Notes: generated by a model not told the origin, from the sequence alone. DNA of 63,506 bases from a bacterium ADurb.Bin212 (GCA_002070055.1 MWCM01000006.1:1-63506); one strand, 5' to 3'. Shown: positions 1 to 63,506, counted from the first letter of the stretch. Program-made: numbers and translations.

Positions 1-287
1 ACCCCAAAAGCCATCTCCTGATAATCGGCGACAGCACTGTCTATCTCCGCATTCTTAATGAGCTTGAAGATGCTTTTGAGTTTTGATCTGTTTTCGACCC
101 TGTTTGCCCTTTTTTCCGTATTGCTCCTGGCGGCCTCGTCAACTGTTTCTTGGTCGGCGTCTCTGGTTTCTCCCTGTTCGGCTCCATCTTCGGCTGCCTC
201 TGGCCCATTCTCCGATGCTTCGGGGGTTGTGGGTTGTGCTTCTTGTTCCTCTGCGGGCGGTGGGCTTTGTGGTGCTCTTTCTGTCAT
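1..287 (-). CDS. Partial CDS (runs off left edge): acidic Pro/Glu/Ala-rich hypothetical protein, third gene of the minus-strand operon
   Basis: Absent from the ORF track because there is no in-window stop. Minus-strand ATG at 285-287 is preceded by AAGGA plus a 5-nt spacer, 18 nt after the stop of 305..3148. The frame stays open to position 1: MTERAPQSPPPAEEQEAQPTTPEASENGPEAAEDGAEQGETRDADQETVDEAARSNTEKRANRVENRSKLKSIFKLIKNAEIDSAVADYQEMAFG... Confidence 0.5.
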   Translation of the reverse strand, partial: MTERAPQSPPPAEEQEAQPTTPEASENGPEAAEDGAEQGETRDADQETVDEAARSNTEKRANRVENRSKLKSIFKLIKNAEIDSAVADYQEMAFG

Positions 288-304
288 GATTATCCTTTTT
301 TGAA

Positions 305-3148
305 TTAATCGGTTGCTGGTGGCCTAATATCCATATTTTTTGCCCCTTTTGCCCCTTTACTCAGCATCTGGTTGGTAGTTTCTAGTGATTTATTCATGGA
401 TTTGCCAAAAGCTTGAGCTAAGCCTTGTGTAACCTGAGGATCGGTCATGGCTTTTACCATTGCTTCCTTTTGTATGCTTCCGCTTAACCTGTCGTTCTCG
501 TTCATAGTGGGGAAAGCTGCTCTAATTGACTTATCTAGCACGTCTGCTAAGCCACTCTGGGCTTCTTTTAGGGCTTTAATTTGATCTTCGCCACCAAGCT
601 GTCCCAAGGCTCCGTGTAGCTCTTGGTTGCTGGCGATCATAGCATCAAAGCCTTTGTTAAGAGTTTCCATTAACTGTTGGTTGGTGGCATTATCCGGCAA
701 ACTGGCTAGGCGCTCGGCACTTTGTTGAATAATTACCTCTCTGTGTGCTTCTTGTGGAGCCTCTTTCATACTCTCCGCTACAACCTGTTTCTGCCATTCG
801 CCTGCGCCTTTTTGCTTAAAATCACTAATTTGCTCTGCCAAAACCACACCATTTTTTTTGCTTAAATCGTCCAACTGCTTTTCTGCCGTGCTTAAAATAC
901 GCGTTACATGCTCTTCGAGTTTGTCTGTTTCTCCTCTCCTTTGTAATCCCTCAAGTAGCACTGCCGAATCTGGATTGACTAATTGCGCGGCAGCAACAGC
1001 ATTGCCTAGCCCCTCTGCGTTATTTTGCCCTAGTCCTGCTTGTCCGTCTCTAGCAATTTGCAGTAGATCGTTAACCCTGTCTTTGGCCCTAGGTGTTTCG
1101 GCAAGTTGGCTCATTATACCGCTAGAGACCAATGCTTCGCTATGAGCAAGATTATTCTTTTCGTTGACACGACCCCTGATTTCATCGGCGATCTGCATAT
1201 TGGACTGGGTGGCGGCTTTGGCAAAATTTTCTAGCGCCGATGGAGGGATATTTAAACCGGCGCTTTGCGTGTGAGCTTGGATATCTTGTGCAGTAACATT
1301 AAGGACTCCGACTCCACCACCATTAAGCCCCTCAGCGATTTTTTTGTGCTGTTCGGCCGACATCTCCTCATTTACCTGCTTGGCGGCTTCTCTGGTTTGC
1401 GGTGATGGTTGTGGCGGTTGGGGCGCTTGTTGGCCTCCTCCTCCGTCAGCTGGTGGGGGGGGTGGTGGAGTTGCGGCTTGAGCTAACTCATCAGGATCGA
1501 TCGGCCCATCAGTTCCAACCCCGGAGACAGCATGAAATACTCCGCCGTCAGATCCTGATATGTCCTCAAACACATTTCTTGCTTCATCTCTTTTGTTTGA
1601 TCTCATGACTTTCATGTATTCTGTTGCGACTGCTTTTATGTCTCCCAGGTCAAAACCGCTGATACCCGAACCCTTCATATCTACTGCCAACTTGTCTTTG
1701 CCTCTTGTTGCGACTTCCTGCAACCAGAGATGTTGTGCGTAAGCTTCGGGGTCAGAATAACCTAATTGGGCATATTCTTCTGCGTTTTCAGGATCAATAG
1801 CGGCATCCATGAATCTTTGGTAATACTTACTTCTATTCTTTTTGAGGTCAGCCCAGTGTTTTTTTACTTTTCCTCTGGCCGCTTTTCCTGTAGCGGTATT
1901 TGACATTGCTCTATAATCATCAATATTTGCCTCAAAACCTGCGTCTATTGCAGCCGGGTCTCCTAACCAACCAGCATATGATTGAGTTTTGACTGCAGCC
2001 TTATCATAGGATGCTCTTGTGGCAGCCCTATTAGCCACGAATGCATCGTATCTGGCCCACGGGTTCGCTTTAGTCCATCTTTCTGCTCTTTTCAAATATT
2101 TTTTCTTAGCAGCTTCATCATCGTCTGCCTGCGCGCGTGCCGCTGCCATCTGATTTTTATGCGTCATCATTTTCTGAAAACCACCAGTCGCCAGCCATTT
2201 TCCATTTTCAACTGCTCTTCCTCCTGTCTGTCCCCACGCCTTCTTACCCAAGTCACCGTATTTGCCCATTATGGCGCCGCCGACTTTAAACGGTGTAGTA
2301 ATTGCCAAGTAGTAGCAGACTCCGGCAAAAGCTAAGGCTAAAACGGCGGAGTTCAAATCTCCGGTTCTGGCGCTTTCCACACTGCCTCCACTACTGGTAA
2401 AGCCGGAGGAATACCACATGCCACCTAGCCAAAGCCAAAATATCGAGATAACCGGTAAATATATCCACTTAAGCATTTGGTTCCACCACTGATCAAAAAG
2501 TTTTTTGGTTTGTGGTAAAACTAAAGACATAAAGGCTAGAGGCCCAAGAACAATTAAAAAATATATTACATAATTGCGGATAAAAAACAAAAAGGCCAGA
2601 ATTAGTATCATTACTCCACCGGCAAATTCCGCCAGAATAAATATAAAGCTACGGTTGAGATTATTGGGATCAATCGGGAATTTTGACTGATCGGTAAAAT
2701 CAAAGGCGCCGGCAACGCCTACACTACTGCTATTTACCGTTGCTCCTGCCCCGGTTGTGCCCTGAACCCCGTTCATTAAGAGGTCAATAACTATATTGGC
2801 AAAATCTATTAAGATCCGGCAGATAAAGTAGCTAAAGTTGGCTAGTATTATGGCCAAAATTAATGTTGGCAAAATCTTCTTAATGGCAAAATTGTTTATT
2901 TGCAAGCGCAAAATATTCATAAAAGCCACATAAACCAGCGCAGCAATTACCACCACATTTACCAGATTCCTGGTGTGGCCCCAAAGATCTTTTATATTCT
3001 GGACGTCTCTCAGCACTTTGTGAAGAGGCTCAATTTTGATAATTGCCGCCGAAGCTTGGTCGGCAGAAAAAATGAATATTGAAAAAAGAACAACAACAAA
3101 TATTGTTTTAACAGTGGATGGGATGTTTATCGTAAATTGTTTTTTCAT
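305..3148 (-). CDS. 947-aa polytopic membrane protein. N-terminal signal peptide plus about 6 TM helices (possibly TrbL/VirB6-like). Long Ala/Gln/Lys-rich C-terminal region with a poly-Pro tract
   Basis: Long ORF. Signal-like N-terminus (FVVVLFSIFIFSADQASA) and hydrophobic segments (ILPTLILAIILANFSYFICRIL, GGVMILILAFLFFIRNYVIYFLIVLGPLAF, WIYLPVISIFWLWLGG). PPPPPPADGGGGQQAPQPPQPSPQ linker and helical repeat-like tail. The VirB6/TrbL assignment rests on topology and recollection only. Confidence 0.6.
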   Translation of the reverse strand: MKKQFTINIPSTVKTIFVVVLFSIFIFSADQASAAIIKIEPLHKVLRDVQNIKDLWGHTRNLVNVVVIAALVYVAFMNILRLQINNFAIKKILPTLILAIILANFSYFICRILIDFANIVIDLLMNGVQGTTGAGATVNSSSVGVAGAFDFTDQSKFPIDPNNLNRSFIFILAEFAGGVMILILAFLFFIRNYVIYFLIVLGPLAFMSLVLPQTKKLFDQWWNQMLKWIYLPVISIFWLWLGGMWYSSGFTSSGGSVESARTGDLNSAVLALAFAGVCYYLAITTPFKVGGAIMGKYGDLGKKAWGQTGGRAVENGKWLATGGFQKMMTHKNQMAAARAQADDDEAAKKKYLKRAERWTKANPWARYDAFVANRAATRASYDKAAVKTQSYAGWLGDPAAIDAGFEANIDDYRAMSNTATGKAARGKVKKHWADLKKNRSKYYQRFMDAAIDPENAEEYAQLGYSDPEAYAQHLWLQEVATRGKDKLAVDMKGSGISGFDLGDIKAVATEYMKVMRSNKRDEARNVFEDISGSDGGVFHAVSGVGTDGPIDPDELAQAATPPPPPPADGGGGQQAPQPPQPSPQTREAAKQVNEEMSAEQHKKIAEGLNGGGVGVLNVTAQDIQAHTQSAGLNIPPSALENFAKAATQSNMQIADEIRGRVNEKNNLAHSEALVSSGIMSQLAETPRAKDRVNDLLQIARDGQAGLGQNNAEGLGNAVAAAQLVNPDSAVLLEGLQRRGETDKLEEHVTRILSTAEKQLDDLSKKNGVVLAEQISDFKQKGAGEWQKQVVAESMKEAPQEAHREVIIQQSAERLASLPDNATNQQLMETLNKGFDAMIASNQELHGALGQLGGEDQIKALKEAQSGLADVLDKSIRAAFPTMNENDRLSGSIQKEAMVKAMTDPQVTQGLAQAFGKSMNKSLETTNQMLSKGAKGAKNMDIRPPATD

Positions 3149-3175
3149 TGTCGCAAATTAAATGTCTTTTAAACT

Positions 3176-5509
3176 CTATTGGCTTGGATATGTTTCTGAA
3201 TAACTGTTGTTATTAACCATTTTTCCGTCAAGCGTAATCGAGACTAAAGTATCCTTGCCGTTTCCTATTTTGATATAAGCTTTGTTAATGGGTCCCAAAA
3301 GACCGGCTTTGCCAATTACTTTAAATTTAAATTTATCAACACCCCACTCATAAACAGTAATCGCGCCTTTGTTCGGCACATCGCTGGAAGCACCATACTG
3401 GACCGTTATCTTGCTCTTATTGTTTTTGTATGTGTCTCTAAAAGTGGTTAATCTTCTGTAATAGTCCTCCGTGTTTATTCCACTGGCTGGTTTGGCCCAT
3501 CCAGTAACTCTAAAACCATACTCTGTTTCTGTTTTCGAATCTGAAGATGCTCCATTTTTTGGTTCGGCAGTAGAATCACTCCCTGAACCTGGCAACTCAG
3601 GGATTGCTCCACTCATTTTTTTGATCTCAGCGGGACTGAATTTTATATCAGTGCCTGTCTTTAACATTGATATTTTATAATTTTGCCCGTCGGCACTAAA
3701 CATTAACACGGAGTTTGTGTAGGATAATGCGTTTTGAGCTTTAACTTCTACTGCAGTCTGTGCCTGTCCTGGGCTAGCAATTTTGACTTGTGCAGCCATT
3801 CCTTCACCTGATTTCACATTACCCGAAGAGTCAGTTGCAAAGATTCTAGCACTGATTATCCCAGAATTCTTTTCGGCCTCTGTTTTGATTTTTGTTACAT
3901 TAGCTGCGCCATCAATTTTTACTGAGTTATCATTACTAAGATCTATTAGGGTTGCTGGTGCAGATGATCCTCCACTACCTCCACCTCCGCTACCACCACC
4001 GCCGGCCGTGCCACCGGTCCCGCCGGACAAAACGTCTCCTGTCCCTGGTTCCAAGTCGGGCGTTTCCATGTCTTTTGTGGAGTCGCTAACGCCCATTGAT
4101 GCCTTCATCCAGCCGATTGCCCATAATACAAAAGCATCTGCCCAATCCTTCATAACCTCCAAAACTGCGCAGATACCTTTTTTAACTAACAACATAAAAG
4201 AGTTTCCCTCTTGAATTTTGTCACATGCACTTATGGCTCCTGTGGCAGTACCAGAACCAATATCTGTGCTGGACATAGCAAGAGATTCAGCAATTTGTAC
4301 TAATGATTCGTTAGTTAGTGCGTAAGGATCACCTTTGCCGGCTAGACACTGATTGTAGTTATTGTTTGCGCTGATATAACCAGAAGCAGACCAAATCTCA
4401 ACCACTTGAGGTATCATTCTTTTTAAAGAACCCCTATCAAGGTGTCCTCCGATAAGGCTTAATACTTTTTCATAAGAAAGAGCAGCGGCAACGCCAGCCC
4501 CAGCCGCTATCCAGGGGTTTCCTGTACCTGCACCAACAATAGTGGCTGCCCCAGTAACAATTTTGCGTAGTAGCGGTTGTTTTTCTTCAATGGCAAATGG
4601 TTTTATAAATTCATTGGTTGTATATATGTTTATTAACTCTTGAGTCAAGTTGTCTGTTAAGGCCACAGTAGGATATCCCTTGCCGGCTTCACCATAAAAT
4701 TTTCGGAACATGTCTGAATCTTTGCTTTTTATTGCAGTTATAACCTCACTTTGGTCTGTAGCGTTATTGAAAAATTCGTCAATGACCGATGTGTCGTCTT
4801 TATTGGCAGGATCTTCTAGAAGCTTCTTTTTTATTTCCTGCATGAATTCTTCTGCGGCGGTTGCATCAGAGAATACTGGTTTGTCTCGACCCTTTGATTT
4901 ACATGCCTCGATATTCTGTGACAAAGGAGGAGTTGAATTTCTTAGCGTGGAGAACAATCTAATGCCATTAGCGGTATTGCTTAGCACAATATTCATGGTG
5001 GATGCTTGTGTTGGGTCGTAAGTCGCGAAATCAAAGCCCGAAGATATTTTATTGCCTTCAAATTTATCTGAAGCTGTGCCTCCGTTCAACCAACCATTTC
5101 TTACAATATTAAAAGTTACAGTGATCTTCGGCAGTCTTGGTACACCACCTGAAGGGAAGTAACTATCTAAAACTGCAAAATCAGTGACGACTGGGGCGCT
5201 TGTATCGGCTGTCGTTATAACAAAGTATTTTTTTTGTGCAGCTCCTGAAGATATCCAAACCTTCTTGGGCAATTCCGAAGAATCGGTTGTTCCAATGGGA
5301 CCATATTGGTTAAATTTTATAAGAACACTGGTGCCAAGATTATTATAGAACCAGAGTTCAACATTCTTAGTTTTTGGGTTGTAATATTCAACCCATCTCT
5401 GTCCAGGACCTGGTGGGACCTGTGCCATTGTAGATTGAGCGGTAGCAAAAAAAACATTAGTCAAAACTAATATATAAAAAACTATTTTTCTCACTTCCCC
5501 TCCATACAA
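3176..5509 (-). CDS. 777-aa secreted hypothetical protein with an internal Gly/Ser-rich linker
   Basis: Signal peptide (IVFYILVLTNVFFATAQSTMAQ). Linker GGTGGTAGGGGSGGGGSGGSS separates two large domains. First gene of an operon with 305..3148. No family recognised. Confidence 0.65.
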   Translation of the reverse strand: MYGGEVRKIVFYILVLTNVFFATAQSTMAQVPPGPGQRWVEYYNPKTKNVELWFYNNLGTSVLIKFNQYGPIGTTDSSELPKKVWISSGAAQKKYFVITTADTSAPVVTDFAVLDSYFPSGGVPRLPKITVTFNIVRNGWLNGGTASDKFEGNKISSGFDFATYDPTQASTMNIVLSNTANGIRLFSTLRNSTPPLSQNIEACKSKGRDKPVFSDATAAEEFMQEIKKKLLEDPANKDDTSVIDEFFNNATDQSEVITAIKSKDSDMFRKFYGEAGKGYPTVALTDNLTQELINIYTTNEFIKPFAIEEKQPLLRKIVTGAATIVGAGTGNPWIAAGAGVAAALSYEKVLSLIGGHLDRGSLKRMIPQVVEIWSASGYISANNNYNQCLAGKGDPYALTNESLVQIAESLAMSSTDIGSGTATGAISACDKIQEGNSFMLLVKKGICAVLEVMKDWADAFVLWAIGWMKASMGVSDSTKDMETPDLEPGTGDVLSGGTGGTAGGGGSGGGGSGGSSAPATLIDLSNDNSVKIDGAANVTKIKTEAEKNSGIISARIFATDSSGNVKSGEGMAAQVKIASPGQAQTAVEVKAQNALSYTNSVLMFSADGQNYKISMLKTGTDIKFSPAEIKKMSGAIPELPGSGSDSTAEPKNGASSDSKTETEYGFRVTGWAKPASGINTEDYYRRLTTFRDTYKNNKSKITVQYGASSDVPNKGAITVYEWGVDKFKFKVIGKAGLLGPINKAYIKIGNGKDTLVSITLDGKMVNNNSYSETYPSQ

Positions 5510-5550
5510 CTAATAGTCTGCTAGGTGGCAGACGCAATATTACAGTTTAA

Positions 5551-5577
5551 ATTATACTGTAAAAAATATAATAACAA
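5551..5577 (-). promoter_or_regulatory. Candidate sigma70-type promoter for the 5509<-1 operon
   Basis: Minus strand reads TTGTTA (5577-5572), a 15-nt spacer, then TATAAT (5556-5551). A 6-bp hairpin (GTCTGC/GCAGAC, about 5517-5534) follows in the leader. Confidence 0.3.
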
Positions 5578-5581
5578 AACA

Positions 5582-6232
5582 TTAAGACAAAAGTTGTTCA
5601 ACTTCTTTTAAATATTGTTTGGCAAGTTCGTAACTTTCATCTAATTCTTTGGCTTTGGCAAAAGCCTCTTTGGCGCTTAACAGTTTTGTTTTCCGATTGC
5701 TTTCCGACATCTGCACAATTCTGGCAGTTTGTAACCGTGCCAAACCTAAGTATGCCCAAGTTTCTTTGCTGTCTTTTTCCATTTCGAGTATTAGTTCTGT
5801 TTGTATCTCGGCTAATTGTGGTTCATTATCCTCTATCATTTTTTTGACTGTTTCTAGTCCTTCACTCACAGAAGAAGGGACTTTGTTGGCGGCAGCAAGC
5901 TGTTCAAGGTCTTTAATTGAATTTTTTTCTCTCAAAAAAGATTCAAGTTCTAAGAAATTGAGCTGAGCCTTGTTAGCCAGTTGGATTTTATTTTCAGCTT
6001 GGCAGCTTTTACATAGATAATCCGCTTTATGATACTCTACAATGGCCTCTAAATACTTTTTTTCTAGCAACAAGCTGTCGCCCTGAGCGGAAAAATTCTC
6101 CGCCATGTCTCTACGCAAGGGCAAAAGAGCAAAATACAAAACGGACACAAGCGCAGCTAAAGCGACAAGCCAAATAATAAATTTTTGATTTTTAATCTTT
6201 GACCCTGGCGAGGCCGTTTTGGTGCGGTTCAT
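5582..6232 (-). CDS. Membrane-anchored TPR-like/helical-repeat protein
   Basis: The track ORF is 5582..6307. The internal Met (MNRTKTASPGSKIKNQKFIIWLVALAALVSVLYFALLP) is preferred because the longer version overlaps the PAP2 gene by 116 nt. One N-terminal TM followed by TPR-like helices (YLEAIVEYHKADYL, AYLGLARLQ, AKEAFAKAKELD). The start remains uncertain. Confidence 0.55.
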   Translation of the reverse strand: MNRTKTASPGSKIKNQKFIIWLVALAALVSVLYFALLPLRRDMAENFSAQGDSLLLEKKYLEAIVEYHKADYLCKSCQAENKIQLANKAQLNFLELESFLREKNSIKDLEQLAAANKVPSSVSEGLETVKKMIEDNEPQLAEIQTELILEMEKDSKETWAYLGLARLQTARIVQMSESNRKTKLLSAKEAFAKAKELDESYELAKQYLKEVEQLLS

Positions 6233-6782
6233 ACCAAAATTTCTCCCATTTATGGACCATAATGTAGGATAAAATGCCGGAAGCTGTGCCCAGTAGCGCT
6301 CCGGCAATTACGTCGCTTGGGTAATGCAATCCGGCTCCTATGCGCGAAAGAGCTACCGCAATAGCAATAATAAGCAATGTTAAGCCCAATTTTTTATGTC
6401 CATATAGCAGAATTGATACGGCTATAGCAAATACTATGTAGGTGTGGCTAGAAGGGAAAGAGGCCATATCAACGGTAAATCTCTCTGGATTAGTGTTTAT
6501 GATGTCATCGGCATGCGCGATATATGGCCTGGGACGTTTCCAGAAGATGTAGATAGCCAAATCAATCATCCCAGCTATACCGATGGCAAAGAAAGAACAG
6601 ATTAAAGCGTTGATTCTTTTTGTCCATATGAGATATATAAAACTCAGAAACATAAGTACAATGCCGTATTTGGCAAAAAAAACATAAAATAATTGAACTT
6701 TATAATTCTTTATGCCCCAAAAATACATCGAATAAAGCCAACCGAAATCAATCGCTCTAATTTGATTTAATAAATTTTCCAT
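6192..6782 (-). CDS. PAP2-family (type 2) phosphatase, undecaprenyl-diphosphate/phosphatidic-acid phosphatase-like
   Basis: All three PAP2 motifs are present: KRPRP, PSSH and SRIGAGLHYPSD. Multiple TM helices. Confidence 0.85.
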   Translation of the reverse strand: MENLLNQIRAIDFGWLYSMYFWGIKNYKVQLFYVFFAKYGIVLMFLSFIYLIWTKRINALICSFFAIGIAGMIDLAIYIFWKRPRPYIAHADDIINTNPERFTVDMASFPSSHTYIVFAIAVSILLYGHKKLGLTLLIIAIAVALSRIGAGLHYPSDVIAGALLGTASGILSYIMVHKWEKFWYEPHQNGLARVKD

Positions 6783-6806
6783 AGCACCAATATAATAACA
6801 AGATAA

Positions 6807-6836
6807 TTGAGCAGTGTATATATTTTGTCGTATAAT
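6807..6836 (+). promoter_or_regulatory. Candidate promoter for the recombinase gene
   Basis: TTGAGC (6807-6812), an 18-nt spacer, then TATAAT (6831-6836). It lies about 57 nt upstream of the ATG at 6894. Confidence 0.4.
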
Positions 6837-6893
6837 ATTTGTGGGTAGCCAAAAATATTAAACCAAGAACCCAATAATAACATCGGGAGCAAA

Positions 6894-8201
6894 ATGAAAG
6901 ACCTGTGGCAGTTGAAAAGAGAATTTTTAGAGCATTGCGAGATAGAGAAGGGGCAATCAAAATTAACTGTTGATAATTATGGTAGATATTTGGATCGATT
7001 TTTGTCTTGGCTGGGGGAATTTAATGTAAACACAACCACAGATATACTCCACAGATCGACACAGATGGGGAAACAGAGCAATAGAGAAACAGAGGAAGGC
7101 ACAAATCAAGAAATTGGAATATTAGATAATCAAGCCATGAAAGAGCAAGAAAATAGAGGTGAAGCTACTAAAGGGCTGGGAGTTGATGAGATAATGACTA
7201 AAAAGCTAGCTCCTGAATTAATAACCGATGAAACTGTTAGACAATATCGACTATATATCAATCGTCTGAGCGCTCCCGATGGCGGTGAGCTTAAACTAAC
7301 TACTCAAAATCACCATGTTTTGGCTCTACGCGCTTTTTTGCGTTATCTTTTGTCGCGCGGAGTCACAGTTCTGCCTCCAGAGAAGATCTCTTTAGCCAGA
7401 ACCGGCGAAAGAGAGATCAATTTTTTGAACAAGGAGGAGTATATTAGATTGCTTAAATCTCCAGACACTAAAGATGCCGAGGGTATCAGAGACCGGGCGG
7501 TATTGGAAACTTTATTTTCAACCGGCATGAGGGTATCTGAGATAGTAAACTGCAATATCGGTAGACTGAACCTGGAGCAGGGAGAAATATCTATTTTAGG
7601 TAAAGGTAAAAAGCTCAGAGTGGTGTTTTTATCGGAGAGCGCATGTTATTGGCTGGTTAAATATCTGATAATGAGAGGAGCGGTAATAGATCAAAAATCA
7701 AAAATCAAAAATCAAAAAGAAGATAACAAGGAGATTATCTCCACTGATTTAATCTACGGATCGGCACAGATCGGAGAAGTGTCTAACAGCAATATTGCTA
7801 ACGATTTATCAATACAACAATTTAGCAATTTATCTGTTTTAGATTCCTATAAAAATGATCCGCTATTTTTATCGTCTCGTGGCAATAGAATGAATGCCCG
7901 AGCCGTAGAAAGATTGATTAAAAAATACAAAAGGCTGGCGGGGATATCTAAGGACATCTCTCCTCACTCCTTGCGTCACACTTTTGCTACTGATTTATTA
8001 AGCGGTGGTGCAGATATTCGCAGTGTTCAATCTATGCTTGGCCACTCAAATCTCTCCACCACGCAAATTTACACTCATGTTACAGATCAGCATCTTCGTG
8101 AGGTGCACCGTCGTTTTCACGCGGCCAGCAACGAAGACTCCGCCACTGACGCAAGAAGTGCGGATTCCAGTTTTGATGATCAAAATAAAAAGGATCATTA
8201 A
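6894..8201 (+). CDS. Tyrosine recombinase, XerC/XerD family, with three low-complexity insertions and a C-terminal tail
   Basis: Catalytic signature is intact: RDRAVLETLFSTGMRVSE (Arg), HSLRHTFAT (HxxR) and LGHSNLSTTQIYTHV (His/Tyr). Core-binding N-terminus (FLEHCEIEKGQSKLTVDNYGRYLDRF). Extra segments lie at about aa 45-105 and 263-320. Confidence 0.85.
   Translation: MKDLWQLKREFLEHCEIEKGQSKLTVDNYGRYLDRFLSWLGEFNVNTTTDILHRSTQMGKQSNRETEEGTNQEIGILDNQAMKEQENRGEATKGLGVDEIMTKKLAPELITDETVRQYRLYINRLSAPDGGELKLTTQNHHVLALRAFLRYLLSRGVTVLPPEKISLARTGEREINFLNKEEYIRLLKSPDTKDAEGIRDRAVLETLFSTGMRVSEIVNCNIGRLNLEQGEISILGKGKKLRVVFLSESACYWLVKYLIMRGAVIDQKSKIKNQKEDNKEIISTDLIYGSAQIGEVSNSNIANDLSIQQFSNLSVLDSYKNDPLFLSSRGNRMNARAVERLIKKYKRLAGISKDISPHSLRHTFATDLLSGGADIRSVQSMLGHSNLSTTQIYTHVTDQHLREVHRRFHAASNEDSATDARSADSSFDDQNKKDH
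7690..7717 (+). repeat. Heptanucleotide tandem repeat (ATCAAAA)x4 in-frame inside the recombinase gene
   Basis: Read directly: atcaaaa atcaaaa atcaaaa atcaaaa. It encodes KSKIKNQK. Confidence 0.95.
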
Positions 8202-8208
8202 AGATCCT
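8182..8208 (-). terminator. Rho-independent terminator for the minus-strand small gene, overlapping the 3' end of the recombinase CDS
   Basis: Stem AGGATC/GATCCT (8191-8196 / 8203-8208) with a 6-nt loop. On the minus strand it is followed by TTTTATTTT (complement of 8182-8190). Confidence 0.55.
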
Positions 8209-8245
8209 AAATAAAGTGAGTTCAGCGAATGGGTGTTTTTACTGC

Positions 8246-8413
8246 TTAAGAGTTGTTGCGCAAGTCATCCCACATATCAAAGACCTCTACTTCGCAGAGA
8301 TCCGGTTGGGCGGCGCAGGCTGAAATTTCACTTTTTATCTGTTCTATACGTTGAAGTTCCGAGTTAATCGGGATTTCATCTAACTTATCTACTTTTTTGA
8401 TTTTTAATTGCAT
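8246..8413 (-). CDS. 55-aa acidic small protein with its own promoter and terminator
   Basis: Below the track cut-off. My translation: MQLKIKKVDKLDEIPINSELQRIEQIKSEISACAAQPDLCEVEVFDMWDDLRNNS*. Near-consensus promoter upstream and a hairpin plus U-tract downstream. No obvious SD. Confidence 0.55.
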   Translation of the reverse strand: MQLKIKKVDKLDEIPINSELQRIEQIKSEISACAAQPDLCEVEVFDMWDDLRNNS

Positions 8414-8428
8414 TTTGTTTTTGTGTTT

Positions 8429-8454
8429 CTAACCGCCTAATTTTTGGCGATTAG
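8429..8454 (-). promoter_or_regulatory. Inverted repeat overlapping the predicted +1 of the small-gene promoter (operator or 5' hairpin)
   Basis: CTAACCGCC (8429-8437), an 8-nt loop, then GGCGATTAG (8446-8454). In minus-strand RNA it is fully paired, with one G-U pair. Confidence 0.3.
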
Positions 8455-8457
8455 GTC

Positions 8458-8486
8458 ATTGTATCAAAAAAACGCCTCTATGTCAA
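8458..8486 (-). promoter_or_regulatory. Near-consensus sigma70 promoter (minus strand)
   Basis: Minus strand reads TTGACA (8486-8481), a 17-nt spacer, then TACAAT (8463-8458). Confidence 0.55.
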
Positions 8487-8524
8487 GGCATTTTGTGGTA
8501 TTGGTGGTTGATTTATAGCTGGGG

Positions 8525-8570
8525 AGCCCGCTGCCGGCTCGCGTGGCGTGAGCTCTTTTGGCAGCGGGCT
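8525..8570 (-). terminator. GC-rich 11-bp hairpin downstream of the candidate small ORF (no U-tract)
   Basis: AGCCCGCTGCC (8525-8535) pairs perfectly with GGCAGCGGGCT (8560-8570) across a 24-nt loop. Its role as a terminator or RNA structure is uncertain. Confidence 0.35.
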
Positions 8571-8586
8571 GGATCTCGGCTCGAAG

Positions 8587-8760
8587 TCAGTTCAGGTTGT
8601 GGCTGTCGACGCCGGGATTGAGGCACTCCATACACTCGTCACAGTTCGTTGGCCTACCCCTTTCGTCGGCGTTGGGGCAGCTTGGTCTTAGTATGGCGCA
8701 TCTCAGGACGACGACGATGTCAAAGAAAGTCCTTACGATAGCGCAAGCTTTTTGCAGCAT
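8587..8760 (-). CDS. Candidate 57-aa Cys-rich small ORF in a GC-rich island (alternatively a structured RNA)
   Basis: Minus-strand ATG at 8758-8760, with AAGGAGG 12 nt upstream. Translation: MLQKACAIVRTFFDIVVVLRCAILRPSCPNADERGRPTNCDECMECLNPGVDSHNLN* (6 Cys). It sits 47 nt downstream of the Mur-ligase stop. Local GC is far above the neighbours, so an open frame is weak evidence on its own. Confidence 0.3.
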   Translation of the reverse strand: MLQKACAIVRTFFDIVVVLRCAILRPSCPNADERGRPTNCDECMECLNPGVDSHNLN

Positions 8761-8807
8761 GGTGAGACATCACCTCCTTATTCGAGCACAGATTAAGACT
8801 TACAAAC

Positions 8808-10130
8808 TTAAGCCTTAAATCTTTGTTCGAGTTCTTTTTTTACGATCTTTCTGTCTGAAAATGGCACAAATTCGTGTAGCCCGACAGCCATGACCTCTTC
8901 GGCACCTTTACCGGTAATTATTACCACGTCATCCTTTTTAGCTTCACGAATCGCTTTTTTAATGGCCTGTTCACGATCAATCACTTTCCAATAATTTCTG
9001 TTTAATCTCCATTGATGTTTATTGCCTCCGCGGTGTATGCCCTCTGCTACCTCTTCCATGATTGTTAAAGGGTCTTCATCATAAGGATCCTCGTCTGTAA
9101 ATACTACTAAGTCGGCGTAACCACCGGCGAGTGCTCCCATAATTGGGCGCTTGGTTTTGTCGCGACGTCCTGTTGCGCCAAGTACGGCAATCATTCGTCC
9201 ACCACTCTTTTTGAGTCCATCTTTTATCGTTTCATATACATTTTTTAGAGAGTCAGGGTTATGTGCATAATCTACAATAACTGTAAAATCTTGTTTTTGG
9301 GAAACCCTAACTGATTCCATTCTGCCGGCAATACTTAAAATATTTTCCAGCCCCTGTTTGATAATATTGGGGTCGATCTCCAAGGCAACGCCAACACAAA
9401 AGGTAGCAAGGGCATTTAAGATATTAAATATGCCAGGCAGATTTAGATTAATTGTAATTTGCCCGTTGTCGTAAGCGGCTGTAAAGGTAGAGGAGTCAGG
9501 AGCGGTTAAAATCTTTCTGGCAACCGCGCCATGTTCCGGAGGATTCTTGACTGAATATAAGAACTTCTCCTTGCCAGGCACGGAGTAGAATTTGTTCCAG
9601 TTGGCGTCATCTCTGTTTATTATAAAAATAGCCTGCGGATGATCTTTAAAAACTTTTAACTTTGCATTTAAATAGTTCTCTTTGGTTTTATGGTATTCCA
9701 TGTGCTCGTGAGAGAGATTGGTGTAAACTAAAATATCGTAGTTTATACCGTGGATGCGGTTTTGATCTATGGCCTGGGAGGTGGTTTCAATTATGGCGTA
9801 TTCGCAACCTTCAATCACCGCTTGTTTCAAAAATCTTTGCAGAACGTTAGATGGAGGAGTGGTTACCCACTTATCTTTGGTGGTGTGGGGGATGATTTTT
9901 TCACCAAACTTGGTGTTAATGGTGGTTTCCATGGCGTTTTTAATGCCTGCGGCATCCAAAACACTGGCGATCATATTGCAAACTGTAGTTTTGCCTTTAG
10001 TACCGGTAACACCAATTACTTTTATTTTTCGGCTTGGTTTACCGTATTTTAAAACTGCCAAATTGGCCTCAACTTTGTGAAGCTTATTTTTAGTCTCTTG
10101 GGATAAAATTTTTGATAAGTATTTTTTCAT
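8808..10130 (-). CDS. Mur ligase family protein, MurE-like, apparently lacking the usual N-terminal domain
   Basis: P-loop VIGVTGTKGKTT. Also TNLSHEHMEYH, DYAHNPDS and VLGATGRRDKTKRP...VVFTDEDPYDEDP, as in MurE-type ligases. Only about 35 residues precede the P-loop. 440 aa. Confidence 0.85.
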   Translation of the reverse strand: MKKYLSKILSQETKNKLHKVEANLAVLKYGKPSRKIKVIGVTGTKGKTTVCNMIASVLDAAGIKNAMETTINTKFGEKIIPHTTKDKWVTTPPSNVLQRFLKQAVIEGCEYAIIETTSQAIDQNRIHGINYDILVYTNLSHEHMEYHKTKENYLNAKLKVFKDHPQAIFIINRDDANWNKFYSVPGKEKFLYSVKNPPEHGAVARKILTAPDSSTFTAAYDNGQITINLNLPGIFNILNALATFCVGVALEIDPNIIKQGLENILSIAGRMESVRVSQKQDFTVIVDYAHNPDSLKNVYETIKDGLKKSGGRMIAVLGATGRRDKTKRPIMGALAGGYADLVVFTDEDPYDEDPLTIMEEVAEGIHRGGNKHQWRLNRNYWKVIDREQAIKKAIREAKKDDVVIITGKGAEEVMAVGLHEFVPFSDRKIVKKELEQRFKA

Positions 10131-11077
10131 TTCCTTCTGATTTTTTCTGCGATTTTAAATAGATTATACTCAAATGGCCGCAGTATTAAATCCCAACTTC
10201 CAGCCAACCGGATTTCTTGCCCGCCAAACTTCTTTTTAAAATCTGTCACCCCTCGCCATGGGTGATTGGGTTCATTGGGCGGGGCGATACCGAAAAAGTC
10301 ATATTCGGTGCAGCCTCGTGATTTTGCCTCGCGAATTGCTGTCCACTGCAAAAGGTAGGGAGCCATCAAATTCTTGTATTCGTCGCTTGAGCCGCCAAAC
10401 AGATATATTGCCTTGTCTTGGTAGAAAGAAATTATCACCGAAGCAATGGGGATTTGATTTGCCTTCTTGTCTTCCGCATCATTCTTTATTCTTAATTCGT
10501 TATTCTGTTTCACAACGGCAGTAAACACCTTACAATAGCCTTTTGTGCTCAGTATGTCAATTAATTTTTGGAAATAAGCTGAGTTGCGATGGCTGATATT
10601 GTGTCTCTGAGACATGCTGGAATAGAGCTTGAAAAAGTTCTTGGTGTCTTTTTCCTCGACAATATTGATCTGATTCTTTTGTGCGACTTTAATATTGTAG
10701 CGACCCTTTTGCTTCATTTGTTTAAGTATTTCGTCTTCTGGTTTACTTATATCCAGAACAAGTGTGTGTTCCGGTTGCATCTCCTCAAATGCTTTTTTAA
10801 AAAGTGAATGATGATTGATGAATGATGAATTATGGAGCGGGACATCGAGCTCTAGCCTATAAAATATTGACCTATTATCACGAGCTATATCTTTAATTTG
10901 TTCCAAAAATCTGTTATTCATTATTCGTTCTTCGTTATTCACCATGGGGCTATACAGCATGTTTCTCCCCATGGGTAGACTTTTTTGTAACACCAAAATA
11001 TCATTGATACGATATGACTTTTGATATCCGGTGGCCAATTTAAAAGCTTCCCACTCGGGGCTTTGGAATAAATTCAT
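10127..11077 (-). CDS. FemAB/FemX-family peptidoglycan interpeptide-bridge aminoacyltransferase
   Basis: N-terminal FQSPEWEAFK, C-terminal GVTDFKKKFGG and the overall length (316 aa) are typical of the FemAB family. A 4-nt overlap couples it to the Mur ligase. Confidence 0.8.
   Translation of the reverse strand: MNLFQSPEWEAFKLATGYQKSYRINDILVLQKSLPMGRNMLYSPMVNNEERIMNNRFLEQIKDIARDNRSIFYRLELDVPLHNSSFINHHSLFKKAFEEMQPEHTLVLDISKPEDEILKQMKQKGRYNIKVAQKNQINIVEEKDTKNFFKLYSSMSQRHNISHRNSAYFQKLIDILSTKGYCKVFTAVVKQNNELRIKNDAEDKKANQIPIASVIISFYQDKAIYLFGGSSDEYKNLMAPYLLQWTAIREAKSRGCTEYDFFGIAPPNEPNHPWRGVTDFKKKFGGQEIRLAGSWDLILRPFEYNLFKIAEKIRRK
10481..10508 (-). repeat. Heptad-periodic run inside femX-like gene
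   Basis: Plus strand: attcttt attctta attcgtt attctgt. The sense strand encodes NNELRIKND and contains the 13-mer GAATTAAGAATAA, shared with 56414-56426 and 61920-61932. Confidence 0.85.
10805..10832 (-). repeat. Heptad tandem repeat (TGAATGA-like x4) inside femX-like gene
   Basis: tgaatga tgattga tgaatga tgaatta. The sense strand encodes NSSFINHHS. Confidence 0.9.
10914..10941 (-). repeat. Heptad tandem repeat (TTATTCA-like x4) inside femX-like gene
   Basis: ttattca ttattcg ttcttcg ttattca. The sense strand encodes NNEERIMNN. Confidence 0.9.
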
Positions 11078-11100
11078 GAGTTCATTTTAACAAATTTATC

Positions 11101-11141
11101 GTGAAAAGAGAAAGGCCGCCACGGTGGCACCGAGGCGGCCT
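11101..11141 (-). terminator. Rho-independent terminator after the 69-aa ORF
   Basis: AGGCCGCC (11113-11120) pairs with GGCGGCCT (11134-11141). On the minus strand it is followed by TTCTCTTTTCAC. Confidence 0.6.
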
Positions 11142-11169
11142 CCTGCTCCCTGAGCGGCTATGCGTGATG

Positions 11170-11379
11170 TTAATGGCGTGGTGCGAACAGTGGAACGTTC
11201 GGCGGCAGGTTGTGGCGTGTCTTGTTGTGCTCGAAGACTATGCAGGTTCCATCTTGGCATTGTTGGTAGAACCGGCAGTCCGTTGGCACATCTCCCAACA
11301 TGACCGTGACCGAATCGCCGCAGACTATATCTTTTGCGTCGAGCGGGTCGCCCATACCCAATCCAGTAGCTTCGCTCAT
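11170..11379 (-). CDS. Candidate 69-aa Cys-containing small protein in a GC-rich island
   Basis: AGGAGGA plus a 6-nt spacer plus ATG. Translation: MSEATGLGMGDPLDAKDIVCGDSVTVMLGDVPTDCRFYQQCQDGTCIVFEHNKTRHNLPPNVPLFAPRH. It has its own terminator. About 55-60% GC against the AT-rich flanks. Confidence 0.45.
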   Translation of the reverse strand: MSEATGLGMGDPLDAKDIVCGDSVTVMLGDVPTDCRFYQQCQDGTCIVFEHNKTRHNLPPNVPLFAPRH

Positions 11380-11479
11380 TGTGTTTCCTCCTCTCTGGGA
11401 GAGATCTGTTTCTGTCCTTATTTTAATAACAGTTTAAGAAATAGAAAAGTGGATAAATTTGTGTTAGAATTCGTTAGTT

Positions 11480-12679
11480 ATGAAATATGAACATAATGAT
11501 CAAATTAAAATACTTGCTATCGAAACTTCGTGCGATGAAACCAGCGTGGCGGTTATTGGTGTAGAAAATGGAAATCCAGTGATTTTGTCGAATGTTGTAA
11601 GCTCACAAATTGATTTACACGCAAAAACGGGCGGGGTGGTGCCGGAAGTTGCTTCGCGTGCGCACATGGAGGCAATGATACCTGTAATTAAAGAAGCCCT
11701 ATTAAGGGCTAATTCAAAATTTAAAATTCAAAATTTAAAATTCAATGAAAATTCTAAATTAGAAATTGAAAATTCTCTTAAAGAGATAACACATGTTGCG
11801 GTGACGGCTGGACCGGGTTTGATTGGTTCACTGCTTGTTGGATTTAACACTGCAAAATCGCTTGCCTACGCGCTGGATCTCCCGATTATTCCGGTAAATC
11901 ATATCGAAGGACATATATACTCGGCATTAGCTGAGAAATTTTCAATTTTCAATTTTCAATTTTCAAATAAATCACATATTCAAAATTCAAGATCTGTTAC
12001 CTGCAACCTATCACCCGCAACCTTTCCCATTTTAGCCCTTACGGTTTCTGGAGGACATACATCGCTGACATTAGTCCACAATCATGGTGAATACGAAAAC
12101 ATCGGGCAAACTTTGGATGATGCGGCGGGGGAGGCTTTTGATAAAGTGGCGAAACTACTGGGGCTCGGTTACCCTGGTGGCCCGGAAGTATCAAAAATTG
12201 CAAAACAGTATCGAAATACAAAAAATGGTGATGATACTATTGAACTGCCACTACCCTTGTCTAGAGATAATTCCTGTAATTTTTCATTCTCCGGATTGAA
12301 AACGGCAGTCATAAATGTTTGGCGGAAAGCGGAGGAAGAATATGAAAATCAGCCGGAAAAAATTGAGGAATTTAAAGCTGAGTTGGCGGCAAAGTTCGAG
12401 GAAACTGCGATCGCCCACTTAATCGATAAAACGCTAAAAGCGTTGAGGGCAACTGGTGCTAAGAATGTTGTACTAGCCGGAGGCGTTTCGGCAAACAATT
12501 ATTTAAGAGAGAATATGCAAAAAGAGTTGAAAGGCTTGGGTGTTGCGTTGTTAATGCCACCAATGGAATTGTGTGGCGATAATGCCGCTATGATTGGGCT
12601 AGCCGCTTATTATCATATTATTAGGGAAAACGTCTCAAATTGGCATGAGATCAAGATAGATTCCAATTTCAGGCTATAG
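11480..12679 (+). CDS. tsaD: tRNA N6-adenosine threonylcarbamoyltransferase TsaD (Kae1/Gcp family) with two heptad-repeat insertions
   Basis: ILAIETSCDETS, NHIEGH metal motif, VSGGHTSL, GYPGGP, LAGGVSAN and CGDNAAMIG. Confidence 0.92.
   Translation: MKYEHNDQIKILAIETSCDETSVAVIGVENGNPVILSNVVSSQIDLHAKTGGVVPEVASRAHMEAMIPVIKEALLRANSKFKIQNLKFNENSKLEIENSLKEITHVAVTAGPGLIGSLLVGFNTAKSLAYALDLPIIPVNHIEGHIYSALAEKFSIFNFQFSNKSHIQNSRSVTCNLSPATFPILALTVSGGHTSLTLVHNHGEYENIGQTLDDAAGEAFDKVAKLLGLGYPGGPEVSKIAKQYRNTKNGDDTIELPLPLSRDNSCNFSFSGLKTAVINVWRKAEEEYENQPEKIEEFKAELAAKFEETAIAHLIDKTLKALRATGAKNVVLAGGVSANNYLRENMQKELKGLGVALLMPPMELCGDNAAMIGLAAYYHIIRENVSNWHEIKIDSNFRL
11711..11780 (+). repeat. Ten consecutive heptads in-frame in tsaD (insertion 1)
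   Basis: aattcaa aatttaa aattcaa aatttaa aattcaa tgaaaat tctaaat tagaaat tgaaaat tctctta. Encodes NSKFKIQNLKFNENSKLEIENSL. Confidence 0.9.
11937..12027 (+). repeat. Thirteen consecutive heptads in-frame in tsaD (insertion 2)
   Basis: aattttc x4, then aaataaa tcacata ttcaaaa ttcaaga tctgtta cctgcaa cctatca cccgcaa cctttcc. Encodes FSIFNFQFSNKSHIQNSRSVTCNLSPAT, lying between the HIEGH and SGGHT motifs. Confidence 0.9.
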
Positions 12680-12687
12680 TTTGTATA

Positions 12688-14139
12688 CTAGTATGCTGGG
12701 CCCAGATTTCCTCCGCCAACAAACTGCCAGTTATATCTTTCGCTGGAGTTTGCTCCAAGGAATTTCATGGCCGTAGGGCTGATATCTAGGCCTGCAGCAT
12801 TAGAACCTTGATCTTCACAGCCTCCAAGATTGACTCCGCTTTCAACAGACGGCCTATTTGGCCCACATACATAATCAGCATCTTTTATATTGCAAGGGCC
12901 GGAATCGACTACGGCTAAAATTACTGATTTGCCATTGTTTGGATTGGTAACTTTTATCTTCATACAATTTTTAATATCTCCTTTGCATTGAGAAGCAATT
13001 TGTGAATATGGCAGGGAAGCAAAGTATTGAGTTGGAGCGTTGCATCCGGTGCTGATACCGCTTGAACCAATACAGTTATCCCCGCTATCAGCACACTTGC
13101 CATTGCTGCCACACCCAGCAAAAGTGGTTGTGCGCACAGACGTGTGTAATATTTCTTTACAATTGCATACAAATGGGTCTTTAAGAGCTGTAAGACCTGA
13201 GTATGTAATTGGTGCAACTATCTTGAAATCTCTACTCTCGCTGGTAGGTATCAGTATGTCTGGGTTAATATCTTGTTTAACTAACGGGTCTGGAACAACA
13301 TAGGTCTTGATCGAAAAACCATTGATCCAGCTTTGGTATTTTTGTTCATCTGTAAGGCCAGAAAGGCTAAAATCAAATTTTATTTCAGTCGTCTTTAATA
13401 ATGAGTCTAAGGGCATATTTATTGTCTGCAGACTTTTTCCTGAAGTTGAGATACTGTTTGATGCCGACCAGTTTGAAGTAACCGCAAACACCTCGAACTT
13501 TACGGTAGCTTTTGGCACGGCAGTGCTATTCATGCCAATAGAGATATTTGAGACTCTTGATACTGGTATCGAAAATGTGGCAGAACTTGGTGCCTGTCTA
13601 TTCTTGAGTTGGTTAATCGAGATATTATTTCTTAAGTAGTGGACATCCCATTTACTTAAGTGATAAAAACCGTTGTATCCAGATTGATATTTAGAGCCAT
13701 TATAAATGCTGTGCATCAGATCTGTTTCTCGATCAATAAAAAAATTTGTCGAACTAGCAGGGCTTAACATTTTTGACATTAAAGAGCTTCCTGCGGCGGC
13801 CTTTACAATAAAACCACTAATTTTCTTGGCATTATATTTTTCACCTGATAGAAATACTGTGTAGCCACAAGGCAAGGGGTTGTTGACAGTGACACTATAA
13901 TTACCATTGGCGTCAGTGGTACTGGAAGATGAATCGCCCTTAGCGTCAACCAACATTACATTTACACCGGCTGCGGCCTTTCCGAATGAAGTGTTGTCCA
14001 AGCTTTCAAAAACCTTCCCTTTTATTACTACGCTAGTTGAGATCTCGTCTGCTCCAATAAAATTCAGCGACAGCAAAAGGGCAGTGACGGCTAAAGCAAC
14101 AATCAGAAAAATTGAAATTCTAATATTTTTTATTTTCAT
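12688..14139 (-). CDS. Secreted protein: carboxypeptidase-regulatory-like N-terminal domain plus Cys-rich C-terminal RlpA/expansin-like double-psi beta-barrel
   Basis: Start moved to the internal ATG (14137-14139), which has GAGGGG plus a 6-nt spacer. Signal/TM segment ISIFLIVALAVTALLLSL. GKVFE...AAAGVNVMLVD...TDANGNYSVTV. The C-terminal KVTNPNNGKSVILAVVDSGP...GLDISPTAMKFLG resembles the RlpA DPBB domain. Confidence 0.65.
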   Translation of the reverse strand: MKIKNIRISIFLIVALAVTALLLSLNFIGADEISTSVVIKGKVFESLDNTSFGKAAAGVNVMLVDAKGDSSSSTTDANGNYSVTVNNPLPCGYTVFLSGEKYNAKKISGFIVKAAAGSSLMSKMLSPASSTNFFIDRETDLMHSIYNGSKYQSGYNGFYHLSKWDVHYLRNNISINQLKNRQAPSSATFSIPVSRVSNISIGMNSTAVPKATVKFEVFAVTSNWSASNSISTSGKSLQTINMPLDSLLKTTEIKFDFSLSGLTDEQKYQSWINGFSIKTYVVPDPLVKQDINPDILIPTSESRDFKIVAPITYSGLTALKDPFVCNCKEILHTSVRTTTFAGCGSNGKCADSGDNCIGSSGISTGCNAPTQYFASLPYSQIASQCKGDIKNCMKIKVTNPNNGKSVILAVVDSGPCNIKDADYVCGPNRPSVESGVNLGGCEDQGSNAAGLDISPTAMKFLGANSSERYNWQFVGGGNLGPAY

Positions 14140-14253
14140 CTCTAACCCCTCATTAATACAATTTGTGAATAATTCTAACATATATTGTTTATTGCTACTA
14201 GATAAAAAACAGCTTTGATTCAAGTAATTTTTATGGTAATCTTATAAATAAAT

Positions 14254-16689
14254 ATGATGAAGAATATTAATAAAACTTGGGATCACAAGAAGCACGAAGC
14301 GAAGCTTTATGAAAACTGGGAGAAATCCGGCTATTTTAAGCCTGAAGTCAACATTGAGGAGACTACACGGACAAACACAGATAATGCAGAAGAGAAAGGG
14401 CTACTCGCTACTGACTACTCGCTACAAGCTAATAAAAACCCTTTCGTAATAGCTATACCGCCACCTAATGTCACGGGACAGCTTCATATTGGCCATGCAC
14501 TATTTGCAACTCTTCAAGATATAATGATCCGTTATCATCGTTTACAGGGCGAACCTTCGCTCTGGATCCCAGGCACAGACCACGCCGGCATTGCCACTCA
14601 AACCGTCGTAGACAAAATGCTTAAGAAACAGGGTATTAATCGTTTTGAAATTGGGCGAGAGAAGTTTTTAGAGCATGTTTGGAAATGGAAAGAGGAGTAC
14701 GGGGGCAAAATCAACCAGCAGTTGCGTGCTGTTGGTTCAAGTTGTGATTGGAGCCGTGAGCGGTTTACCTTAGATGATGGCTTGTCCCGTGCCGTTAATG
14801 AAGCTTTCGTTCATCTCTATAAAAAAGGACTAATTTATCGAGGTGAATATATCGTGAATTGGTGCCCAAAGTGTGGAACAGCTATTGCTGACGACGAAGT
14901 TGAATATACCGAGCAAAAAGGCAAGCTTTACTTCTTTAAATATGATAAGGACTTTCCTATATCAATAGCTACCACCCGCCCCGAAACGAAATTTGGTGAT
15001 GCAGCTGTGGCAGTAAATCCCAGCGACAAAAGATATAAAGAATTTATCGGAAAAAGCTACAATATCTGCCTGGATGGGGTCCAAAGGAATATTCAAATCA
15101 TCGCTGACAGATCGGTCGATTCCACTTTTGGAACGGGTGCAGTTGGTGTAACCCCGGCTCACTCAGCTGTAGACTGGCGAATGGGCGAGGAGCACGATTT
15201 ACCGCGCGTAAAGGTTATCAATGAGCGTGGCCGAATGACAGAAGAGGCCGGTGAAAAATATTCCGGACTCAAAACCGCAGAAGCAAGACAGAAGCTGGTT
15301 GAATACTTGCACTCTAATAATCTTTTGGAGAAGGAGGTGGAGCTCGATAATAATCTTTCGGTTTGTTATCGCTGTGCTACCGCAATTGAGCCGATTCCCA
15401 GTTTGCAGTGGTTTGTAAAAATGAAACCATTGGCAGAAAAGGCCAAAGAGGCGGTGGAGAGTAATCAGATAGAGATTATCCCTAAGCGCTTTGAAAAGGT
15501 TTATTACCATTGGATGGACAACATACGTGACTGGTGTATTAGCCGGCAGCTTTGGTGGGGACATCGAATACCAGTATGGTACCCGAAATCAAAAATCAAA
15601 AATCAAAGATCAAAAAGTGGAACTGATGATTCAGCTACTGACAACTATCAACTAGAAGCTAAAGATATTTATGTTGGCATAGAGCCACCTAAAGATATTG
15701 AAAATTGGATTCAGGATGAGGATGTACTGGATACATGGTTCTCTTCAGCACTTTGGCCATTTAGCACTCTTGGCTGGCCGGACGAGACAGCAGATTATAA
15801 AGCTTTCTACCCCAATACGGTTATGGAAACAGGTTATGACATTCTCTTTTTCTGGGTGGCACGGATGATAATGATGGGTTTGGAGCTAACTGATCAAGTG
15901 CCTTTTAAAACTGTTTACCTTCATGGCCTTGTGCGTGATGAGAAAAATCGCAAGATGAGTAAATCGTTGGGTAATGGCATAGATCCCTTAGAGGTAATTG
16001 ACAAATATGGCGCTGATGCCTTGCGTATGGCTTTGGTTGTGGGGTCTGCTCCTGGCCAAGATATACCGGTGGGAGAAAATAAAATCCGCGGTTATCGAAA
16101 TTTTTCCAACAAAATTTGGAATGCTTCGCGTTTTGTGGTTTTGCGTGTCTCTGAAGGAGACTTGCGAGAAGGGGAGATCGGAAAATTTGAAATCCAGGAT
16201 ATAGAATACAGTGAGAAATTATTGACTGAGGCAGATAAAGAGATACTGAAAAAACATCAGGAAGTTAAGGCTAAAGTCAAAAAATACCTAGATGAATTTA
16301 AATTTTCTTTGGCTGGCGAAACTCTTTACGAATACTTCTGGCATACCTTTTGCGATATTTATATCGAGCAGGCGAAAAGACAGTTGGAGACAGAAGAACA
16401 AAAAAACAAAGAAACTGAAAAACAAAAGAACAGTGGAACAGAAGGGCAGAAGGACATTGAAAATTTTGATATTGAGCATTCATTGAAAATTGAAAATTGT
16501 AAAATTGAAAATTCTAAACTTCCCCAAAACACTAAAAAAATTCTCATAAAAATCCTTTCAGAAAGTTTAGTGATGCTTCATCCTTTTGTGCCATATGTTA
16601 CTGAATCGGTTTGGCAGGAGCTAAGAGAGATATGTCCTACTCTCTCGGAGTCCATTATGATCTCAAAATGGCCCTCTGTTTCTGAATAA
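14254..16689 (+). CDS. valS: Valine--tRNA ligase with low-complexity insertions
   Basis: HIGH motif (PPPNVTGQLHIGHAL), KMSKS motif (RKMSKSLGNG), TTRPET, WCISRQLWWGHRIP and the ValRS-like N-terminus YENWEKSGYF. Confidence 0.95.
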   Translation: MMKNINKTWDHKKHEAKLYENWEKSGYFKPEVNIEETTRTNTDNAEEKGLLATDYSLQANKNPFVIAIPPPNVTGQLHIGHALFATLQDIMIRYHRLQGEPSLWIPGTDHAGIATQTVVDKMLKKQGINRFEIGREKFLEHVWKWKEEYGGKINQQLRAVGSSCDWSRERFTLDDGLSRAVNEAFVHLYKKGLIYRGEYIVNWCPKCGTAIADDEVEYTEQKGKLYFFKYDKDFPISIATTRPETKFGDAAVAVNPSDKRYKEFIGKSYNICLDGVQRNIQIIADRSVDSTFGTGAVGVTPAHSAVDWRMGEEHDLPRVKVINERGRMTEEAGEKYSGLKTAEARQKLVEYLHSNNLLEKEVELDNNLSVCYRCATAIEPIPSLQWFVKMKPLAEKAKEAVESNQIEIIPKRFEKVYYHWMDNIRDWCISRQLWWGHRIPVWYPKSKIKNQRSKSGTDDSATDNYQLEAKDIYVGIEPPKDIENWIQDEDVLDTWFSSALWPFSTLGWPDETADYKAFYPNTVMETGYDILFFWVARMIMMGLELTDQVPFKTVYLHGLVRDEKNRKMSKSLGNGIDPLEVIDKYGADALRMALVVGSAPGQDIPVGENKIRGYRNFSNKIWNASRFVVLRVSEGDLREGEIGKFEIQDIEYSEKLLTEADKEILKKHQEVKAKVKKYLDEFKFSLAGETLYEYFWHTFCDIYIEQAKRQLETEEQKNKETEKQKNSGTEGQKDIENFDIEHSLKIENCKIENSKLPQNTKKILIKILSESLVMLHPFVPYVTESVWQELREICPTLSESIMISKWPSVSE
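14401..14435 (+). repeat. Heptad tandem repeat (CTACTCG-like x5) in-frame near the valS N-terminus
   Basis: ctactcg ctactga ctactcg ctacaag ctaataa. Encodes LLATDYSLQANK, just upstream of the HIGH region. Confidence 0.9.
15588..15615 (+). repeat. Heptanucleotide repeat (ATCAAAA)x4, one variant unit, in-frame in valS
   Basis: atcaaaa atcaaaa atcaaag atcaaaa. Encodes KSKIKNQRSK. Same unit and same reading frame as 7690-7717. Confidence 0.95.
16456..16519 (+). repeat. Heptad-periodic run (TGAAAAT family) in-frame in the valS C-terminal region
   Basis: attgaaa attttga tattgag cattcat tgaaaat tgaaaat tgtaaaat tgaaaat tctaaac. Encodes IENFDIEHSLKIENCKIENSK. It is preceded by a CAGAAG-rich run at 16383-16455. 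Confidence 0.85.
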
Positions 16690-16723
16690 GGAATAGTGCA
16701 TTTTTTGCACACACTGGAATTTA

Positions 16724-17719
16724 ATGAATAAAAAAGATGAAAAAATGATCATCTATTCTGCGCCAGATAAGGGCGTAGAAATCAAGATTAAGCTGGATCA
16801 TGACACGATTTGGTTGACTAAAAAACAGATAGCTGAGCTTTTTAATGTTGATCGGACCGTGGTCTCCAGGCATATTAACAATATCTACAAATCTGAAGAG
16901 CTAGAGCGGAAAAGTACGTGTGCAAAAATTGCACATGTACTTGATAAAAGAGACCGTTCATACGAAAGTGAGATCTACAATCTGGATGCCATCATATCAG
17001 TCGGCTATCGGGTTAATTCCAAAAAAGCCACTCAATTCCGTGTCTGGGCTACAACTACTTTGCGTAAATATTTGATTGATGGTTATGCAATAAATCAAAA
17101 ACGTTTAGCCGAACAAGAGAAAAAACTGACAGAAATCCAGAAAACTGTTGCGCTAATTAGGGCTAAGTCGGATGAAAGGGAGCTTGTCGGTTACGAGCAT
17201 GAGCTGTTAGAACTCATTAACGAATACACAAAGTCTCTGGTTCTCTTAAACCAATATGACGAAGGTGCTCTAAAAATTGGCAAAGTCAATCGATATGTTA
17301 AGTTCCAACTTACTGAAGATGAATATCTTGAGGCCAAGCGAAAAATTGTTGAGTTGGTTAGTAAAGGAAAGCGAGCAGGGGAATTATTCGGTAGGGAGCA
17401 GGGCAACAAAATTAAGGGCATAATAGGGTCTATTAACCAGACATTTGATGGTAAAGAGTTATACGACAGCATCGAAGAGAAAGCGGCGCATCTGCTTTAT
17501 TTTATCATAAAGGATCATCCTTACAGCGACGGTAACAAGAGAATAGGCTCTATGTTATTCTTATACTTTTTACGGCGCAACGGATGTCTGTATAAAACTA
17601 ACGGAGGGGTTAAAATCAACGATAATACAATAATAGCCTTGGCTTTGTTGGTGGCCGTAAGCGATCCCGCCGAAAAAGACAGCATAATTAATCTGATTAT
17701 TAATATCATCAAAGAATAA
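16724..17719 (+). CDS. RhuM-like N-terminal domain fused to a Fic/Doc-family domain (Doc-type motif)
   Basis: The N-terminus (IWLTKKQIAELFNVDRTVVSRHINNIY...YNLDAIISVGYRVNSKKATQFRVWAT) is typical of RhuM. The C-terminal HPYSDGNKRIGS matches the Doc variant of the Fic motif. Confidence 0.8.
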   Translation: MNKKDEKMIIYSAPDKGVEIKIKLDHDTIWLTKKQIAELFNVDRTVVSRHINNIYKSEELERKSTCAKIAHVLDKRDRSYESEIYNLDAIISVGYRVNSKKATQFRVWATTTLRKYLIDGYAINQKRLAEQEKKLTEIQKTVALIRAKSDERELVGYEHELLELINEYTKSLVLLNQYDEGALKIGKVNRYVKFQLTEDEYLEAKRKIVELVSKGKRAGELFGREQGNKIKGIIGSINQTFDGKELYDSIEEKAAHLLYFIIKDHPYSDGNKRIGSMLFLYFLRRNGCLYKTNGGVKINDNTIIALALLVAVSDPAEKDSIINLIINIIKE

Positions 17720-17725
17720 ATTATT

Positions 17726-18175
17726 ATGGAGCAGAATAAACAGATATTTATCTTTTTACTCATTCAGTTGGCGATGATCTCTTTCTCTTATACAGAGGCA
17801 GTTTTGGAGGGGTATGAGGGCTGGGCCAAAGATCGTAAAGTCTGGCGTTTTAAAGTTTCCAGAAACCACGATTATACCAGCTATCACCTTGTTACGTATT
17901 ATTTGCTTTTTCCCCTGGTAATAATTGCCTTACCTCTACTTGTAGCAGGTTTTAGCTGGGAGCTATTTTGGTTACTTTTAGCTTCATATTTGATTGGTAG
18001 TATTTTTGAAGATTTTATGTGGTTTGTTTTTAACCCGGAGAGGCCATTTAGAAAGTGGAATCCTAAAGACACCACTTGGTATCCTTGGCTGGTTATTAAA
18101 AGATTTGCGTTGCCGGTTTCTTATGTTGTTAAATTTATTATTGGGGTGTTGATGTTAGTTTTTCTGGTTGGCTAG
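17726..18175 (+). CDS. 149-aa integral membrane protein, unknown function
   Basis: Four hydrophobic segments. It starts 7 nt after the upstream stop. No family recognised. Confidence 0.55.
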   Translation: MEQNKQIFIFLLIQLAMISFSYTEAVLEGYEGWAKDRKVWRFKVSRNHDYTSYHLVTYYLLFPLVIIALPLLVAGFSWELFWLLLASYLIGSIFEDFMWFVFNPERPFRKWNPKDTTWYPWLVIKRFALPVSYVVKFIIGVLMLVFLVG

Positions 18176-18179
18176 GATG

Positions 18180-18208
18180 TTGACACAAGGAATAAGGCTA
18201 ATTATAAT
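18180..18208 (+). promoter_or_regulatory. Perfect consensus sigma70 promoter
   Basis: TTGACA (18180-18185), exactly a 17-nt spacer, then TATAAT (18203-18208). Confidence 0.65.
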
Positions 18209-18244
18209 AAATAAACTAATAATTTAGTTTTTTAAGGAGAATAT

Positions 18245-18301
18245 ATGGGTGGATGTTGCGGATGCCCTCATTCCGATGAGTGCGGAGATAAAGAGGAGTA
18301 G
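18245..18301 (+). CDS. 18-aa Cys-rich micro-ORF MGGCCGCPHSDECGDKEE
   Basis: AAGGAGA (18234-18240), a 4-nt spacer, then ATG at 18245 and TAG ending at 18301. The consensus promoter lies 37 nt upstream of the ATG. 4 Cys and 1 His in 18 residues. The next gene is convergent, so this is not a leader peptide for a downstream gene. Confidence 0.5.
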   Translation: MGGCCGCPHSDECGDKEE

Positions 18302-18324
18302 TATTATAGCTCTTTGTAAAGATG

Positions 18325-20325
18325 CTACTTACTATCTTTAACCCTTTTGTAACTATCAACTGGGGATTTTTTTGTGTCTCTAAGCAACTCATTTATTATG
18401 TTGTTTGATTGAATGACTGCATTTTCTATGCCTCTATCTTCGGGGAAGATGTGTGCCATGCTTAGAACAAAGAACTCCCCCATGGGTGCTTTGATTGGCG
18501 GTATTTTGTAGTTATTTTTAATAACAGGTTGTGCATATTTATCTTTGACAACCTTGACGTTGTTTATTGAGTCAGAAAAATTTGGTGCAAGGCTGTTTAT
18601 CCAATCGAGAGCAATTTCTTTAATCTTATTATCATCTGTTTGGTATAAATCAGATTTTAAGGAGCAGTATTTGCCAAGATATATGATCTTTTCCTTGCTT
18701 AGTGGAAGTAAGTTGTTTTGCTCGACAATTACACCGAATGGTGCATTATTATCCAGGACAGTAATCCAATAGTGCTTACTGAGCGAAGTGTTTGCTTTTA
18801 TTATTACGCCCACAAAGCCCAGGTATTCAATGCCGCGTTGTCGGTAGGATGGATATATTCGGCTACTCTCATTTGGGGCTAATGTGCTAATACAATAGTC
18901 GAATCTTTCGCCGTCGATTTTTATACCCTGTTTGCTTTTTTTTATTGAATTAACATTGTGACAGGTAATTATTCTGCCTCCGTTTCCGACAATATCTCGA
19001 GCTAATTTTTCGATTAAGATTCCGAATCCACCTTTGGGATAAATTAGGGTTTCTATTTGTGATTTTTTATCACGGCTTTTAACTCGGCTAATAAACCAGC
19101 TGGCGGAGATTTTTTTAGAATAGTGGCCGAATTTTCCTTCGAATACCGGTTGCCAAAAAATGTTCCAAACAGTTTTGCCGAGTTTTGCTTCTATCAGCTT
19201 TTTGGCAGTTTTGTTGTTGTGCTTTGCTGGATCTATTAATTTGAACACAAGGTTGCCGGCACCCATAATCATTTTTTGCACCAATGAGAAGTGGGGAAGT
19301 TTTAGTAAATCAAAAGCATTATTAAAAGAGTAAATCGTTTTGCTTTTTAAGCAGGCCATTGAAGCGGGAATCTTTTCTAATCGATCCGAGATCTTTAATT
19401 CATTAAATAAATTGATGATATTTTGTTGATTTGTAAATATATGATGATAGTGTCTGTCAATTTTGGTGCCATCCATATTAAAAGTGGATAATAACCCACC
19501 AATTTGAGGTTCTTTTTCAAATACGGTTACCGTGTAGCCCAACTTAGATAGCCGATAAGCACAAATTAAACCCGTGATGCCGGCACCGATTATGGCAATT
19601 TTTTTGTTTAACATATTGCTTTCCGAAATATTTGCTCGAGGCTTAAATGTGTTTATATGGTTTGCAAACCGTAAAGCATCGTGACCCAAACGAGTCATTT
19701 TGGCAAGAGAATAGCCACCTTTCCCTCTCTGCCTGCTTTGTCTATCATAAAAAATATTACTCTTTTTTAGATTTAGTTTTTGCACCTCGCCCCTCAAAAA
19801 AATCGAGGGCTGTCTTTTGTTAATGATTTGATTAATCGCTTTTCTGTCAAGTAGATAGAACTCCCCAATTCTTGGATCAAGTGTTGTTTTAGACACTCTG
19901 TTTAACAGCCAATAAAACAAATTTGCTGAAATTATTTTAAATGGACGATCTTTGCGGTTCTTTCTGATTGGCAAAACAACATCAGCTCCATCTCGCCATT
20001 GCTCAATCATCTCCAAAATTAGATACGGCGGGTCTTGTAGGTCGCAATCTAAAACTATTGCCGCTTCTCCGGTGCAATACATCAATCCTTCATAAATGGC
20101 CGCTTGTTGGCCGTAATTTTTATCAAAACAGATGTGTTTGATGCGGTCATCTTTGGTCGCCAATCGTTTGATTGTGTTTTGAGTGTTGTCGGTTGACCCA
20201 TCATTAACGAAAATTATTTCAAAGAGACAGCCGGAAAGATTTAAGTGACGTCTTAATTCGAAATAAAATTTCGGCAATGATTCCTGCTCGTTATATATTG
20301 GGGAGATAATAGATATTTTTTTCAT
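18325..20325 (-). CDS. Fusion protein: N-terminal GT2 glycosyltransferase plus C-terminal FAD/NAD(P)-binding oxidoreductase (amine-oxidase/phytoene-desaturase-like fold)
   Basis: GT2 motifs: ISIISPIYNEQESL, VNDGSTDNT, VLDCDLQDPP. Then a Rossmann dinucleotide motif, KKIAIIGAGITGLICAYRLSKLGYTVTVFEKEPQIGGL, at about aa 242, followed by about 420 aa. Confidence 0.8.
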   Translation of the reverse strand: MKKISIISPIYNEQESLPKFYFELRRHLNLSGCLFEIIFVNDGSTDNTQNTIKRLATKDDRIKHICFDKNYGQQAAIYEGLMYCTGEAAIVLDCDLQDPPYLILEMIEQWRDGADVVLPIRKNRKDRPFKIISANLFYWLLNRVSKTTLDPRIGEFYLLDRKAINQIINKRQPSIFLRGEVQKLNLKKSNIFYDRQSRQRGKGGYSLAKMTRLGHDALRFANHINTFKPRANISESNMLNKKIAIIGAGITGLICAYRLSKLGYTVTVFEKEPQIGGLLSTFNMDGTKIDRHYHHIFTNQQNIINLFNELKISDRLEKIPASMACLKSKTIYSFNNAFDLLKLPHFSLVQKMIMGAGNLVFKLIDPAKHNNKTAKKLIEAKLGKTVWNIFWQPVFEGKFGHYSKKISASWFISRVKSRDKKSQIETLIYPKGGFGILIEKLARDIVGNGGRIITCHNVNSIKKSKQGIKIDGERFDYCISTLAPNESSRIYPSYRQRGIEYLGFVGVIIKANTSLSKHYWITVLDNNAPFGVIVEQNNLLPLSKEKIIYLGKYCSLKSDLYQTDDNKIKEIALDWINSLAPNFSDSINNVKVVKDKYAQPVIKNNYKIPPIKAPMGEFFVLSMAHIFPEDRGIENAVIQSNNIINELLRDTKKSPVDSYKRVKDSK

Positions 20326-20378
20326 TTATTGATGAATTGGGTATAATCATTATAAGCATCAGATAAAGGGGAAACTTA

Positions 20379-23276
20379 ATGCAAGAAAAAAAATCCAGAT
20401 TTTACGCTCTTGACCTACTGCGAGGTTTGGCAGTTTTTTTGATGTTACTCGCTCATTCTGTTTATTTTTTCTCTCATCGTGACAGTTCTCTGATTATTTC
20501 CTTGGAGAATACTGGCAACGTCTTTTGTTTTACAACTTTTTTGCTGATATCTGGTGCGGTCTCTTATATTGCATATTTAAACCATGATCTGGCTGATTCC
20601 AGGAAGAACAGGGTTATTAAGCGAATCCTAGCGTTGATAGTATCATATTATCTTATTGCGGTTTTTGTCGAGCTGAAGAGTATTTTACATGCTGATGTTT
20701 GGCAAAAAATAAGTATATTATTGGATATTATAACTTTAAGGAATTTGCCTTCTTATACCGAATATATTGTGCCATTCATAATATATCCTCTTATAATGTT
20801 TGTGTTTTCAGATGTCTTCCGCAAAATTGCAAAAAATATACTTCTAGTTGTTGTATTTTCTACAATATTTTATCTTGTCGGCTTTCTTGTATATAATCTG
20901 CCCTTTGCCGGCTTTTTTGAGCCATGGAAAGCTTTGGTGGCCGGAGCTGAGGGATATTTCAGGTTTCCTTTATTACAGTATTTTCCTGTATTCCTGCTCG
21001 GCTTATACTGGGGGCGACAACTTATTAGGTTGGAAAATATAAAGCTCAAAGAACAGCTTGTCGCTAAGTTGGGGTTATTATTTGCAATCACATTTTTATT
21101 GATATGGTATTTTGCTAATGCTCTTGATGTTAGTGCCGGAGAAATTCTTCGAAGATGGCCGCCATCTTTAGGCTTTCTGGCCTTCTCTTCTAGTATTTCC
21201 TTCCTTGTTTCATATTTAATATACAAATCAAAGAATTTTAGATCCTTACCTGTTTTAAAGGACTTTCTTCTTATACTTGGACAAAACGCATTCGCATTTT
21301 TCTGGGCACACGTCTTCTTGCTCACTTTGTATAAATTTATAAGTGGTCCACAAATCAGTTCGCTATTGGTATTTGTTATTATGTTTGTTCTGCTAATTGT
21401 GGTTTCTCTGATATTAGCTACTATATTGCCATTTAACTATAGGTTTGTGTTGTGCAAAGTTAGAGGGTCTTGCGAGGAAGATGAAATAAGGGATTCCGAG
21501 GTTTTGAAATTAGAAGAAGAGGTGCTTAGAGGCACAAAAAAAGAACTCGGATTTTTACGCAAGTTCTTTTTCCCGGCTCCCGATGGGACAACAAAAAGAA
21601 AAAGGCTGATTAAAAAAAGACATATTCTAGCCGGCTTAGTGATTGGCGCGGTCGTAGCAGCTCTGGTTTCGCCTGCTATTGTCGAAGAAGTAAAAACATC
21701 GATTAAAAATAGCAGAAATGCATCTTGGTGGGATGATAGTTATGCTTACAGACAAAATATTAATGTCGTGAACACTAGCACATTCAGCAATATTTCTGAG
21801 GGACAAACTCTAAAATTTCAAATAAACCACAAAAAAATGGTGGAGGCCGGCGAATCAAAGGCAGATGGGGGAGATATTAGGATGGTATATCTGGCCGCAT
21901 CCGGCTATAAAGAAATCGCCTTCCTCGTTGATTCTTGGGGCAGCGAACAAACCGAAATCACCTTTAATAACCAGGAAATCATAAATGGGGGCAGTAACGA
22001 TTCTCTTTATTTTCTATATTTTGGCAATACCTTAGCCTCTTTTGAGCCAGGTGACTTTAATTTGGAGCCTACTCCCGCTGATTACAGAGTTGAGTTATCT
22101 AGCACATCTACCCATGCCGTTTTAGCTTCAGTGTCAAAAAAATGGAATTTAATTGAAAAGGATGATGGAAAATTAGAGGTATATGGCCGCCCAATGGTTG
22201 AGGTTTCCAAGGAAGCTACGGTTAGATACAGAGTTTTAGATACTCCTTTGAAAGGAATGATGGTCGTGAATTCGGAAGGTTTTTTTGAGGCTCAAATACA
22301 AATCTCTTCGCTAAAAGCTGGAACTTACCAAGTTCAGATTGAACTTAACGATAACGGCAATATACTCTTGAGTCAGAAGGTTGGTTTTTATGTTTCTTAT
22401 CCTCTGTATATAACCTGGACTTATGATTGGGAAGGTTATGATGTTAGCGGAGCATATTTGAAAGCCAGCGAAGATATTTCAAGAGAATATGGTGTGCCAA
22501 TTACTCACTTTTTTAATCCCAGGATATTTACCACAAGTACAATAACTCCAGACAGAGCACAGTATTTAACAGATTGGTTAAGAAACAGGATGAATATCGG
22601 TGATGGCTATGGCTTACATCTGCATATGTTTTATGATTTTGTCGAGTTGAGCGGTGTTACTCCCAAAAAAGAGCCGAGGTGGGATAAAGCAGAAGGCGAT
22701 GGTTACAGCGTTTTGACCTCTGCCTATAGCAAAGATGAGCTTAAGCAAATTATTTCTAAGGCTATGTCTGAACTAGAAAATCAAGGCTTGCCGGAGCCGG
22801 AAATATATCGTGCTGGCGGTTGGTTTTCCAATATTGAGACGCTAAAAGCGCTAGAAGAGTTGGGTTTTGGGGCTGATAGCTCTGGCAGAACCGCTTACAA
22901 GTTTGGACAAAACAGTATTGCTGGCCACTGGGATTTATCGCCTCTATCGCAACCTTATTTTCCATCTCGGACCGATCAGAACGCGCCGTCCCTTAGTAAT
23001 CACCTTAATTTATTAGAGATCCCCAACAATGGCACTGATTCCTATTGGTTTAGCGCTTCAGAGATGATTGAAAGATTTAACGCAAATTTTACCAATCAGC
23101 CATTAAAAGAGAAGAAGCAACTCACCTATTTATCTCATCCTCACTGGTTTAAACAGTCTGAGCAAAGTCGAATAAGGGAGCTGTTTGGATATATTGCAAA
23201 ATATAATAATTCTAGTGATTCAGGGCCCGTTATCTACGTAACAAGTCAGGAGATATTAGACATTTGGACTAAATAA
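20379..23276 (+). CDS. 965-aa fusion: acyltransferase-3/DUF1624-like polytopic membrane domain, DUF2341-like domain and polysaccharide-deacetylase-like C-terminal domain
   Basis: N-terminal FYALDLLRGLAVFLMLLAHS plus about 10 TM helices. WWDDSYAYRQNINV...ADGGDIRMVYL is DUF2341-like. The C-terminal YITWTYDWEGYD...GLHLHMFYDF...YRAGGWF resembles NodB-type/carbohydrate esterase domains (recollection). Confidence 0.7.
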   Translation: MQEKKSRFYALDLLRGLAVFLMLLAHSVYFFSHRDSSLIISLENTGNVFCFTTFLLISGAVSYIAYLNHDLADSRKNRVIKRILALIVSYYLIAVFVELKSILHADVWQKISILLDIITLRNLPSYTEYIVPFIIYPLIMFVFSDVFRKIAKNILLVVVFSTIFYLVGFLVYNLPFAGFFEPWKALVAGAEGYFRFPLLQYFPVFLLGLYWGRQLIRLENIKLKEQLVAKLGLLFAITFLLIWYFANALDVSAGEILRRWPPSLGFLAFSSSISFLVSYLIYKSKNFRSLPVLKDFLLILGQNAFAFFWAHVFLLTLYKFISGPQISSLLVFVIMFVLLIVVSLILATILPFNYRFVLCKVRGSCEEDEIRDSEVLKLEEEVLRGTKKELGFLRKFFFPAPDGTTKRKRLIKKRHILAGLVIGAVVAALVSPAIVEEVKTSIKNSRNASWWDDSYAYRQNINVVNTSTFSNISEGQTLKFQINHKKMVEAGESKADGGDIRMVYLAASGYKEIAFLVDSWGSEQTEITFNNQEIINGGSNDSLYFLYFGNTLASFEPGDFNLEPTPADYRVELSSTSTHAVLASVSKKWNLIEKDDGKLEVYGRPMVEVSKEATVRYRVLDTPLKGMMVVNSEGFFEAQIQISSLKAGTYQVQIELNDNGNILLSQKVGFYVSYPLYITWTYDWEGYDVSGAYLKASEDISREYGVPITHFFNPRIFTTSTITPDRAQYLTDWLRNRMNIGDGYGLHLHMFYDFVELSGVTPKKEPRWDKAEGDGYSVLTSAYSKDELKQIISKAMSELENQGLPEPEIYRAGGWFSNIETLKALEELGFGADSSGRTAYKFGQNSIAGHWDLSPLSQPYFPSRTDQNAPSLSNHLNLLEIPNNGTDSYWFSASEMIERFNANFTNQPLKEKKQLTYLSHPHWFKQSEQSRIRELFGYIAKYNNSSDSGPVIYVTSQEILDIWTK

Positions 23277-25324
23277 TGAGTTTTATCACAACAGTTTTTG
23301 AACAAAAAAATCTTTATTATTTTTTACTGACAATGATATCCGTATTAATTCTGTTGCTGTTTTTTGTGCTTTTTTGGCATTTCTATAAAAAAAGACATTA
23401 TATTGAGGCCTTAAATAAGGTTTTTATAGTAAAAGCAATGAATTACTGGATAATTTATATATCAATTATATTATTTATAATTCTCCTAAATGCGTCTGCC
23501 ATGGCCATGTTAACTCCCGATGTCACCTCTCCGTCTGGGCCGTCTATGGATTCTGTTATTGTTTCAGCGAGCAAACCTTTGGTTGTTGAATTTGATAGAC
23601 CGATTTCTAAGTCAATCAGTTATGAAATTACCCCAGAGTTGGAGGGAAACTGGCGAGTGGAGAATAGTTTGATACTTAAAAATTCAAAACTGGTATTTAC
23701 ACCTGATGTGACTCCTGATTTAGACACGAGATACACAGTATCCCTAAAGAACGTTAAGAATCATTTGGGTTCGAAAAAAAGAGAATATCTATTTAGTTTT
23801 CAAACACCAAAAGCGCCAGAAGTTATCGAGACATCAATTCTAGATGGCGCAATAAACGTTATGCCGGACGCAAAAATTATTATTAGAACTGATCCTATAA
23901 TTGATAATTCAGCCAATCTATATTTTGAGATTGTTCCTCAAACTGAGTTAGATGTTACTAAATCTGGTAATGAGTATACAATCAGAGCCAAAGATCGTTT
24001 TGTAAAAAGTACCAGCTACAACCTTAAGGTTCTGAGGAATCTGGTCAGATTCAGTTATAAGCTGAACAAAGCGATTAATGAAACGGAAAAACTAGAGATA
24101 TTCTCCACAAATTTTCGCACTATTGATGCCCCTGGCGTCAAAAGCACCTCTCCTTCCGGATCAGGTGTTCTGGTCGACAGCAATATTGTTGTTGAATTTA
24201 ACCAGCCAATGGACCGGCAAAGCGTTGAGGAGTCTTTTTCTGTTGACCCTAGTGTTTCCGGGATGTACTCTTGGGATGGAGATTCAAAATTGGTATTTGA
24301 TCCCGAAAATGTCCTGACAAAAAACTCAAGGTATTCAGTTAGAATCTCTAAAGATGCTAAGGCTTCGGATGGAAGCAATATTGAAGAAGAGATCGGTTTT
24401 GAATTTGTTACCATCGGCTATGTTCAGGTTAGCATTTTTTATCCTACGAGTGGTGCCAAAGAGGTGTCTAAATCAACAAAAATTTCAATAACTTTTAATC
24501 AAGATGTTGATCACAGTTCAGCTGAAAGTAGATTCTCGATTAGTCCAACGGTAAACGGCAGTTTTAGTTGGAGTGGCAATACCCTAATCTTTAATCATGA
24601 CCAGCTTGCCGATTATCAAAGTTATACGTTAAAAATTGAGGCAGGGGTTAAGACGGTCCATGGTTTGGATTCAAAAGAGGCCTTTTCCGGTTCCTTTACC
24701 ACGCAGATTCCAAAATACCAGCTAAATGTCTCTGCATTTAGACAAGCACACATGTACACCTGCATGAGCTCGGCGGCCAGAAGTGCAATGGCTTATAAGG
24801 GAGTTTCTCTTGGTGAGGATGCCATATCCAGCAGAATTGGATATGACTCAACTCCATGGAGTGGCACATGGAACGAGGGTGGTGCAGTTTGGGGTGATCC
24901 GGATGTTGGCATTGTTGGCGACATAAACGGCAAAGCAGACAATATTGGTTGGGGCTATGGCTCGCATTGGAATCCCGTTGCAAATGCAATAAGAAGTTTT
25001 GGTTTAGGGGCGGAGGTTAAGAGTGGTTGGAGTGTAAGCGGGATTGCTAGTGAGATTGCGGCCGGCAATCCGGTAATAATCTGGTGGGTAAACGGTGTTT
25101 GGCCTGCTTATGAAGTTGACTGGAAAACGCCTGGCGGTAAGAGTGTCCGCGGCGTGAACTCTATGCATGTCCAAGTGGTGAAGGGTTTCACTGGGACCGT
25201 CGATAATCCCCAATCTTTTGTTGTTACAGATTCGGGTTACGGTTATCCGGGACGTAGTTACGATGTTGGCACATTTAAAGCAAAATGGAGCTGGTTCGGG
25301 AACACGGCGATAGTAGTCAGATGA
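23276..25324 (+). CDS. Membrane-anchored protein with tandem Ig-like (SbsA/Big-type) domains and a C-terminal C39-like cysteine peptidase domain
   Basis: A TAATG overlap couples it to the upstream gene. Repeated SPxxGxxxVxxxxxIxxxFxxPM/V modules. The C-terminal MYTCMSSAARSAMAYKG (Cys), GYGSHWNPVANAI and MHVQVVKGFTG (His) are typical of peptidase_C39-like domains. Confidence 0.75.
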   Translation: MSFITTVFEQKNLYYFLLTMISVLILLLFFVLFWHFYKKRHYIEALNKVFIVKAMNYWIIYISIILFIILLNASAMAMLTPDVTSPSGPSMDSVIVSASKPLVVEFDRPISKSISYEITPELEGNWRVENSLILKNSKLVFTPDVTPDLDTRYTVSLKNVKNHLGSKKREYLFSFQTPKAPEVIETSILDGAINVMPDAKIIIRTDPIIDNSANLYFEIVPQTELDVTKSGNEYTIRAKDRFVKSTSYNLKVLRNLVRFSYKLNKAINETEKLEIFSTNFRTIDAPGVKSTSPSGSGVLVDSNIVVEFNQPMDRQSVEESFSVDPSVSGMYSWDGDSKLVFDPENVLTKNSRYSVRISKDAKASDGSNIEEEIGFEFVTIGYVQVSIFYPTSGAKEVSKSTKISITFNQDVDHSSAESRFSISPTVNGSFSWSGNTLIFNHDQLADYQSYTLKIEAGVKTVHGLDSKEAFSGSFTTQIPKYQLNVSAFRQAHMYTCMSSAARSAMAYKGVSLGEDAISSRIGYDSTPWSGTWNEGGAVWGDPDVGIVGDINGKADNIGWGYGSHWNPVANAIRSFGLGAEVKSGWSVSGIASEIAAGNPVIIWWVNGVWPAYEVDWKTPGGKSVRGVNSMHVQVVKGFTGTVDNPQSFVVTDSGYGYPGRSYDVGTFKAKWSWFGNTAIVVR

Positions 25325-25345
25325 TATTTGAACGAAGGAGATTAC

Positions 25346-25424
25346 AACACAAATCTTTACACAAATAAACACAAATGGGGACAAGGTTATAACACAAATC
25401 TTTACACAAATAAACAAAAATGAG
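25346..25424. repeat. Two 34-nt direct repeats (45-nt period) built from ACACAAAT octamers, in a convergent intergenic region
   Basis: aacacaaatctttacacaaataaaca occurs at 25346-25371 and identically at 25391-25416. Both extend to about 34 nt with 2 mismatches. Confidence 0.9.
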
Positions 25425-25476
25425 TACCACAGCGAAAAAGAGATTAATATAGAAAACGATTTTAGCTCTTTCGTTA

Positions 25477-25513
25477 TCATCGCGAGGAGGTACGACGAAG
25501 CAATCTTATAATC
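25477..25513. repeat. Short dispersed element, intergenic copy (related to 61506-61548)
   Basis: tcatcgcgaggaggtacgacgaagcaatcttataatc compared with gtcattgcgaggagcggttttgcgacgtggcaatctaataatc. They share the tcatYgcgaggag head and the gcaatctWataatc tail. Confidence 0.7.
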
Positions 25514-25594
25514 AATGTCACATATATTTTATGATAAGTACCAATAAACAGAATGATTAATTAGTGACTATTTGTGTGTGGATTAGTGTTTTAA

Positions 25595-26995
25595 CTACTT
25601 TGTTTTATACGCAACTACCCCCAGATCACCGTCCCAATAGACCGGTTTATAATTATTTAGCACATAGCTTTGCAATTTTTTTGCGTAGGCGTAGTTACTA
25701 TCTGCCGGCCAGATTACTAAATAATCATCATCTTTGATCGTCTCAATTGTTTTCTCTTCCGCTTGTTCGCTCCAGTCGCTAATTTCAGTAATGTATAAAT
25801 ATTTATTAGGGGGCTGATTTCCGGTCAAAAAATACATTCCTGTAAACTGGTTTTCGGCATAAATTGCCGTATTTTGTCGTCTTAAAAAAACAGAAAGATT
25901 TTTTTCTGCAACATGTCGAGAATAATTTCCTTTAACATTTACGGTGGTAAAAATTATGCAAAAAATAATTAAAAATATTGTTGTAAAAACTCTTGTGCTT
26001 GGACTCACTTTATTCATTGTGGCAGACGCGATGATCGCAAAAAACGGAGCAACTTGCAGCCAATAGTGTGGATAGTGACGGCCAAAAAACAGGAAGATTG
26101 GGAGCGTTGCCAATAGAGCAATCAACACCAATGGATGACGAATTTGCCAAATGGCTAATAACGAATTGTCAACTTTGTTGAAATTGCGAATAGTCATCTG
26201 GTTTGGCGGGCGACGAAGCAATCTGATTGCCGCGAAGCCGGATAATAGCCATATTGGGAGTGTGTAGAGAAAAGAAGGAGTTAACAAGCGGATTACCTTA
26301 ACAATATTTTCGCTTGGATAAAATTTAAAATTATATAAAATAATTTGCTCATATGCTATCGGCAAGATGTTCGAAGCCCATAACCATAATATTGTTACGA
26401 TTATAGGAATAAGGGTTCCGGTTATTATCCAAGGTAGCTTCTTATGTTTTTTCTGCCAGATGAAATAGACCAGAAAGGCAAAAGCTGAAAGTAGAAATGT
26501 TTGCTTGATGAGGATCGAGACACCCAACAGAAACCCGGTTAGTAAGGCGCTAGTGAGTTTTTTCGCTGATAGGTTAACATAGAGGCTCAAAAGTAAGAAA
26601 AGGACCCCAAAAGGCTCTGCAATCATTCTTTGACCCTCAAAGATTAATATTAGGCAGAGATAAAATAATATAGTGTAATGCCCAGATATTTTTATCTTTT
26701 GCGAAATCAAGAAGATTAGCAACAACGATACAAGGTGGCTGGTGATTAGTAGAAATTTGTAGAAAAAAATATTCTTTGTTGCTAGCGACAGAATCCCAAA
26801 AATGAAATAGATTCCGGGCGGTTTATGATCGAAAAAATCCCGATAGGGGAGTAAACCGTTTTTTAGGCCTTCGGCTATGGTTAAGAAAACTCCTTCGTCT
26901 TGCTGAAGCGGTAAAATAAATGTGGTTAGGATTAAGCAAAGAAAAACCAACAACATGATTATGTAAAGGCGAAGGTCTTTGTTGGATATCTGCAT
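25595..26995 (-). CDS. GT-C fold glycosyltransferase (ArnT/PMT-like, GT39/GT83 type)
   Basis: 466 aa with about 11 TM helices. The first loop, QQDEGVFLTIAEGLKNGLLPYRDFFDHKPPGIYF, is typical of ArnT/PMT-like enzymes. Confidence 0.75.
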   Translation of the reverse strand: MQISNKDLRLYIIMLLVFLCLILTTFILPLQQDEGVFLTIAEGLKNGLLPYRDFFDHKPPGIYFIFGILSLATKNIFFYKFLLITSHLVSLLLIFLISQKIKISGHYTILFYLCLILIFEGQRMIAEPFGVLFLLLSLYVNLSAKKLTSALLTGFLLGVSILIKQTFLLSAFAFLVYFIWQKKHKKLPWIITGTLIPIIVTILWLWASNILPIAYEQIILYNFKFYPSENIVKVIRLLTPSFLYTLPIWLLSGFAAIRLLRRPPNQMTIRNFNKVDNSLLAIWQIRHPLVLIALLATLPIFLFFGRHYPHYWLQVAPFFAIIASATMNKVSPSTRVFTTIFLIIFCIIFTTVNVKGNYSRHVAEKNLSVFLRRQNTAIYAENQFTGMYFLTGNQPPNKYLYITEISDWSEQAEEKTIETIKDDDYLVIWPADSNYAYAKKLQSYVLNNYKPVYWDGDLGVVAYKTK

Positions 26996-27045
26996 AGACT
27001 TATCAAAAGTATATTAATCAATTACAATAATATGGTAGCATCATC

Positions 27046-27080
27046 AATAATGGATGACGAGTTTGCCAAATGACGAATCA
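27046..27080 (-). pseudogene. Short fragment homologous to an internal segment of the adjacent GT-C gene, located in its own upstream region
   Basis: aatggatgacgaGtttgccaaatgAc (27048-27073) compared with aatggatgacgaAtttgccaaatgGc (26130-26155), same orientation. It translates as IWQTRHPL versus IWQIRHPL. Confidence 0.4.
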
Positions 27081-27134
27081 CAAATATTAGTCATTAGTTA
27101 TTTAGTATATTAGTTATTCTTTTGTGGAGGTTAT

Positions 27135-27749
27135 ATGGTTACAATGATATTAGATATATTAGCACATTGGGTAATAAGTATCATCGACTTCATGGGTTAT
27201 TTTGGGGTCTTTGTTTTAATGTTGGTTGAGAGTTGTGGTATTTTGATGCCCAGCGAGGTCATTATGCCATTCTCCGGCTTTTTGGTAGCCGATGGTAGTA
27301 TGAACTTCTGGTTAGTTGTTCTTCTTGGAGCGCTTGGTAATTTGGCCGGTTCTTTACTTGCATACTGGATCGGCTGGAAGGGTGGGCGGCCCTTGATTGA
27401 AAGATATGGAAAATACATTTTGCTTTCTAAGCACGATCTTGACTTGGCTGATCATTGGTTCACAAAATACGGCTCGGCCACAACTTTTTTTGGTCGAGTT
27501 TTGCCCATTGTGCGAACTTTTATATCCTTCCCTGCCGGTATTGCCAAAATGGACTTAAAAAAATTCTCTATTTATACTTTTTTGGGAGCGTTTATCTGGT
27601 GCATACCCTTAACTTACGCCGGTGTAAAAATGGGTGAGAATTGGGCTCGAATAAGAGAGTATCTGCACAACTTTGATTTAACCGTAGGCATATTGATTGT
27701 GGTTTTTTTGGTCTGGTATATTTGGAGGCATATCAAGAACTCGAGATAA
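27135..27749 (+). CDS. DedA-family membrane protein
   Basis: GGAGG SD. VLMLVESCGILMPSEVIMPFSGFLV, GRVLPIVRTFISFPAGIAKM. 204 aa. Confidence 0.88.
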   Translation: MVTMILDILAHWVISIIDFMGYFGVFVLMLVESCGILMPSEVIMPFSGFLVADGSMNFWLVVLLGALGNLAGSLLAYWIGWKGGRPLIERYGKYILLSKHDLDLADHWFTKYGSATTFFGRVLPIVRTFISFPAGIAKMDLKKFSIYTFLGAFIWCIPLTYAGVKMGENWARIREYLHNFDLTVGILIVVFLVWYIWRHIKNSR

Positions 27750-27752
27750 ATT

Positions 27753-27782
27753 AAAAAAACCGCTGATGATAGCGGTTTTTTA
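27753..27782. terminator. Bidirectional rho-independent terminator between convergent genes
   Basis: AAAAAAACCGCT gatgat AGCGGTTTTTT. The stem is flanked by an A-tract and a T-tract. Confidence 0.75.
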
Positions 27783-27794
27783 ATTTGTAAAGAC

Positions 27795-28517
27795 TTATTG
27801 TCCGGAGATGGTATTGCTGTCTTCTTGTGCTTCTGTGTCATCTTCGGTGGCAAAGCCAGCATTGGTGTCCGGTGAAGGGGTTGTCGTAGCAAATGGATCA
27901 ATTATCGGCTCGCTATTTTCCTCTTGCATGGGGTCTGCCATATCTGAGGAGGAGAACTGTGCATTTGTGCTACTTTGAGAATTTAAGTCTTCGCTTTCGG
28001 TTGAGTCTGTTTCTGCGCTGCTATCAAAAGTTGGGATTGAAGCGCTAAAGTCGCTGGGGATTGGTTGGATAGGATCATCTTCTGTGGTCGTGGGTGCAGG
28101 GCTCGGTTCGCTTACAGCTCCCTGAAATTCGGTAGATGGAGCAGAGGGTGCCGGTGAGGCCAAATCAAGCGGGGTGTTATCTTCTGTGGCTAAAGAGCTA
28201 CTGCTGGATGCAACAGCATCATCGGCGGAGGCGAAAACAGTTTCTGTTTGGCTATCATCCGGTTGATTGGGCGTGTCATCGCTCTGATCGGAGTCATCAC
28301 TAAATTGTGATGCGGCCGCTCCTGCTGCGATGCTTTGAATATTCTGTTCTCCCGTCAGTTTCTCTAGGTGGTTCACACCAACTACGACTGCAGCCGGTTT
28401 ACCGTTTTTGGTCAAGACATAAAGGTCGTCTGTACCCTCTACGCTATCAACCAATTGATTAAATTTATCTCGCGCCTCTGTTACCGGCAAAATTTTATCG
28501 ACATTAACTTGTAACAT
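27795..28517 (-). CDS. Phd/YefM-type antitoxin domain fused to an approximately 180-aa acidic Ser/Asp/Thr/Pro-rich tail
   Basis: The N-terminus (ILPVTEARDKFNQLVDSVEGTDDLYVLTKNGKPAAVVVGVNHLEKL) is typical of Phd/YefM. The rest is low-complexity and acidic. GGAGG SD. Confidence 0.7.
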   Translation of the reverse strand: MLQVNVDKILPVTEARDKFNQLVDSVEGTDDLYVLTKNGKPAAVVVGVNHLEKLTGEQNIQSIAAGAAASQFSDDSDQSDDTPNQPDDSQTETVFASADDAVASSSSSLATEDNTPLDLASPAPSAPSTEFQGAVSEPSPAPTTTEDDPIQPIPSDFSASIPTFDSSAETDSTESEDLNSQSSTNAQFSSSDMADPMQEENSEPIIDPFATTTPSPDTNAGFATEDDTEAQEDSNTISGQ

Positions 28518-28531
28518 TATACCTCCGAGTT

Positions 28532-28566
28532 AATTTAAAATTTAAAATTTTCAATTTAAAATAAAT
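28532..28566. repeat. Intergenic heptad run (AATTTAA family)
   Basis: aatttaa aatttaa aattttc aatttaa aataaat. Further on, caagaaacaataaccaaa (28592-28609) is identical to 62047-62064 inside the GT4 gene. Confidence 0.85.
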
Positions 28567-28724
28567 GTTTGCAAAAATGACTATCAATAATCAAGAAACA
28601 ATAACCAAAACCATTTTACGATAGAACTACATCTCGCGTCAATTTTAATGGTTCCAATTATGTTGATTTTAGGCTAGAATTATTATGTTATTTATTGAGC
28701 AGAATAATTCACATTTGGAGAACA

Positions 28725-29150
28725 ATGAAAGAGCTTATTAACAAGATTTTTAAAATCGAGATTATTAGATATGGGATGGTGGGTGTGTTAAGCACCGCTT
28801 TAGACTATCTGTTTTTGAATCTCTCTCATACTCTTATGGGCGGAGTAAATCAGACGTTAGGTTGGGCCACAGCAATCGGTTTTTGCGTAGGACTTGTTAA
28901 CGGCTATTATTTTAATTCGCGCTGGACATTTAAATATAATACCAAAGGACAAGAGGGTAAGAAATTTGGTCAATTCGCTATTATTTCACTTGTTGGTTTG
29001 GCTCTAACGGAGATTATAGTGCTATATTTTGCCAATAATGTCGGACATGACAAGAACATCGCTAAACTGATCGCTGTGATTATTGTATTTTTCTGGAATT
29101 TCTTCGGCAATAAAATGTGGACATTTAGACAAAAAAGTGAAAAAAAATAA
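28725..29150 (+). CDS. GtrA-family membrane protein
   Basis: ATG at 28725 with GGAG upstream (the track begins at a TTG at 28695). IRYGMVGVLSTALDYLFLNL, NSRWTF, FFWNFFGNKMWTF. Confidence 0.85.
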   Translation: MKELINKIFKIEIIRYGMVGVLSTALDYLFLNLSHTLMGGVNQTLGWATAIGFCVGLVNGYYFNSRWTFKYNTKGQEGKKFGQFAIISLVGLALTEIIVLYFANNVGHDKNIAKLIAVIIVFFWNFFGNKMWTFRQKSEKK

Positions 29151-29204
29151 GTGGTTAATTTCTAATCTCTAATCCAGGGCATTTTTTAATGCCTTAAAGA
29201 GTAT

Positions 29205-30506
29205 ATGAGCGCGAATAAGAAACTATTCTCAAATAGCATTGTTGTAATAATAGGCACTGTTGTAAGCAGCGTCTTTTCATATTTGTTTAACATGGTAATG
29301 GGTCGGAAGCTAGGTCCTGCACTGTACGGGGACCTTGTAACTTTACTTTCCTTGCTATTAATCGTAAATGTTGGAGGAAACGCAATATTGAATATATCGA
29401 TGAAATATTCCAGCAAGCTCTTTGCGGCAGACAAAAAGCATCTAATTTATAGTTTTATAATGAAAATGGGCAAGTATGTATTTCTGATTGCGCTGTTAAT
29501 TGTAATTATTGGTTTGATATTTATTGGACCAATATCTAGTTTGTTATCTATGAGTAACAAGATTTCTCTTGTTGTGGCTTATATGAGCGTGTTTGCCGGA
29601 TTTTTAATAATGATTAATAAGGGAGTACTACAAGGATTGCAAAAGTTCGTTCCAATATCTTATATAAACTCATCAGAGATGATTTGCAGGTTGTTATTGG
29701 GCGTTCTGTTAGTGTCGCTTGGCTTCTCGTTGAACGGAGCAATTTCATCTGTTGTGTTGGCTACATTTATGTCATATTTAGTATCTTTTTATTTTATTAA
29801 GAAATACTTATTTGACTCAACGAAAGATTTAGTAGAAATAAAAAAAGAACAGGATCTTGGCATAGGCAAAAGAGAAATAATAAGTTATTCCTGGCCCACA
29901 CTAATTGCGATGATTTTATTGACGATATTATTAAATTTAGACATTATTGTAATTAAATACTATTTTCCACCTGTTGATGCAGGATTGTATGCAGCTATTT
30001 CGACTGTTGCGAAGATAATATTTTATATATCTGGGCCGATTGTTATGGTGATGTTCCCAGTGCTATCGAAACAAAAATATTCCGGGGAGAAACATTATAA
30101 GACCCTTGCTATCACATTATTGATTACTATCTCCATGGGGGCGGTAATTCTGTTCGCCTATTATTTGTTTCCAAAAACAATTATTGCCATACTATATGGT
30201 TCTCAATATGCGGAAGCTTACCGTTTTTTGTCGTTTAGCGGCGCTTTTATGTTGCTTTATTCTGTAATTAATATGTTGATAAATTATTATCTAGCTATTG
30301 AAAGATTTTTTGTATTGTGGCTGTTAGCTATAACAATTTTTGCGCAGATTGTTATGTTTATTTTTTACCATAACAGCATAGAATTGATTTTAAGACTATT
30401 TGTATTTACTCTGGTTTCATTATTTGCTTTAATTGTCATGTATTATCTATTTGAGAGAAAGCAATTAATATTATCTTATTTTAAAAATGGAAACAAAAAA
30501 AGTTAA
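29205..30506 (+). CDS. Wzx-like oligosaccharide flippase (MOP superfamily polysaccharide biosynthesis protein)
   Basis: 433 aa with about 12 TM helices. The N-terminus (KKLFSNSIVVIIGTVVSSVFSYLFNMVMGRKLGPALYGD) is typical of this family. Confidence 0.75.
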   Translation: MSANKKLFSNSIVVIIGTVVSSVFSYLFNMVMGRKLGPALYGDLVTLLSLLLIVNVGGNAILNISMKYSSKLFAADKKHLIYSFIMKMGKYVFLIALLIVIIGLIFIGPISSLLSMSNKISLVVAYMSVFAGFLIMINKGVLQGLQKFVPISYINSSEMICRLLLGVLLVSLGFSLNGAISSVVLATFMSYLVSFYFIKKYLFDSTKDLVEIKKEQDLGIGKREIISYSWPTLIAMILLTILLNLDIIVIKYYFPPVDAGLYAAISTVAKIIFYISGPIVMVMFPVLSKQKYSGEKHYKTLAITLLITISMGAVILFAYYLFPKTIIAILYGSQYAEAYRFLSFSGAFMLLYSVINMLINYYLAIERFFVLWLLAITIFAQIVMFIFYHNSIELILRLFVFTLVSLFALIVMYYLFERKQLILSYFKNGNKKS

Positions 30507-31437
30507 AAAACTGATTTCTTTTGTGCTCCCTGCTTATAACGAGGAAAAGAATATTCCCCAAATGTTTGATGACATAAAGGCTGTCATTAGTTCACTGGAA
30601 AATAAATATCGTTATGAGATTATTTTTATAAATGATGGCAGCTCCGATAACAGTTGGGCAGAGATTATTGCGACAACGCAAAAAGATAACGGAGTAAAGG
30701 CGATAAATTTAAGCAGGAACTTTGGGCACCAATCTGCATTAGAGGCTGGAATTGAAAATGCAATGGGGGACGCAGTAATTATGCTTGATTGTGATGGGCA
30801 GCATCCAGTAGAAATAATCGAAAAATTGATAGAGAAATGGGAATCTGGTTTTAAAATCGTTAATACTATCAGAAAAGACACAGAGGGTGTATCGCGTTTT
30901 AAAAAGATTACAGCTAAGTTCTTTTACTCGCTAATAAATCGTTTTTCAGATACAAAAATTATTCCAGGGTCAGCCGACTTTAGGCTAATTGATAGAATCG
31001 TCGCAGATACAATAAAAAAACTTCCTGAACAAAATAAGTTCTATAGGGGCTTAATAAATTGGGTAGGATTTCCGACTGGTTATGTTGAATACAATGCAAA
31101 AGATCGAAGATTTGGTAAAACTTCTTACACTCTTAAAAGGATGTACAAATTTGCCGTAGATGGATTAACTGGTTTTTCAAATTTCCCACTTACAATTGCA
31201 AAATATATTGGCTTAATGATTATGGCCGTAGGAACCTTAACTTTGTTATCAATGCTCTTGCTTACACTGATAGGGAGCTCACATTTCCCTATATGGGTCT
31301 ATTTGATAGTTTTAGTTTTTTTACTTAATGGATTACAATTCATTGTTTTATGGTTTATTGGAAATTACATTGGCAGAATTTTCAACCAGCAACGGCAAAG
31401 ACCAAACTATATTATCTCTGAAAAAATTAATTTCTAA
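30487..31437 (+). CDS. GT2 polyprenol-phosphate glycosyltransferase (GtrB/ArnC/DPM1-like, two C-terminal TM helices)
   Basis: SFVLPAYNEEKNI, INDGSSDNS, MLDCDGQHP (DxD), C-terminal TM pair. Confidence 0.88.
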   Translation: METKKVKKLISFVLPAYNEEKNIPQMFDDIKAVISSLENKYRYEIIFINDGSSDNSWAEIIATTQKDNGVKAINLSRNFGHQSALEAGIENAMGDAVIMLDCDGQHPVEIIEKLIEKWESGFKIVNTIRKDTEGVSRFKKITAKFFYSLINRFSDTKIIPGSADFRLIDRIVADTIKKLPEQNKFYRGLINWVGFPTGYVEYNAKDRRFGKTSYTLKRMYKFAVDGLTGFSNFPLTIAKYIGLMIMAVGTLTLLSMLLLTLIGSSHFPIWVYLIVLVFLLNGLQFIVLWFIGNYIGRIFNQQRQRPNYIISEKINF

Positions 31438-31442
31438 TAAAA

Positions 31443-31526
31443 ATGGCCAACTCAGCCCCAATATCTGTCCTAATGCCGGCGTATAATACGCTGAAGTCTG
31501 TAGAGTTGGTATGTTTACATAATTAA
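31443..31526 (+). pseudogene. 27-codon remnant of a GT2 N-terminus
   Basis: MANSAPISVLMPAYNTLKSVELVCLHN*. The 15-nt stretch atgccggcgtataat is identical to the start of the following GT2 gene (VSVLMPAYNAESY). Confidence 0.5.
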
Positions 31527-31540
31527 GACGAAGATTGAAA

Positions 31541-32365
31541 ATGAAAAAAAAGACTCCTAAAGTTTCTGTTTTGATGCCGGCGTATAATGCCGAGAGTTAT
31601 ATTGGTGTTGCTATTGAGAGCATATTGTCTCAAACATTTAGGGATTTAGAATTAATTGTTATTGATGATTCCTCTACAGATAGCACTATTGAGATCGTGT
31701 CGGAATTTGCAAAAAATGATGATAGATTATGTATAATAAGAAACAGTAAAAATCTCAAAATTAGTAGATCTTTAAATAAAGGTCTAAACATTGCGAAAGG
31801 AAGATATGTTGCAAGAATGGATGCCGATGACTGGTCATATTCCGACAGAATAGAAAAGCAGTATCATTTTTTAGAAAAAAATCCTAAGGTTGGTATTGTT
31901 GGAGGGGTGATGCGTGTTTGTGATAAAAATCTTAAAGTTATTGGCACCAGATTTTATGAAAAATCCGATCGATCTATCAGAAAAAAAATGTTTCGGTACA
32001 ATCCTTTTTGCCACCCTGCAATAATGGTCAGAAAATCAATATTTGATCAGGTTGGTGGATATAATGTATATCTTGCCGATGCAGAAGACTATGATCTGTA
32101 TTTTAGGATTGGGAATATCAGCAAATTCGCAAATTTAGACTGTCCAATAATTAAATACAGGATGAATAACTCATCAATATCCAGTATAAGATCCAGGAAT
32201 CAAGAAAGGCTCACAATTTTTATACGTTTCAAAGCATGGGTTGAGTATGGCTACCCTATGAAATTCTCAGATATTTTTTATACACTAGCACAATTATTAA
32301 GCATGTTAGTAATTCCTCAAAAACTAAAAATAAAACTATTTAATGCTTTGCGTAATACCAAATAA
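31541..32365 (+). CDS. GT2-family glycosyltransferase (soluble type)
   Basis: VSVLMPAYNAESYI, VIDDSSTDST, ARMDADDWS. ATG at 31541 is preferred over the track TTG at 31535. Confidence 0.85.
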   Translation: MKKKTPKVSVLMPAYNAESYIGVAIESILSQTFRDLELIVIDDSSTDSTIEIVSEFAKNDDRLCIIRNSKNLKISRSLNKGLNIAKGRYVARMDADDWSYSDRIEKQYHFLEKNPKVGIVGGVMRVCDKNLKVIGTRFYEKSDRSIRKKMFRYNPFCHPAIMVRKSIFDQVGGYNVYLADAEDYDLYFRIGNISKFANLDCPIIKYRMNNSSISSIRSRNQERLTIFIRFKAWVEYGYPMKFSDIFYTLAQLLSMLVIPQKLKIKLFNALRNTK

Positions 32366-32380
32366 AGAAAGGTTAGTAAA

Positions 32381-33391
32381 ATGTTTACAGACAAGACAAT
32401 TTTTGTGACAGGTGGTACCGGATCTTGGGGACATGAGTTAGTTAAACAGATGATTGAAAACCATGATCCAAAAGAGATCAGGATTTATTCACGGGGTGAG
32501 CACAAACAGGTTGAGATGAAGAGGGAATTCGGCTTCAACCCAAAGATCAAATTCATTATTGGTGATATTCGTGACAAAAACATATTGGGTATGGCTATGA
32601 AAGGTGCAGATTACGTTTTTCACTTAGCTGCTCTCAAGCATGTTCCTGTATGCGAAGAAAACAGCTGGGAAGCTGTTCTGACAAATATTTACGGTACTCA
32701 GAATGTGATTGAGTGTGCAATTGCAAATGAAGTTTCAACAGTTGTTGATATATCTACTGATAAAGCCGTTGATCCTTTCAACCTTTATGGTGTAACAAAA
32801 GCTTGCGGGGAAAAGTTAATAATAAATTCAAACCAGAACTATAATTCTGACACAAAATTTGTCTGCATAAGGGGTGGCAATGTAATGGGTACTAATGGTA
32901 GTGTTTTGCCACTATTTAAAGAGCAGCTTATAACCAGAAATGAAATTACTATCACTGATCCGCATATGACAAGATATCTGATGAGCACCAGAGAGGCTAT
33001 CGGATTGGTATTCCAAGCTGTAGCAAACGCAACTGGCGGGGAAGTCTATGTTATGAGGATGCCCTCAACGAAGGTAGAAAACATTGCCAACGTTATGATT
33101 AAGTTATTTGGGGATAATAATAGTAAAAAGACTATTATTGGAACTCGTCCCGGAGAGAAGATGCATGAAGTTCTTGTATCCAAGAATGAATCCCCCAGAA
33201 CAAAGATTTTTAACGATCAATACTATGTAATATTGCCTCAATTCAATACTAATAGTTTAGAAGAGAGGTATAAAAATCTTCAACCTATTGAGCACGAAGA
33301 ATTTAGCTCTTTAAACGCAAAGAAACTCAGCGATGATGATTTCATTTCGATTCTTAAAAAAGAGAGCTGGCTATGGGACAAACCAGAGTAG
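32381..33391 (+). CDS. UDP-N-acetylglucosamine 4,6-dehydratase, short PseB/FlaA1/CapD type
   Basis: KTIFVTGGTGSWGHELV, DISTDKAVDPFNLYGVTKACGEK (YxxxK). 336 aa. Confidence 0.85.
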   Translation: MFTDKTIFVTGGTGSWGHELVKQMIENHDPKEIRIYSRGEHKQVEMKREFGFNPKIKFIIGDIRDKNILGMAMKGADYVFHLAALKHVPVCEENSWEAVLTNIYGTQNVIECAIANEVSTVVDISTDKAVDPFNLYGVTKACGEKLIINSNQNYNSDTKFVCIRGGNVMGTNGSVLPLFKEQLITRNEITITDPHMTRYLMSTREAIGLVFQAVANATGGEVYVMRMPSTKVENIANVMIKLFGDNNSKKTIIGTRPGEKMHEVLVSKNESPRTKIFNDQYYVILPQFNTNSLEERYKNLQPIEHEEFSSLNAKKLSDDDFISILKKESWLWDKPE

Positions 33392-34182
33392 CGGTAACCG
33401 GGTCGCAAGGATTTATCGGACAGAATGTAACACGCATCTTGTCTTCTTGTGGTGATATTAAACAAATCGATTTCGAGGGCGATCTATTGGTGCAAGACGA
33501 TATTATCTCTTTTTTTGAAAATAACAAAGAAATCGACAGCATAATTCATCTGGTTGGAGTGTTCAGTGGGCCGACTGGTTTATTGATCGATATAAACGTT
33601 AAGACTCTTGCAAACTTGCTCGAAACAGCTAAGGATTATGGTGTTAAAAAAGTGGTATTTACTTCTACTGGTGCTGTTTATGGCGAGCCTATTGGAGAAG
33701 AATCTTTTGAAACTGACCAGCTTTCACCAAATACAGAATATAGTATGAGCAAAATGTTAGCTGAAGAAACCTTGAAATACTATTGTCGACAGTATCACAT
33801 GTCTTATGTGATTTTGAGATACCCTAATGTATACGGCAGGGGCAACGAAAAAGGAGTGATAGGGGCGTTTATGAAGTCAATCCAAGAAAATCATTCAATC
33901 ACCGTATACGGAGATGGTGAACAATCAAGAAACTTCTTACATGTTGATGATGCTTGCAGGGCTATTGAGTTAGGTCTTAGATACAAAGGATCTGATGTAT
34001 TTAACATCTCCAACCCAATAAAATACACTATTAATGAGATTGTAGAACTGTATAAGAAAAAATTCGATTTCGTTGTAGAAAAAAAACCCAGCAACAACAA
34101 TTTACGCAACCTATTGCTTAATACCGATAAGGCCCATAAACTTTTGAATTTTGATGTACAACACAAGGAGATAGAGTTATGA
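33373..34182 (+). CDS. NAD-dependent sugar epimerase/reductase (SDR extended family, short form)
   Basis: VAVTGSQGFIGQNV, YSMSKMLAE, YGDGEQSRNFLHVDD. 19-nt overlap with the upstream gene. Confidence 0.8.
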   Translation: MGQTRVAVTGSQGFIGQNVTRILSSCGDIKQIDFEGDLLVQDDIISFFENNKEIDSIIHLVGVFSGPTGLLIDINVKTLANLLETAKDYGVKKVVFTSTGAVYGEPIGEESFETDQLSPNTEYSMSKMLAEETLKYYCRQYHMSYVILRYPNVYGRGNEKGVIGAFMKSIQENHSITVYGDGEQSRNFLHVDDACRAIELGLRYKGSDVFNISNPIKYTINEIVELYKKKFDFVVEKKPSNNNLRNLLLNTDKAHKLLNFDVQHKEIEL

Positions 34183-35297
34183 TTATTGTCCTGGGTCATG
34201 CCAGTCTTATTAACGAAAAGATATATGAGGCACCGGTCAATACTTATGTTGAGACACTAATTAGACAGAAAAGAGATTTTGTTTTCATTCGGCACTTTAT
34301 TGATGGTAATTTGAAATCAACAGTATACTGCTACAAAAAAGGTCAATTAGTATCACAGAAGAAGCTTTTTATAATCTCAAGGATATCTCCATTAAGATAT
34401 TTTACGGAAATTGTCTCAAGTTTTTTGTACCTTTTAAGATACAAAAATGCGGAAGTTATGATTGCCGCAGATCCGTTGAACGCCTACACAGGATTATTAT
34501 TAAAGAGATTCCGGAGGTTAAAGAAGCTGATATTTGTAACTTGTGATTATTCGGAGAGACGCTTCGACAATTCTATATTAAATTGGATATTCTTCAAAGT
34601 TGATAGGATGGCTGCCTTAGGATCAGACCAAATATGGAATGTTTCCAAGAGGATTCAAGAGGTTAGAAGATCGATGGGGTTTTCAGATAAGAAGAATATC
34701 TTGGTGCCGAATGTTCCTTCTTCTAATTATAAGCAATACGTAGACAACAAGAGAAATAAATTCTGTATGGTGACGCTCGGATTATTAGGCGATCAACTTG
34801 AGTTTGATTATTTATTTGAAGCAATCAAGGATCTACTCAAAAAATATCCCAACCTTATTTTAAAAATTATCGGAAATGGTCCCAAAGAAGAGTATTTGCA
34901 TCAAAAAGCAAAGAAAATGGCCATAGAAGAAAGTATAATTTTTACCGGTCATCTTGAGCACGACAAAGCCTTAGAACATATATCAAAATCTGGCATCGGA
35001 CTGGCCCTGTACAATGGTAATTGGAATTTCAACTTTTTTGGAGACAGTATGAAGTGCCGTGAATTTTTCTGTTTCGGGCTACCTGTTATAACGACTGACA
35101 CACACTCAACCGTCGAAGATATAAGAGAAAATAATGCTGGCATCGTGGTTGAAATGAATAAAAAAAGCTATATTGGCGCCGTGGAAGAAATACTAAATAA
35201 CTACGGCTTATACAGCAAAAACTCTTCTGTTTTAGCCAATAAATATGAAGATATACATAATAAGCTTCTCAAAAGAATAATTGGTAAAGATGTCTAG
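34179..35297 (+). CDS. GT4-family (GT-B fold) glycosyltransferase
   Basis: LKIIGNGPKEEYL...IIFTGHL, FGDSMKCREFFCFGLPVITTD. ATGA overlap with the upstream gene. Confidence 0.75.
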   Translation: MIIVLGHASLINEKIYEAPVNTYVETLIRQKRDFVFIRHFIDGNLKSTVYCYKKGQLVSQKKLFIISRISPLRYFTEIVSSFLYLLRYKNAEVMIAADPLNAYTGLLLKRFRRLKKLIFVTCDYSERRFDNSILNWIFFKVDRMAALGSDQIWNVSKRIQEVRRSMGFSDKKNILVPNVPSSNYKQYVDNKRNKFCMVTLGLLGDQLEFDYLFEAIKDLLKKYPNLILKIIGNGPKEEYLHQKAKKMAIEESIIFTGHLEHDKALEHISKSGIGLALYNGNWNFNFFGDSMKCREFFCFGLPVITTDTHSTVEDIRENNAGIVVEMNKKSYIGAVEEILNNYGLYSKNSSVLANKYEDIHNKLLKRIIGKDV

Positions 35298-37491
35298 ATT
35301 CCTCAAATCTGCAACAAAAAGTGATTTTATTCCGATATCTGTTTTTATCACCTTGGTATTGGTTTCTTCATATCGTGTTTTGCCAAGTCTTGGGACCATT
35401 TTTTATAATGACGGTGCCTTTTTTTGGCTAAGGGAAAACTATTTTGTAAACTTGGCGATGACTTGGAGTCAAAATTATTTTGGCTCTGATCAAACCAACA
35501 TCACCTTTCTATATCTAGTTAAATCATTATTGACTCACGCTCTTAACCGTTTTGGTGTTAGTCAAGAGGTAATATCATACATATTGTCTTTTGGTTTGGT
35601 TTTGGCGGCCGCTTTAGTATATTATTTTATCTTCAAAAAAATCTCTGGCAGCAAAATTTTTGGTTTCGGTGCTGGGGTTTTTGCAATTATGTGTAATTTG
35701 TCTCTTGAACACGTCGGGTTTGGTGGTTTCTTTTACTATTTTCTTGGTCTTATCGCTTTCGGTGTGTTGTTTATGCGTTTGAATAAGATAATAATGAGCA
35801 AAAACATCAACAAGGCTGATATTATTTGCTTTTCTCTGCTCTCTGTCTTATTGGTGCACCCTTTTTATTTTGTGATTTATCTAATTTCCTTGATGATTAT
35901 CTTTCTATTTTTTGGCATAAGATATGAATTATATAAACGAGCTAAATTCTATATAAAAACATTGACGACATTTTTATTTTTGGCCCTTATCCACATGTAT
36001 TGGCTTCTACCTTTTGTAATCGGGACAGTTACCCGTGATGCGTCACAGACCTATGGCGGTAATTTGGACGGAGTTTTTGAAGGGTTTAAGAGGGCTTCTT
36101 CATATCTGAATGCGCAGAATTTCTTTCAATATTTCAATTTATACTCAAAAAATGTTCAATCCAGCTATTTATTTTATCCTTTTTATGTCTTACTGGCTAC
36201 ATTGTTGCTAATTTCTTTTTATTACCTCTTTAAAAAAAAGAAGACAGTTTTCCTCATAAGTCTATTTCTATATATTGTATTCTTTTCCTTAGCTTTGGGA
36301 CCGATGTCAGTCGTTTCGGGCGGGATTTGGAGTTATCTGTGGAGCAGTATTCCAGCTTTTTCTTTTTTTAGAAGTTTTTCTCGTTTTCTTATAGTAATAA
36401 TACCGATTTACCTCTATGTTTATGCTTTAGCCTACAAGTTGCTAGATTATGGAAATAAAAAAATACTTTTGGGAACAATAGTCGCTGCCTTTGTGTTTTT
36501 AAATATATTTGTAATTAGCGGTGATATGAGCGGCACGATAGTAGCGGTGACTCCACCGCAGGAATACTCAGAGCTAAACAAAATATTAGTGTCTGATTCT
36601 TCGTCATATTCCGTTTTGTCGGTGCCTAACTATTTCTATGAAACTTACAAATGGTCAGAGAATAGAAAAACTGATTTTATGAGACAGGATTATTATTTTA
36701 TGGATTATTTTCTAGAGGCACCAGTAATTTACAATCGTGCCTCGATAAGTATCAACAACAACAACAAATTGTTTTCAAATGTTTTTTCTTTCTCGGAAAG
36801 CAAGGTGGATGAACTTGGTTATTTGTTTGATGCTTCAGACATAAAATATGTCCTAGTCCATAAAGATTACATTGCAGGGCCACCCAATATCAATACACAA
36901 GATTATTTAAGTTATGTGAAGTATTTTAAAGATAATAACGTCGATTCGTTAATGGAGAATGAAAACTTTGCTGTCTACCAGCTACCAACCTCAACTCCTC
37001 GTCTGTCTCATCCCAATCTTACATTTCAAAAAATTAACCCTGCTAAATACAAACTGCACTTCAAGGGAGTTAAAGATGTAAAAGATTTGAATTTTCTTCA
37101 AAGCTATCATTCAAAGTGGAATCTATATTTAGATAACTACCAAAAGCCTTGTTTGGCCGCAGAAAGCAGCAAGGAGTGTCCTCCTATTAATGCTTTCTAT
37201 CAATCTGGAGATATCTCATATATTAACAAAGAGCCTCTGTTTGATTCTACACACAGCAAGAAGTTTAACTATGCAAATTCTTGGTCTATAGACCCAAATG
37301 AAATCAAAAAATTTGCAGAAGGAGAGTATTATAAAAAGAATAGTGATGGCTCCATTGATTTTACGATGACTCTTTATTTTGCTCCACAGAGTTATCAATA
37401 TCTGGGTATAATAATTTCAATTTTAGCAGTATTGGTAGTAATAATAATGGGGATTGCCTTAAATGTGGTTAAAAATAGTCAAAAACCGTAA
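35290..37491 (+). CDS. Large polytopic membrane protein (GT-C-like or polymerase-like) with an extracytoplasmic C-terminal domain and a terminal TM anchor; paralogue A
   Basis: About 12 TM helices, then a roughly 300-aa soluble region and YLGIIISILAVLV. ATG at 35290 overlaps the upstream stop (ATGTCTAG). No family is confidently recognised. Confidence 0.65.
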   Translation: MSRFLKSATKSDFIPISVFITLVLVSSYRVLPSLGTIFYNDGAFFWLRENYFVNLAMTWSQNYFGSDQTNITFLYLVKSLLTHALNRFGVSQEVISYILSFGLVLAAALVYYFIFKKISGSKIFGFGAGVFAIMCNLSLEHVGFGGFFYYFLGLIAFGVLFMRLNKIIMSKNINKADIICFSLLSVLLVHPFYFVIYLISLMIIFLFFGIRYELYKRAKFYIKTLTTFLFLALIHMYWLLPFVIGTVTRDASQTYGGNLDGVFEGFKRASSYLNAQNFFQYFNLYSKNVQSSYLFYPFYVLLATLLLISFYYLFKKKKTVFLISLFLYIVFFSLALGPMSVVSGGIWSYLWSSIPAFSFFRSFSRFLIVIIPIYLYVYALAYKLLDYGNKKILLGTIVAAFVFLNIFVISGDMSGTIVAVTPPQEYSELNKILVSDSSSYSVLSVPNYFYETYKWSENRKTDFMRQDYYFMDYFLEAPVIYNRASISINNNNKLFSNVFSFSESKVDELGYLFDASDIKYVLVHKDYIAGPPNINTQDYLSYVKYFKDNNVDSLMENENFAVYQLPTSTPRLSHPNLTFQKINPAKYKLHFKGVKDVKDLNFLQSYHSKWNLYLDNYQKPCLAAESSKECPPINAFYQSGDISYINKEPLFDSTHSKKFNYANSWSIDPNEIKKFAEGEYYKKNSDGSIDFTMTLYFAPQSYQYLGIIISILAVLVVIIMGIALNVVKNSQKP
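36974..37436 (+). repeat. 463-bp direct repeat, copy 1 (100% identical to 39084-39546)
   Basis: Compared base by base. The offset is exactly 2110 bp. It encodes the last approximately 154 aa of paralogue A. Confidence 0.97.
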
Positions 37492-39601
37492 TATCTTTAT
37501 GCTGATAATTTTCTTGTTGGCATATTTACTTTTGTTCTCTTCTTTTAGAGATGGCGTGGGAAACTATTGGGATTGGTCTTTTCCTTACTTTTCTGATCAT
37601 TTGACAAATTATTTTTCCAACATGTCGCTGAGTTATATACCGGACAATCTTGGCAATCCGCTTAGCTACTCTTCAAATTATTACTTTAGGTATTTCATCT
37701 CATTATTCGGATATTTTGGTTTAGCGCCGGAGATGTTGCAATATTTATTGCTCTCCGCATCTGCTGCCCTATCCTCTTTCTATTTTTATAGGACGCACAA
37801 AAGAGATTCTGGGAATAATCTGTTAGTAGTTGTCGCTTCATTCGTTCTAATAATCAACCCAGCAGTATTTTATAAATTTGTCGGCGGACATACTTATTAT
37901 ATGGTTTCTTTAGCCATACTTAGCGGGCTATATTTTTATTTGATGAAGAATTTTAGACCCAATATTAAAGGCTATTTAGCTCTATCCTTGTTTCTCGCTT
38001 TTGTTGGGGTTCAGATTCAATTTTTTGTTATAGCAGGCATAATGATGTTTATTTACTTCATTTTGCACAAAGAGAAATTTAGGCTTATATATTTGCCTTT
38101 ATTATTGATCGTCCCGATTCTGATAAATTTACCATGGTTGAGCAATTTTATATCTTCTGCTTATACAATTTCGCAGGTGGGCGGAGGGGCGGCTTTTGGT
38201 TCTTTTAAAACCTTGACCGAGGCCACTTTTAGAGACGTCTTTTACATGTCTTTCTCCCGAGCGACGTTGTTGCAGTATTTTTATTCTTCTGCTCATTTTG
38301 CGATCTTCGCGTTATTTTCAGTGATGTTTTTAGTTCAACTCTATCTTTCAAAATTTAATAAAAATAGGTTGTTTATTGTTGCTTTGGTGATTATATATTT
38401 TATTCTTGCAACTGGTCTCTTGCAGTCACTTAATATTCCATATTTGAATAAGATATATCCAATGATTCGAGAGGTGGGTCATTTTGCCCCGATTCTAGTT
38501 TTTTGTATGTTGAGTTATTTATTGCAGATAAAGTCAATGAGTAAATGTAATCAAATAGTAATAGTCTTTTCGCTATTTGTCTTTTTGTTTACAAATTTGA
38601 CCGCATATTGGGGATATGTAAAATTGCCGAAGCCAGAATACAGTCTTGTGAGGCAGAATTTCGAAGAATTTGAAGACATTAAAAGGAATGATACGGGTAG
38701 TTATAGAGTGCTTACTTACCCATTCTTTAATCAATACTCTCTGAATAATGTTAAAAACGTTTATGCTCGAGGTCGCTTAATTAATAATAGTGGTTGGGAC
38801 AGCTATATTATGTATTCTGGCTATGAGTACATTAATCAAAACATTAATTCAAAAGACTATTATAAGTCCCTTCAATATAGACTACTACGTGACTTTCAGA
38901 CAAAAGAGTTAGAAGAGTTGAATGTGAAATATGTCTTTGATTTTAGCCATATATATCAAACTAACTACGAAAAATACTTAGAGCTCTCGGAAATTGGCTA
39001 TGATGTTGATATAATTAAAGCTAACGGGGATTTCATTGATTCCGTTGCTAGTTATCCCGGTGTCATTAAAATATCCGAGCACATCTACCAGCTACCAACC
39101 TCAACTCCTCGTCTGTCTCATCCCAATCTTACATTTCAAAAAATTAACCCTGCTAAATACAAACTGCACTTCAAGGGAGTTAAAGATGTAAAAGATTTGA
39201 ATTTTCTTCAAAGCTATCATTCAAAGTGGAATCTATATTTAGATAACTACCAAAAGCCTTGTTTGGCCGCAGAAAGCAGCAAGGAGTGTCCTCCTATTAA
39301 TGCTTTCTATCAATCTGGAGATATCTCATATATTAACAAAGAGCCTCTGTTTGATTCTACACACAGCAAGAAGTTTAACTATGCAAATTCTTGGTCTATA
39401 GACCCAAATGAAATCAAAAAATTTGCAGAAGGAGAGTATTATAAAAAGAATAGTGATGGCTCCATTGATTTTACGATGACTCTTTATTTTGCTCCACAGA
39501 GTTATCAATATCTGGGTATAATAATTTCAATTTTAGCAGTATTGGTTGCAGCTGTTATAATTGTTTATAGTAAAATTAAATTGAGAGAATATGAAGATTA
39601 G
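37463..39601 (+). CDS. Large polytopic membrane protein, paralogue B; the N-terminal 550 aa are diverged from A and the C-terminal 154 aa are identical
   Basis: About 12 TM helices. C-terminal YQLPTSTPRLSHPNLTFQKINPAKYKLHF...YLGIIISILAVLV is identical to A. An alternative start at 37499 is possible. Confidence 0.65.
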   Translation: MWLKIVKNRNIFMLIIFLLAYLLLFSSFRDGVGNYWDWSFPYFSDHLTNYFSNMSLSYIPDNLGNPLSYSSNYYFRYFISLFGYFGLAPEMLQYLLLSASAALSSFYFYRTHKRDSGNNLLVVVASFVLIINPAVFYKFVGGHTYYMVSLAILSGLYFYLMKNFRPNIKGYLALSLFLAFVGVQIQFFVIAGIMMFIYFILHKEKFRLIYLPLLLIVPILINLPWLSNFISSAYTISQVGGGAAFGSFKTLTEATFRDVFYMSFSRATLLQYFYSSAHFAIFALFSVMFLVQLYLSKFNKNRLFIVALVIIYFILATGLLQSLNIPYLNKIYPMIREVGHFAPILVFCMLSYLLQIKSMSKCNQIVIVFSLFVFLFTNLTAYWGYVKLPKPEYSLVRQNFEEFEDIKRNDTGSYRVLTYPFFNQYSLNNVKNVYARGRLINNSGWDSYIMYSGYEYINQNINSKDYYKSLQYRLLRDFQTKELEELNVKYVFDFSHIYQTNYEKYLELSEIGYDVDIIKANGDFIDSVASYPGVIKISEHIYQLPTSTPRLSHPNLTFQKINPAKYKLHFKGVKDVKDLNFLQSYHSKWNLYLDNYQKPCLAAESSKECPPINAFYQSGDISYINKEPLFDSTHSKKFNYANSWSIDPNEIKKFAEGEYYKKNSDGSIDFTMTLYFAPQSYQYLGIIISILAVLVAAVIIVYSKIKLREYED
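39084..39546 (+). repeat. 463-bp direct repeat, copy 2
   Basis: See copy 1. Flanking bases differ immediately outside both ends. Confidence 0.97.
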
Positions 39602-41171
39602 AATAGAATATTTATTGAATGCGCTAAAGCATAATCAGATATACTTAATTGTTCTGTTAATGTTTATTCTTGTGTTTTTGTATGGCAAAAACATTATTAT
39701 TGACGAAGACAATTCTAAGCCCACTGAATGCATTGCCGTTAACGACTCAAACGAAATATTTAGCATAGATAATCAGTCTACATATTTTGCAGTCAAAAAT
39801 ATTTTCAACTCAAGCGAAGGAGATTATTATCGATTGAAATTTGTGGCTGAGGTAACTCCGGATATTCGTCGTAGCGTTTCTAACACAAACGAGAAGGGCC
39901 CGGAATATCAATATGTTAACATGGACTATCCATACAAAATTGAAACGATAATAAACTCACAATCAGGAGAACAAAAGAAGATAGGAGAGATTTCGATTGA
40001 GGGCATGGAAAGAAAATATTATGAATATATTTTTAAGACTGATGGCAATTATAGCGATGTTGTATTTAGAAAATTCAACGTTAATGATCTCGAAAAAGTT
40101 ATCATCAGCAACGTCGGCATAAGTAGATTGGATATTAGCAGCGATACTCAACTTGGAGAACTTACTTCTACAAAGCAGAGTATCGTAATGGACAGCGAAA
40201 TACCGGAATTGCCCAACAATAATCCAATGAGGCATGTTTCACTCTCTACTGGCAATCAGCAAGTTGGACAGTTGTTCGAGGCAAGTGAAGATTATTTAGG
40301 GGGCGTGTATTTATCTATGAATATGGTTGGCAATGGTGGCGTTGGAGACTATACTTTAAATCTGTATATGGTTTCGGATGAAAACAATATCAATATTCTA
40401 GCTGAACCTTTTCGGTCATTTCGTTTCCAGACATCGGATTTTGACAAATTTAATTTGCGCGGTGATTTATACAAAATACCTTTCTTTTTCCCCTTAGAGA
40501 AAGGCAAGAAATATTATCTGTCCATATCTAATCGTTCTGCGGTGACGAATAGATCCAATAACCTAAGTATTGGTATTTGGGACAGTAAAGATCAAAACGT
40601 GTTGTATTATAAGGGAAAGGATAAGAATTATCTTGAAGAGTCTTCAGCTCTTTTTCCGATATTCCTAAACTCTCAATATTATAATGGAGAAAAGCTAACA
40701 AATAACTCACTAATTGAAGATTTGGGTGGAGGAAAGGGAAGATTTCATTTCTCCTCATTATCTCAGCCCAGTGATTTGTTGGTCCCAGAATACAATTTGT
40801 ATGCCGGATACGATCAATATATCAAGGCAGTTACTTTTTGGGGCGAGAAAAAATATTCACTAGACTACAAATTTAATACAATATATCCCATAAAAAGATT
40901 TCGCCTAAACTTAAAGCAGGCCATGGGTTTATATCCAAAGGCTACAGTTAAGTTCTCTCTTGACGGCACGACTTGGCAAGAGATAGAGAACCAGAAAGAT
41001 GCCGCTGCCCCATATTTATTTTCTCAGACCGTTGAGATGTCAGAGAACAAAACAACATCAGAAATATATGTTTCAATATCTCCGAAAGATGATCCAAATG
41101 ATTTTGCTAATAAATACCTAGCCATTTACGATTTTGAATTAGGTGCTGATTTAGACATGGAGAAAAAATGA
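39591..41171 (+). CDS. N-terminally anchored extracytoplasmic protein, possibly with a C-terminal discoidin/F5-F8-type-C-like domain
   Basis: TM segment IYLIVLLMFILVFLYG. The C-terminal VKFSLDGTTWQEIE pattern is weakly reminiscent of discoidin domains. Confidence 0.5.
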   Translation: MKIRIEYLLNALKHNQIYLIVLLMFILVFLYGKNIIIDEDNSKPTECIAVNDSNEIFSIDNQSTYFAVKNIFNSSEGDYYRLKFVAEVTPDIRRSVSNTNEKGPEYQYVNMDYPYKIETIINSQSGEQKKIGEISIEGMERKYYEYIFKTDGNYSDVVFRKFNVNDLEKVIISNVGISRLDISSDTQLGELTSTKQSIVMDSEIPELPNNNPMRHVSLSTGNQQVGQLFEASEDYLGGVYLSMNMVGNGGVGDYTLNLYMVSDENNINILAEPFRSFRFQTSDFDKFNLRGDLYKIPFFFPLEKGKKYYLSISNRSAVTNRSNNLSIGIWDSKDQNVLYYKGKDKNYLEESSALFPIFLNSQYYNGEKLTNNSLIEDLGGGKGRFHFSSLSQPSDLLVPEYNLYAGYDQYIKAVTFWGEKKYSLDYKFNTIYPIKRFRLNLKQAMGLYPKATVKFSLDGTTWQEIENQKDAAAPYLFSQTVEMSENKTTSEIYVSISPKDDPNDFANKYLAIYDFELGADLDMEKK

Positions 41172-41488
41172 TTCTAAAATCAATAATAAGATATTTAAAC
41201 AGGGATAACGTCAATATAGTAGTGGTTGCTTTGGCTTATGCCCTTGTCAGCTATTTAAACTGGACTCCGATGGCCTCAATCTTTTTCGTTCTCTTTATTT
41301 GGTTCTTGTTGAATCCGATAAAAACATCTGACGCGCTTAAGATATCCATAATAACGTTGGCAGTTTCTCCTTTGTTATTAATGGTAAAAAGAAGAACCAA
41401 CGCAGAATACTTAGCTCAAATATCTTTCTTTTTCCTTGTTATCGCCCTGATCACAGAAATTCGTTTCCGAAAATCAAGAGTCGAATAA
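41168..41488 (+). CDS. 106-aa small membrane protein
   Basis: ATGA overlap with the upstream gene. Three hydrophobic segments. Confidence 0.5.
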   Translation: MILKSIIRYLNRDNVNIVVVALAYALVSYLNWTPMASIFFVLFIWFLLNPIKTSDALKISIITLAVSPLLLMVKRRTNAEYLAQISFFFLVIALITEIRFRKSRVE

Positions 41489-41494
41489 GATAGC

Positions 41495-42277
41495 TTATTG
41501 GTAGGGATCTTTGCCTAACTGGTAATCACCAGATCTTAGTGCCTCTATTCCTCTCTGTTCAGCGGCCAATCTATCTTTATAATTGTCTGACTCTCTAACT
41601 TTTGAAATTAAGTTTTTGTAGTGCCCACTAGTACTCTCTAGTATTTTCTCGGCTGGTATAAAGCTGACCTCAACTTGTTGTTTGAATTTTGATATGCTTT
41701 CCATGGTCTCTTTATCTTGTTCTGATAGTTTTTCAAGTTGGATGAAAAATTCCTTCGCTCTTGGGACATGGTAATCGTTGGTAATTATCGCTATACGAGA
41801 CCAACCCTCTCTTTGGGCCATCTTTATCATCTCAATCATCTCACTATATGTGTCCCAAGAGTTTTCTTCTAGTATAATATTTTCTTGTTTGGCTCCGAAC
41901 CTTTCCATCTCAGCAGCCACAACTGAGGCATGCGTCGGTTCCTCCTTTAATCTACGGCTAGTTGTAACAAAATTGATGTCTGGGAATATCTCTGAGACTT
42001 TGGCAGCCGCAATAGATCTGGCCTTACCTCCAGTTATTAGCCCGTGATCATCGGTTTCACTATACGATGGAGATTTATATTCATCATCCTTCCTTATTAT
42101 ACCCCCGCTTAACACAAAAATACTCTCCGGCATCCGCCCAGATTCGGTTTCTTGGCAAATTACAGACTTAATGCACTCTTTAAGCTCTTCCGTTATTCTT
42201 TCTGACACGTTACTCTTGAATTTAGATTTGTAAGTCAAAAATATTATATCACTCGGATTAAGTGTTAAAAAGCACAT
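41495..42277 (-). CDS. DUF218/YdcF(ElyC)-like protein
   Basis: FVLSGGI...SETDDHG...IAIITNDYHVPRAKEFF resembles the DUF218 pattern (SGG ... TsxyHmxRA). Confidence 0.6.
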   Translation of the reverse strand: MCFLTLNPSDIIFLTYKSKFKSNVSERITEELKECIKSVICQETESGRMPESIFVLSGGIIRKDDEYKSPSYSETDDHGLITGGKARSIAAAKVSEIFPDINFVTTSRRLKEEPTHASVVAAEMERFGAKQENIILEENSWDTYSEMIEMIKMAQREGWSRIAIITNDYHVPRAKEFFIQLEKLSEQDKETMESISKFKQQVEVSFIPAEKILESTSGHYKNLISKVRESDNYKDRLAAEQRGIEALRSGDYQLGKDPYQ

Positions 42278-42390
42278 AAAGGGTGTGGCGGTGCGGGCAG
42301 CTTTATGATATCATGATTACGTTTTTCATATGTTGTATTAAAATATTTTTTAGATAATTTTGTGCGTCATTTTCACAAGCTTGAAAAATT

Positions 42391-43341
42391 ATGATTTCAA
42401 TAATTATACCTGTTTATAATGAAGAAGATAATGTTGCTAAGCTTCACAATGAGTTAGTTTCTGTGATGAAAAAAATTGGACGAAGTTACGAGATAATTTT
42501 AATCGATGATGGTTCGTCTGATGAGACCGGAAAGATTATTACAAAAATATCTCATAACGACAAGCTGACAAAATCAATTGTTCTTGCTAGGAATTTTGGC
42601 CAAACTGCCGCGCTTTCGGCGGGTTTAGATAATGCAAGCGGCGACATTATTATCCCGATGGACGGGGATTTGCAGAATGATCCCAGAGATATTCCCAAGT
42701 TGCTGAAGAAGATAGAAGAGGGATATTCGGTAGTTTCGGGTTGGCGCAAGAATCGTAAAGATTCTTTTTTTAGGGTTCTGCCATCGAAAATCGCCAACCT
42801 TTTGATTAAAAAGCTTACCGGCGTACAAATTAATGATAACGGTTGTTCGCTTAAGGCTTACAAGAAAGAGGTAATAAGCGGCATCCAGCTTTATGGCGAG
42901 ATGCATCGATTTATTTCGGTTTATGCTGCTTGGTCGGGAGGCAAAACATGCGAGGTAGTAGTTAACCATCGATCTCGTAAGAATGGTAAAAGTAAGTATG
43001 GTTACTCGCGGATTTTCAAAGTCATACTGGACCTTCTGGTAATGAAGTTCCTGCACCGATATATAAGCCGCCCCATTCATTTTTTTGGTAAGTATGGCTT
43101 TTGGTCATTTTTTATTGCCTTTGCATTTGTTATATGGTCACTAATACTAAAATACGCGTATAATTTATCCATTAATAGGACGCCATTACCAATATTTGCA
43201 ATTATGTTTGTAATATTGGGAGTCCAATTGGTTCTTACAGGGATCTTGGCCGAGTTGTTGACACGAACCTATTATGAATCTCAAGGGAAAAAATCTTACA
43301 AAATAAGTTATGTTGTTGCAAATGGCAAGAATATTAAGTAG
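42391..43341 (+). CDS. GT2 polyprenol-phosphate glycosyltransferase (DPM1/GtrB-like, two C-terminal TM helices)
   Basis: SIIIPVYNEEDNV, IDDGSSDET, PMDGDLQNDP, C-terminal TM pair. Confidence 0.88.
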   Translation: MISIIIPVYNEEDNVAKLHNELVSVMKKIGRSYEIILIDDGSSDETGKIITKISHNDKLTKSIVLARNFGQTAALSAGLDNASGDIIIPMDGDLQNDPRDIPKLLKKIEEGYSVVSGWRKNRKDSFFRVLPSKIANLLIKKLTGVQINDNGCSLKAYKKEVISGIQLYGEMHRFISVYAAWSGGKTCEVVVNHRSRKNGKSKYGYSRIFKVILDLLVMKFLHRYISRPIHFFGKYGFWSFFIAFAFVIWSLILKYAYNLSINRTPLPIFAIMFVILGVQLVLTGILAELLTRTYYESQGKKSYKISYVVANGKNIK

Positions 43342-44587
43342 AGAAAAAGTAAAAAGTGTAGTAAATTTGATCTACTCCAATAGAGTCATACTTATTGTAG
43401 TCCTATTGGGTATTCTGTTAAGAGTCATCTTAATGCCTTTTACTATTCATCATGATATATTGAGTTCAATCTGGCGCGGAACTCTGCTTGTTTTTGAAGG
43501 GTCATATAGAATCAGCCACCTGCCGGAGTTAATAATGGCTGCATATATCTTTTTCATGAAGTCATTCTTGCCTCATCTTCCTGACCTCCTTGGTTCCCAT
43601 AGTGGTTTAACCATTGCGCCCGATCATGGTGTGTATTTTAATTTTTTGGAATCAATATATTCACATAGGTATGTTTTTATCGTTAAATCAGTATTCTTAA
43701 TGGTTGATTTGTTGATGCTTGTAACAATCCTAAAGAGCACGCTAAAAAAGCACCTACCAGTTATTATTTTTTGGGCCATAAATCCATTTATATTATATAG
43801 TGCTTATTTATGGGGTCGATTTGAGATAATACCAATATACTTCATGCTTTTGTCAATGATTTCATCATCAAAGGAAATGAAATGGCAGGCAATAATTTTT
43901 GCGGGTCTTGCTGTTTCTTCCCGAATTAACTTTTTAATTTATTTTTTGCCACTTATAATATTCATCAGCGATAGCAAAAAAGATTATGTTAAATATTTGA
44001 TTGCCGGATTAACGCCATATTTTATAACTTCCTTGTTTACTAAGCTATTGATTGAGAGTTACTCAGGAATAAACGGCGGATTCCAAGAGTATCTATTTTC
44101 GAGTTCTTTTGGTCAGGGATTCAATTCAATTAGTTTGTTCCCAATCGCAGTATTTATTATTATCTATTTTATGATCAAAGATAAGAAGTCCCAAGAACTT
44201 GACTATAAAAAGTATCTATTTTATACGGGCATAATGATTAGCTCATATTTTGCATTTACATTTTTTCATCCCCAATGGCTCGCGTGGTTAACTCCAATTG
44301 CAATAATGTATATCTATTACGAGAGAAAATCTATTTATACCTTGATGATTATGTTTGTGTTATTTTTTGTTTTCATTGATAGCTACTGGGGCCCATATAC
44401 CTCAACCTATCTTCTATTTGAAGCTTCAAATCCTGATTTTGCTAAATCATTCTTTTCGATCAAATTCCAGTTGCTAGGCAAATATTCCGATCAGACACTA
44501 ATTACCGTCTTTCATACTATGTTTATTTTGTCGCTAATTCTTTTAAATATGCAACTAAAAGTTAAACTTTATGACAAGAAAAAATAA
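43310..44587 (+). CDS. Polytopic membrane protein, probable GT-C-like glycosyltransferase partner of the upstream GT2
   Basis: 425 aa with about 11 TM helices. It overlaps the upstream gene. The start is uncertain (43310 or 43322). Confidence 0.55.
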   Translation: MLLQMARILSREKVKSVVNLIYSNRVILIVVLLGILLRVILMPFTIHHDILSSIWRGTLLVFEGSYRISHLPELIMAAYIFFMKSFLPHLPDLLGSHSGLTIAPDHGVYFNFLESIYSHRYVFIVKSVFLMVDLLMLVTILKSTLKKHLPVIIFWAINPFILYSAYLWGRFEIIPIYFMLLSMISSSKEMKWQAIIFAGLAVSSRINFLIYFLPLIIFISDSKKDYVKYLIAGLTPYFITSLFTKLLIESYSGINGGFQEYLFSSSFGQGFNSISLFPIAVFIIIYFMIKDKKSQELDYKKYLFYTGIMISSYFAFTFFHPQWLAWLTPIAIMYIYYERKSIYTLMIMFVLFFVFIDSYWGPYTSTYLLFEASNPDFAKSFFSIKFQLLGKYSDQTLITVFHTMFILSLILLNMQLKVKLYDKKK

Positions 44588-45215
44588 AACGATGATTTTG
44601 GCGCTTGTCTCATTTGTCTTACTATTGGCAATTTTTTTCTATAAATTTTCTTTTGTTAGTATGGAGAAATTTGAAGCAGCAGAAGACCACAGAGAGTCAT
44701 TTTATGTATTTAGCGCCGTTAAACAGGACCAATTAGTTGGACTCGTTGTTAGCTCTGAAAGGTCGGTATTTATTGAAGATTATAAAAATAAAAATATCGA
44801 AATCGTTATAGATATATTAAATGAAAAAGGTAAGATAGAAAAAACAATTAAACAAACATTTAACATATATAATTTGCCGGTAAAAGGTTTCAAAAAGCTT
44901 ATGCTCGATGAGAGCATTAGTGACTTAAAAGGAAAAGGGATTAAAATATCTCACAAACTACTCTTTGTGCCTGGGGCTGATGAAACAGTCAAAATATTTC
45001 ACCACGGAAGCAACAACACTCCTAATAATTTTGAGACAACCCCTAAATTAATTTACAAAACCAACCTAATCCAGCTTTTTTATGAATCGCGGTTGAGCCT
45101 CAATGGAGACCCAAAATTCGAAAAGATGTATCATTTTTTGGTGATCTCAATTATTATCTCCATACTCATTGTAGTATTCATTTCTTTATTAAAGAAAGAT
45201 GAACAAAAGCGATGA
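44571..45215 (+). CDS. 214-aa bitopic membrane protein (N- and C-terminal TM), unknown function
   Basis: MILALVSFVLLLAIFFY at the N-terminus and VISIIISILIVVFISLL at the C-terminus. Overlapping operon context. Confidence 0.5.
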   Translation: MTRKNKTMILALVSFVLLLAIFFYKFSFVSMEKFEAAEDHRESFYVFSAVKQDQLVGLVVSSERSVFIEDYKNKNIEIVIDILNEKGKIEKTIKQTFNIYNLPVKGFKKLMLDESISDLKGKGIKISHKLLFVPGADETVKIFHHGSNNTPNNFETTPKLIYKTNLIQLFYESRLSLNGDPKFEKMYHFLVISIIISILIVVFISLLKKDEQKR

Positions 45216-46342
45216 AGAGGATACTAATTCTAAACTACGAATTTCCACCACTTGGCGGCGGTGGGAGTCCGGTTGCTTATGAGATTGCCAAAAGATATGT
45301 CGAGGCGGGCAATTCTGTTTGCGTGGTTACTATGGGCTATAGGGGCTTGCCAAGATATGAAAAGATAGACGGGATTAAAATATTTAGAGTCCCATCAATT
45401 CGTAAGAGAAAAGAGATTTGCCAACCTTGGGAGCAGTTAAGCTATATAATCTCGGCAAAATTGTTTTTAAAGCGACATTTAAAGGATAATAAATATGATA
45501 TCAATCATACTCATTTTATTATTCCAACCGGTATAGTTTCCTTATGGCTTAAAAGGAAATACGGTATTAAATATATTATTACTAGTCATGGTAGTGATGT
45601 ACCTGGGCACAACCCTCAGAGATTTGTTTTTTTGCATAAATTCACAAAGCCGATTTTAAAAAGGATCTGTTTTGAAGCAGAAAAAATCGTATCACCATCT
45701 AATTATCTCAAAGAAACCATTATTAATAATATTGATAAAGTAATTATACATAAGTTAACGGTGATTCCTAATGGAATCGACCCAAATATATATCTACCCG
45801 TCAAAAAAGAAAAAATAATTTTATCAACCGGCAGGCTTATCAATTTCAAGGGCTTTCAATATCTAATAAAATCAGTATCTCCTAAAGATTTGAGATACAA
45901 ACTGCATATTTGTGGTGATGGCCCCATGATGTCAGAACTTAAAGAGATGGCAAAACAATCTAAAACCAAGATAATCTTTCATGGTTGGGTTGATAACAAA
46001 AGTAGAGAATATATACAATTACTGGGTAAAGCCTCAATCTACTGTTTATTTTCATCCAAAGAAAATGCCAGCATTTCTCTGTTGGAGGCAATGAGTGCCG
46101 GGTGTGCTGTTCTTACAAGCAATGTTGCCGGTTGTCTTGAAACGGTGGGAGAGTCGGGGTTGATAGTGGAACCAAAGAATGTCGAAGAAATCAGAGGACA
46201 GATCAATGCTTTGATATCGGATCATAGATTAATTGAAAAATTGTCCCGAGAGGGGAGAAAAAGGGTTTTAAATAATTACTCTTGGGAGAAAGTAGTGTCT
46301 AAATATATTGAACTATTAAATAATATTATGGCCAATAATTGA
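45212..46342 (+). CDS. GT4-family glycosyltransferase
   Basis: RILILNYEFPPLGGGGSP, ICGDGPM, SSKENASISLLEAMSAGCAVLTSNVAG (E-x7-E). Confidence 0.88.
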   Translation: MKRILILNYEFPPLGGGGSPVAYEIAKRYVEAGNSVCVVTMGYRGLPRYEKIDGIKIFRVPSIRKRKEICQPWEQLSYIISAKLFLKRHLKDNKYDINHTHFIIPTGIVSLWLKRKYGIKYIITSHGSDVPGHNPQRFVFLHKFTKPILKRICFEAEKIVSPSNYLKETIINNIDKVIIHKLTVIPNGIDPNIYLPVKKEKIILSTGRLINFKGFQYLIKSVSPKDLRYKLHICGDGPMMSELKEMAKQSKTKIIFHGWVDNKSREYIQLLGKASIYCLFSSKENASISLLEAMSAGCAVLTSNVAGCLETVGESGLIVEPKNVEEIRGQINALISDHRLIEKLSREGRKRVLNNYSWEKVVSKYIELLNNIMANN

Positions 46343-47502
46343 GTAAATTTTTCATAATCATTATCAATAATTTAATAACAATCCCTTTGATATTTTTGTC
46401 ATGGCTTATGCCTAAAAAAAAGGGATTATATCTGTTGACTTCTTCTGATGGGAGTAAGTACAAGGATAATCCAAAGTATTTCTTTCAATACCTTCAAAAA
46501 AAGGGGCTAAACGCTTATTGGGCGACAACGAATAAGAATGTTTATCAAGAACTAAAAAGTAAAAATATGCCCGTTTCATATATTTATTCAATCAAGCATT
46601 TCTTATATGCATTGAGAGCCGAGTTTGTCTTTTCTGACGACTCCCGTAATGGAGTCTTTTTTGATAGTATTTTTTGGCATTATGGAAATTTTAAAAATAT
46701 TTTAATGTGGCATGGTACGGGTTTTAAAAATATTGGTCTGAAAGCGGAGAAATATCAAAAAGGCAATAAGCTCATTAATTATATTAAATACGCTCTTATG
46801 AAATCCAGGTTTAAAAGCTACAAATTGATTTTAGCCAGCAGCGAATTTGATAAAAAAAGAAAGAAAGATTGTTTTAAAAACTCAAATGTAGAGGTGTTGG
46901 GTTACCCGAGAATAGATTATTTAGTTGAAAGCGCGAAGAAGAAATCCTTAAACAAGAATAAAATAATCTTGTATTTACCAACATTTAGGGAGAAAGATTC
47001 CGAAAATAGGCCTTTCAGTAGAATATTTTTAAAAAAGCTTGATGAATATCTTGAGAAAAGTCAGCAAAAACTATTAATAAAAAATCATCCTTATGACAAA
47101 ATATGTAAGCTTTATAAAGGTCAGACATATCATAATATTCTCGACATAACTAATAAAGGTAAGGATGTTCAGGATCTATTAATCGATTCTGATTTACTTA
47201 TTACTGATTACTCAAGCGTTTGCTGCGATTATGTTGTTTTAGATAAACCCGTGATATTTTATATTTATGATTATGACCATTATACTAGTAATTGCAGGAA
47301 CACATATTATTCTTTTACCGATACTGTCCCCGGTCCCTTTGCAAGAGATGAAACCTCTTTATTAAAAATGATCCAAAATCAGAGCTGGTTTATTAATAAA
47401 GAGTACAAAGAGAAATATCTCAATTTTAAATCAAGCTTTCATAAATTTACCGATAGTAATTCTTCTAAAAGAATATTAGAATACATTAGAAATAAATTAT
47501 GA
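46339..47502 (+). CDS. CDP-glycerol glycerophosphotransferase (TagB/TagF family)
   Basis: YLPTFRE, LLITDYSSVCCDYVVLDKPVIFYIYDYDHY. TTG start in the track. It overlaps both neighbours. Confidence 0.82.
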   Translation: MSKFFIIIINNLITIPLIFLSWLMPKKKGLYLLTSSDGSKYKDNPKYFFQYLQKKGLNAYWATTNKNVYQELKSKNMPVSYIYSIKHFLYALRAEFVFSDDSRNGVFFDSIFWHYGNFKNILMWHGTGFKNIGLKAEKYQKGNKLINYIKYALMKSRFKSYKLILASSEFDKKRKKDCFKNSNVEVLGYPRIDYLVESAKKKSLNKNKIILYLPTFREKDSENRPFSRIFLKKLDEYLEKSQQKLLIKNHPYDKICKLYKGQTYHNILDITNKGKDVQDLLIDSDLLITDYSSVCCDYVVLDKPVIFYIYDYDHYTSNCRNTYYSFTDTVPGPFARDETSLLKMIQNQSWFINKEYKEKYLNFKSSFHKFTDSNSSKRILEYIRNKL

Positions 47503-47918
47503 AAAAAAAGATTATAGGATATACAACCGGTGTTTTTGATTTATTCCATGTTGGGCATTTGAATATTATTAAGAATGCCAAATCGATGTGCGATTATTTG
47601 ATTGTCGGCGTAACGTCAGATCAATTATGTCTGGAATTGAAGAACAAAAAGCCAGTAATCCCATTTGAAGAGAGGGCAGAAATCATAAGAAGCTTAAAAT
47701 ATGTTGACGAAGTAGTGTGTCAGAATGTTGTGGATGAAATTGCAGATCACCAAAAATACGGTTATGACATAATATTTAAAGGAAGCGATTGGATGAACAG
47801 CGAGAAGTGGAGAATACTAAGCAAAGAGATAGAAAAAAGGGGAGCAATTGTAAAATTTTTCCCTTACACAAAAAACACATCTAGTACTATCATAAAAAAA
47901 TATTTAATGAATGGCTGA
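47499..47918 (+). CDS. tagD: Glycerol-3-phosphate cytidylyltransferase
   Basis: IGYTTGVFDLFHVGHLNIIKNAK (HxGH). 139 aa. RSLKYVDEV. Confidence 0.9.
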   Translation: MKKKIIGYTTGVFDLFHVGHLNIIKNAKSMCDYLIVGVTSDQLCLELKNKKPVIPFEERAEIIRSLKYVDEVVCQNVVDEIADHQKYGYDIIFKGSDWMNSEKWRILSKEIEKRGAIVKFFPYTKNTSSTIIKKYLMNG

Positions 47919-47945
47919 TAGATATTATGTTTCTTCAAACTTGCG

Positions 47946-49331
47946 ATGAAAAAAAGATCACCTAAAGGTTATTACGAAACAGTGCCACTGATTAGGGACT
48001 CAAAGGAATTCTTTGAGTTTATAAATTTTCGTGACATAAATCTCTGGCCGATATTTGCGAATGAGGTTTATCGGATTTACTGCAAAAAACCGCACAAGAG
48101 CTATATGGGAATTTTAAAGTCGATAATTATATCACTCTTTTTCCCAGAGAAAAAGTTGCCCAAAAAAGATTTTCAAAATAAAATTCTGGCGACATACTTT
48201 AAGCCCCGATCAGACCATCGAAATTTCGTTATGGCAGCGTTGGCAGATTTCAAAAAAAATGAACTATGCTTGATAGATCCTTTTAAAGATAATGCCGGAA
48301 GCTATTTACATGTTTTTAAGTTTTCTTTTCCTTCTATAAAAAAAATCATTAGAATTGTTAAGTATTTTAACAAGTCTGGATTAATAAAACACTACAAAAA
48401 ATATTACTGGATGATGATTTTTTTGACATATAGGGCTTTTAGGCAGGTAGAATGGTTTGAAAACATAATAAAAAATCAGCCTCCGAAGGCGATTGTTTGT
48501 TTCTCCCCGGCAACTACTTTTGAAGAAATGGTTTTGACTCAAGTCGCCAAGAAGTATGAAATCCCGACATTTGCCATGCAGCACGGGCCTTTTAATGATT
48601 TGTCTGAAGAGGTTTTTGTTCCTCTTATAACCTGTGAAAACATGCAAAGCGATTATATATTGGTTTGGGGAAAAAGTTCTGCCGATGTTATCGGCAGCTA
48701 TATTGATGCAGATCAGATCATATTAGCAGGGAACCCGAAATATATATATAAAAAGAATATCAATCGACATTCTAATAAACTGATTAATGGGACTTTATTT
48801 TTAGATGAAACATCCAAGAGGCAAAACAGTCTGCAGAGCAACATAAATTTAATAAAAATTACCAAAAAATTTATTGATAATAATAAAGAAATATGTATTC
48901 AAGTTAAGATCCATCCTCTAGATAAATTAGATAATTACAAAGGATTACTGAACCATGAACGTATAACAGTAGTCGATAAAGGCTTGTCAGTCAAAGAACT
49001 TCTAGATTGTTCCGACTTTATATTGGTCCATAATACTGCAGTCGCTTCTGAGTCATTATTTTACGGAATTCCTGTTCTTCGGTATAAAGATAGTGGCTAC
49101 GGGCAGTTCTGGAGAGATTTCGACACCTTTTCCAGCCCCGAAGAGCTAACCAAACTTTTATCGGCTATGCAAGAAAAAGGTAATTATAACAAGTTAATGA
49201 AAGAATATAATAAAGTGTTAATGAATTTTTTTTATTTTGAAAAAGATACGAAAGTAAGTAAGATATATTATAATAAGATTAATCAAGCAATCGAGAGGTA
49301 TTATGAAAAAAGATTCCATTCAAAAAAATAA
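47946..49331 (+). CDS. 461-aa hypothetical glycan-biosynthesis protein (possibly GT-B-like or capsule-synthesis-like)
   Basis: Operon context between tagD and a cytidylyltransferase. No motif confidently recognised. Confidence 0.5.
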   Translation: MKKRSPKGYYETVPLIRDSKEFFEFINFRDINLWPIFANEVYRIYCKKPHKSYMGILKSIIISLFFPEKKLPKKDFQNKILATYFKPRSDHRNFVMAALADFKKNELCLIDPFKDNAGSYLHVFKFSFPSIKKIIRIVKYFNKSGLIKHYKKYYWMMIFLTYRAFRQVEWFENIIKNQPPKAIVCFSPATTFEEMVLTQVAKKYEIPTFAMQHGPFNDLSEEVFVPLITCENMQSDYILVWGKSSADVIGSYIDADQIILAGNPKYIYKKNINRHSNKLINGTLFLDETSKRQNSLQSNINLIKITKKFIDNNKEICIQVKIHPLDKLDNYKGLLNHERITVVDKGLSVKELLDCSDFILVHNTAVASESLFYGIPVLRYKDSGYGQFWRDFDTFSSPEELTKLLSAMQEKGNYNKLMKEYNKVLMNFFYFEKDTKVSKIYYNKINQAIERYYEKRFHSKK

Positions 49332-50004
49332 GAGAAAAATTACTGTTATAGTACCTGTTCGGGCGGGGAGCAGGAGACTGAAAAATAAAAATATATTACC
49401 TTTTGGAAAAAATAATTTACTGGTGAACAAGATAGAAGAACTCAAGAAAGTGCCGGAAATAGATACCATAGTTGTTTCTAGCGATTCGGACCAGATGCTT
49501 GATATGGCAAGATCCTCCGGAGTCAGAACCCACAAAAGGGACCTCGAATATGCTGACGATAAATCTAGGCCGTTTGGGGATGTCGTCAGGCATATTTGCG
49601 AGAATGTCGAGGGAGAGGATATTATGTGGGCAACAGTTACCTGCCCGATGATATTTAAAGAGCACTATTCTGACGCAATAAAAAAGTATTATTGGGCTTT
49701 GGAGAATGGTTATGATTCTTTGTTGCCTGTTGAGCCTTTTAAAGATTTTCTATGGGACGAGAATGGTCCTCTTAACTATGAATTAGGGAAGAAGCATGTA
49801 ATTTCTCAGAATCTACCTCAGTTATATTTTGCTCGTTTTGGGATGTTGCTCGCACCAAGAATTAAAATGATCCAATGGCACTATTTTCATGGACCTAAGC
49901 CGTTTAGATATGTTTTAGATAAAATTAACGCAGTTGATATTGACGACGCACTCGATCTCGAAGTGGCTAGGGCTTGGCTGAATTATCTTAATGATTCTCG
50001 TTAG
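49303..50004 (+). CDS. Acylneuraminate/nonulosonate-type cytidylyltransferase (NeuA/PseF/CMP-KDO-synthetase-like fold)
   Basis: ITVIVPVRAGSRRLKNKNILPFG. 233 aa. Confidence 0.8.
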   Translation: MKKDSIQKNKRKITVIVPVRAGSRRLKNKNILPFGKNNLLVNKIEELKKVPEIDTIVVSSDSDQMLDMARSSGVRTHKRDLEYADDKSRPFGDVVRHICENVEGEDIMWATVTCPMIFKEHYSDAIKKYYWALENGYDSLLPVEPFKDFLWDENGPLNYELGKKHVISQNLPQLYFARFGMLLAPRIKMIQWHYFHGPKPFRYVLDKINAVDIDDALDLEVARAWLNYLNDSR

Positions 50005-51202
50005 GTATTAGTTTAGTATTTTTTCGATAATAATAAAAATAGCTTATTGCAATAAACAGATAGTATATCATCGAGCCGTATACTCCACCCAATACTCCAA
50101 TTTTTGGGATTAGAACAATATAGCAGATACAGACTAGTATGGTGGCTGCGAGTCTCGTTCTGTTCATCTCTTTTAATAGATTATTTCTTATCAAGAACGT
50201 TTCGACTGTTGAAAGAACGAAGTATATCGGAACAATAAACATGTATATTTGAGAATATTTTACGACATCTCCCATGCCTGAACCGTAAAGCAAATTTATT
50301 GGATATTCAAGAAAATGAAATATTATTATCGGAAATATCGCGCTTATTATAAAAAATCTATAAAAAGAGCTCAAACGCAGAGACTTTTTTGTCCATATCT
50401 TTGGAGAGATAGCAACGATTGCGCTCGAAATTACCTTTATAAAAATGTCTACAAATTTCATTACTAAGCCGTATACTGCAATTTGAGACGATTCAACAAA
50501 TATTCCTATCAAAACAATATCCATTCTGCCGAATATGAGGTCGGAAAAGTTTAGTAATGTCAAAGAATAACTGTCCTTAATTAGATTTTTTGCAACCGAT
50601 GTATTTACAATTTGATTATTAATGATTTTTGAAAATATAAGATTAAATATTGTTATTACTGAGAGATACGAAACAATAACTATTATTAGATTGTTGGTTA
50701 ATATCATTGATATAACCACGGCGGTGGACTGCAAGCTGGTCTTGATCGCTTCCCATAATGCCAACTTCCTGAATTGTGATTTTCCTTTTAAATAAGATTG
50801 CCAGGTTGTAATACTATGGATAAAAGGTATAAGGATGGCAGAGACGATAATTGCCCCACCTAAAATTTTATTAAACCAAATGAAATATATGCATCCGGCG
50901 ACTAATAATATTGGTACGGCCAAAAGACCCCATTTAAATGAGAATTGAGTCCCCGTAATGTATGATAGATCGTGACCTTGTGAGACCGCTTTAAATATCG
51001 CTGTTTTCACCCCAGGTATAGATACAATAGATACAATCCCAATTACCCCAATGACGAATAGGTACTGCCCATAGAGATCAATATTTCCTGATCTAACAAA
51101 AAAAATTGAGATAATCACAGAAGAAAGCGTGAGCGTGATATTTTTTACGTTTGACCAGAAAATGTTTGCAAGTATTTTCTGGTATTTTTTAAGGATGTGC
51201 AT
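49988..51202 (-). CDS. Polytopic membrane protein, Wzx-like flippase or polymerase
   Basis: 404 aa with about 12 TM helices. Its 3' end overlaps the convergent cytidylyltransferase gene by 17 nt. Confidence 0.6.
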   Translation of the reverse strand: MHILKKYQKILANIFWSNVKNITLTLSSVIISIFFVRSGNIDLYGQYLFVIGVIGIVSIVSIPGVKTAIFKAVSQGHDLSYITGTQFSFKWGLLAVPILLVAGCIYFIWFNKILGGAIIVSAILIPFIHSITTWQSYLKGKSQFRKLALWEAIKTSLQSTAVVISMILTNNLIIVIVSYLSVITIFNLIFSKIINNQIVNTSVAKNLIKDSYSLTLLNFSDLIFGRMDIVLIGIFVESSQIAVYGLVMKFVDIFIKVISSAIVAISPKIWTKKSLRLSSFYRFFIISAIFPIIIFHFLEYPINLLYGSGMGDVVKYSQIYMFIVPIYFVLSTVETFLIRNNLLKEMNRTRLAATILVCICYIVLIPKIGVLGGVYGSMIYYLFIAISYFYYYRKNTKLIPNENH

Positions 51203-51270
51203 GGGTATTATCCCGACATATTGTTACTTATAATAAATGTTACCATATAAACATTTCACTTGATCCTTAC

Positions 51271-51299
51271 TTGAAATACCTTGAGTCTTTGTATAGAAT
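51271..51299 (+). promoter_or_regulatory. Candidate sigma70 promoter
   Basis: TTGAAA (51271-51276), a 17-nt spacer, then TAGAAT (51294-51299). Confidence 0.4.
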
Positions 51300-51345
51300 C
51301 TGACATAGCTAACATTACTACAAATAATATTATATTTAAAGGAAT

Positions 51346-52164
51346 ATGATAATGAATCAAAAAGTTGCCATCATAGGCTACGGTTGGGTCGGAAAGGCTA
51401 TGTATAAGCTTTTCCCTGATGCAGTGGTATATGATAAACATCAGCCAACAATAGAGGTCTTAAATGAAGCCACAGGGGAATCTAAGCAATTAAAATTCTC
51501 AAAGGAGGATGTTAATTCTTGTGGTATGGCCTTTATCGCTGTGCCCACTCCAAATAAAAAAGATGGTTCACTTGATTGCTCAATAGTTGAGGAGGTTATC
51601 AAATGGTGCAGCTGCCCCTTATTAATTATCCGCTCAACGGTGCAACCGGGTTTTTGCAATGAGATGAGCAAAAAATATAGCAGAAACATCGTCTTCCAAC
51701 CGGAGTATCTTGGTGAGACCCCATCTCATCCTATGCTTGATCCTAGAACGCGTCAATTTGTGATTTTGGGTGGCGAGGCAAAAGATAGGCGTAAAGTAAT
51801 TGATTTATATACATCGGTTTACAACGCCAACATGACGATTCGTCAAGTGACTTGCTTGGAGGCGGAGATTATCAAACTTTCGGAAAATCGTGCGATTGCT
51901 TTTAAGGTCGCCCAATGTCAGGAGTTGTATGACGCCTGCGAGAAGGCTGGAGTAGATTACTATACGATAAGGGATGCGGTTTATTCAGACGACCCCAGAT
52001 TTACTCTTTGGTTTACCTTCGTTTTTCCAGAGAAACGAGGCTTTAACTCTAAATGTATTCCGAAAGATGTTTATGGCTGGTGCGCTTGGGCGGAGAGTGT
52101 CGGTTATGAGCCAGAGCTCACAAAAGCCATGTTAAAAGCAAACAATAAATACCTAAAAGCATAA
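51346..52164 (+). CDS. Short (272 aa) nucleotide-sugar dehydrogenase-like protein (UDP-glucose/GDP-mannose dehydrogenase family, apparently lacking the C-terminal domain)
   Basis: KVAIIGYGWVGKAM (Rossmann motif). A catalytic-Cys-like motif, GFNSKCIPKD, lies near the C-terminus. Typical family members are about 390-440 aa (recollection). Confidence 0.65.
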   Translation: MIMNQKVAIIGYGWVGKAMYKLFPDAVVYDKHQPTIEVLNEATGESKQLKFSKEDVNSCGMAFIAVPTPNKKDGSLDCSIVEEVIKWCSCPLLIIRSTVQPGFCNEMSKKYSRNIVFQPEYLGETPSHPMLDPRTRQFVILGGEAKDRRKVIDLYTSVYNANMTIRQVTCLEAEIIKLSENRAIAFKVAQCQELYDACEKAGVDYYTIRDAVYSDDPRFTLWFTFVFPEKRGFNSKCIPKDVYGWCAWAESVGYEPELTKAMLKANNKYLKA

Positions 52165-52208
52165 TTTTACCCAACTAATCTCAAGAAATTTGTCGAACTC
52201 TTGTTTGA

Positions 52209-53642
52209 TTATTTGTGTTTGAGTAACAACTTAAAGGTGTCTGTAATTGAGAGTATTTTGAAAACATATAGCAATACAAAATATAGTACTAAAATAATCA
52301 CTATTGCGCCTAAAAAGAACACATGCCACGCAGTTAGCAATTTTGCGAGGGCGGCTAACATGGCAACAATAACTGATAATTTTGCAACGGTTAGCCAGTT
52401 GATTCGGAAATTAATAATTTTGTTGGCAAAATGGAAGTAAGTTAACATTAAAGTTATGGCTGAGCTCAAATTTGCCACAGCTGCCCCGAAGTAGGAAAAG
52501 CGGGGGATTAGCAGTAGATTTAGCAATAAGTTGAAGATAAATATAAAGATTGATATTTTTAAAAATACGGAGCGAGAGTCGTTAGCAATAAAGATCTCTA
52601 CTAAAAGTGTGTTTATGAATATTATAGGCAACGACAAGGCTAAGAACACTAGCACTCTTGCTGAATCACCAAACTCAGGACTTGATAAGAGTAAAATAAT
52701 TTCGTTGCGGTAAGCTATCGATAGCAAAGATATAATAGTTGCTCCAATTAGCATAACAGATATGCCTTTTTGTATGATGTTGGCGACTGCTTTTTTGTCC
52801 TTGTCTATATTCTGTGAAATTGCCGGCTTTAAGGCACTGGAGAAGTATGAGCTCATAAAGGTTATTACCTCTAATACTTTAAAAGCAACAGTATAAATAC
52901 CGGCGGCTGCGGCGCCCTTAATAGCAAATAGAAGAAGTGTATCCAGCTTGTAATACAGATTATTTACGATAAATACTATTCCCAGTGGCCAAGCCATCGC
53001 CATAAGATTGTTGCTAAAGGCTTTGTCGTAAGCAAAAGCGAATTGTAAATAGCGACTAGCAAAAAGATATTTAAATATTAAGATAAATATCCCCCACAGG
53101 GCTATAGTAGATGCCACCCACAAAAAACTTCCTCTTTGGTTAACAATTACAACAAGTGCAACAATGCTAATGATCCTACTTAAAAACTCTGCCAGAGCGG
53201 AATACTGCATTTTAAGTCTTGCTTGAAGTAGCATATCGTAAACGCTGGCCAGAAGGTTAAAGAAAAGAAAACCGGTAGCTATTATTACGCCGAATTTTAT
53301 TTCTTTGTCATAATCGGTTAATAAAACAATGGAGATTGCCACAAGGCTGGCGGCAAGAGCGCTCCAGAACCGAATTGTTAACACGTTCGACATAACTTTC
53401 TTTTCTTTTTCCGGTTTTTGGGATATCTCACGAACAGTCACTGCAAATAAACCCAAGTCGGCAAAAACGATAAAAAAGTTTATGTAGGTAGTAATGGTAT
53501 TGTATTTTCCTACCCCTTCGGTCCCCAAATAATTGGTTAAAATTTTTATTGACACCAAAGTAAGCCCGAGTGTAAAAAGCCGGACTACTATTTGCCAGAA
53601 GGTATTATCAAAGATTGCTTTTTTGTCTAATCTCTTTTGCAA
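52209..53642 (-). CDS. Wzx/MurJ-like oligosaccharide flippase (MOP superfamily)
   Basis: 477 aa with about 14 TM helices. The N-terminus (FWQIVVRLFTLGLTLVSIKILTNYLGTEGVGKYN) is typical. Confidence 0.75.
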   Translation of the reverse strand: MQKRLDKKAIFDNTFWQIVVRLFTLGLTLVSIKILTNYLGTEGVGKYNTITTYINFFIVFADLGLFAVTVREISQKPEKEKKVMSNVLTIRFWSALAASLVAISIVLLTDYDKEIKFGVIIATGFLFFNLLASVYDMLLQARLKMQYSALAEFLSRIISIVALVVIVNQRGSFLWVASTIALWGIFILIFKYLFASRYLQFAFAYDKAFSNNLMAMAWPLGIVFIVNNLYYKLDTLLLFAIKGAAAAGIYTVAFKVLEVITFMSSYFSSALKPAISQNIDKDKKAVANIIQKGISVMLIGATIISLLSIAYRNEIILLLSSPEFGDSARVLVFLALSLPIIFINTLLVEIFIANDSRSVFLKISIFIFIFNLLLNLLLIPRFSYFGAAVANLSSAITLMLTYFHFANKIINFRINWLTVAKLSVIVAMLAALAKLLTAWHVFFLGAIVIILVLYFVLLYVFKILSITDTFKLLLKHK

Positions 53643-53656
53643 TTAATTATAACCTT

Positions 53657-55213
53657 TTATTTTTTAGTGTGTGCGTAGCCTGTTGGGGCGAAGGAGGCTA
53701 GACTAGATGTATGGCCTGGATAGTTGTAAATCGTAACAAGACGACCATTTTCTGAGAAAGTATTATCAATAAAAGTTAAGGGCATACTTCTTTTTGCGTC
53801 CCATCTTCCATTACCACTAAAATACCAATTCTTGGGGGACATAGTGCTCCCGGTGTTTGTAAAAACCCACATTCTCATAGTTTGTCCCGGATACTCGTAT
53901 AAAGTAGCGATATCTGTATCGCCATCATTGTCAAAATCACCACTTACCAAGCTTCTTGACCTTGTAGCGTCCCAAGCTCCGGGAGCGCTTGTCCAGAGTA
54001 AGTTAGGTGTAAAGGTAGAATCACCATTATTTTTAAACATCCAGAGTCTAGCAATTTGTCCCGGATACTCGTATAAAGTAGCGATATCTGTATCGCCATC
54101 ATTGTCAAAATCACCACTTACCAAGCTTCTTGACCTTGTAGCGTCCCAAGCTCCGGGAGCGCTTGTCCAGAGCCCCTCTGTTGTAACCGACTGTTTAAAA
54201 TTGCAGTTAACAGTTTTGCCATCACTAAACAAAAATCCACACTTTGAGACTGAAGAGTTACACCCGTCCCAACTGTAAAAAACCGCATCTTCATTTCCTA
54301 GCGCATAAAAATCTATTGTCGTGTTTGCGGGATATTGTAAATAACATCTATCTTGACAATAAGTATAAGTTCCATTGGATTCAATCTTAACTTTTCCTCC
54401 TGGCGAAACGTTTATGACAACTTGGGAGCTAAAGTATAATTTGTATAATCTCCAAAAATTATAGTTTCCGTTAAACACATGGGGAGTGTAGCGGTAAAGG
54501 GATGAGGTAGCTCTATTGTTGTAAGTTACATTGTAGGTGCCGTACCAATTTGAATAAGTAACAGTTTGCCCAACTTGATAGTCCAAAAAACCGTAGCCTT
54601 GAGCCCTATACCAGTTGTAGCGCAGTTGCCAAGCACCCCAGTCTACTTGTTTGGAAAAACCGGCCTTCGAATTATCCCATGAGCCGGCATCCGGGCAACC
54701 GTATCCCATAGCCCATGTTAGAGCATAGTTTAGGGCTTCGGTGTTGGTAAAATCTCCTTGTCCGGGTAGCCTAAACTTGCCAGATATTAGAGACTGTTCT
54801 TTATCCAGAACAACCAAAATGACTCTGGGACTAACCGTGCCTGTTGAAGGATCAATGGCTGGAATTGCATTAAATTTTGCTGATTGGGAATCTGGAGTCA
54901 GTGCCAGTGCAGCATCGTATATTATTTGGGCAGCGGTTCTGCCGTTCTCTGAATATCCTGCCAAATAAGAACCTTTCAACTCTAGAAATGATTGTATGTC
55001 CGACACAGACATGGATTTTGTCGCAATAAAGGCATCATCCGATATGAGGTTGTTATAAGCTGCAGTTGAATTAAAGTTGGCTACAGAGGTGTCTACGGCA
55101 AGTGCTTTCTGACCACCAGTAAAAATACACAGAAACATCAAAACTGATGCAAAATAAAATACATATCTTATAAGTCGAAATGAATTTCTTTTATTTAGCG
55201 TTGATAATTTCAT
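53657..55213 (-). CDS. Secreted protein with a conserved N-terminal domain and C-terminal FG-GAP/VCBS-type repeats
   Basis: Signal/TM segment YVFYFASVLMFLCIF. LVSGDFDNDGDTDIATLYEYPGQ appears twice, with a third degenerate copy. Start taken at the Met at 55213; the track start is 55258. Confidence 0.7.
   Translation of the reverse strand: MKLSTLNKRNSFRLIRYVFYFASVLMFLCIFTGGQKALAVDTSVANFNSTAAYNNLISDDAFIATKSMSVSDIQSFLELKGSYLAGYSENGRTAAQIIYDAALALTPDSQSAKFNAIPAIDPSTGTVSPRVILVVLDKEQSLISGKFRLPGQGDFTNTEALNYALTWAMGYGCPDAGSWDNSKAGFSKQVDWGAWQLRYNWYRAQGYGFLDYQVGQTVTYSNWYGTYNVTYNNRATSSLYRYTPHVFNGNYNFWRLYKLYFSSQVVINVSPGGKVKIESNGTYTYCQDRCYLQYPANTTIDFYALGNEDAVFYSWDGCNSSVSKCGFLFSDGKTVNCNFKQSVTTEGLWTSAPGAWDATRSRSLVSGDFDNDGDTDIATLYEYPGQIARLWMFKNNGDSTFTPNLLWTSAPGAWDATRSRSLVSGDFDNDGDTDIATLYEYPGQTMRMWVFTNTGSTMSPKNWYFSGNGRWDAKRSMPLTFIDNTFSENGRLVTIYNYPGHTSSLASFAPTGYAHTKK
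53881..54228 (-). repeat. Tandem 174-bp (58-aa) duplication, 118 bp of each unit being 100% identical
   Basis: 53881-53998 is identical to 54055-54172. It encodes LWTSAPGAWDATRSRSLVSGDFDNDGDTDIATLYEYPGQ. Confidence 0.95.
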
Positions 55214-55715
55214 ATGTGCTAAGTAGTTGCGGATCATCCGGATTATTCTCCAGGCCATTAAGAAGTGTGTCGAGAGCCTCGTTTTTACGATTTAATTCAA
55301 AAAGGACTTGTGCCTTTTTGTTATAGATAACAGGATAATAAGGGCTTGCCTGTATGGCTCTATTGTAATAAACAATGGCTTCTTCAAGCTTTTTTTGAGT
55401 ATAGAGGTTGTTGCCTTGCTCATACAGGGTGATCGCCTCGCCCAGATTGACCTCCGGAACATCACCGGTTTGCTGCCCTTTATCATCAAAATTGCTATTA
55501 ACCTCAGTTGTGCCGCTCGAATCGGTGGTCCCATTATCTCCGGATTGGTCTGTCGAGCTACTGCTATCAGTTGTAAAGTTGTCTGCTTGGTTGTTGGATT
55601 CCGGCCGACCCTTAAGAAACAAGTAGTAATAAGAAGTAAGTAGTAGTAATACCACTAAAAACAAACCAGATGCAAGCAACATCCATCTTTTGAATTTTAT
55701 TGTTTTTCCCTTCAT
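55191..55715 (-). CDS. Membrane-anchored TPR-repeat protein
   Basis: TM segment WMLLASGLFLVVLLLL, a Ser/Thr/Asp-rich linker, then TPR-like YEQGNNLYTQKKLEEAIVYYNRAIQASPYY... Confidence 0.7.
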   Translation of the reverse strand: MKGKTIKFKRWMLLASGLFLVVLLLLTSYYYLFLKGRPESNNQADNFTTDSSSSTDQSGDNGTTDSSGTTEVNSNFDDKGQQTGDVPEVNLGEAITLYEQGNNLYTQKKLEEAIVYYNRAIQASPYYPVIYNKKAQVLFELNRKNEALDTLLNGLENNPDDPQLLSTYEIINAK

Positions 55716-55834
55716 AAAACCCTCTTTTCTTGGTGTAGTTAATTATAACATATTCAGGCAAATTTGTAGAAATGGATTAATCTTGTTTTCGGCGTTTGGT
55801 GGAGCAAATAACCAATCTATGCTAATTTATAAGA

Positions 55835-57154
55835 GTGAAAAATGATTATTTTAATAAAATAGTATATTTAATTGTTGCTCTTTTGCCGCTAGAAAGACTG
55901 CTAACTTTTGATCTATTTGGCTACACCGTTAAGCCGGCATATTTATTGGCAATTATTTATGTTATTTTTGTGGTTTATAAATACTTCAGAAAAACTTTAT
56001 TCCGAAATTTAGTGCCAATAATTATGCAAAAAATTAAGAAAGAAGAGCTATGGACGCTTATCTTAGTCCTTTGGTCATTTTTGTCTTGTTTGTGGTCTTT
56101 GGCGCCAAGACGAACTTTGGTCATGTCTGCTCTATTAGCCTTTATGGTTTTGATGTTTATGCTGTTGCGTCGTAAGCTGGATTTCGAGATGCGCCAAAAG
56201 ATACTACACATAATTACAAACACCGGGATTGCGGTGTCGGTGTTTGCAATTATTCAGTTTTTTCTCGAGCATTATTTTAGTCATAGCGCTGCTTTACTAA
56301 GAGAGCAATATGGTAGCCAGCTCTTTGGTTTTGCCCGCCCCCAAGCCACATTTTTAGAGCCGCTTTATTTGGCAAACTTTTTGCTGTTCCCAATTTTTAT
56401 CGAACTGAATAAAGAATTAAGAATAATGAATAAAGGCGAAAACGGTAATATTCAATATTCAATATTCAATATTCAAATTTTGAAAAGAAATTTAGCTTTG
56501 GTTTTGATGCTAGTAGCGTTTATTGTAACTCTCTCGAGGGGAGCATATTTGGGTTTAACGGTTGGTTTTGTAGCATTTGTGACAACCTTGGCTTTTGTCA
56601 AAGCAATCAATTGGCAGAAACTTGGAGGCATAATTGTTGCCACATTAATATCAATTTTTGTTTCTCTTGTTATAATTTATGCTGTGTCTGGCACAACAGG
56701 TGTAAATAACTTTGTTGGTCACGCCATAAAAACATCAGATCTTGCTCCAACTAATGAGATCGAGGCTTTGCAAAATAGGAGGTTGTCGGGAGAAGTTGCC
56801 TTTCAAAATTTTGTTCAGAATCCTATCTTTGGAAGCGGGCTAGCTTCATTTGGTGCCCTGCCACAGTTCAAAGAGTTGCGAAAAATTGGTGAGTGGCAAA
56901 CGGTTAACAATCAATATCTGGAAATTGCTACCGAACTGGGGCTCGTTGGCCTGTTGCTATTTTTAGCAGTAGTTTATTCAGGTATCAGGTATCAGGTATC
57001 AGGTATTAGAAAGGGAAAATACGATAATATCGTATTTTTGGGCTGGATAGTATCGGTTATAGTGCAGTATTTTACTTTCTCTTCAATATATCTTTTATAT
57101 CTTTGGGTATTTTTGGCGATTATTTGGCCTATAAACGAAGAGAAACAAGCTTAA
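55835..57154 (+). CDS. O-antigen ligase/polymerase family (Wzy/WaaL-like) membrane protein 1, with heptad-repeat insertions
   Basis: About 11 TM helices and the TLSRGAYLG motif. GTG start in the track. Confidence 0.75.
   Translation: MKNDYFNKIVYLIVALLPLERLLTFDLFGYTVKPAYLLAIIYVIFVVYKYFRKTLFRNLVPIIMQKIKKEELWTLILVLWSFLSCLWSLAPRRTLVMSALLAFMVLMFMLLRRKLDFEMRQKILHIITNTGIAVSVFAIIQFFLEHYFSHSAALLREQYGSQLFGFARPQATFLEPLYLANFLLFPIFIELNKELRIMNKGENGNIQYSIFNIQILKRNLALVLMLVAFIVTLSRGAYLGLTVGFVAFVTTLAFVKAINWQKLGGIIVATLISIFVSLVIIYAVSGTTGVNNFVGHAIKTSDLAPTNEIEALQNRRLSGEVAFQNFVQNPIFGSGLASFGALPQFKELRKIGEWQTVNNQYLEIATELGLVGLLLFLAVVYSGIRYQVSGIRKGKYDNIVFLGWIVSVIVQYFTFSSIYLLYLWVFLAIIWPINEEKQA
56407..56483 (+). repeat. 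Eleven consecutive heptads in-frame (GAATAAA family x4, then TATTCAA x4)
   Basis: gaataaa gaattaa gaataat gaataaa ggcgaaa acggtaa tattcaa x4 attttga. Encodes NKELRIMNKGENGNIQYSIFNIQIL. Confidence 0.92.
56981..57008 (+). repeat. Heptad tandem repeat (GGTATCA)x3 plus a variant unit
   Basis: ggtatca ggtatca ggtatca ggtatta. Encodes GIRYQVSGIR. Confidence 0.95.
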
Positions 57155-57156
57155 AG

Positions 57157-58623
57157 CTATTTTGGGCTTGGTACATTAGTTCTTTTTACGACGAATACAC
57201 CATTTTCATTAAAAACCTCTTGATAAGAACGATTGAGGATTAAATTCTCTTTAAAACTTTGCACTTCCTCGGCAGATTTAAACGGCCAGAAATCCAATGT
57301 TGTGCTGAGCACTACATATTCGGGCCAAATTTCGCCGGAGTCGATGAACTTTGGCACATTATAAACTTTATCTCTGCTGGTTAATTGCGGGAAAGCTGAT
57401 TGCACTCCCACCGAGGCGTTGTTTGGTATCAACTTTATTGCTTCTCTGGCTGACATTACCTCCGGATTAACAATATAAAACCCTTTATCGAATAGATTAA
57501 ATAAATCCCTTCCTGGTAATTGATAATTCACATAAATAGTAGCGACAAACATTGCCGTTATTGCAATCTTCACTGATATATCTTTTGATCTTTTGTTTTT
57601 AAACAACTTTGACAAACGGTATAAACCGATGATTGCCGCCACAATCAAAATAGGTGTTTGGTTGGCGGAATAATGCTGCAGAGTAAGCCAGCGCCACTCT
57701 TGGGTATTCAGAAACCTGCCAAGCCAAAGAGGAGATATGAACACAAATATTTCTGGTGCTAGCAGCGACAATCCCGCAAACGGCAGTATTGAATAGATCA
57801 TTGATGTAGTTTTTACTATCGGCGTAAAAAGGTTTTTGAAAAAAAGCAGAGGTTGTTTGATAGAGTTAACAATGGCTTCTGACCATGTTTGACCGAGTTG
57901 CCCGGCGTCTGAGTAGTAATAATGTATTTGGCTCATATTGGGCAAGAAATATTTGGTTATATAGACAAAATAGATGGCACTCAAAATAACAATAATTGAT
58001 CCAAGTAGGTATTTTCTGTAGAAAAACATCAGGTAAAGTCCAAAAAATATTACGATTAACGGCATATCTTCTTTTGTTAGCAATAAAAATGCCAAAGATA
58101 TTAAAAGAGGAGATGTTTTTTTCTCCAATAAGAAATAAAAGGCCCATGCCATTGGCAAAACTGCTAAAACGGAGACGTGAAAGGGGTAGTCTAGAGCGGA
58201 AGCAAAACCGAAATATAAAAAGTATGGAATAAGCCACAAAGAAGCGATCGTTTTGTTGCCAAAATATTTTTTGGCGATAAGGTAAATCGGATAGCCACTT
58301 AAAGCTACCGCTAAAGCTTGTATCACAAGTAAAGTTTGAGGGTGTTTAAACAGGGAGTAAATCGGTATTAAAATCAATAACACAAAATGCGAGTGGTCTC
58401 CCAATAAATTGTAGCCCTTAAGTGGATTAGCACCAAAATCAAAGTTAGACATGCCCCAAAAATGCCTATTATATAGCCCTAAATCCAACACGGGGAAGCG
58501 AAAGTTATAGTAAGATACGAATTCAAATATTAAAAATAGTGCTGTGAAAATTAGGATAATCAACCATGCACAGCGGTTTTCCCAAAAGGTGCGGAATTTA
58601 TATTTTTTGATTTTTTTGGCCAT
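57157..58623 (-). CDS. DUF2079-family polytopic membrane protein (putative GT-C-like)
   Basis: The first loop, FPVLDLGLYNRHFWGMSNFDFGANPLKGYNLLGDHSHFVLLILIP, matches my recollection of DUF2079. 488 aa. Confidence 0.65.
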   Translation of the reverse strand: MAKKIKKYKFRTFWENRCAWLIILIFTALFLIFEFVSYYNFRFPVLDLGLYNRHFWGMSNFDFGANPLKGYNLLGDHSHFVLLILIPIYSLFKHPQTLLVIQALAVALSGYPIYLIAKKYFGNKTIASLWLIPYFLYFGFASALDYPFHVSVLAVLPMAWAFYFLLEKKTSPLLISLAFLLLTKEDMPLIVIFFGLYLMFFYRKYLLGSIIVILSAIYFVYITKYFLPNMSQIHYYYSDAGQLGQTWSEAIVNSIKQPLLFFKNLFTPIVKTTSMIYSILPFAGLSLLAPEIFVFISPLWLGRFLNTQEWRWLTLQHYSANQTPILIVAAIIGLYRLSKLFKNKRSKDISVKIAITAMFVATIYVNYQLPGRDLFNLFDKGFYIVNPEVMSAREAIKLIPNNASVGVQSAFPQLTSRDKVYNVPKFIDSGEIWPEYVVLSTTLDFWPFKSAEEVQSFKENLILNRSYQEVFNENGVFVVKRTNVPSPK

Positions 58624-58688
58624 GTTTACTATCGTTGCTTTATTTAGCTTCAGGCAATATAATTAATATCAGGTTATAAGAGAAATAA

Positions 58689-60074
58689 TTGATTGCAGGC
58701 GTCAAATTGCTTGAAAAGAAAAATGTCAAAATAGTTGGTTATAAAACGTTGGATTTATTACTTGGTCTAACGATATTTTTGATACCGTTCTATTTTATCA
58801 GATTCAAAATTTTGGGCATACCAACCAATATCTTTGAGCTTGGAGTTTTGTTGTTGCTAATAGCTACGCTAATGCAAGCAACAATAACCAAAAAACAATA
58901 TCCAGTTAATAACCAAACTCAAAAAGATCAAAACCACAAAACCTTTAACCATTATTCTTTATTTATAATTCTTTTTTTCTTGTCGTTTCTAATGGGGTCA
59001 TCAAAGGCTGGTTATAGCCTTGATTCATTGGGTATTGTCAAAAGTTACTTTGTTGTGCCAGTGGTATTGGGTTTAGCTATCAGCTATCAGCTATCAGCCT
59101 TTAGGGGACACATAAACCCAAAACCTATAACCCAAAACCTGAAACCTATTTTCTTTGGGTTTTATCTCTCATTGCTAATTGTTTCTCTTTGGGCGATTTT
59201 GCAAAAGTTTGGCATACTTACAACACTTTTCTATCAAGTGGGCGATATATCATTCAACCAATATCTTGGAGACAATTTCCGCGCTTTTGGACCATTTGAG
59301 TCACCAAATTATTTGGCGATGTATATCGTGCCGATTTTGTTTTTAACGATCGGGATAATGCAAAATGCAAAATGCAAAATGCAAAAAATTTGGAAGGTAA
59401 TGTTTAATCTAACTTTGATTTTGCCGTTGATTGCGTTGATCTTTACTAAATCAAGGGCTGGAATTATAGCTTTAGCGGTATCATTGTCACTACTCTTAAT
59501 TTTCTGGATTTACCAAAACCTCAAATCCAAAGCGGGAAAAGTTATTATAATTTCTGGTAGCTTAATTCTGTATTCTGTATTCTTAATTCTAGTTACAAAG
59601 TACGGTTTGCGTCCGGAAACTGATTCTGCCAGATTCGAAATATACTCATATTCATGGCAGATGATCGTCGAAAACCCGATCTTTGGTATCGGTTTGGGCG
59701 GTTTTCAAAACTATTTATCCGCTATACCAATATCTGTTTCATTTAGGGAGATAATACTTCCATATGCTTATCACCCTCACAATCTATACATGTCATTATG
59801 GTTAAATGTTGGTTTGCTGGGGCTAATATCATTTATTGGCATAGTAGTATGTGTTATTGGGCAATATTTTGTAAACAATCCCGGCAAAAAGAGGCTCAAT
59901 AACGCTGGAATTTTTATGATTTTGGCCTTAGTTTCGATTTTAATACATGGTATTTTGGATACCACATATTTCAAAAACGATCTTTCGGCAATTTTTTGGG
60001 TGACAATAGCCTTAATATTAACACAAACCGATTTAAAATTGGCAGGTCGCGCCAGTAGTTTAAGCGATAAATGA
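58689..60074 (+). CDS. O-antigen ligase/polymerase family membrane protein 2, with heptad-repeat insertions
   Basis: About 12 TM helices and the TKSRAGIIAL motif. TTG start in the track. Confidence 0.72.
   Translation: MIAGVKLLEKKNVKIVGYKTLDLLLGLTIFLIPFYFIRFKILGIPTNIFELGVLLLLIATLMQATITKKQYPVNNQTQKDQNHKTFNHYSLFIILFFLSFLMGSSKAGYSLDSLGIVKSYFVVPVVLGLAISYQLSAFRGHINPKPITQNLKPIFFGFYLSLLIVSLWAILQKFGILTTLFYQVGDISFNQYLGDNFRAFGPFESPNYLAMYIVPILFLTIGIMQNAKCKMQKIWKVMFNLTLILPLIALIFTKSRAGIIALAVSLSLLLIFWIYQNLKSKAGKVIIISGSLILYSVFLILVTKYGLRPETDSARFEIYSYSWQMIVENPIFGIGLGGFQNYLSAIPISVSFREIILPYAYHPHNLYMSLWLNVGLLGLISFIGIVVCVIGQYFVNNPGKKRLNNAGIFMILALVSILIHGILDTTYFKNDLSAIFWVTIALILTQTDLKLAGRASSLSDK
59075..59151 (+). 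repeat. Eleven consecutive heptads in-frame (AGCTATC x3, then CCCAAAA/CCTATAA family)
   Basis: agctatc x3 agccttt aggggac acataaa cccaaaa cctataa cccaaaa cctgaaa cctattt. Encodes ISYQLSAFRGHINPKPITQNLKPI. Confidence 0.92.
59357..59384 (+). repeat. Heptad tandem repeat (AATGCAA)x4 in-frame
   Basis: aatgcaa x4. Encodes MQNAKCKMQK. The same unit recurs intergenically at 62691-62704. Confidence 0.95.
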
Positions 60075-61312
60075 AAACTTTATATCAAAAATATTTTCTG
60101 GAACAAAGAGCCGTCATAATTTTCCTGTTTTTATTAATTGCTTTTTTGCCTTTTAGCTCGTGGCTGGTTAGTCTAACCGGAATAACACAGATATCCCTTA
60201 TTCGTGATGTGCTTTTATTCTTAGTATTATTATCTGCCTTGCCTGTGCTACTCCGTAATAAAAAACTAGAACATAAGCCCCAATTTCTAGCTGGATTATT
60301 ATTCGTTGCATGGGCGCTTTTATCTGTAATATGGCGGGAGCCGAGCTTAGAGCAGTGGGTTAGGGGTCTGCGTTTTACCTTGCCACCAATTGTGCTGTTT
60401 TTGATTTTGAGCCAAATCAAAATACCATTAAGGCGTCTTGCCTTTCTGGTAAATGCTGTGTGCTTGGCGGCGATTCTGATTGCTATTACGGCTTTGCTCG
60501 ATGTTTTTAATTCTCCTCTACCCTTAACCACATCTTTATCCGGATCGGGCACTTTGGAAAGTGCTCATTATGTAGGGCTACTTATGATAAAACGTGCGCA
60601 AGGGATAATGGCCGGACCGAATGCACTAGGATTATTCTTGCTACCGGCCTTTGCTATAAGTATAACTTGGCCTAGCAAGTCACTGTGGCCCAAAATACTA
60701 TCATTAGTATTAGCAATGCTTATTGTTTTAACTTTTTCAAGAAGCGCTCTAATAGGTTTGCTGGTAATTGTTTTGTTACTCTTTTGGCAAAAAGCTAAAG
60801 ACAAAATCGGCTCCATAAAAACCATTATCATCTCTTTGGCACTACTGCTTTTGTTGGTTTGCGCCGGCTTTGTAATCAATAAAACAACTTGGGGGAAGCA
60901 GGTAATAAGCCACAACTCCTCAAGCAGCTTGAGACTCGAACAATACCAACGTATTTGGCAACAGAAATATAACATTGGTTTAATCGGCAGGGGCTTGGGT
61001 ACAGCCGGTCCATCTTCAATAAATAGGTTAGATGGGGGAGAGAATCACTGGACGGAGAATGTTTATTTAGATGTTTTTGAGGAGCTAGGGCTTGTTGGTA
61101 CAATAATTTTTATAATATTTATTATTGTTTTGATAGTAAAAACGAGCAAAATTAATAACAATTTAGGTAGAGCTACAAGTCTTGCTTTGTGGGCATTTGC
61201 CATTTCCGGCATTTTTATAAACATTTACACCGGTCAGGCCGGTTTTTGGTATGTAATGCTTTTATTGGGCTTGGCAATAAATACTCAAAATAACAACAAG
61301 GATACAAAATAA
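60071..61312 (+). CDS. O-antigen ligase/polymerase family membrane protein 3
   Basis: ATGA overlap with the upstream gene. About 11 TM helices and the TFSRSALIGL motif. Confidence 0.78.
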   Translation: MKTLYQKYFLEQRAVIIFLFLLIAFLPFSSWLVSLTGITQISLIRDVLLFLVLLSALPVLLRNKKLEHKPQFLAGLLFVAWALLSVIWREPSLEQWVRGLRFTLPPIVLFLILSQIKIPLRRLAFLVNAVCLAAILIAITALLDVFNSPLPLTTSLSGSGTLESAHYVGLLMIKRAQGIMAGPNALGLFLLPAFAISITWPSKSLWPKILSLVLAMLIVLTFSRSALIGLLVIVLLLFWQKAKDKIGSIKTIIISLALLLLLVCAGFVINKTTWGKQVISHNSSSSLRLEQYQRIWQQKYNIGLIGRGLGTAGPSSINRLDGGENHWTENVYLDVFEELGLVGTIIFIIFIIVLIVKTSKINNNLGRATSLALWAFAISGIFINIYTGQAGFWYVMLLLGLAINTQNNNKDTK

Positions 61313-61313
61313 T

Positions 61314-62669
61314 ATGAAAAGAATATTAATTGATGGTAGGTTCATTGGAGTGGGTGATTCGATGACCCGCTACTGTCTGGAAATTGTGAAGGGAATTTTG
61401 GATCAGGACAAAGATAATGAGTATACTTTGTTGATTCGGCCAGAAGGAGAGAAAATTTTGAAGGTGACATCCACAGAAATTCTTCACAGAAAGGGCACAG
61501 AAAGTGTCATTGCGAGGAGCGGTTTTGCGACGTGGCAATCTAATAATCTGACAATAAAAGTTCTGGATATTCCGCATTATTCATTGGGGGAGCAAACGAA
61601 GTTGCTTAGTTATCTAAATAAAGAAAAATTTGATTTAGTGCATTTTATCCAATTCAATCATCCAATTCTGTATAGAGGCAAATATGTTGTCACAATCCAC
61701 GATTTAACGCTTTTTGGGCATTTATATCGCGAAAAACTTCATAAAAAAATCGCATTCGATAAGGTAATGCGTTCGGCAGTTAATAAATCGGCCAAAATCA
61801 TCACCGTATCGGAAACCAGTAAAAATGATATTATAGATAATTATCATGTTGATCCAAATAAAATCGCTGTGACATATTTGGGAGTGGACGGGAAGTACAA
61901 CTGCAGAATTAAGAATGATGAATTAAGAATAAAGCAGTTTAAAGAGAAGCACGGGATTGTGGGGGATTATATTTTATATACTGGGATGTGGAAGAAGCAT
62001 AAAAATTTAATTAGGCTACTAAAAGCCTTCGAAAAGTTTCAAGAAACAAGAAACAATAACCAAACAAATTCTAATTATCAAATCCCAAATATTCAATTGG
62101 TTCTAGTAGGGAAGGTGGATAAAAACGAACCGGAAGTGATAAAAACGATTGAGGAAATTAACAAGCGTTTTTGTCATCCTGAGCGAGCAGAGCGAGTCGA
62201 AGGATCTTCAAACAAAATCAATAACAAAATATCCAATATCCAATATCCAACATCCAATGAAATTTCAAATTCCCAACCTAATAAGCTAAGGCCTAATGCC
62301 TACCTTCCAGTTATTACTACTGGCTTTGTGGAAGAGGAGGAGCTACCTATTTCCTATGCTGGAGCGCTATTTTACGTTATTCCCTCGCTCTCCGAGGGAT
62401 TCGGTCTACCGCCCTTAGAAGCTATGGCCTGTGGCACACCTGTCATTAGTTCAAATATTAGCGCCATGCCGGAGATTTTGGGCGATGCTGCTCTGTATTT
62501 TGACCCCTATGATGTTTGTGATATTGCTGAAAAAATGAGGCAAATGGCAGATAATACTAATCTAAGGGAAGATTACTCCCAAAAAGGATTAGAACAAGCC
62601 GGTAAGTATAGCTGGGAGAATACTGCTAAAAGAACGCTGGTTGTTTATAAGGAGCTGCTTGATAGCTAA
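61314..62669 (+). CDS. GT4-family glycosyltransferase carrying several inserted repeat elements
   Basis: C-terminal [46 protein letters not shown] (E-x7-E). N-terminal RILIDGRF. 451 aa, about 90 aa longer than typical family members (recollection). Confidence 0.88.
61506..61548 (+). repeat. Short dispersed element, in-frame coding copy (related to 25477-25513)
   Basis: gtcattgcgaggagcggttttgcgacgtggcaatctaataatc. Encodes [15 protein letters not shown]. The termini ATTGC...GCAAT are inverted. Confidence 0.7.
61905..61932 (+). repeat. Heptad run (AGAATTA family) in-frame
   Basis: agaatta agaatga tgaatta agaataa. Encodes [10 protein letters not shown]. It shares GAATTAAGAATAA with 10488-10500 (reverse complement) and 56414-56426. 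Confidence 0.88.
62040..62095 (+). repeat. Eight heptads in-frame (CAAGAAA family)
   Basis: caagaaa caagaaa caataac caaacaa attctaa ttatcaa atcccaa atattca. Encodes [18 protein letters not shown]. Confidence 0.88.
62181..62219 (+). repeat. Short GC-richer palindrome-ended element in-frame (encodes [12 protein letters not shown])
   Basis: ttgtcatcctgagcgagcagagcgagtcgaaggatcttc. The terminal ATCCT...AGGAT is inverted. I recall similar gtcatcctgagcg...gtcgaaggatc motifs being dispersed in other bacterial genomes, but this is unverified. Confidence 0.5.
62220..62310 (+). repeat. Thirteen consecutive heptads in-frame (ATCCAAT x4 core)
   Basis: aaacaaa atcaata acaaaat atccaat atccaat atccaac atccaat gaaattt caaattc ccaacct aataagc taaggcc taatgcc. 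Encodes [30 protein letters not shown]. Confidence 0.92.
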
Positions 62670-62690
62670 AGCAATGAACCAAACTTTTAT

Positions 62691-62753
62691 AATGCAAAAT
62701 GCGATATGCGAAATAATGTAAGGAATAAATTAAGGAATTAAAGAATAAAGAAA
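62691..62753. repeat. Intergenic heptad run (AATGCAA family, then AAGGAAT/AAAGAAT)
   Basis: aatgcaa aatgcga tatgcga aataatg taaggaa taaatta aggaatt aaagaat aaagaaa. Confidence 0.85.
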
Positions 62754-62793
62754 TTAGCTACTGCTTTTGGTAATAATTTGTTTTCTAAATGCG

Positions 62794-62835
62794 AAGAGCC
62801 GCCCCTGCCGGTTAAGGCGTGTTGGGGCGGCTCTT
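62794..62835. terminator. 12-bp GC-rich hairpin between convergent genes, exactly at the compositional boundary
   Basis: AAGAGCCGCCCC (62794-62805) pairs with GGGGCGGCTCTT (62824-62835) across an 18-nt loop. Short T-rich stretches follow on both strands. Confidence 0.6.
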
Positions 62836-62857
62836 GTTCTTAGCGCTGTGAGGGGCG

Positions 62858-63506
62858 CTAGCCCTTGGCGGGGATCGTGACTTCGGGGGTGAAGTCCACG
62901 ATGGTCGTATCCACTGTGGTGCCACCGTCTCCTTGAGCGGCGGAGATGTCGTAGACAATCACCGCGAAGGCGGCACGGCTGACTACTTTGCCGGCCATGT
63001 AATTGCCCTCGAGCCAGGTGACGTCTTCGGAGCCGGAGACCGTGCTCGCGTAGGCGTTGTAGCGGCTGGGAGCCGATACAACCACGCCATCCTTGGTCCA
63101 GACAGCAGCCCACTTGAAGGGCTGCCAGACTTCCACTTGGTAGTGGCCGTCCGCGTCCTTGGCATAGGCCTTACCGCTCGGGTCCACGGCGACCATGCGC
63201 ACGGTGTAGCCGTCCAAGTCGACGGCTTTGACTTCGATGGTAACGCGAATGGTGCCTCCGGGGTAGCTGACGTCAGCATCGTAGGCGCCAGGGCCGAGCA
63301 CCCAACCGTTCGGGGTGGGAGAAACGACCTGGCTCGTGCCGTGCTTGTACACGGTGGCAGGCCAATCGATGCCGCCCATGGTCTGGACAGTGCCGGCATC
63401 CATGGTACCGACTTCGGCCTGTCTGAGCGCCACGATCTTGTAGGCGCCAGACAGAACCGTGAAGTGGTCAGGCGCGTCCTGCGGCAGGTAGGAATTGTCG
63501 TAATCA
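62858..63506 (-). CDS. Partial CDS (N-terminus beyond the right edge): GC-rich hypothetical, probably secreted/beta-rich protein
   Basis: The track ORF 62858..63433 starts at a GTG. The frame stays open upstream to the window end (DYDNSYLPQDAPDHFTVLSGAYKI-VALRQ...). About 60% GC against about 25-35% next door. No family recognised. Confidence 0.6.
   Translation of the reverse strand, partial: DYDNSYLPQDAPDHFTVLSGAYKIVALRQAEVGTMDAGTVQTMGGIDWPATVYKHGTSQVVSPTPNGWVLGPGAYDADVSYPGGTIRVTIEVKAVDLDGYTVRMVAVDPSGKAYAKDADGHYQVEVWQPFKWAAVWTKDGVVVSAPSRYNAYASTVSGSEDVTWLEGNYMAGKVVSRAAFAVIVYDISAAQGDGGTTVDTTIVDFTPEVTIPAKG

Follow-up and report, generated by a model that had tools for sequence, protein, structure and literature searches.

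A probable 18-codon cysteine-rich micro-gene behind a consensus promoter in a Saccharibacteria-like bacterium, with a possible role in metal binding or redox chemistry

Micro-proteins of fewer than 50 aa, among them CPxCG proteins and zinc ribbons, are often missed by gene callers. A hairpin separates the two CxxC knuckles of zinc ribbons and CPxCG proteins, which as a rule are 40-60 aa long. The motif Cys-x2-Cys-x5-Cys ligates an Fe-S cluster in WhiB-like proteins (PMC5462746) and in MutY/EndoIII (bioRxiv 10.1101/2025.01.03.631205), and in RseC, which carries the same motif, the three Cys suffice for an oxygen-sensitive cluster (PMC11729352). Synthetic 16-mers, even in all-Gly versions, assemble [4Fe4S] and can be redox partners (PMC10946529). 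The polycysteine short ORFs of mycobacteria are abundantly transcribed, leaderless first cistrons of cysteine/sulfur operons and act in cis through RNA structure (bioRxiv 10.1101/834739). The locus described here lies in a stretch of 63,506 nucleotides from a bacterium ADurb.Bin212 (GCA_002070055.1 MWCM01000006.1:1-63506), the whole of which is referred to as the window. It consists of a promoter and a micro-ORF for a predicted Cys-rich peptide, and similar units were found in related contigs, which were reached through homologues of the 149-aa protein encoded next to the micro-ORF.

Like the metallothioneins and Cu-thioneins (SmtA/BmtA and MymT), the predicted micro-proteins are small, gene-encoded and Cys-rich, with Gly or Pro between Cys residues and without a hydrophobic core, and soft-metal thiolate coordination is presumed to be a common trait. 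There is no sequence relationship between the two groups, however (Metallothio_Pro and related models were unmatched in Pfam and NCBIfam at E ≤ 10), and the 3-4 Cys of the window family would make one site as opposed to a multi-metal cluster. The acidic tail is atypical for metallothioneins, and at 18 aa the window peptide is shorter than any metallothionein known to us. With WhiB-like proteins, RseC and MutY/EndoIII the family has in common both Cys-x2-Cys-x5-Cys and a remote or floating fourth ligand, but in those proteins the motif sits in folded domains of 80-350 aa whereas here it is nearly the whole protein, and the micro-proteins have no homology to WhiB, RseC or HhH glycosylases. Membership among the WhiB-like (Wbl) proteins was rejected, given 18 aa as against about 80-120 aa for the Wbl domain, no match to Pfam Whib and a resemblance confined to the motif. 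The predicted CxxCxxCxxC peptides of two distant relatives (L011 and L007), with their Gly/Pro spacers, resemble the synthetic peptides that assemble [4Fe4S] (PMC10946529). Like the mycobacterial polycysteine ORFs, in which non-Cys residues are sometimes conserved as they are here, the micro-ORF is unannotated, very short and Cys-rich (bioRxiv 10.1101/834739). In contrast with those uORFs, the window ORF has a 30-nt leader, a strong Shine-Dalgarno sequence and a terminator of its own, and no run of Cys is conserved. The small CPxCG zinc fingers of haloarchaea, like small zinc ribbons, are also stand-alone modules the size of a metal knuckle, but the micro-protein has a single contiguous 10-residue Cys cluster that is followed by an acidic tail.

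The window together with five contigs (L004, L018, L020, L021 and L022) in which the 149-aa protein is 92-95% identical is referred to as type 1, while in four more distant contigs (L011, L008, L017 and L007) this protein is 62-72% identical. The promoter TTGACA-17-TATAAT (18180-18208), Shine-Dalgarno sequence, ATG and 18-codon ORF reported in an earlier note on this DNA were all confirmed, and the unit is laid out as follows.

18180-18185, + strand: -35 hexamer TTGACA, kept in the type-1 relatives and in L011, L008, L017 and L007
18186-18202, + strand: promoter spacer of 17 nt, conserved in length, with 10 of 17 bases different between the window and the L004 group
18203-18208, + strand: -10 hexamer TATAAT, invariant in the type-1 relatives, L011 and L008, and TATACT in L017
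18214-18244, + strand: predicted 5' UTR of about 30 nt, with the start placed at about 18214-18216 from the position of the -10 hexamer
18234-18239, + strand: Shine-Dalgarno sequence AAGGAG, within the 5' UTR and 5 nt before the ATG at 18245
18245-18301, + strand: micro-ORF of 18 codons plus TAG (18299-18301), encoding MGGCCGCPHSDECGDKEE
18296-18330, no strand assigned: 10-bp hairpin, overlapping with the stop codon of each convergent gene

The -35 box begins 5 nt past the stop codon of the 149-aa gene, and the stop codon of the convergent gene lies 23 nt beyond that of the micro-ORF. The hairpin between the two (-11 to -13.7 kcal/mol and z = -1.65 by fold prediction) is poor in its U-tract and is possibly a weak bidirectional terminator. 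Among the intergenic short ORFs of the window, the micro-ORF was the only one that starts with ATG, encodes 15 aa or more, contains 20% Cys or more and is preceded by a Shine-Dalgarno box. The core of its product is Cys4-x2-Cys7-x5-Cys13, followed by the acidic tail, and Cys5 and His9 are possible extra ligands. Cys accounts for 4 of the 18 residues (22%), with one His in addition, and the computed pI and net charge are about 4.4 and about -4, respectively. A reduced monoisotopic mass of 1724.553 Da was computed for GGCCGCPHSDECGDKEE, i.e., the peptide without Met1, and a reduced mass of 1855.594 Da for the peptide that retains Met.

A 12/12 match with 17-nt spacing, a full consensus called rare in the earlier note, occurred once in the 63.5-kb window as opposed to 0.02 times expected per dinucleotide shuffle (2 of 100 shuffles contained one). 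When one mismatch was allowed, the window contained 2 such promoters versus 0.92 expected, and taken alone the promoter is only mildly significant. It was taken as real because it recurs before homologous ORFs in relatives. Eight 12/12 promoters were present on both strands of approximately 116 kb of non-redundant related sequence, and seven of these eight precede ORFs of the family. From the perfection and conservation of this promoter we infer that expression may be very high. In X25, the one run labelled 'RNA-Seq' in which the sequence occurs and which was compared with positions 1-40000 of the window, the only real matches were two 151-nt contigs (18049-18199 and 18174-18324); this run is probably DNA rather than RNA, because it includes a 130-kb contig and is given a 'METAGENOMIC' source. 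Three true metatranscriptomes (X26-X28) from a study that includes the genome, tiny at 69-95 Mb each, gave no match on 16000-20500.

In the five close relatives, the promoter and ORF unit follows the 149-aa gene by approximately 70 nt and encodes the peptide MGGCCGCPHSDECEDKDK. Alignment of these contigs with the window gave 11 variable sites in the 57-nt ORF. The six of these that fall in codons 2-13 are all third-position, synonymous changes, with no nonsynonymous change, for which the probability among six random substitutions is about 1.5e-5. Amino-acid changes between the window and its close relatives are confined to the tail (G14E, E17D and E18K), and Gly6, Pro8, Gly14 and Asp15 were counted as kept through synonymous change, although G14E is among the tail changes. 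The 149-aa gene at the same distance differs at 87 of 450 nt (14, 5 and 68 by codon position), and there has therefore been ample time for change in the micro-ORF. The leader between the -10 hexamer and the Shine-Dalgarno sequence contains indels of 0-7 nt among type-1 contigs while the ORF is free of indels. Both promoter hexamers and the TAAGGAGAATA box, which represents the Shine-Dalgarno sequence, are invariant in the type-1 alignment, and 10 of the 17 spacer bases have changed. Fixed hexamers separated by a spacer of free sequence and preserved length are the pattern expected of a working promoter. Similarity among type-1 sequences stops right after the stop codon. These boundaries, together with the pattern of substitutions, indicate that the conserved unit corresponds exactly to promoter, leader and ORF, with selection acting on the amino acids. 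Loss of the reading frame in relatives, named in the earlier note as the result that would speak against a gene, was the opposite of what was seen, in that frame, peptide, hexamers and Shine-Dalgarno sequence were all kept. The micro-ORF is thus, on this comparative evidence, very probably a real protein-coding gene.

Sequencing runs of DNA contained essentially the same strain, with no variants inside the ORF. Two other frames at the locus were considered and rejected, i.e., a 30-aa frame starting with GTG, chosen by the gene caller in one contig and not conserved in relatives, and an antisense ORF of 58 aa without a conserved counterpart, for which stops were present in two of three antisense frames of L004 and in all three of L020.

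In each of the four distant contigs, a similar unit was found near the 149-aa gene and on the same strand, with predicted peptides of 21-47 aa.

L011, 3539-3604: MIRCGGCGPCPGCPGDDVPKA
L007, 1166-1234: MGCDACGGCGGCGTDVPQTPAK
L008, 4192-4299: MGCDCSGCPQAGQCGQDDSTQEPQVDEAGEGEKDE
L017, 5157-5300: MDGCYGCPHQGQCGDQGDNNVNTDNDTDSDATVESPINNREDEAEVN

The promoters of L011 and L008 are perfect (TTGACA-17-TATAAT), that of L017 matches at 11 of 12 positions and that of L007 is weaker. The sequence GGAG(A/T)ATA, followed after 1-3 nt by ATG, is common to all six lineages, and a clear intrinsic terminator follows the ORF in L011, L007, L008 and L017. Alignment on the first Cys that all have in common shows Cys-x2-Cys-x5-Cys followed by Gly or Pro in every peptide of the family. 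A further Cys or His is present at a position that shifts, being Cys5/His9 in the window, His9 in L017 and Cys3 in L008, while in L011 and L007 the further Cys lies inside the x5 stretch. The L017 peptide contains three Cys and one His only, and His is absent from the peptides of L008, L011 and L007. In all members the rest of the peptide, 5-34 residues, is an acidic or polar tail. The codons for Cys (TGT/TGC), Gly and Pro differ between lineages while the residues are kept. A scan of short ORFs (10-70 aa) in the window and all loci for C..C.{5}C gave 11 matches among 6267 ORFs, and all 11 were family members. The CxxCxxCxxC peptides of L011 and L007 would be tied to the window type by position, by the translation-initiation region and by the three aligned Cys, with an alignment score that is not significant. 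The sample comprised six lineages, all reached through one syntenic neighbourhood, and the family is one of previously undescribed predicted micro-proteins of 18-47 aa from a Saccharibacteria-like (Patescibacteria) clade of anaerobic sludge. Source habitats were anaerobic digester and sludge metagenomes, a setting in which exposed clusters could survive, and the window also forms part of the NCBI MAG GCA_022705445.1 from such communities.

The earlier note had recognised no known family, and this agreed with the results of database searches. The family peptides were unmatched in Pfam and NCBIfam at E ≤ 10 (the 18-mers having been padded with XX to the 20-residue minimum), and in Rfam 15 the window had no match at the gathering threshold and nothing meaningful at E ≤ 10 on 18100-18450. 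The members of 35 aa and 47 aa were present, nameless, in protein collections from which the members of 21 aa and 22 aa were absent, and protein searches with the 47-aa and 35-aa members each retrieved only the query itself. No match was obtained by tblastn against phage and plasmid collections or for the back-translated pattern ATGGGNGGNTGYTGYGGNTGYCCNCAY in viral contigs, and the one match of this pattern to a metagenome contig, which fell in an antisense frame within a GC-rich gene, was attributed to chance. AlphaFold2 prediction for the 47-aa member from a 3-sequence alignment gave a pLDDT of 59.6 and no secondary structure; lack of a confident fold is as expected for a metal-dependent micro-protein.

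The genes that flank the unit in the window are as follows.

14254-16689, upstream of the micro-ORF: class-I aminoacyl-tRNA synthetase (aaRS)
16724-17719, upstream of the micro-ORF: RhuM-Fic protein
17726-18175, upstream of the micro-ORF: membrane protein of 149 aa, without a Pfam family
18325-20325, - strand, convergent with the micro-ORF: protein of 666 aa with GT2 and FAD amine-oxidase parts (GT2-FAD)

The unit shares its strand with the aaRS, Fic and 149-aa block in every case and is never more than about 2 kb away from this block. Its place is past the 149-aa gene in L004, L011, L008, L017 and the window, whereas in L007 the aaRS and Fic genes lie on either side of it. The GT2-FAD gene of the window recurs in L008, again convergent with the unit, and this layout, common to the window and so distant a relative, is therefore old. 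The L004 group is without approximately 8.8 kb (18325-27100 of the window), including the convergent gene, and has the unit intact, followed by a terminator and then by the VTT/DedA gene that is found at 27135 in the window. The linkage was read as conserved gene order (aaRS, Fic, 149 aa, micro-ORF and GT2-FAD) as opposed to a functional operon, because downstream neighbours vary freely and each unit appears to have its own promoter and terminator. The 149-aa neighbour has a confident predicted fold (pLDDT 85.5), which gave no PDB match at E ≤ 0.001 and contained no recognisable enzyme fold or functional clue. Among species-representative genomes, its family was found at two loci only, both on genome contigs of 'uncultured Candidatus Saccharibacteria' MAGs.

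The following sequence of events is proposed. The perfect sigma-70-type promoter would give rise to a monocistronic mRNA of approximately 90-120 nt with a strong Shine-Dalgarno box, from which a peptide of 18 residues (17 if Met1 is removed) would be made, presumably soluble and remaining in the cytoplasm. The functional module would be the N-terminal 13-15 residues, i.e., M-x(1-3)-Cys-x2-Cys-x5-Cys-[Gly/Pro] plus one shifting Cys/His, while the acidic or polar tail, variable in length, is probably disordered. Three fixed thiolates and a floating fourth ligand could wrap one metal centre, with either Zn, Fe or Cu in tetrahedral coordination or a cluster of the [4Fe-4S] type, and the abundant peptide might then act as a buffer or carrier of metal or Fe-S or as a small shuttle for electrons or dithiol redox equivalents. 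The existence of a real, independently expressed micro-gene for a metal- or Fe-S-binding or redox peptide is, taken as a whole, somewhat favoured by the evidence. The function assigned, in the binding of metal or Fe-S or in thiol redox chemistry, has a short motif and the composition as its grounds; it is tentative and by itself falls a little short of an even chance. Of the functions suggested in the earlier note, a metal- or redox-active thiol peptide was the best fit to three invariant Cys and a floating fourth ligand, whereas a lipid-modified peptide and an ORF incidental to a small RNA were not upheld.

A Zn, Cu or Fe thiolate site or a dithiol redox role and an Fe-S cluster appear equally possible. 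The CxxCxxC spacing of ferredoxins is present in L011 (CGGCGPCPGC) and L007 (CDACGGCGGC) and not in the window peptide (CCGC-x5-C). That the family is a natural counterpart of the synthetic ferredoxin maquettes, in which peptides of 17-22 residues would assemble a [4Fe-4S] or other Fe-S cluster on three fixed Cys and one floating ligand, alone or as a dimer, and serve as abundant minimal electron carriers or cluster donors, is an unlikely version of this proposal.

A gene-encoded thiol or dithiol redox buffer that replaces glutathione-like thiols and holds no metal overlaps with, and falls partly within, the metal or redox reading. Such a role would be in keeping with the Cys content of 22%, with the thioredoxin-type CGPC and the CPGC of L011 and the CGGC of L007, with the very high copy number that the promoter suggests and with the reduced metabolism of Patescibacteria. 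Cys-x2-Cys-x5-Cys with a fourth ligand nevertheless resembles a coordination site more than it does a single CxxC pair, and an anaerobic habitat lowers the need for a buffer, so that a purely metal-free role was judged unlikely, if still worth considering.

Attenuation by a Cys-sensing uORF, in which stalling of ribosomes at Cys codons would alter downstream termination or translation, has a precedent in mycobacteria, where Cys-rich short ORFs are proven cis-regulators (bioRxiv 10.1101/834739). Two Cys codons stand next to each other in the window ORF, and in L004/L018/L020, L011 and L007 the order of ORF, intrinsic terminator and co-directional gene is formally that of an attenuator. However, the next gene is convergent in both the window and the distant L008, where nothing downstream is left to regulate, and the co-directional downstream genes of other contigs are mutually unrelated and not concerned with sulfur (VTT/DedA, a 114-aa protein of unknown function and RhuM-Fic), two of them having extended -10-like boxes of their own (TGnTATAAT-like, as judged by eye). 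Moreover, adjacent Cys codons are peculiar to the window/L004 type and found in none of L017, L008, L011 and L007, non-Cys residues are conserved through synonymous change and no conserved alternative RNA pairing was seen (fold z-score -0.94). The statement of the earlier note that the ORF is not a leader peptide, based on convergence in the window, held for L008 as well, while elsewhere a terminator and then unrelated genes follow, and attenuation is accordingly improbable.

The strong promoter and short transcript would also suit a small RNA, or one antisense to the convergent GT2-FAD gene at its 3' end, with the ORF incidental or secondary. In the window and L008 the predicted transcript runs into or abuts that 3' end, the hairpin spans both stop codons, and dual-function RNAs exist. 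On the other hand, variation is strictly codon-periodic within the ORF, from which indels are excluded. L004 does not preserve the hairpin seen in the leader of the window, predicted folding does not surpass that of shuffled sequences (z = -0.94) and no Rfam match was obtained even at E ≤ 10. Sequence past the stop codon is unconserved, and the L004 group keeps the unit without the convergent gene, all of which makes an RNA-based function very doubtful.

Equally doubtful is a RiPP precursor, in which an N-terminal Cys core would be modified (e.g., to thioethers, thiazol(in)es or a chalkophore-like Cu product) under the direction of an acidic C-terminal follower. Precursors with N-terminal cores and C-terminal followers are known, for example that of bottromycin, and this arrangement would match the conserved Cys/Gly-rich core and variable tail of the family and the constant proximity of the unit to the 149-aa membrane protein and the RhuM-Fic protein. 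Searches of about ten neighbourhoods with Pfam nevertheless revealed no radical-SAM protein, YcaO, lanthionine synthetase, MNIO/DUF692 or peptidase-ABC exporter, the 5 residues of the window tail leave no room for a recognition sequence, the 149-aa protein is without a recognisable enzyme fold and linkage to it is accounted for by conserved gene order.

Three further identities were rejected, i.e., a lipoprotein or lipid-modified peptide, in view of the lack of a hydrophobic segment, signal peptide and lipobox and of a residue 2 that is Gly, Asp (L017) or Ile (L011); a retroviral-type CCHC knuckle (C-x2-C-x4-H-x4-C), for which the window spacing (C4-x2-C7-x1-H9-x3-C13) is wrong and Pfam gave no match; and a Fic antitoxin, for which the inhibitory motif (S/T)xxxE(G/N) was not conserved across the family when the sequences were read directly.

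While the micro-protein family is new, the broader kinds to which it would belong, i.e., small metal- or thiol-binding peptides and bacterial micro-proteins, are known. Genes as short as this one are invisible to standard gene callers, and an 18-codon gene established by comparative evidence alone would rank among the shortest independently transcribed protein genes of bacteria. The family signature (a perfect sigma-70 promoter, GGAG(A/T)ATA-ATG, M-x(1-3)-C-x2-C-x5-C and an acidic tail) provides a description by which it can be recognised. Provided that the promoter has the strength its sequence suggests, the peptide could be among the most abundant products of these uncultivated, host-dependent bacteria, and its abundance would bear on how metal, Fe-S or thiol redox chemistry is handled with a minimal genome. 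If the peptide binds Fe-S, it would be directly relevant to thinking about minimal and ancestral ferredoxins, and should the likeness to ferredoxin maquettes prove true, no smaller Fe-S protein would be known and anaerobic, genome-reduced Saccharibacteria would contain a living counterpart of the proto-ferredoxin that has been proposed.

The 149-aa membrane protein encoded at 17726-18175, directly upstream of the promoter of the Cys-rich micro-ORF (18245-18301, plus strand), belongs to a highly conserved family with a mean column identity of 74%. Its predicted structure comprised four helices and two beta-hairpins with an internal two-fold repeat (pLDDT 85.5); no family was found for it in Pfam and no matching fold in PDB. 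A RhuM-Fic gene nearly always preceded the gene for this protein.

Downstream of the micro-ORF, a segment of approximately 8.8 kb that carries cell-envelope and glycan genes (18325-27100) was missing in the close relatives L004, L018 and L020. The following genes were noted in this segment:
GT2-FAD amine oxidase
965-aa Acyl_transf_3 protein
Big_5 and Peptidase_C39_2 protein
PMT_2
The VTT/DedA gene, which is at 27135 in the window, came directly after the micro-ORF in these three relatives. Since the GT2-FAD gene was retained in L008 and L011, the segment was probably lost in the L004 group.

Other features were noted in the first 9 kb of the window:
305-3148, minus strand, 947-aa TrbL/VirB6-like protein
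6894-8201, tyrosine integrase
8486-8458, minus strand, promoter matching the consensus at 11 of 12 positions
8413-8246, minus strand, 55-codon ORF
The presence of both the TrbL/VirB6-like protein and the integrase suggests that 305-8201 is an integrated conjugative or other mobile element. The last two features are within a 600-nt region without a long ORF (8202-8807) that adjoins the integrase gene and includes an unusually GC-rich segment (approximately 8500-8720); comparison of this region with Rfam gave nothing convincing.

The sequencing run X25, which contains the micro-ORF locus, is labeled 'METAGENOMIC RNA-Seq' yet includes a 130-kb contig and is therefore probably DNA. When compared with positions 1-40000 of the window, its only true matches were two 151-nt contigs that spanned 18049-18324.

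Among the promoters of the related loci that match the consensus at all 12 positions, only the one at 4184-4212 of L011 did not precede a micro-ORF of the family. A MazE-like/PIN toxin-antitoxin pair was present just downstream of this promoter, and no Shine-Dalgarno box paired with an ATG was found in the 130 nt that follow it.

In several lineages, a second small unit distinct from the micro-ORF, designated family B, occurred immediately 3' of the 149-aa-family gene:
L005, 1335-1424, family B
L007, 2779-2856, family B
L008, 3631-3705, family B
L025, 1940-2011, family B
Each unit consisted of a TTGACA-type promoter, an ORF of 23-29 codons whose central part is rich in His and Arg and whose end is hydrophobic and contains Cys (e.g., MIKQSNNLVRRHHRNSFLPGCYFVV, MDIQISTTSVRNHRRTRFCGLLCC and MIQFEAQNSVHHHSHISCGLLFV), and a conserved terminator approximately 50-70 nt past the ORF. 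Family B had no match in Rfam, and no copy in the window was among the matches listed. The product may be either a peptide or an sRNA.

Other small Cys-containing ORFs were noted in the same neighborhood:
L024, 971-1105, zinc-ribbon-like 44-aa protein (CxxC...CxxC)
L025, 2093-2269, 58-aa ORF with four Cys
The former was preceded by TTGACA-17 nt-TATACT and had its own terminator. Strongly promoted small genes seem to gather downstream of the 149-aa gene.
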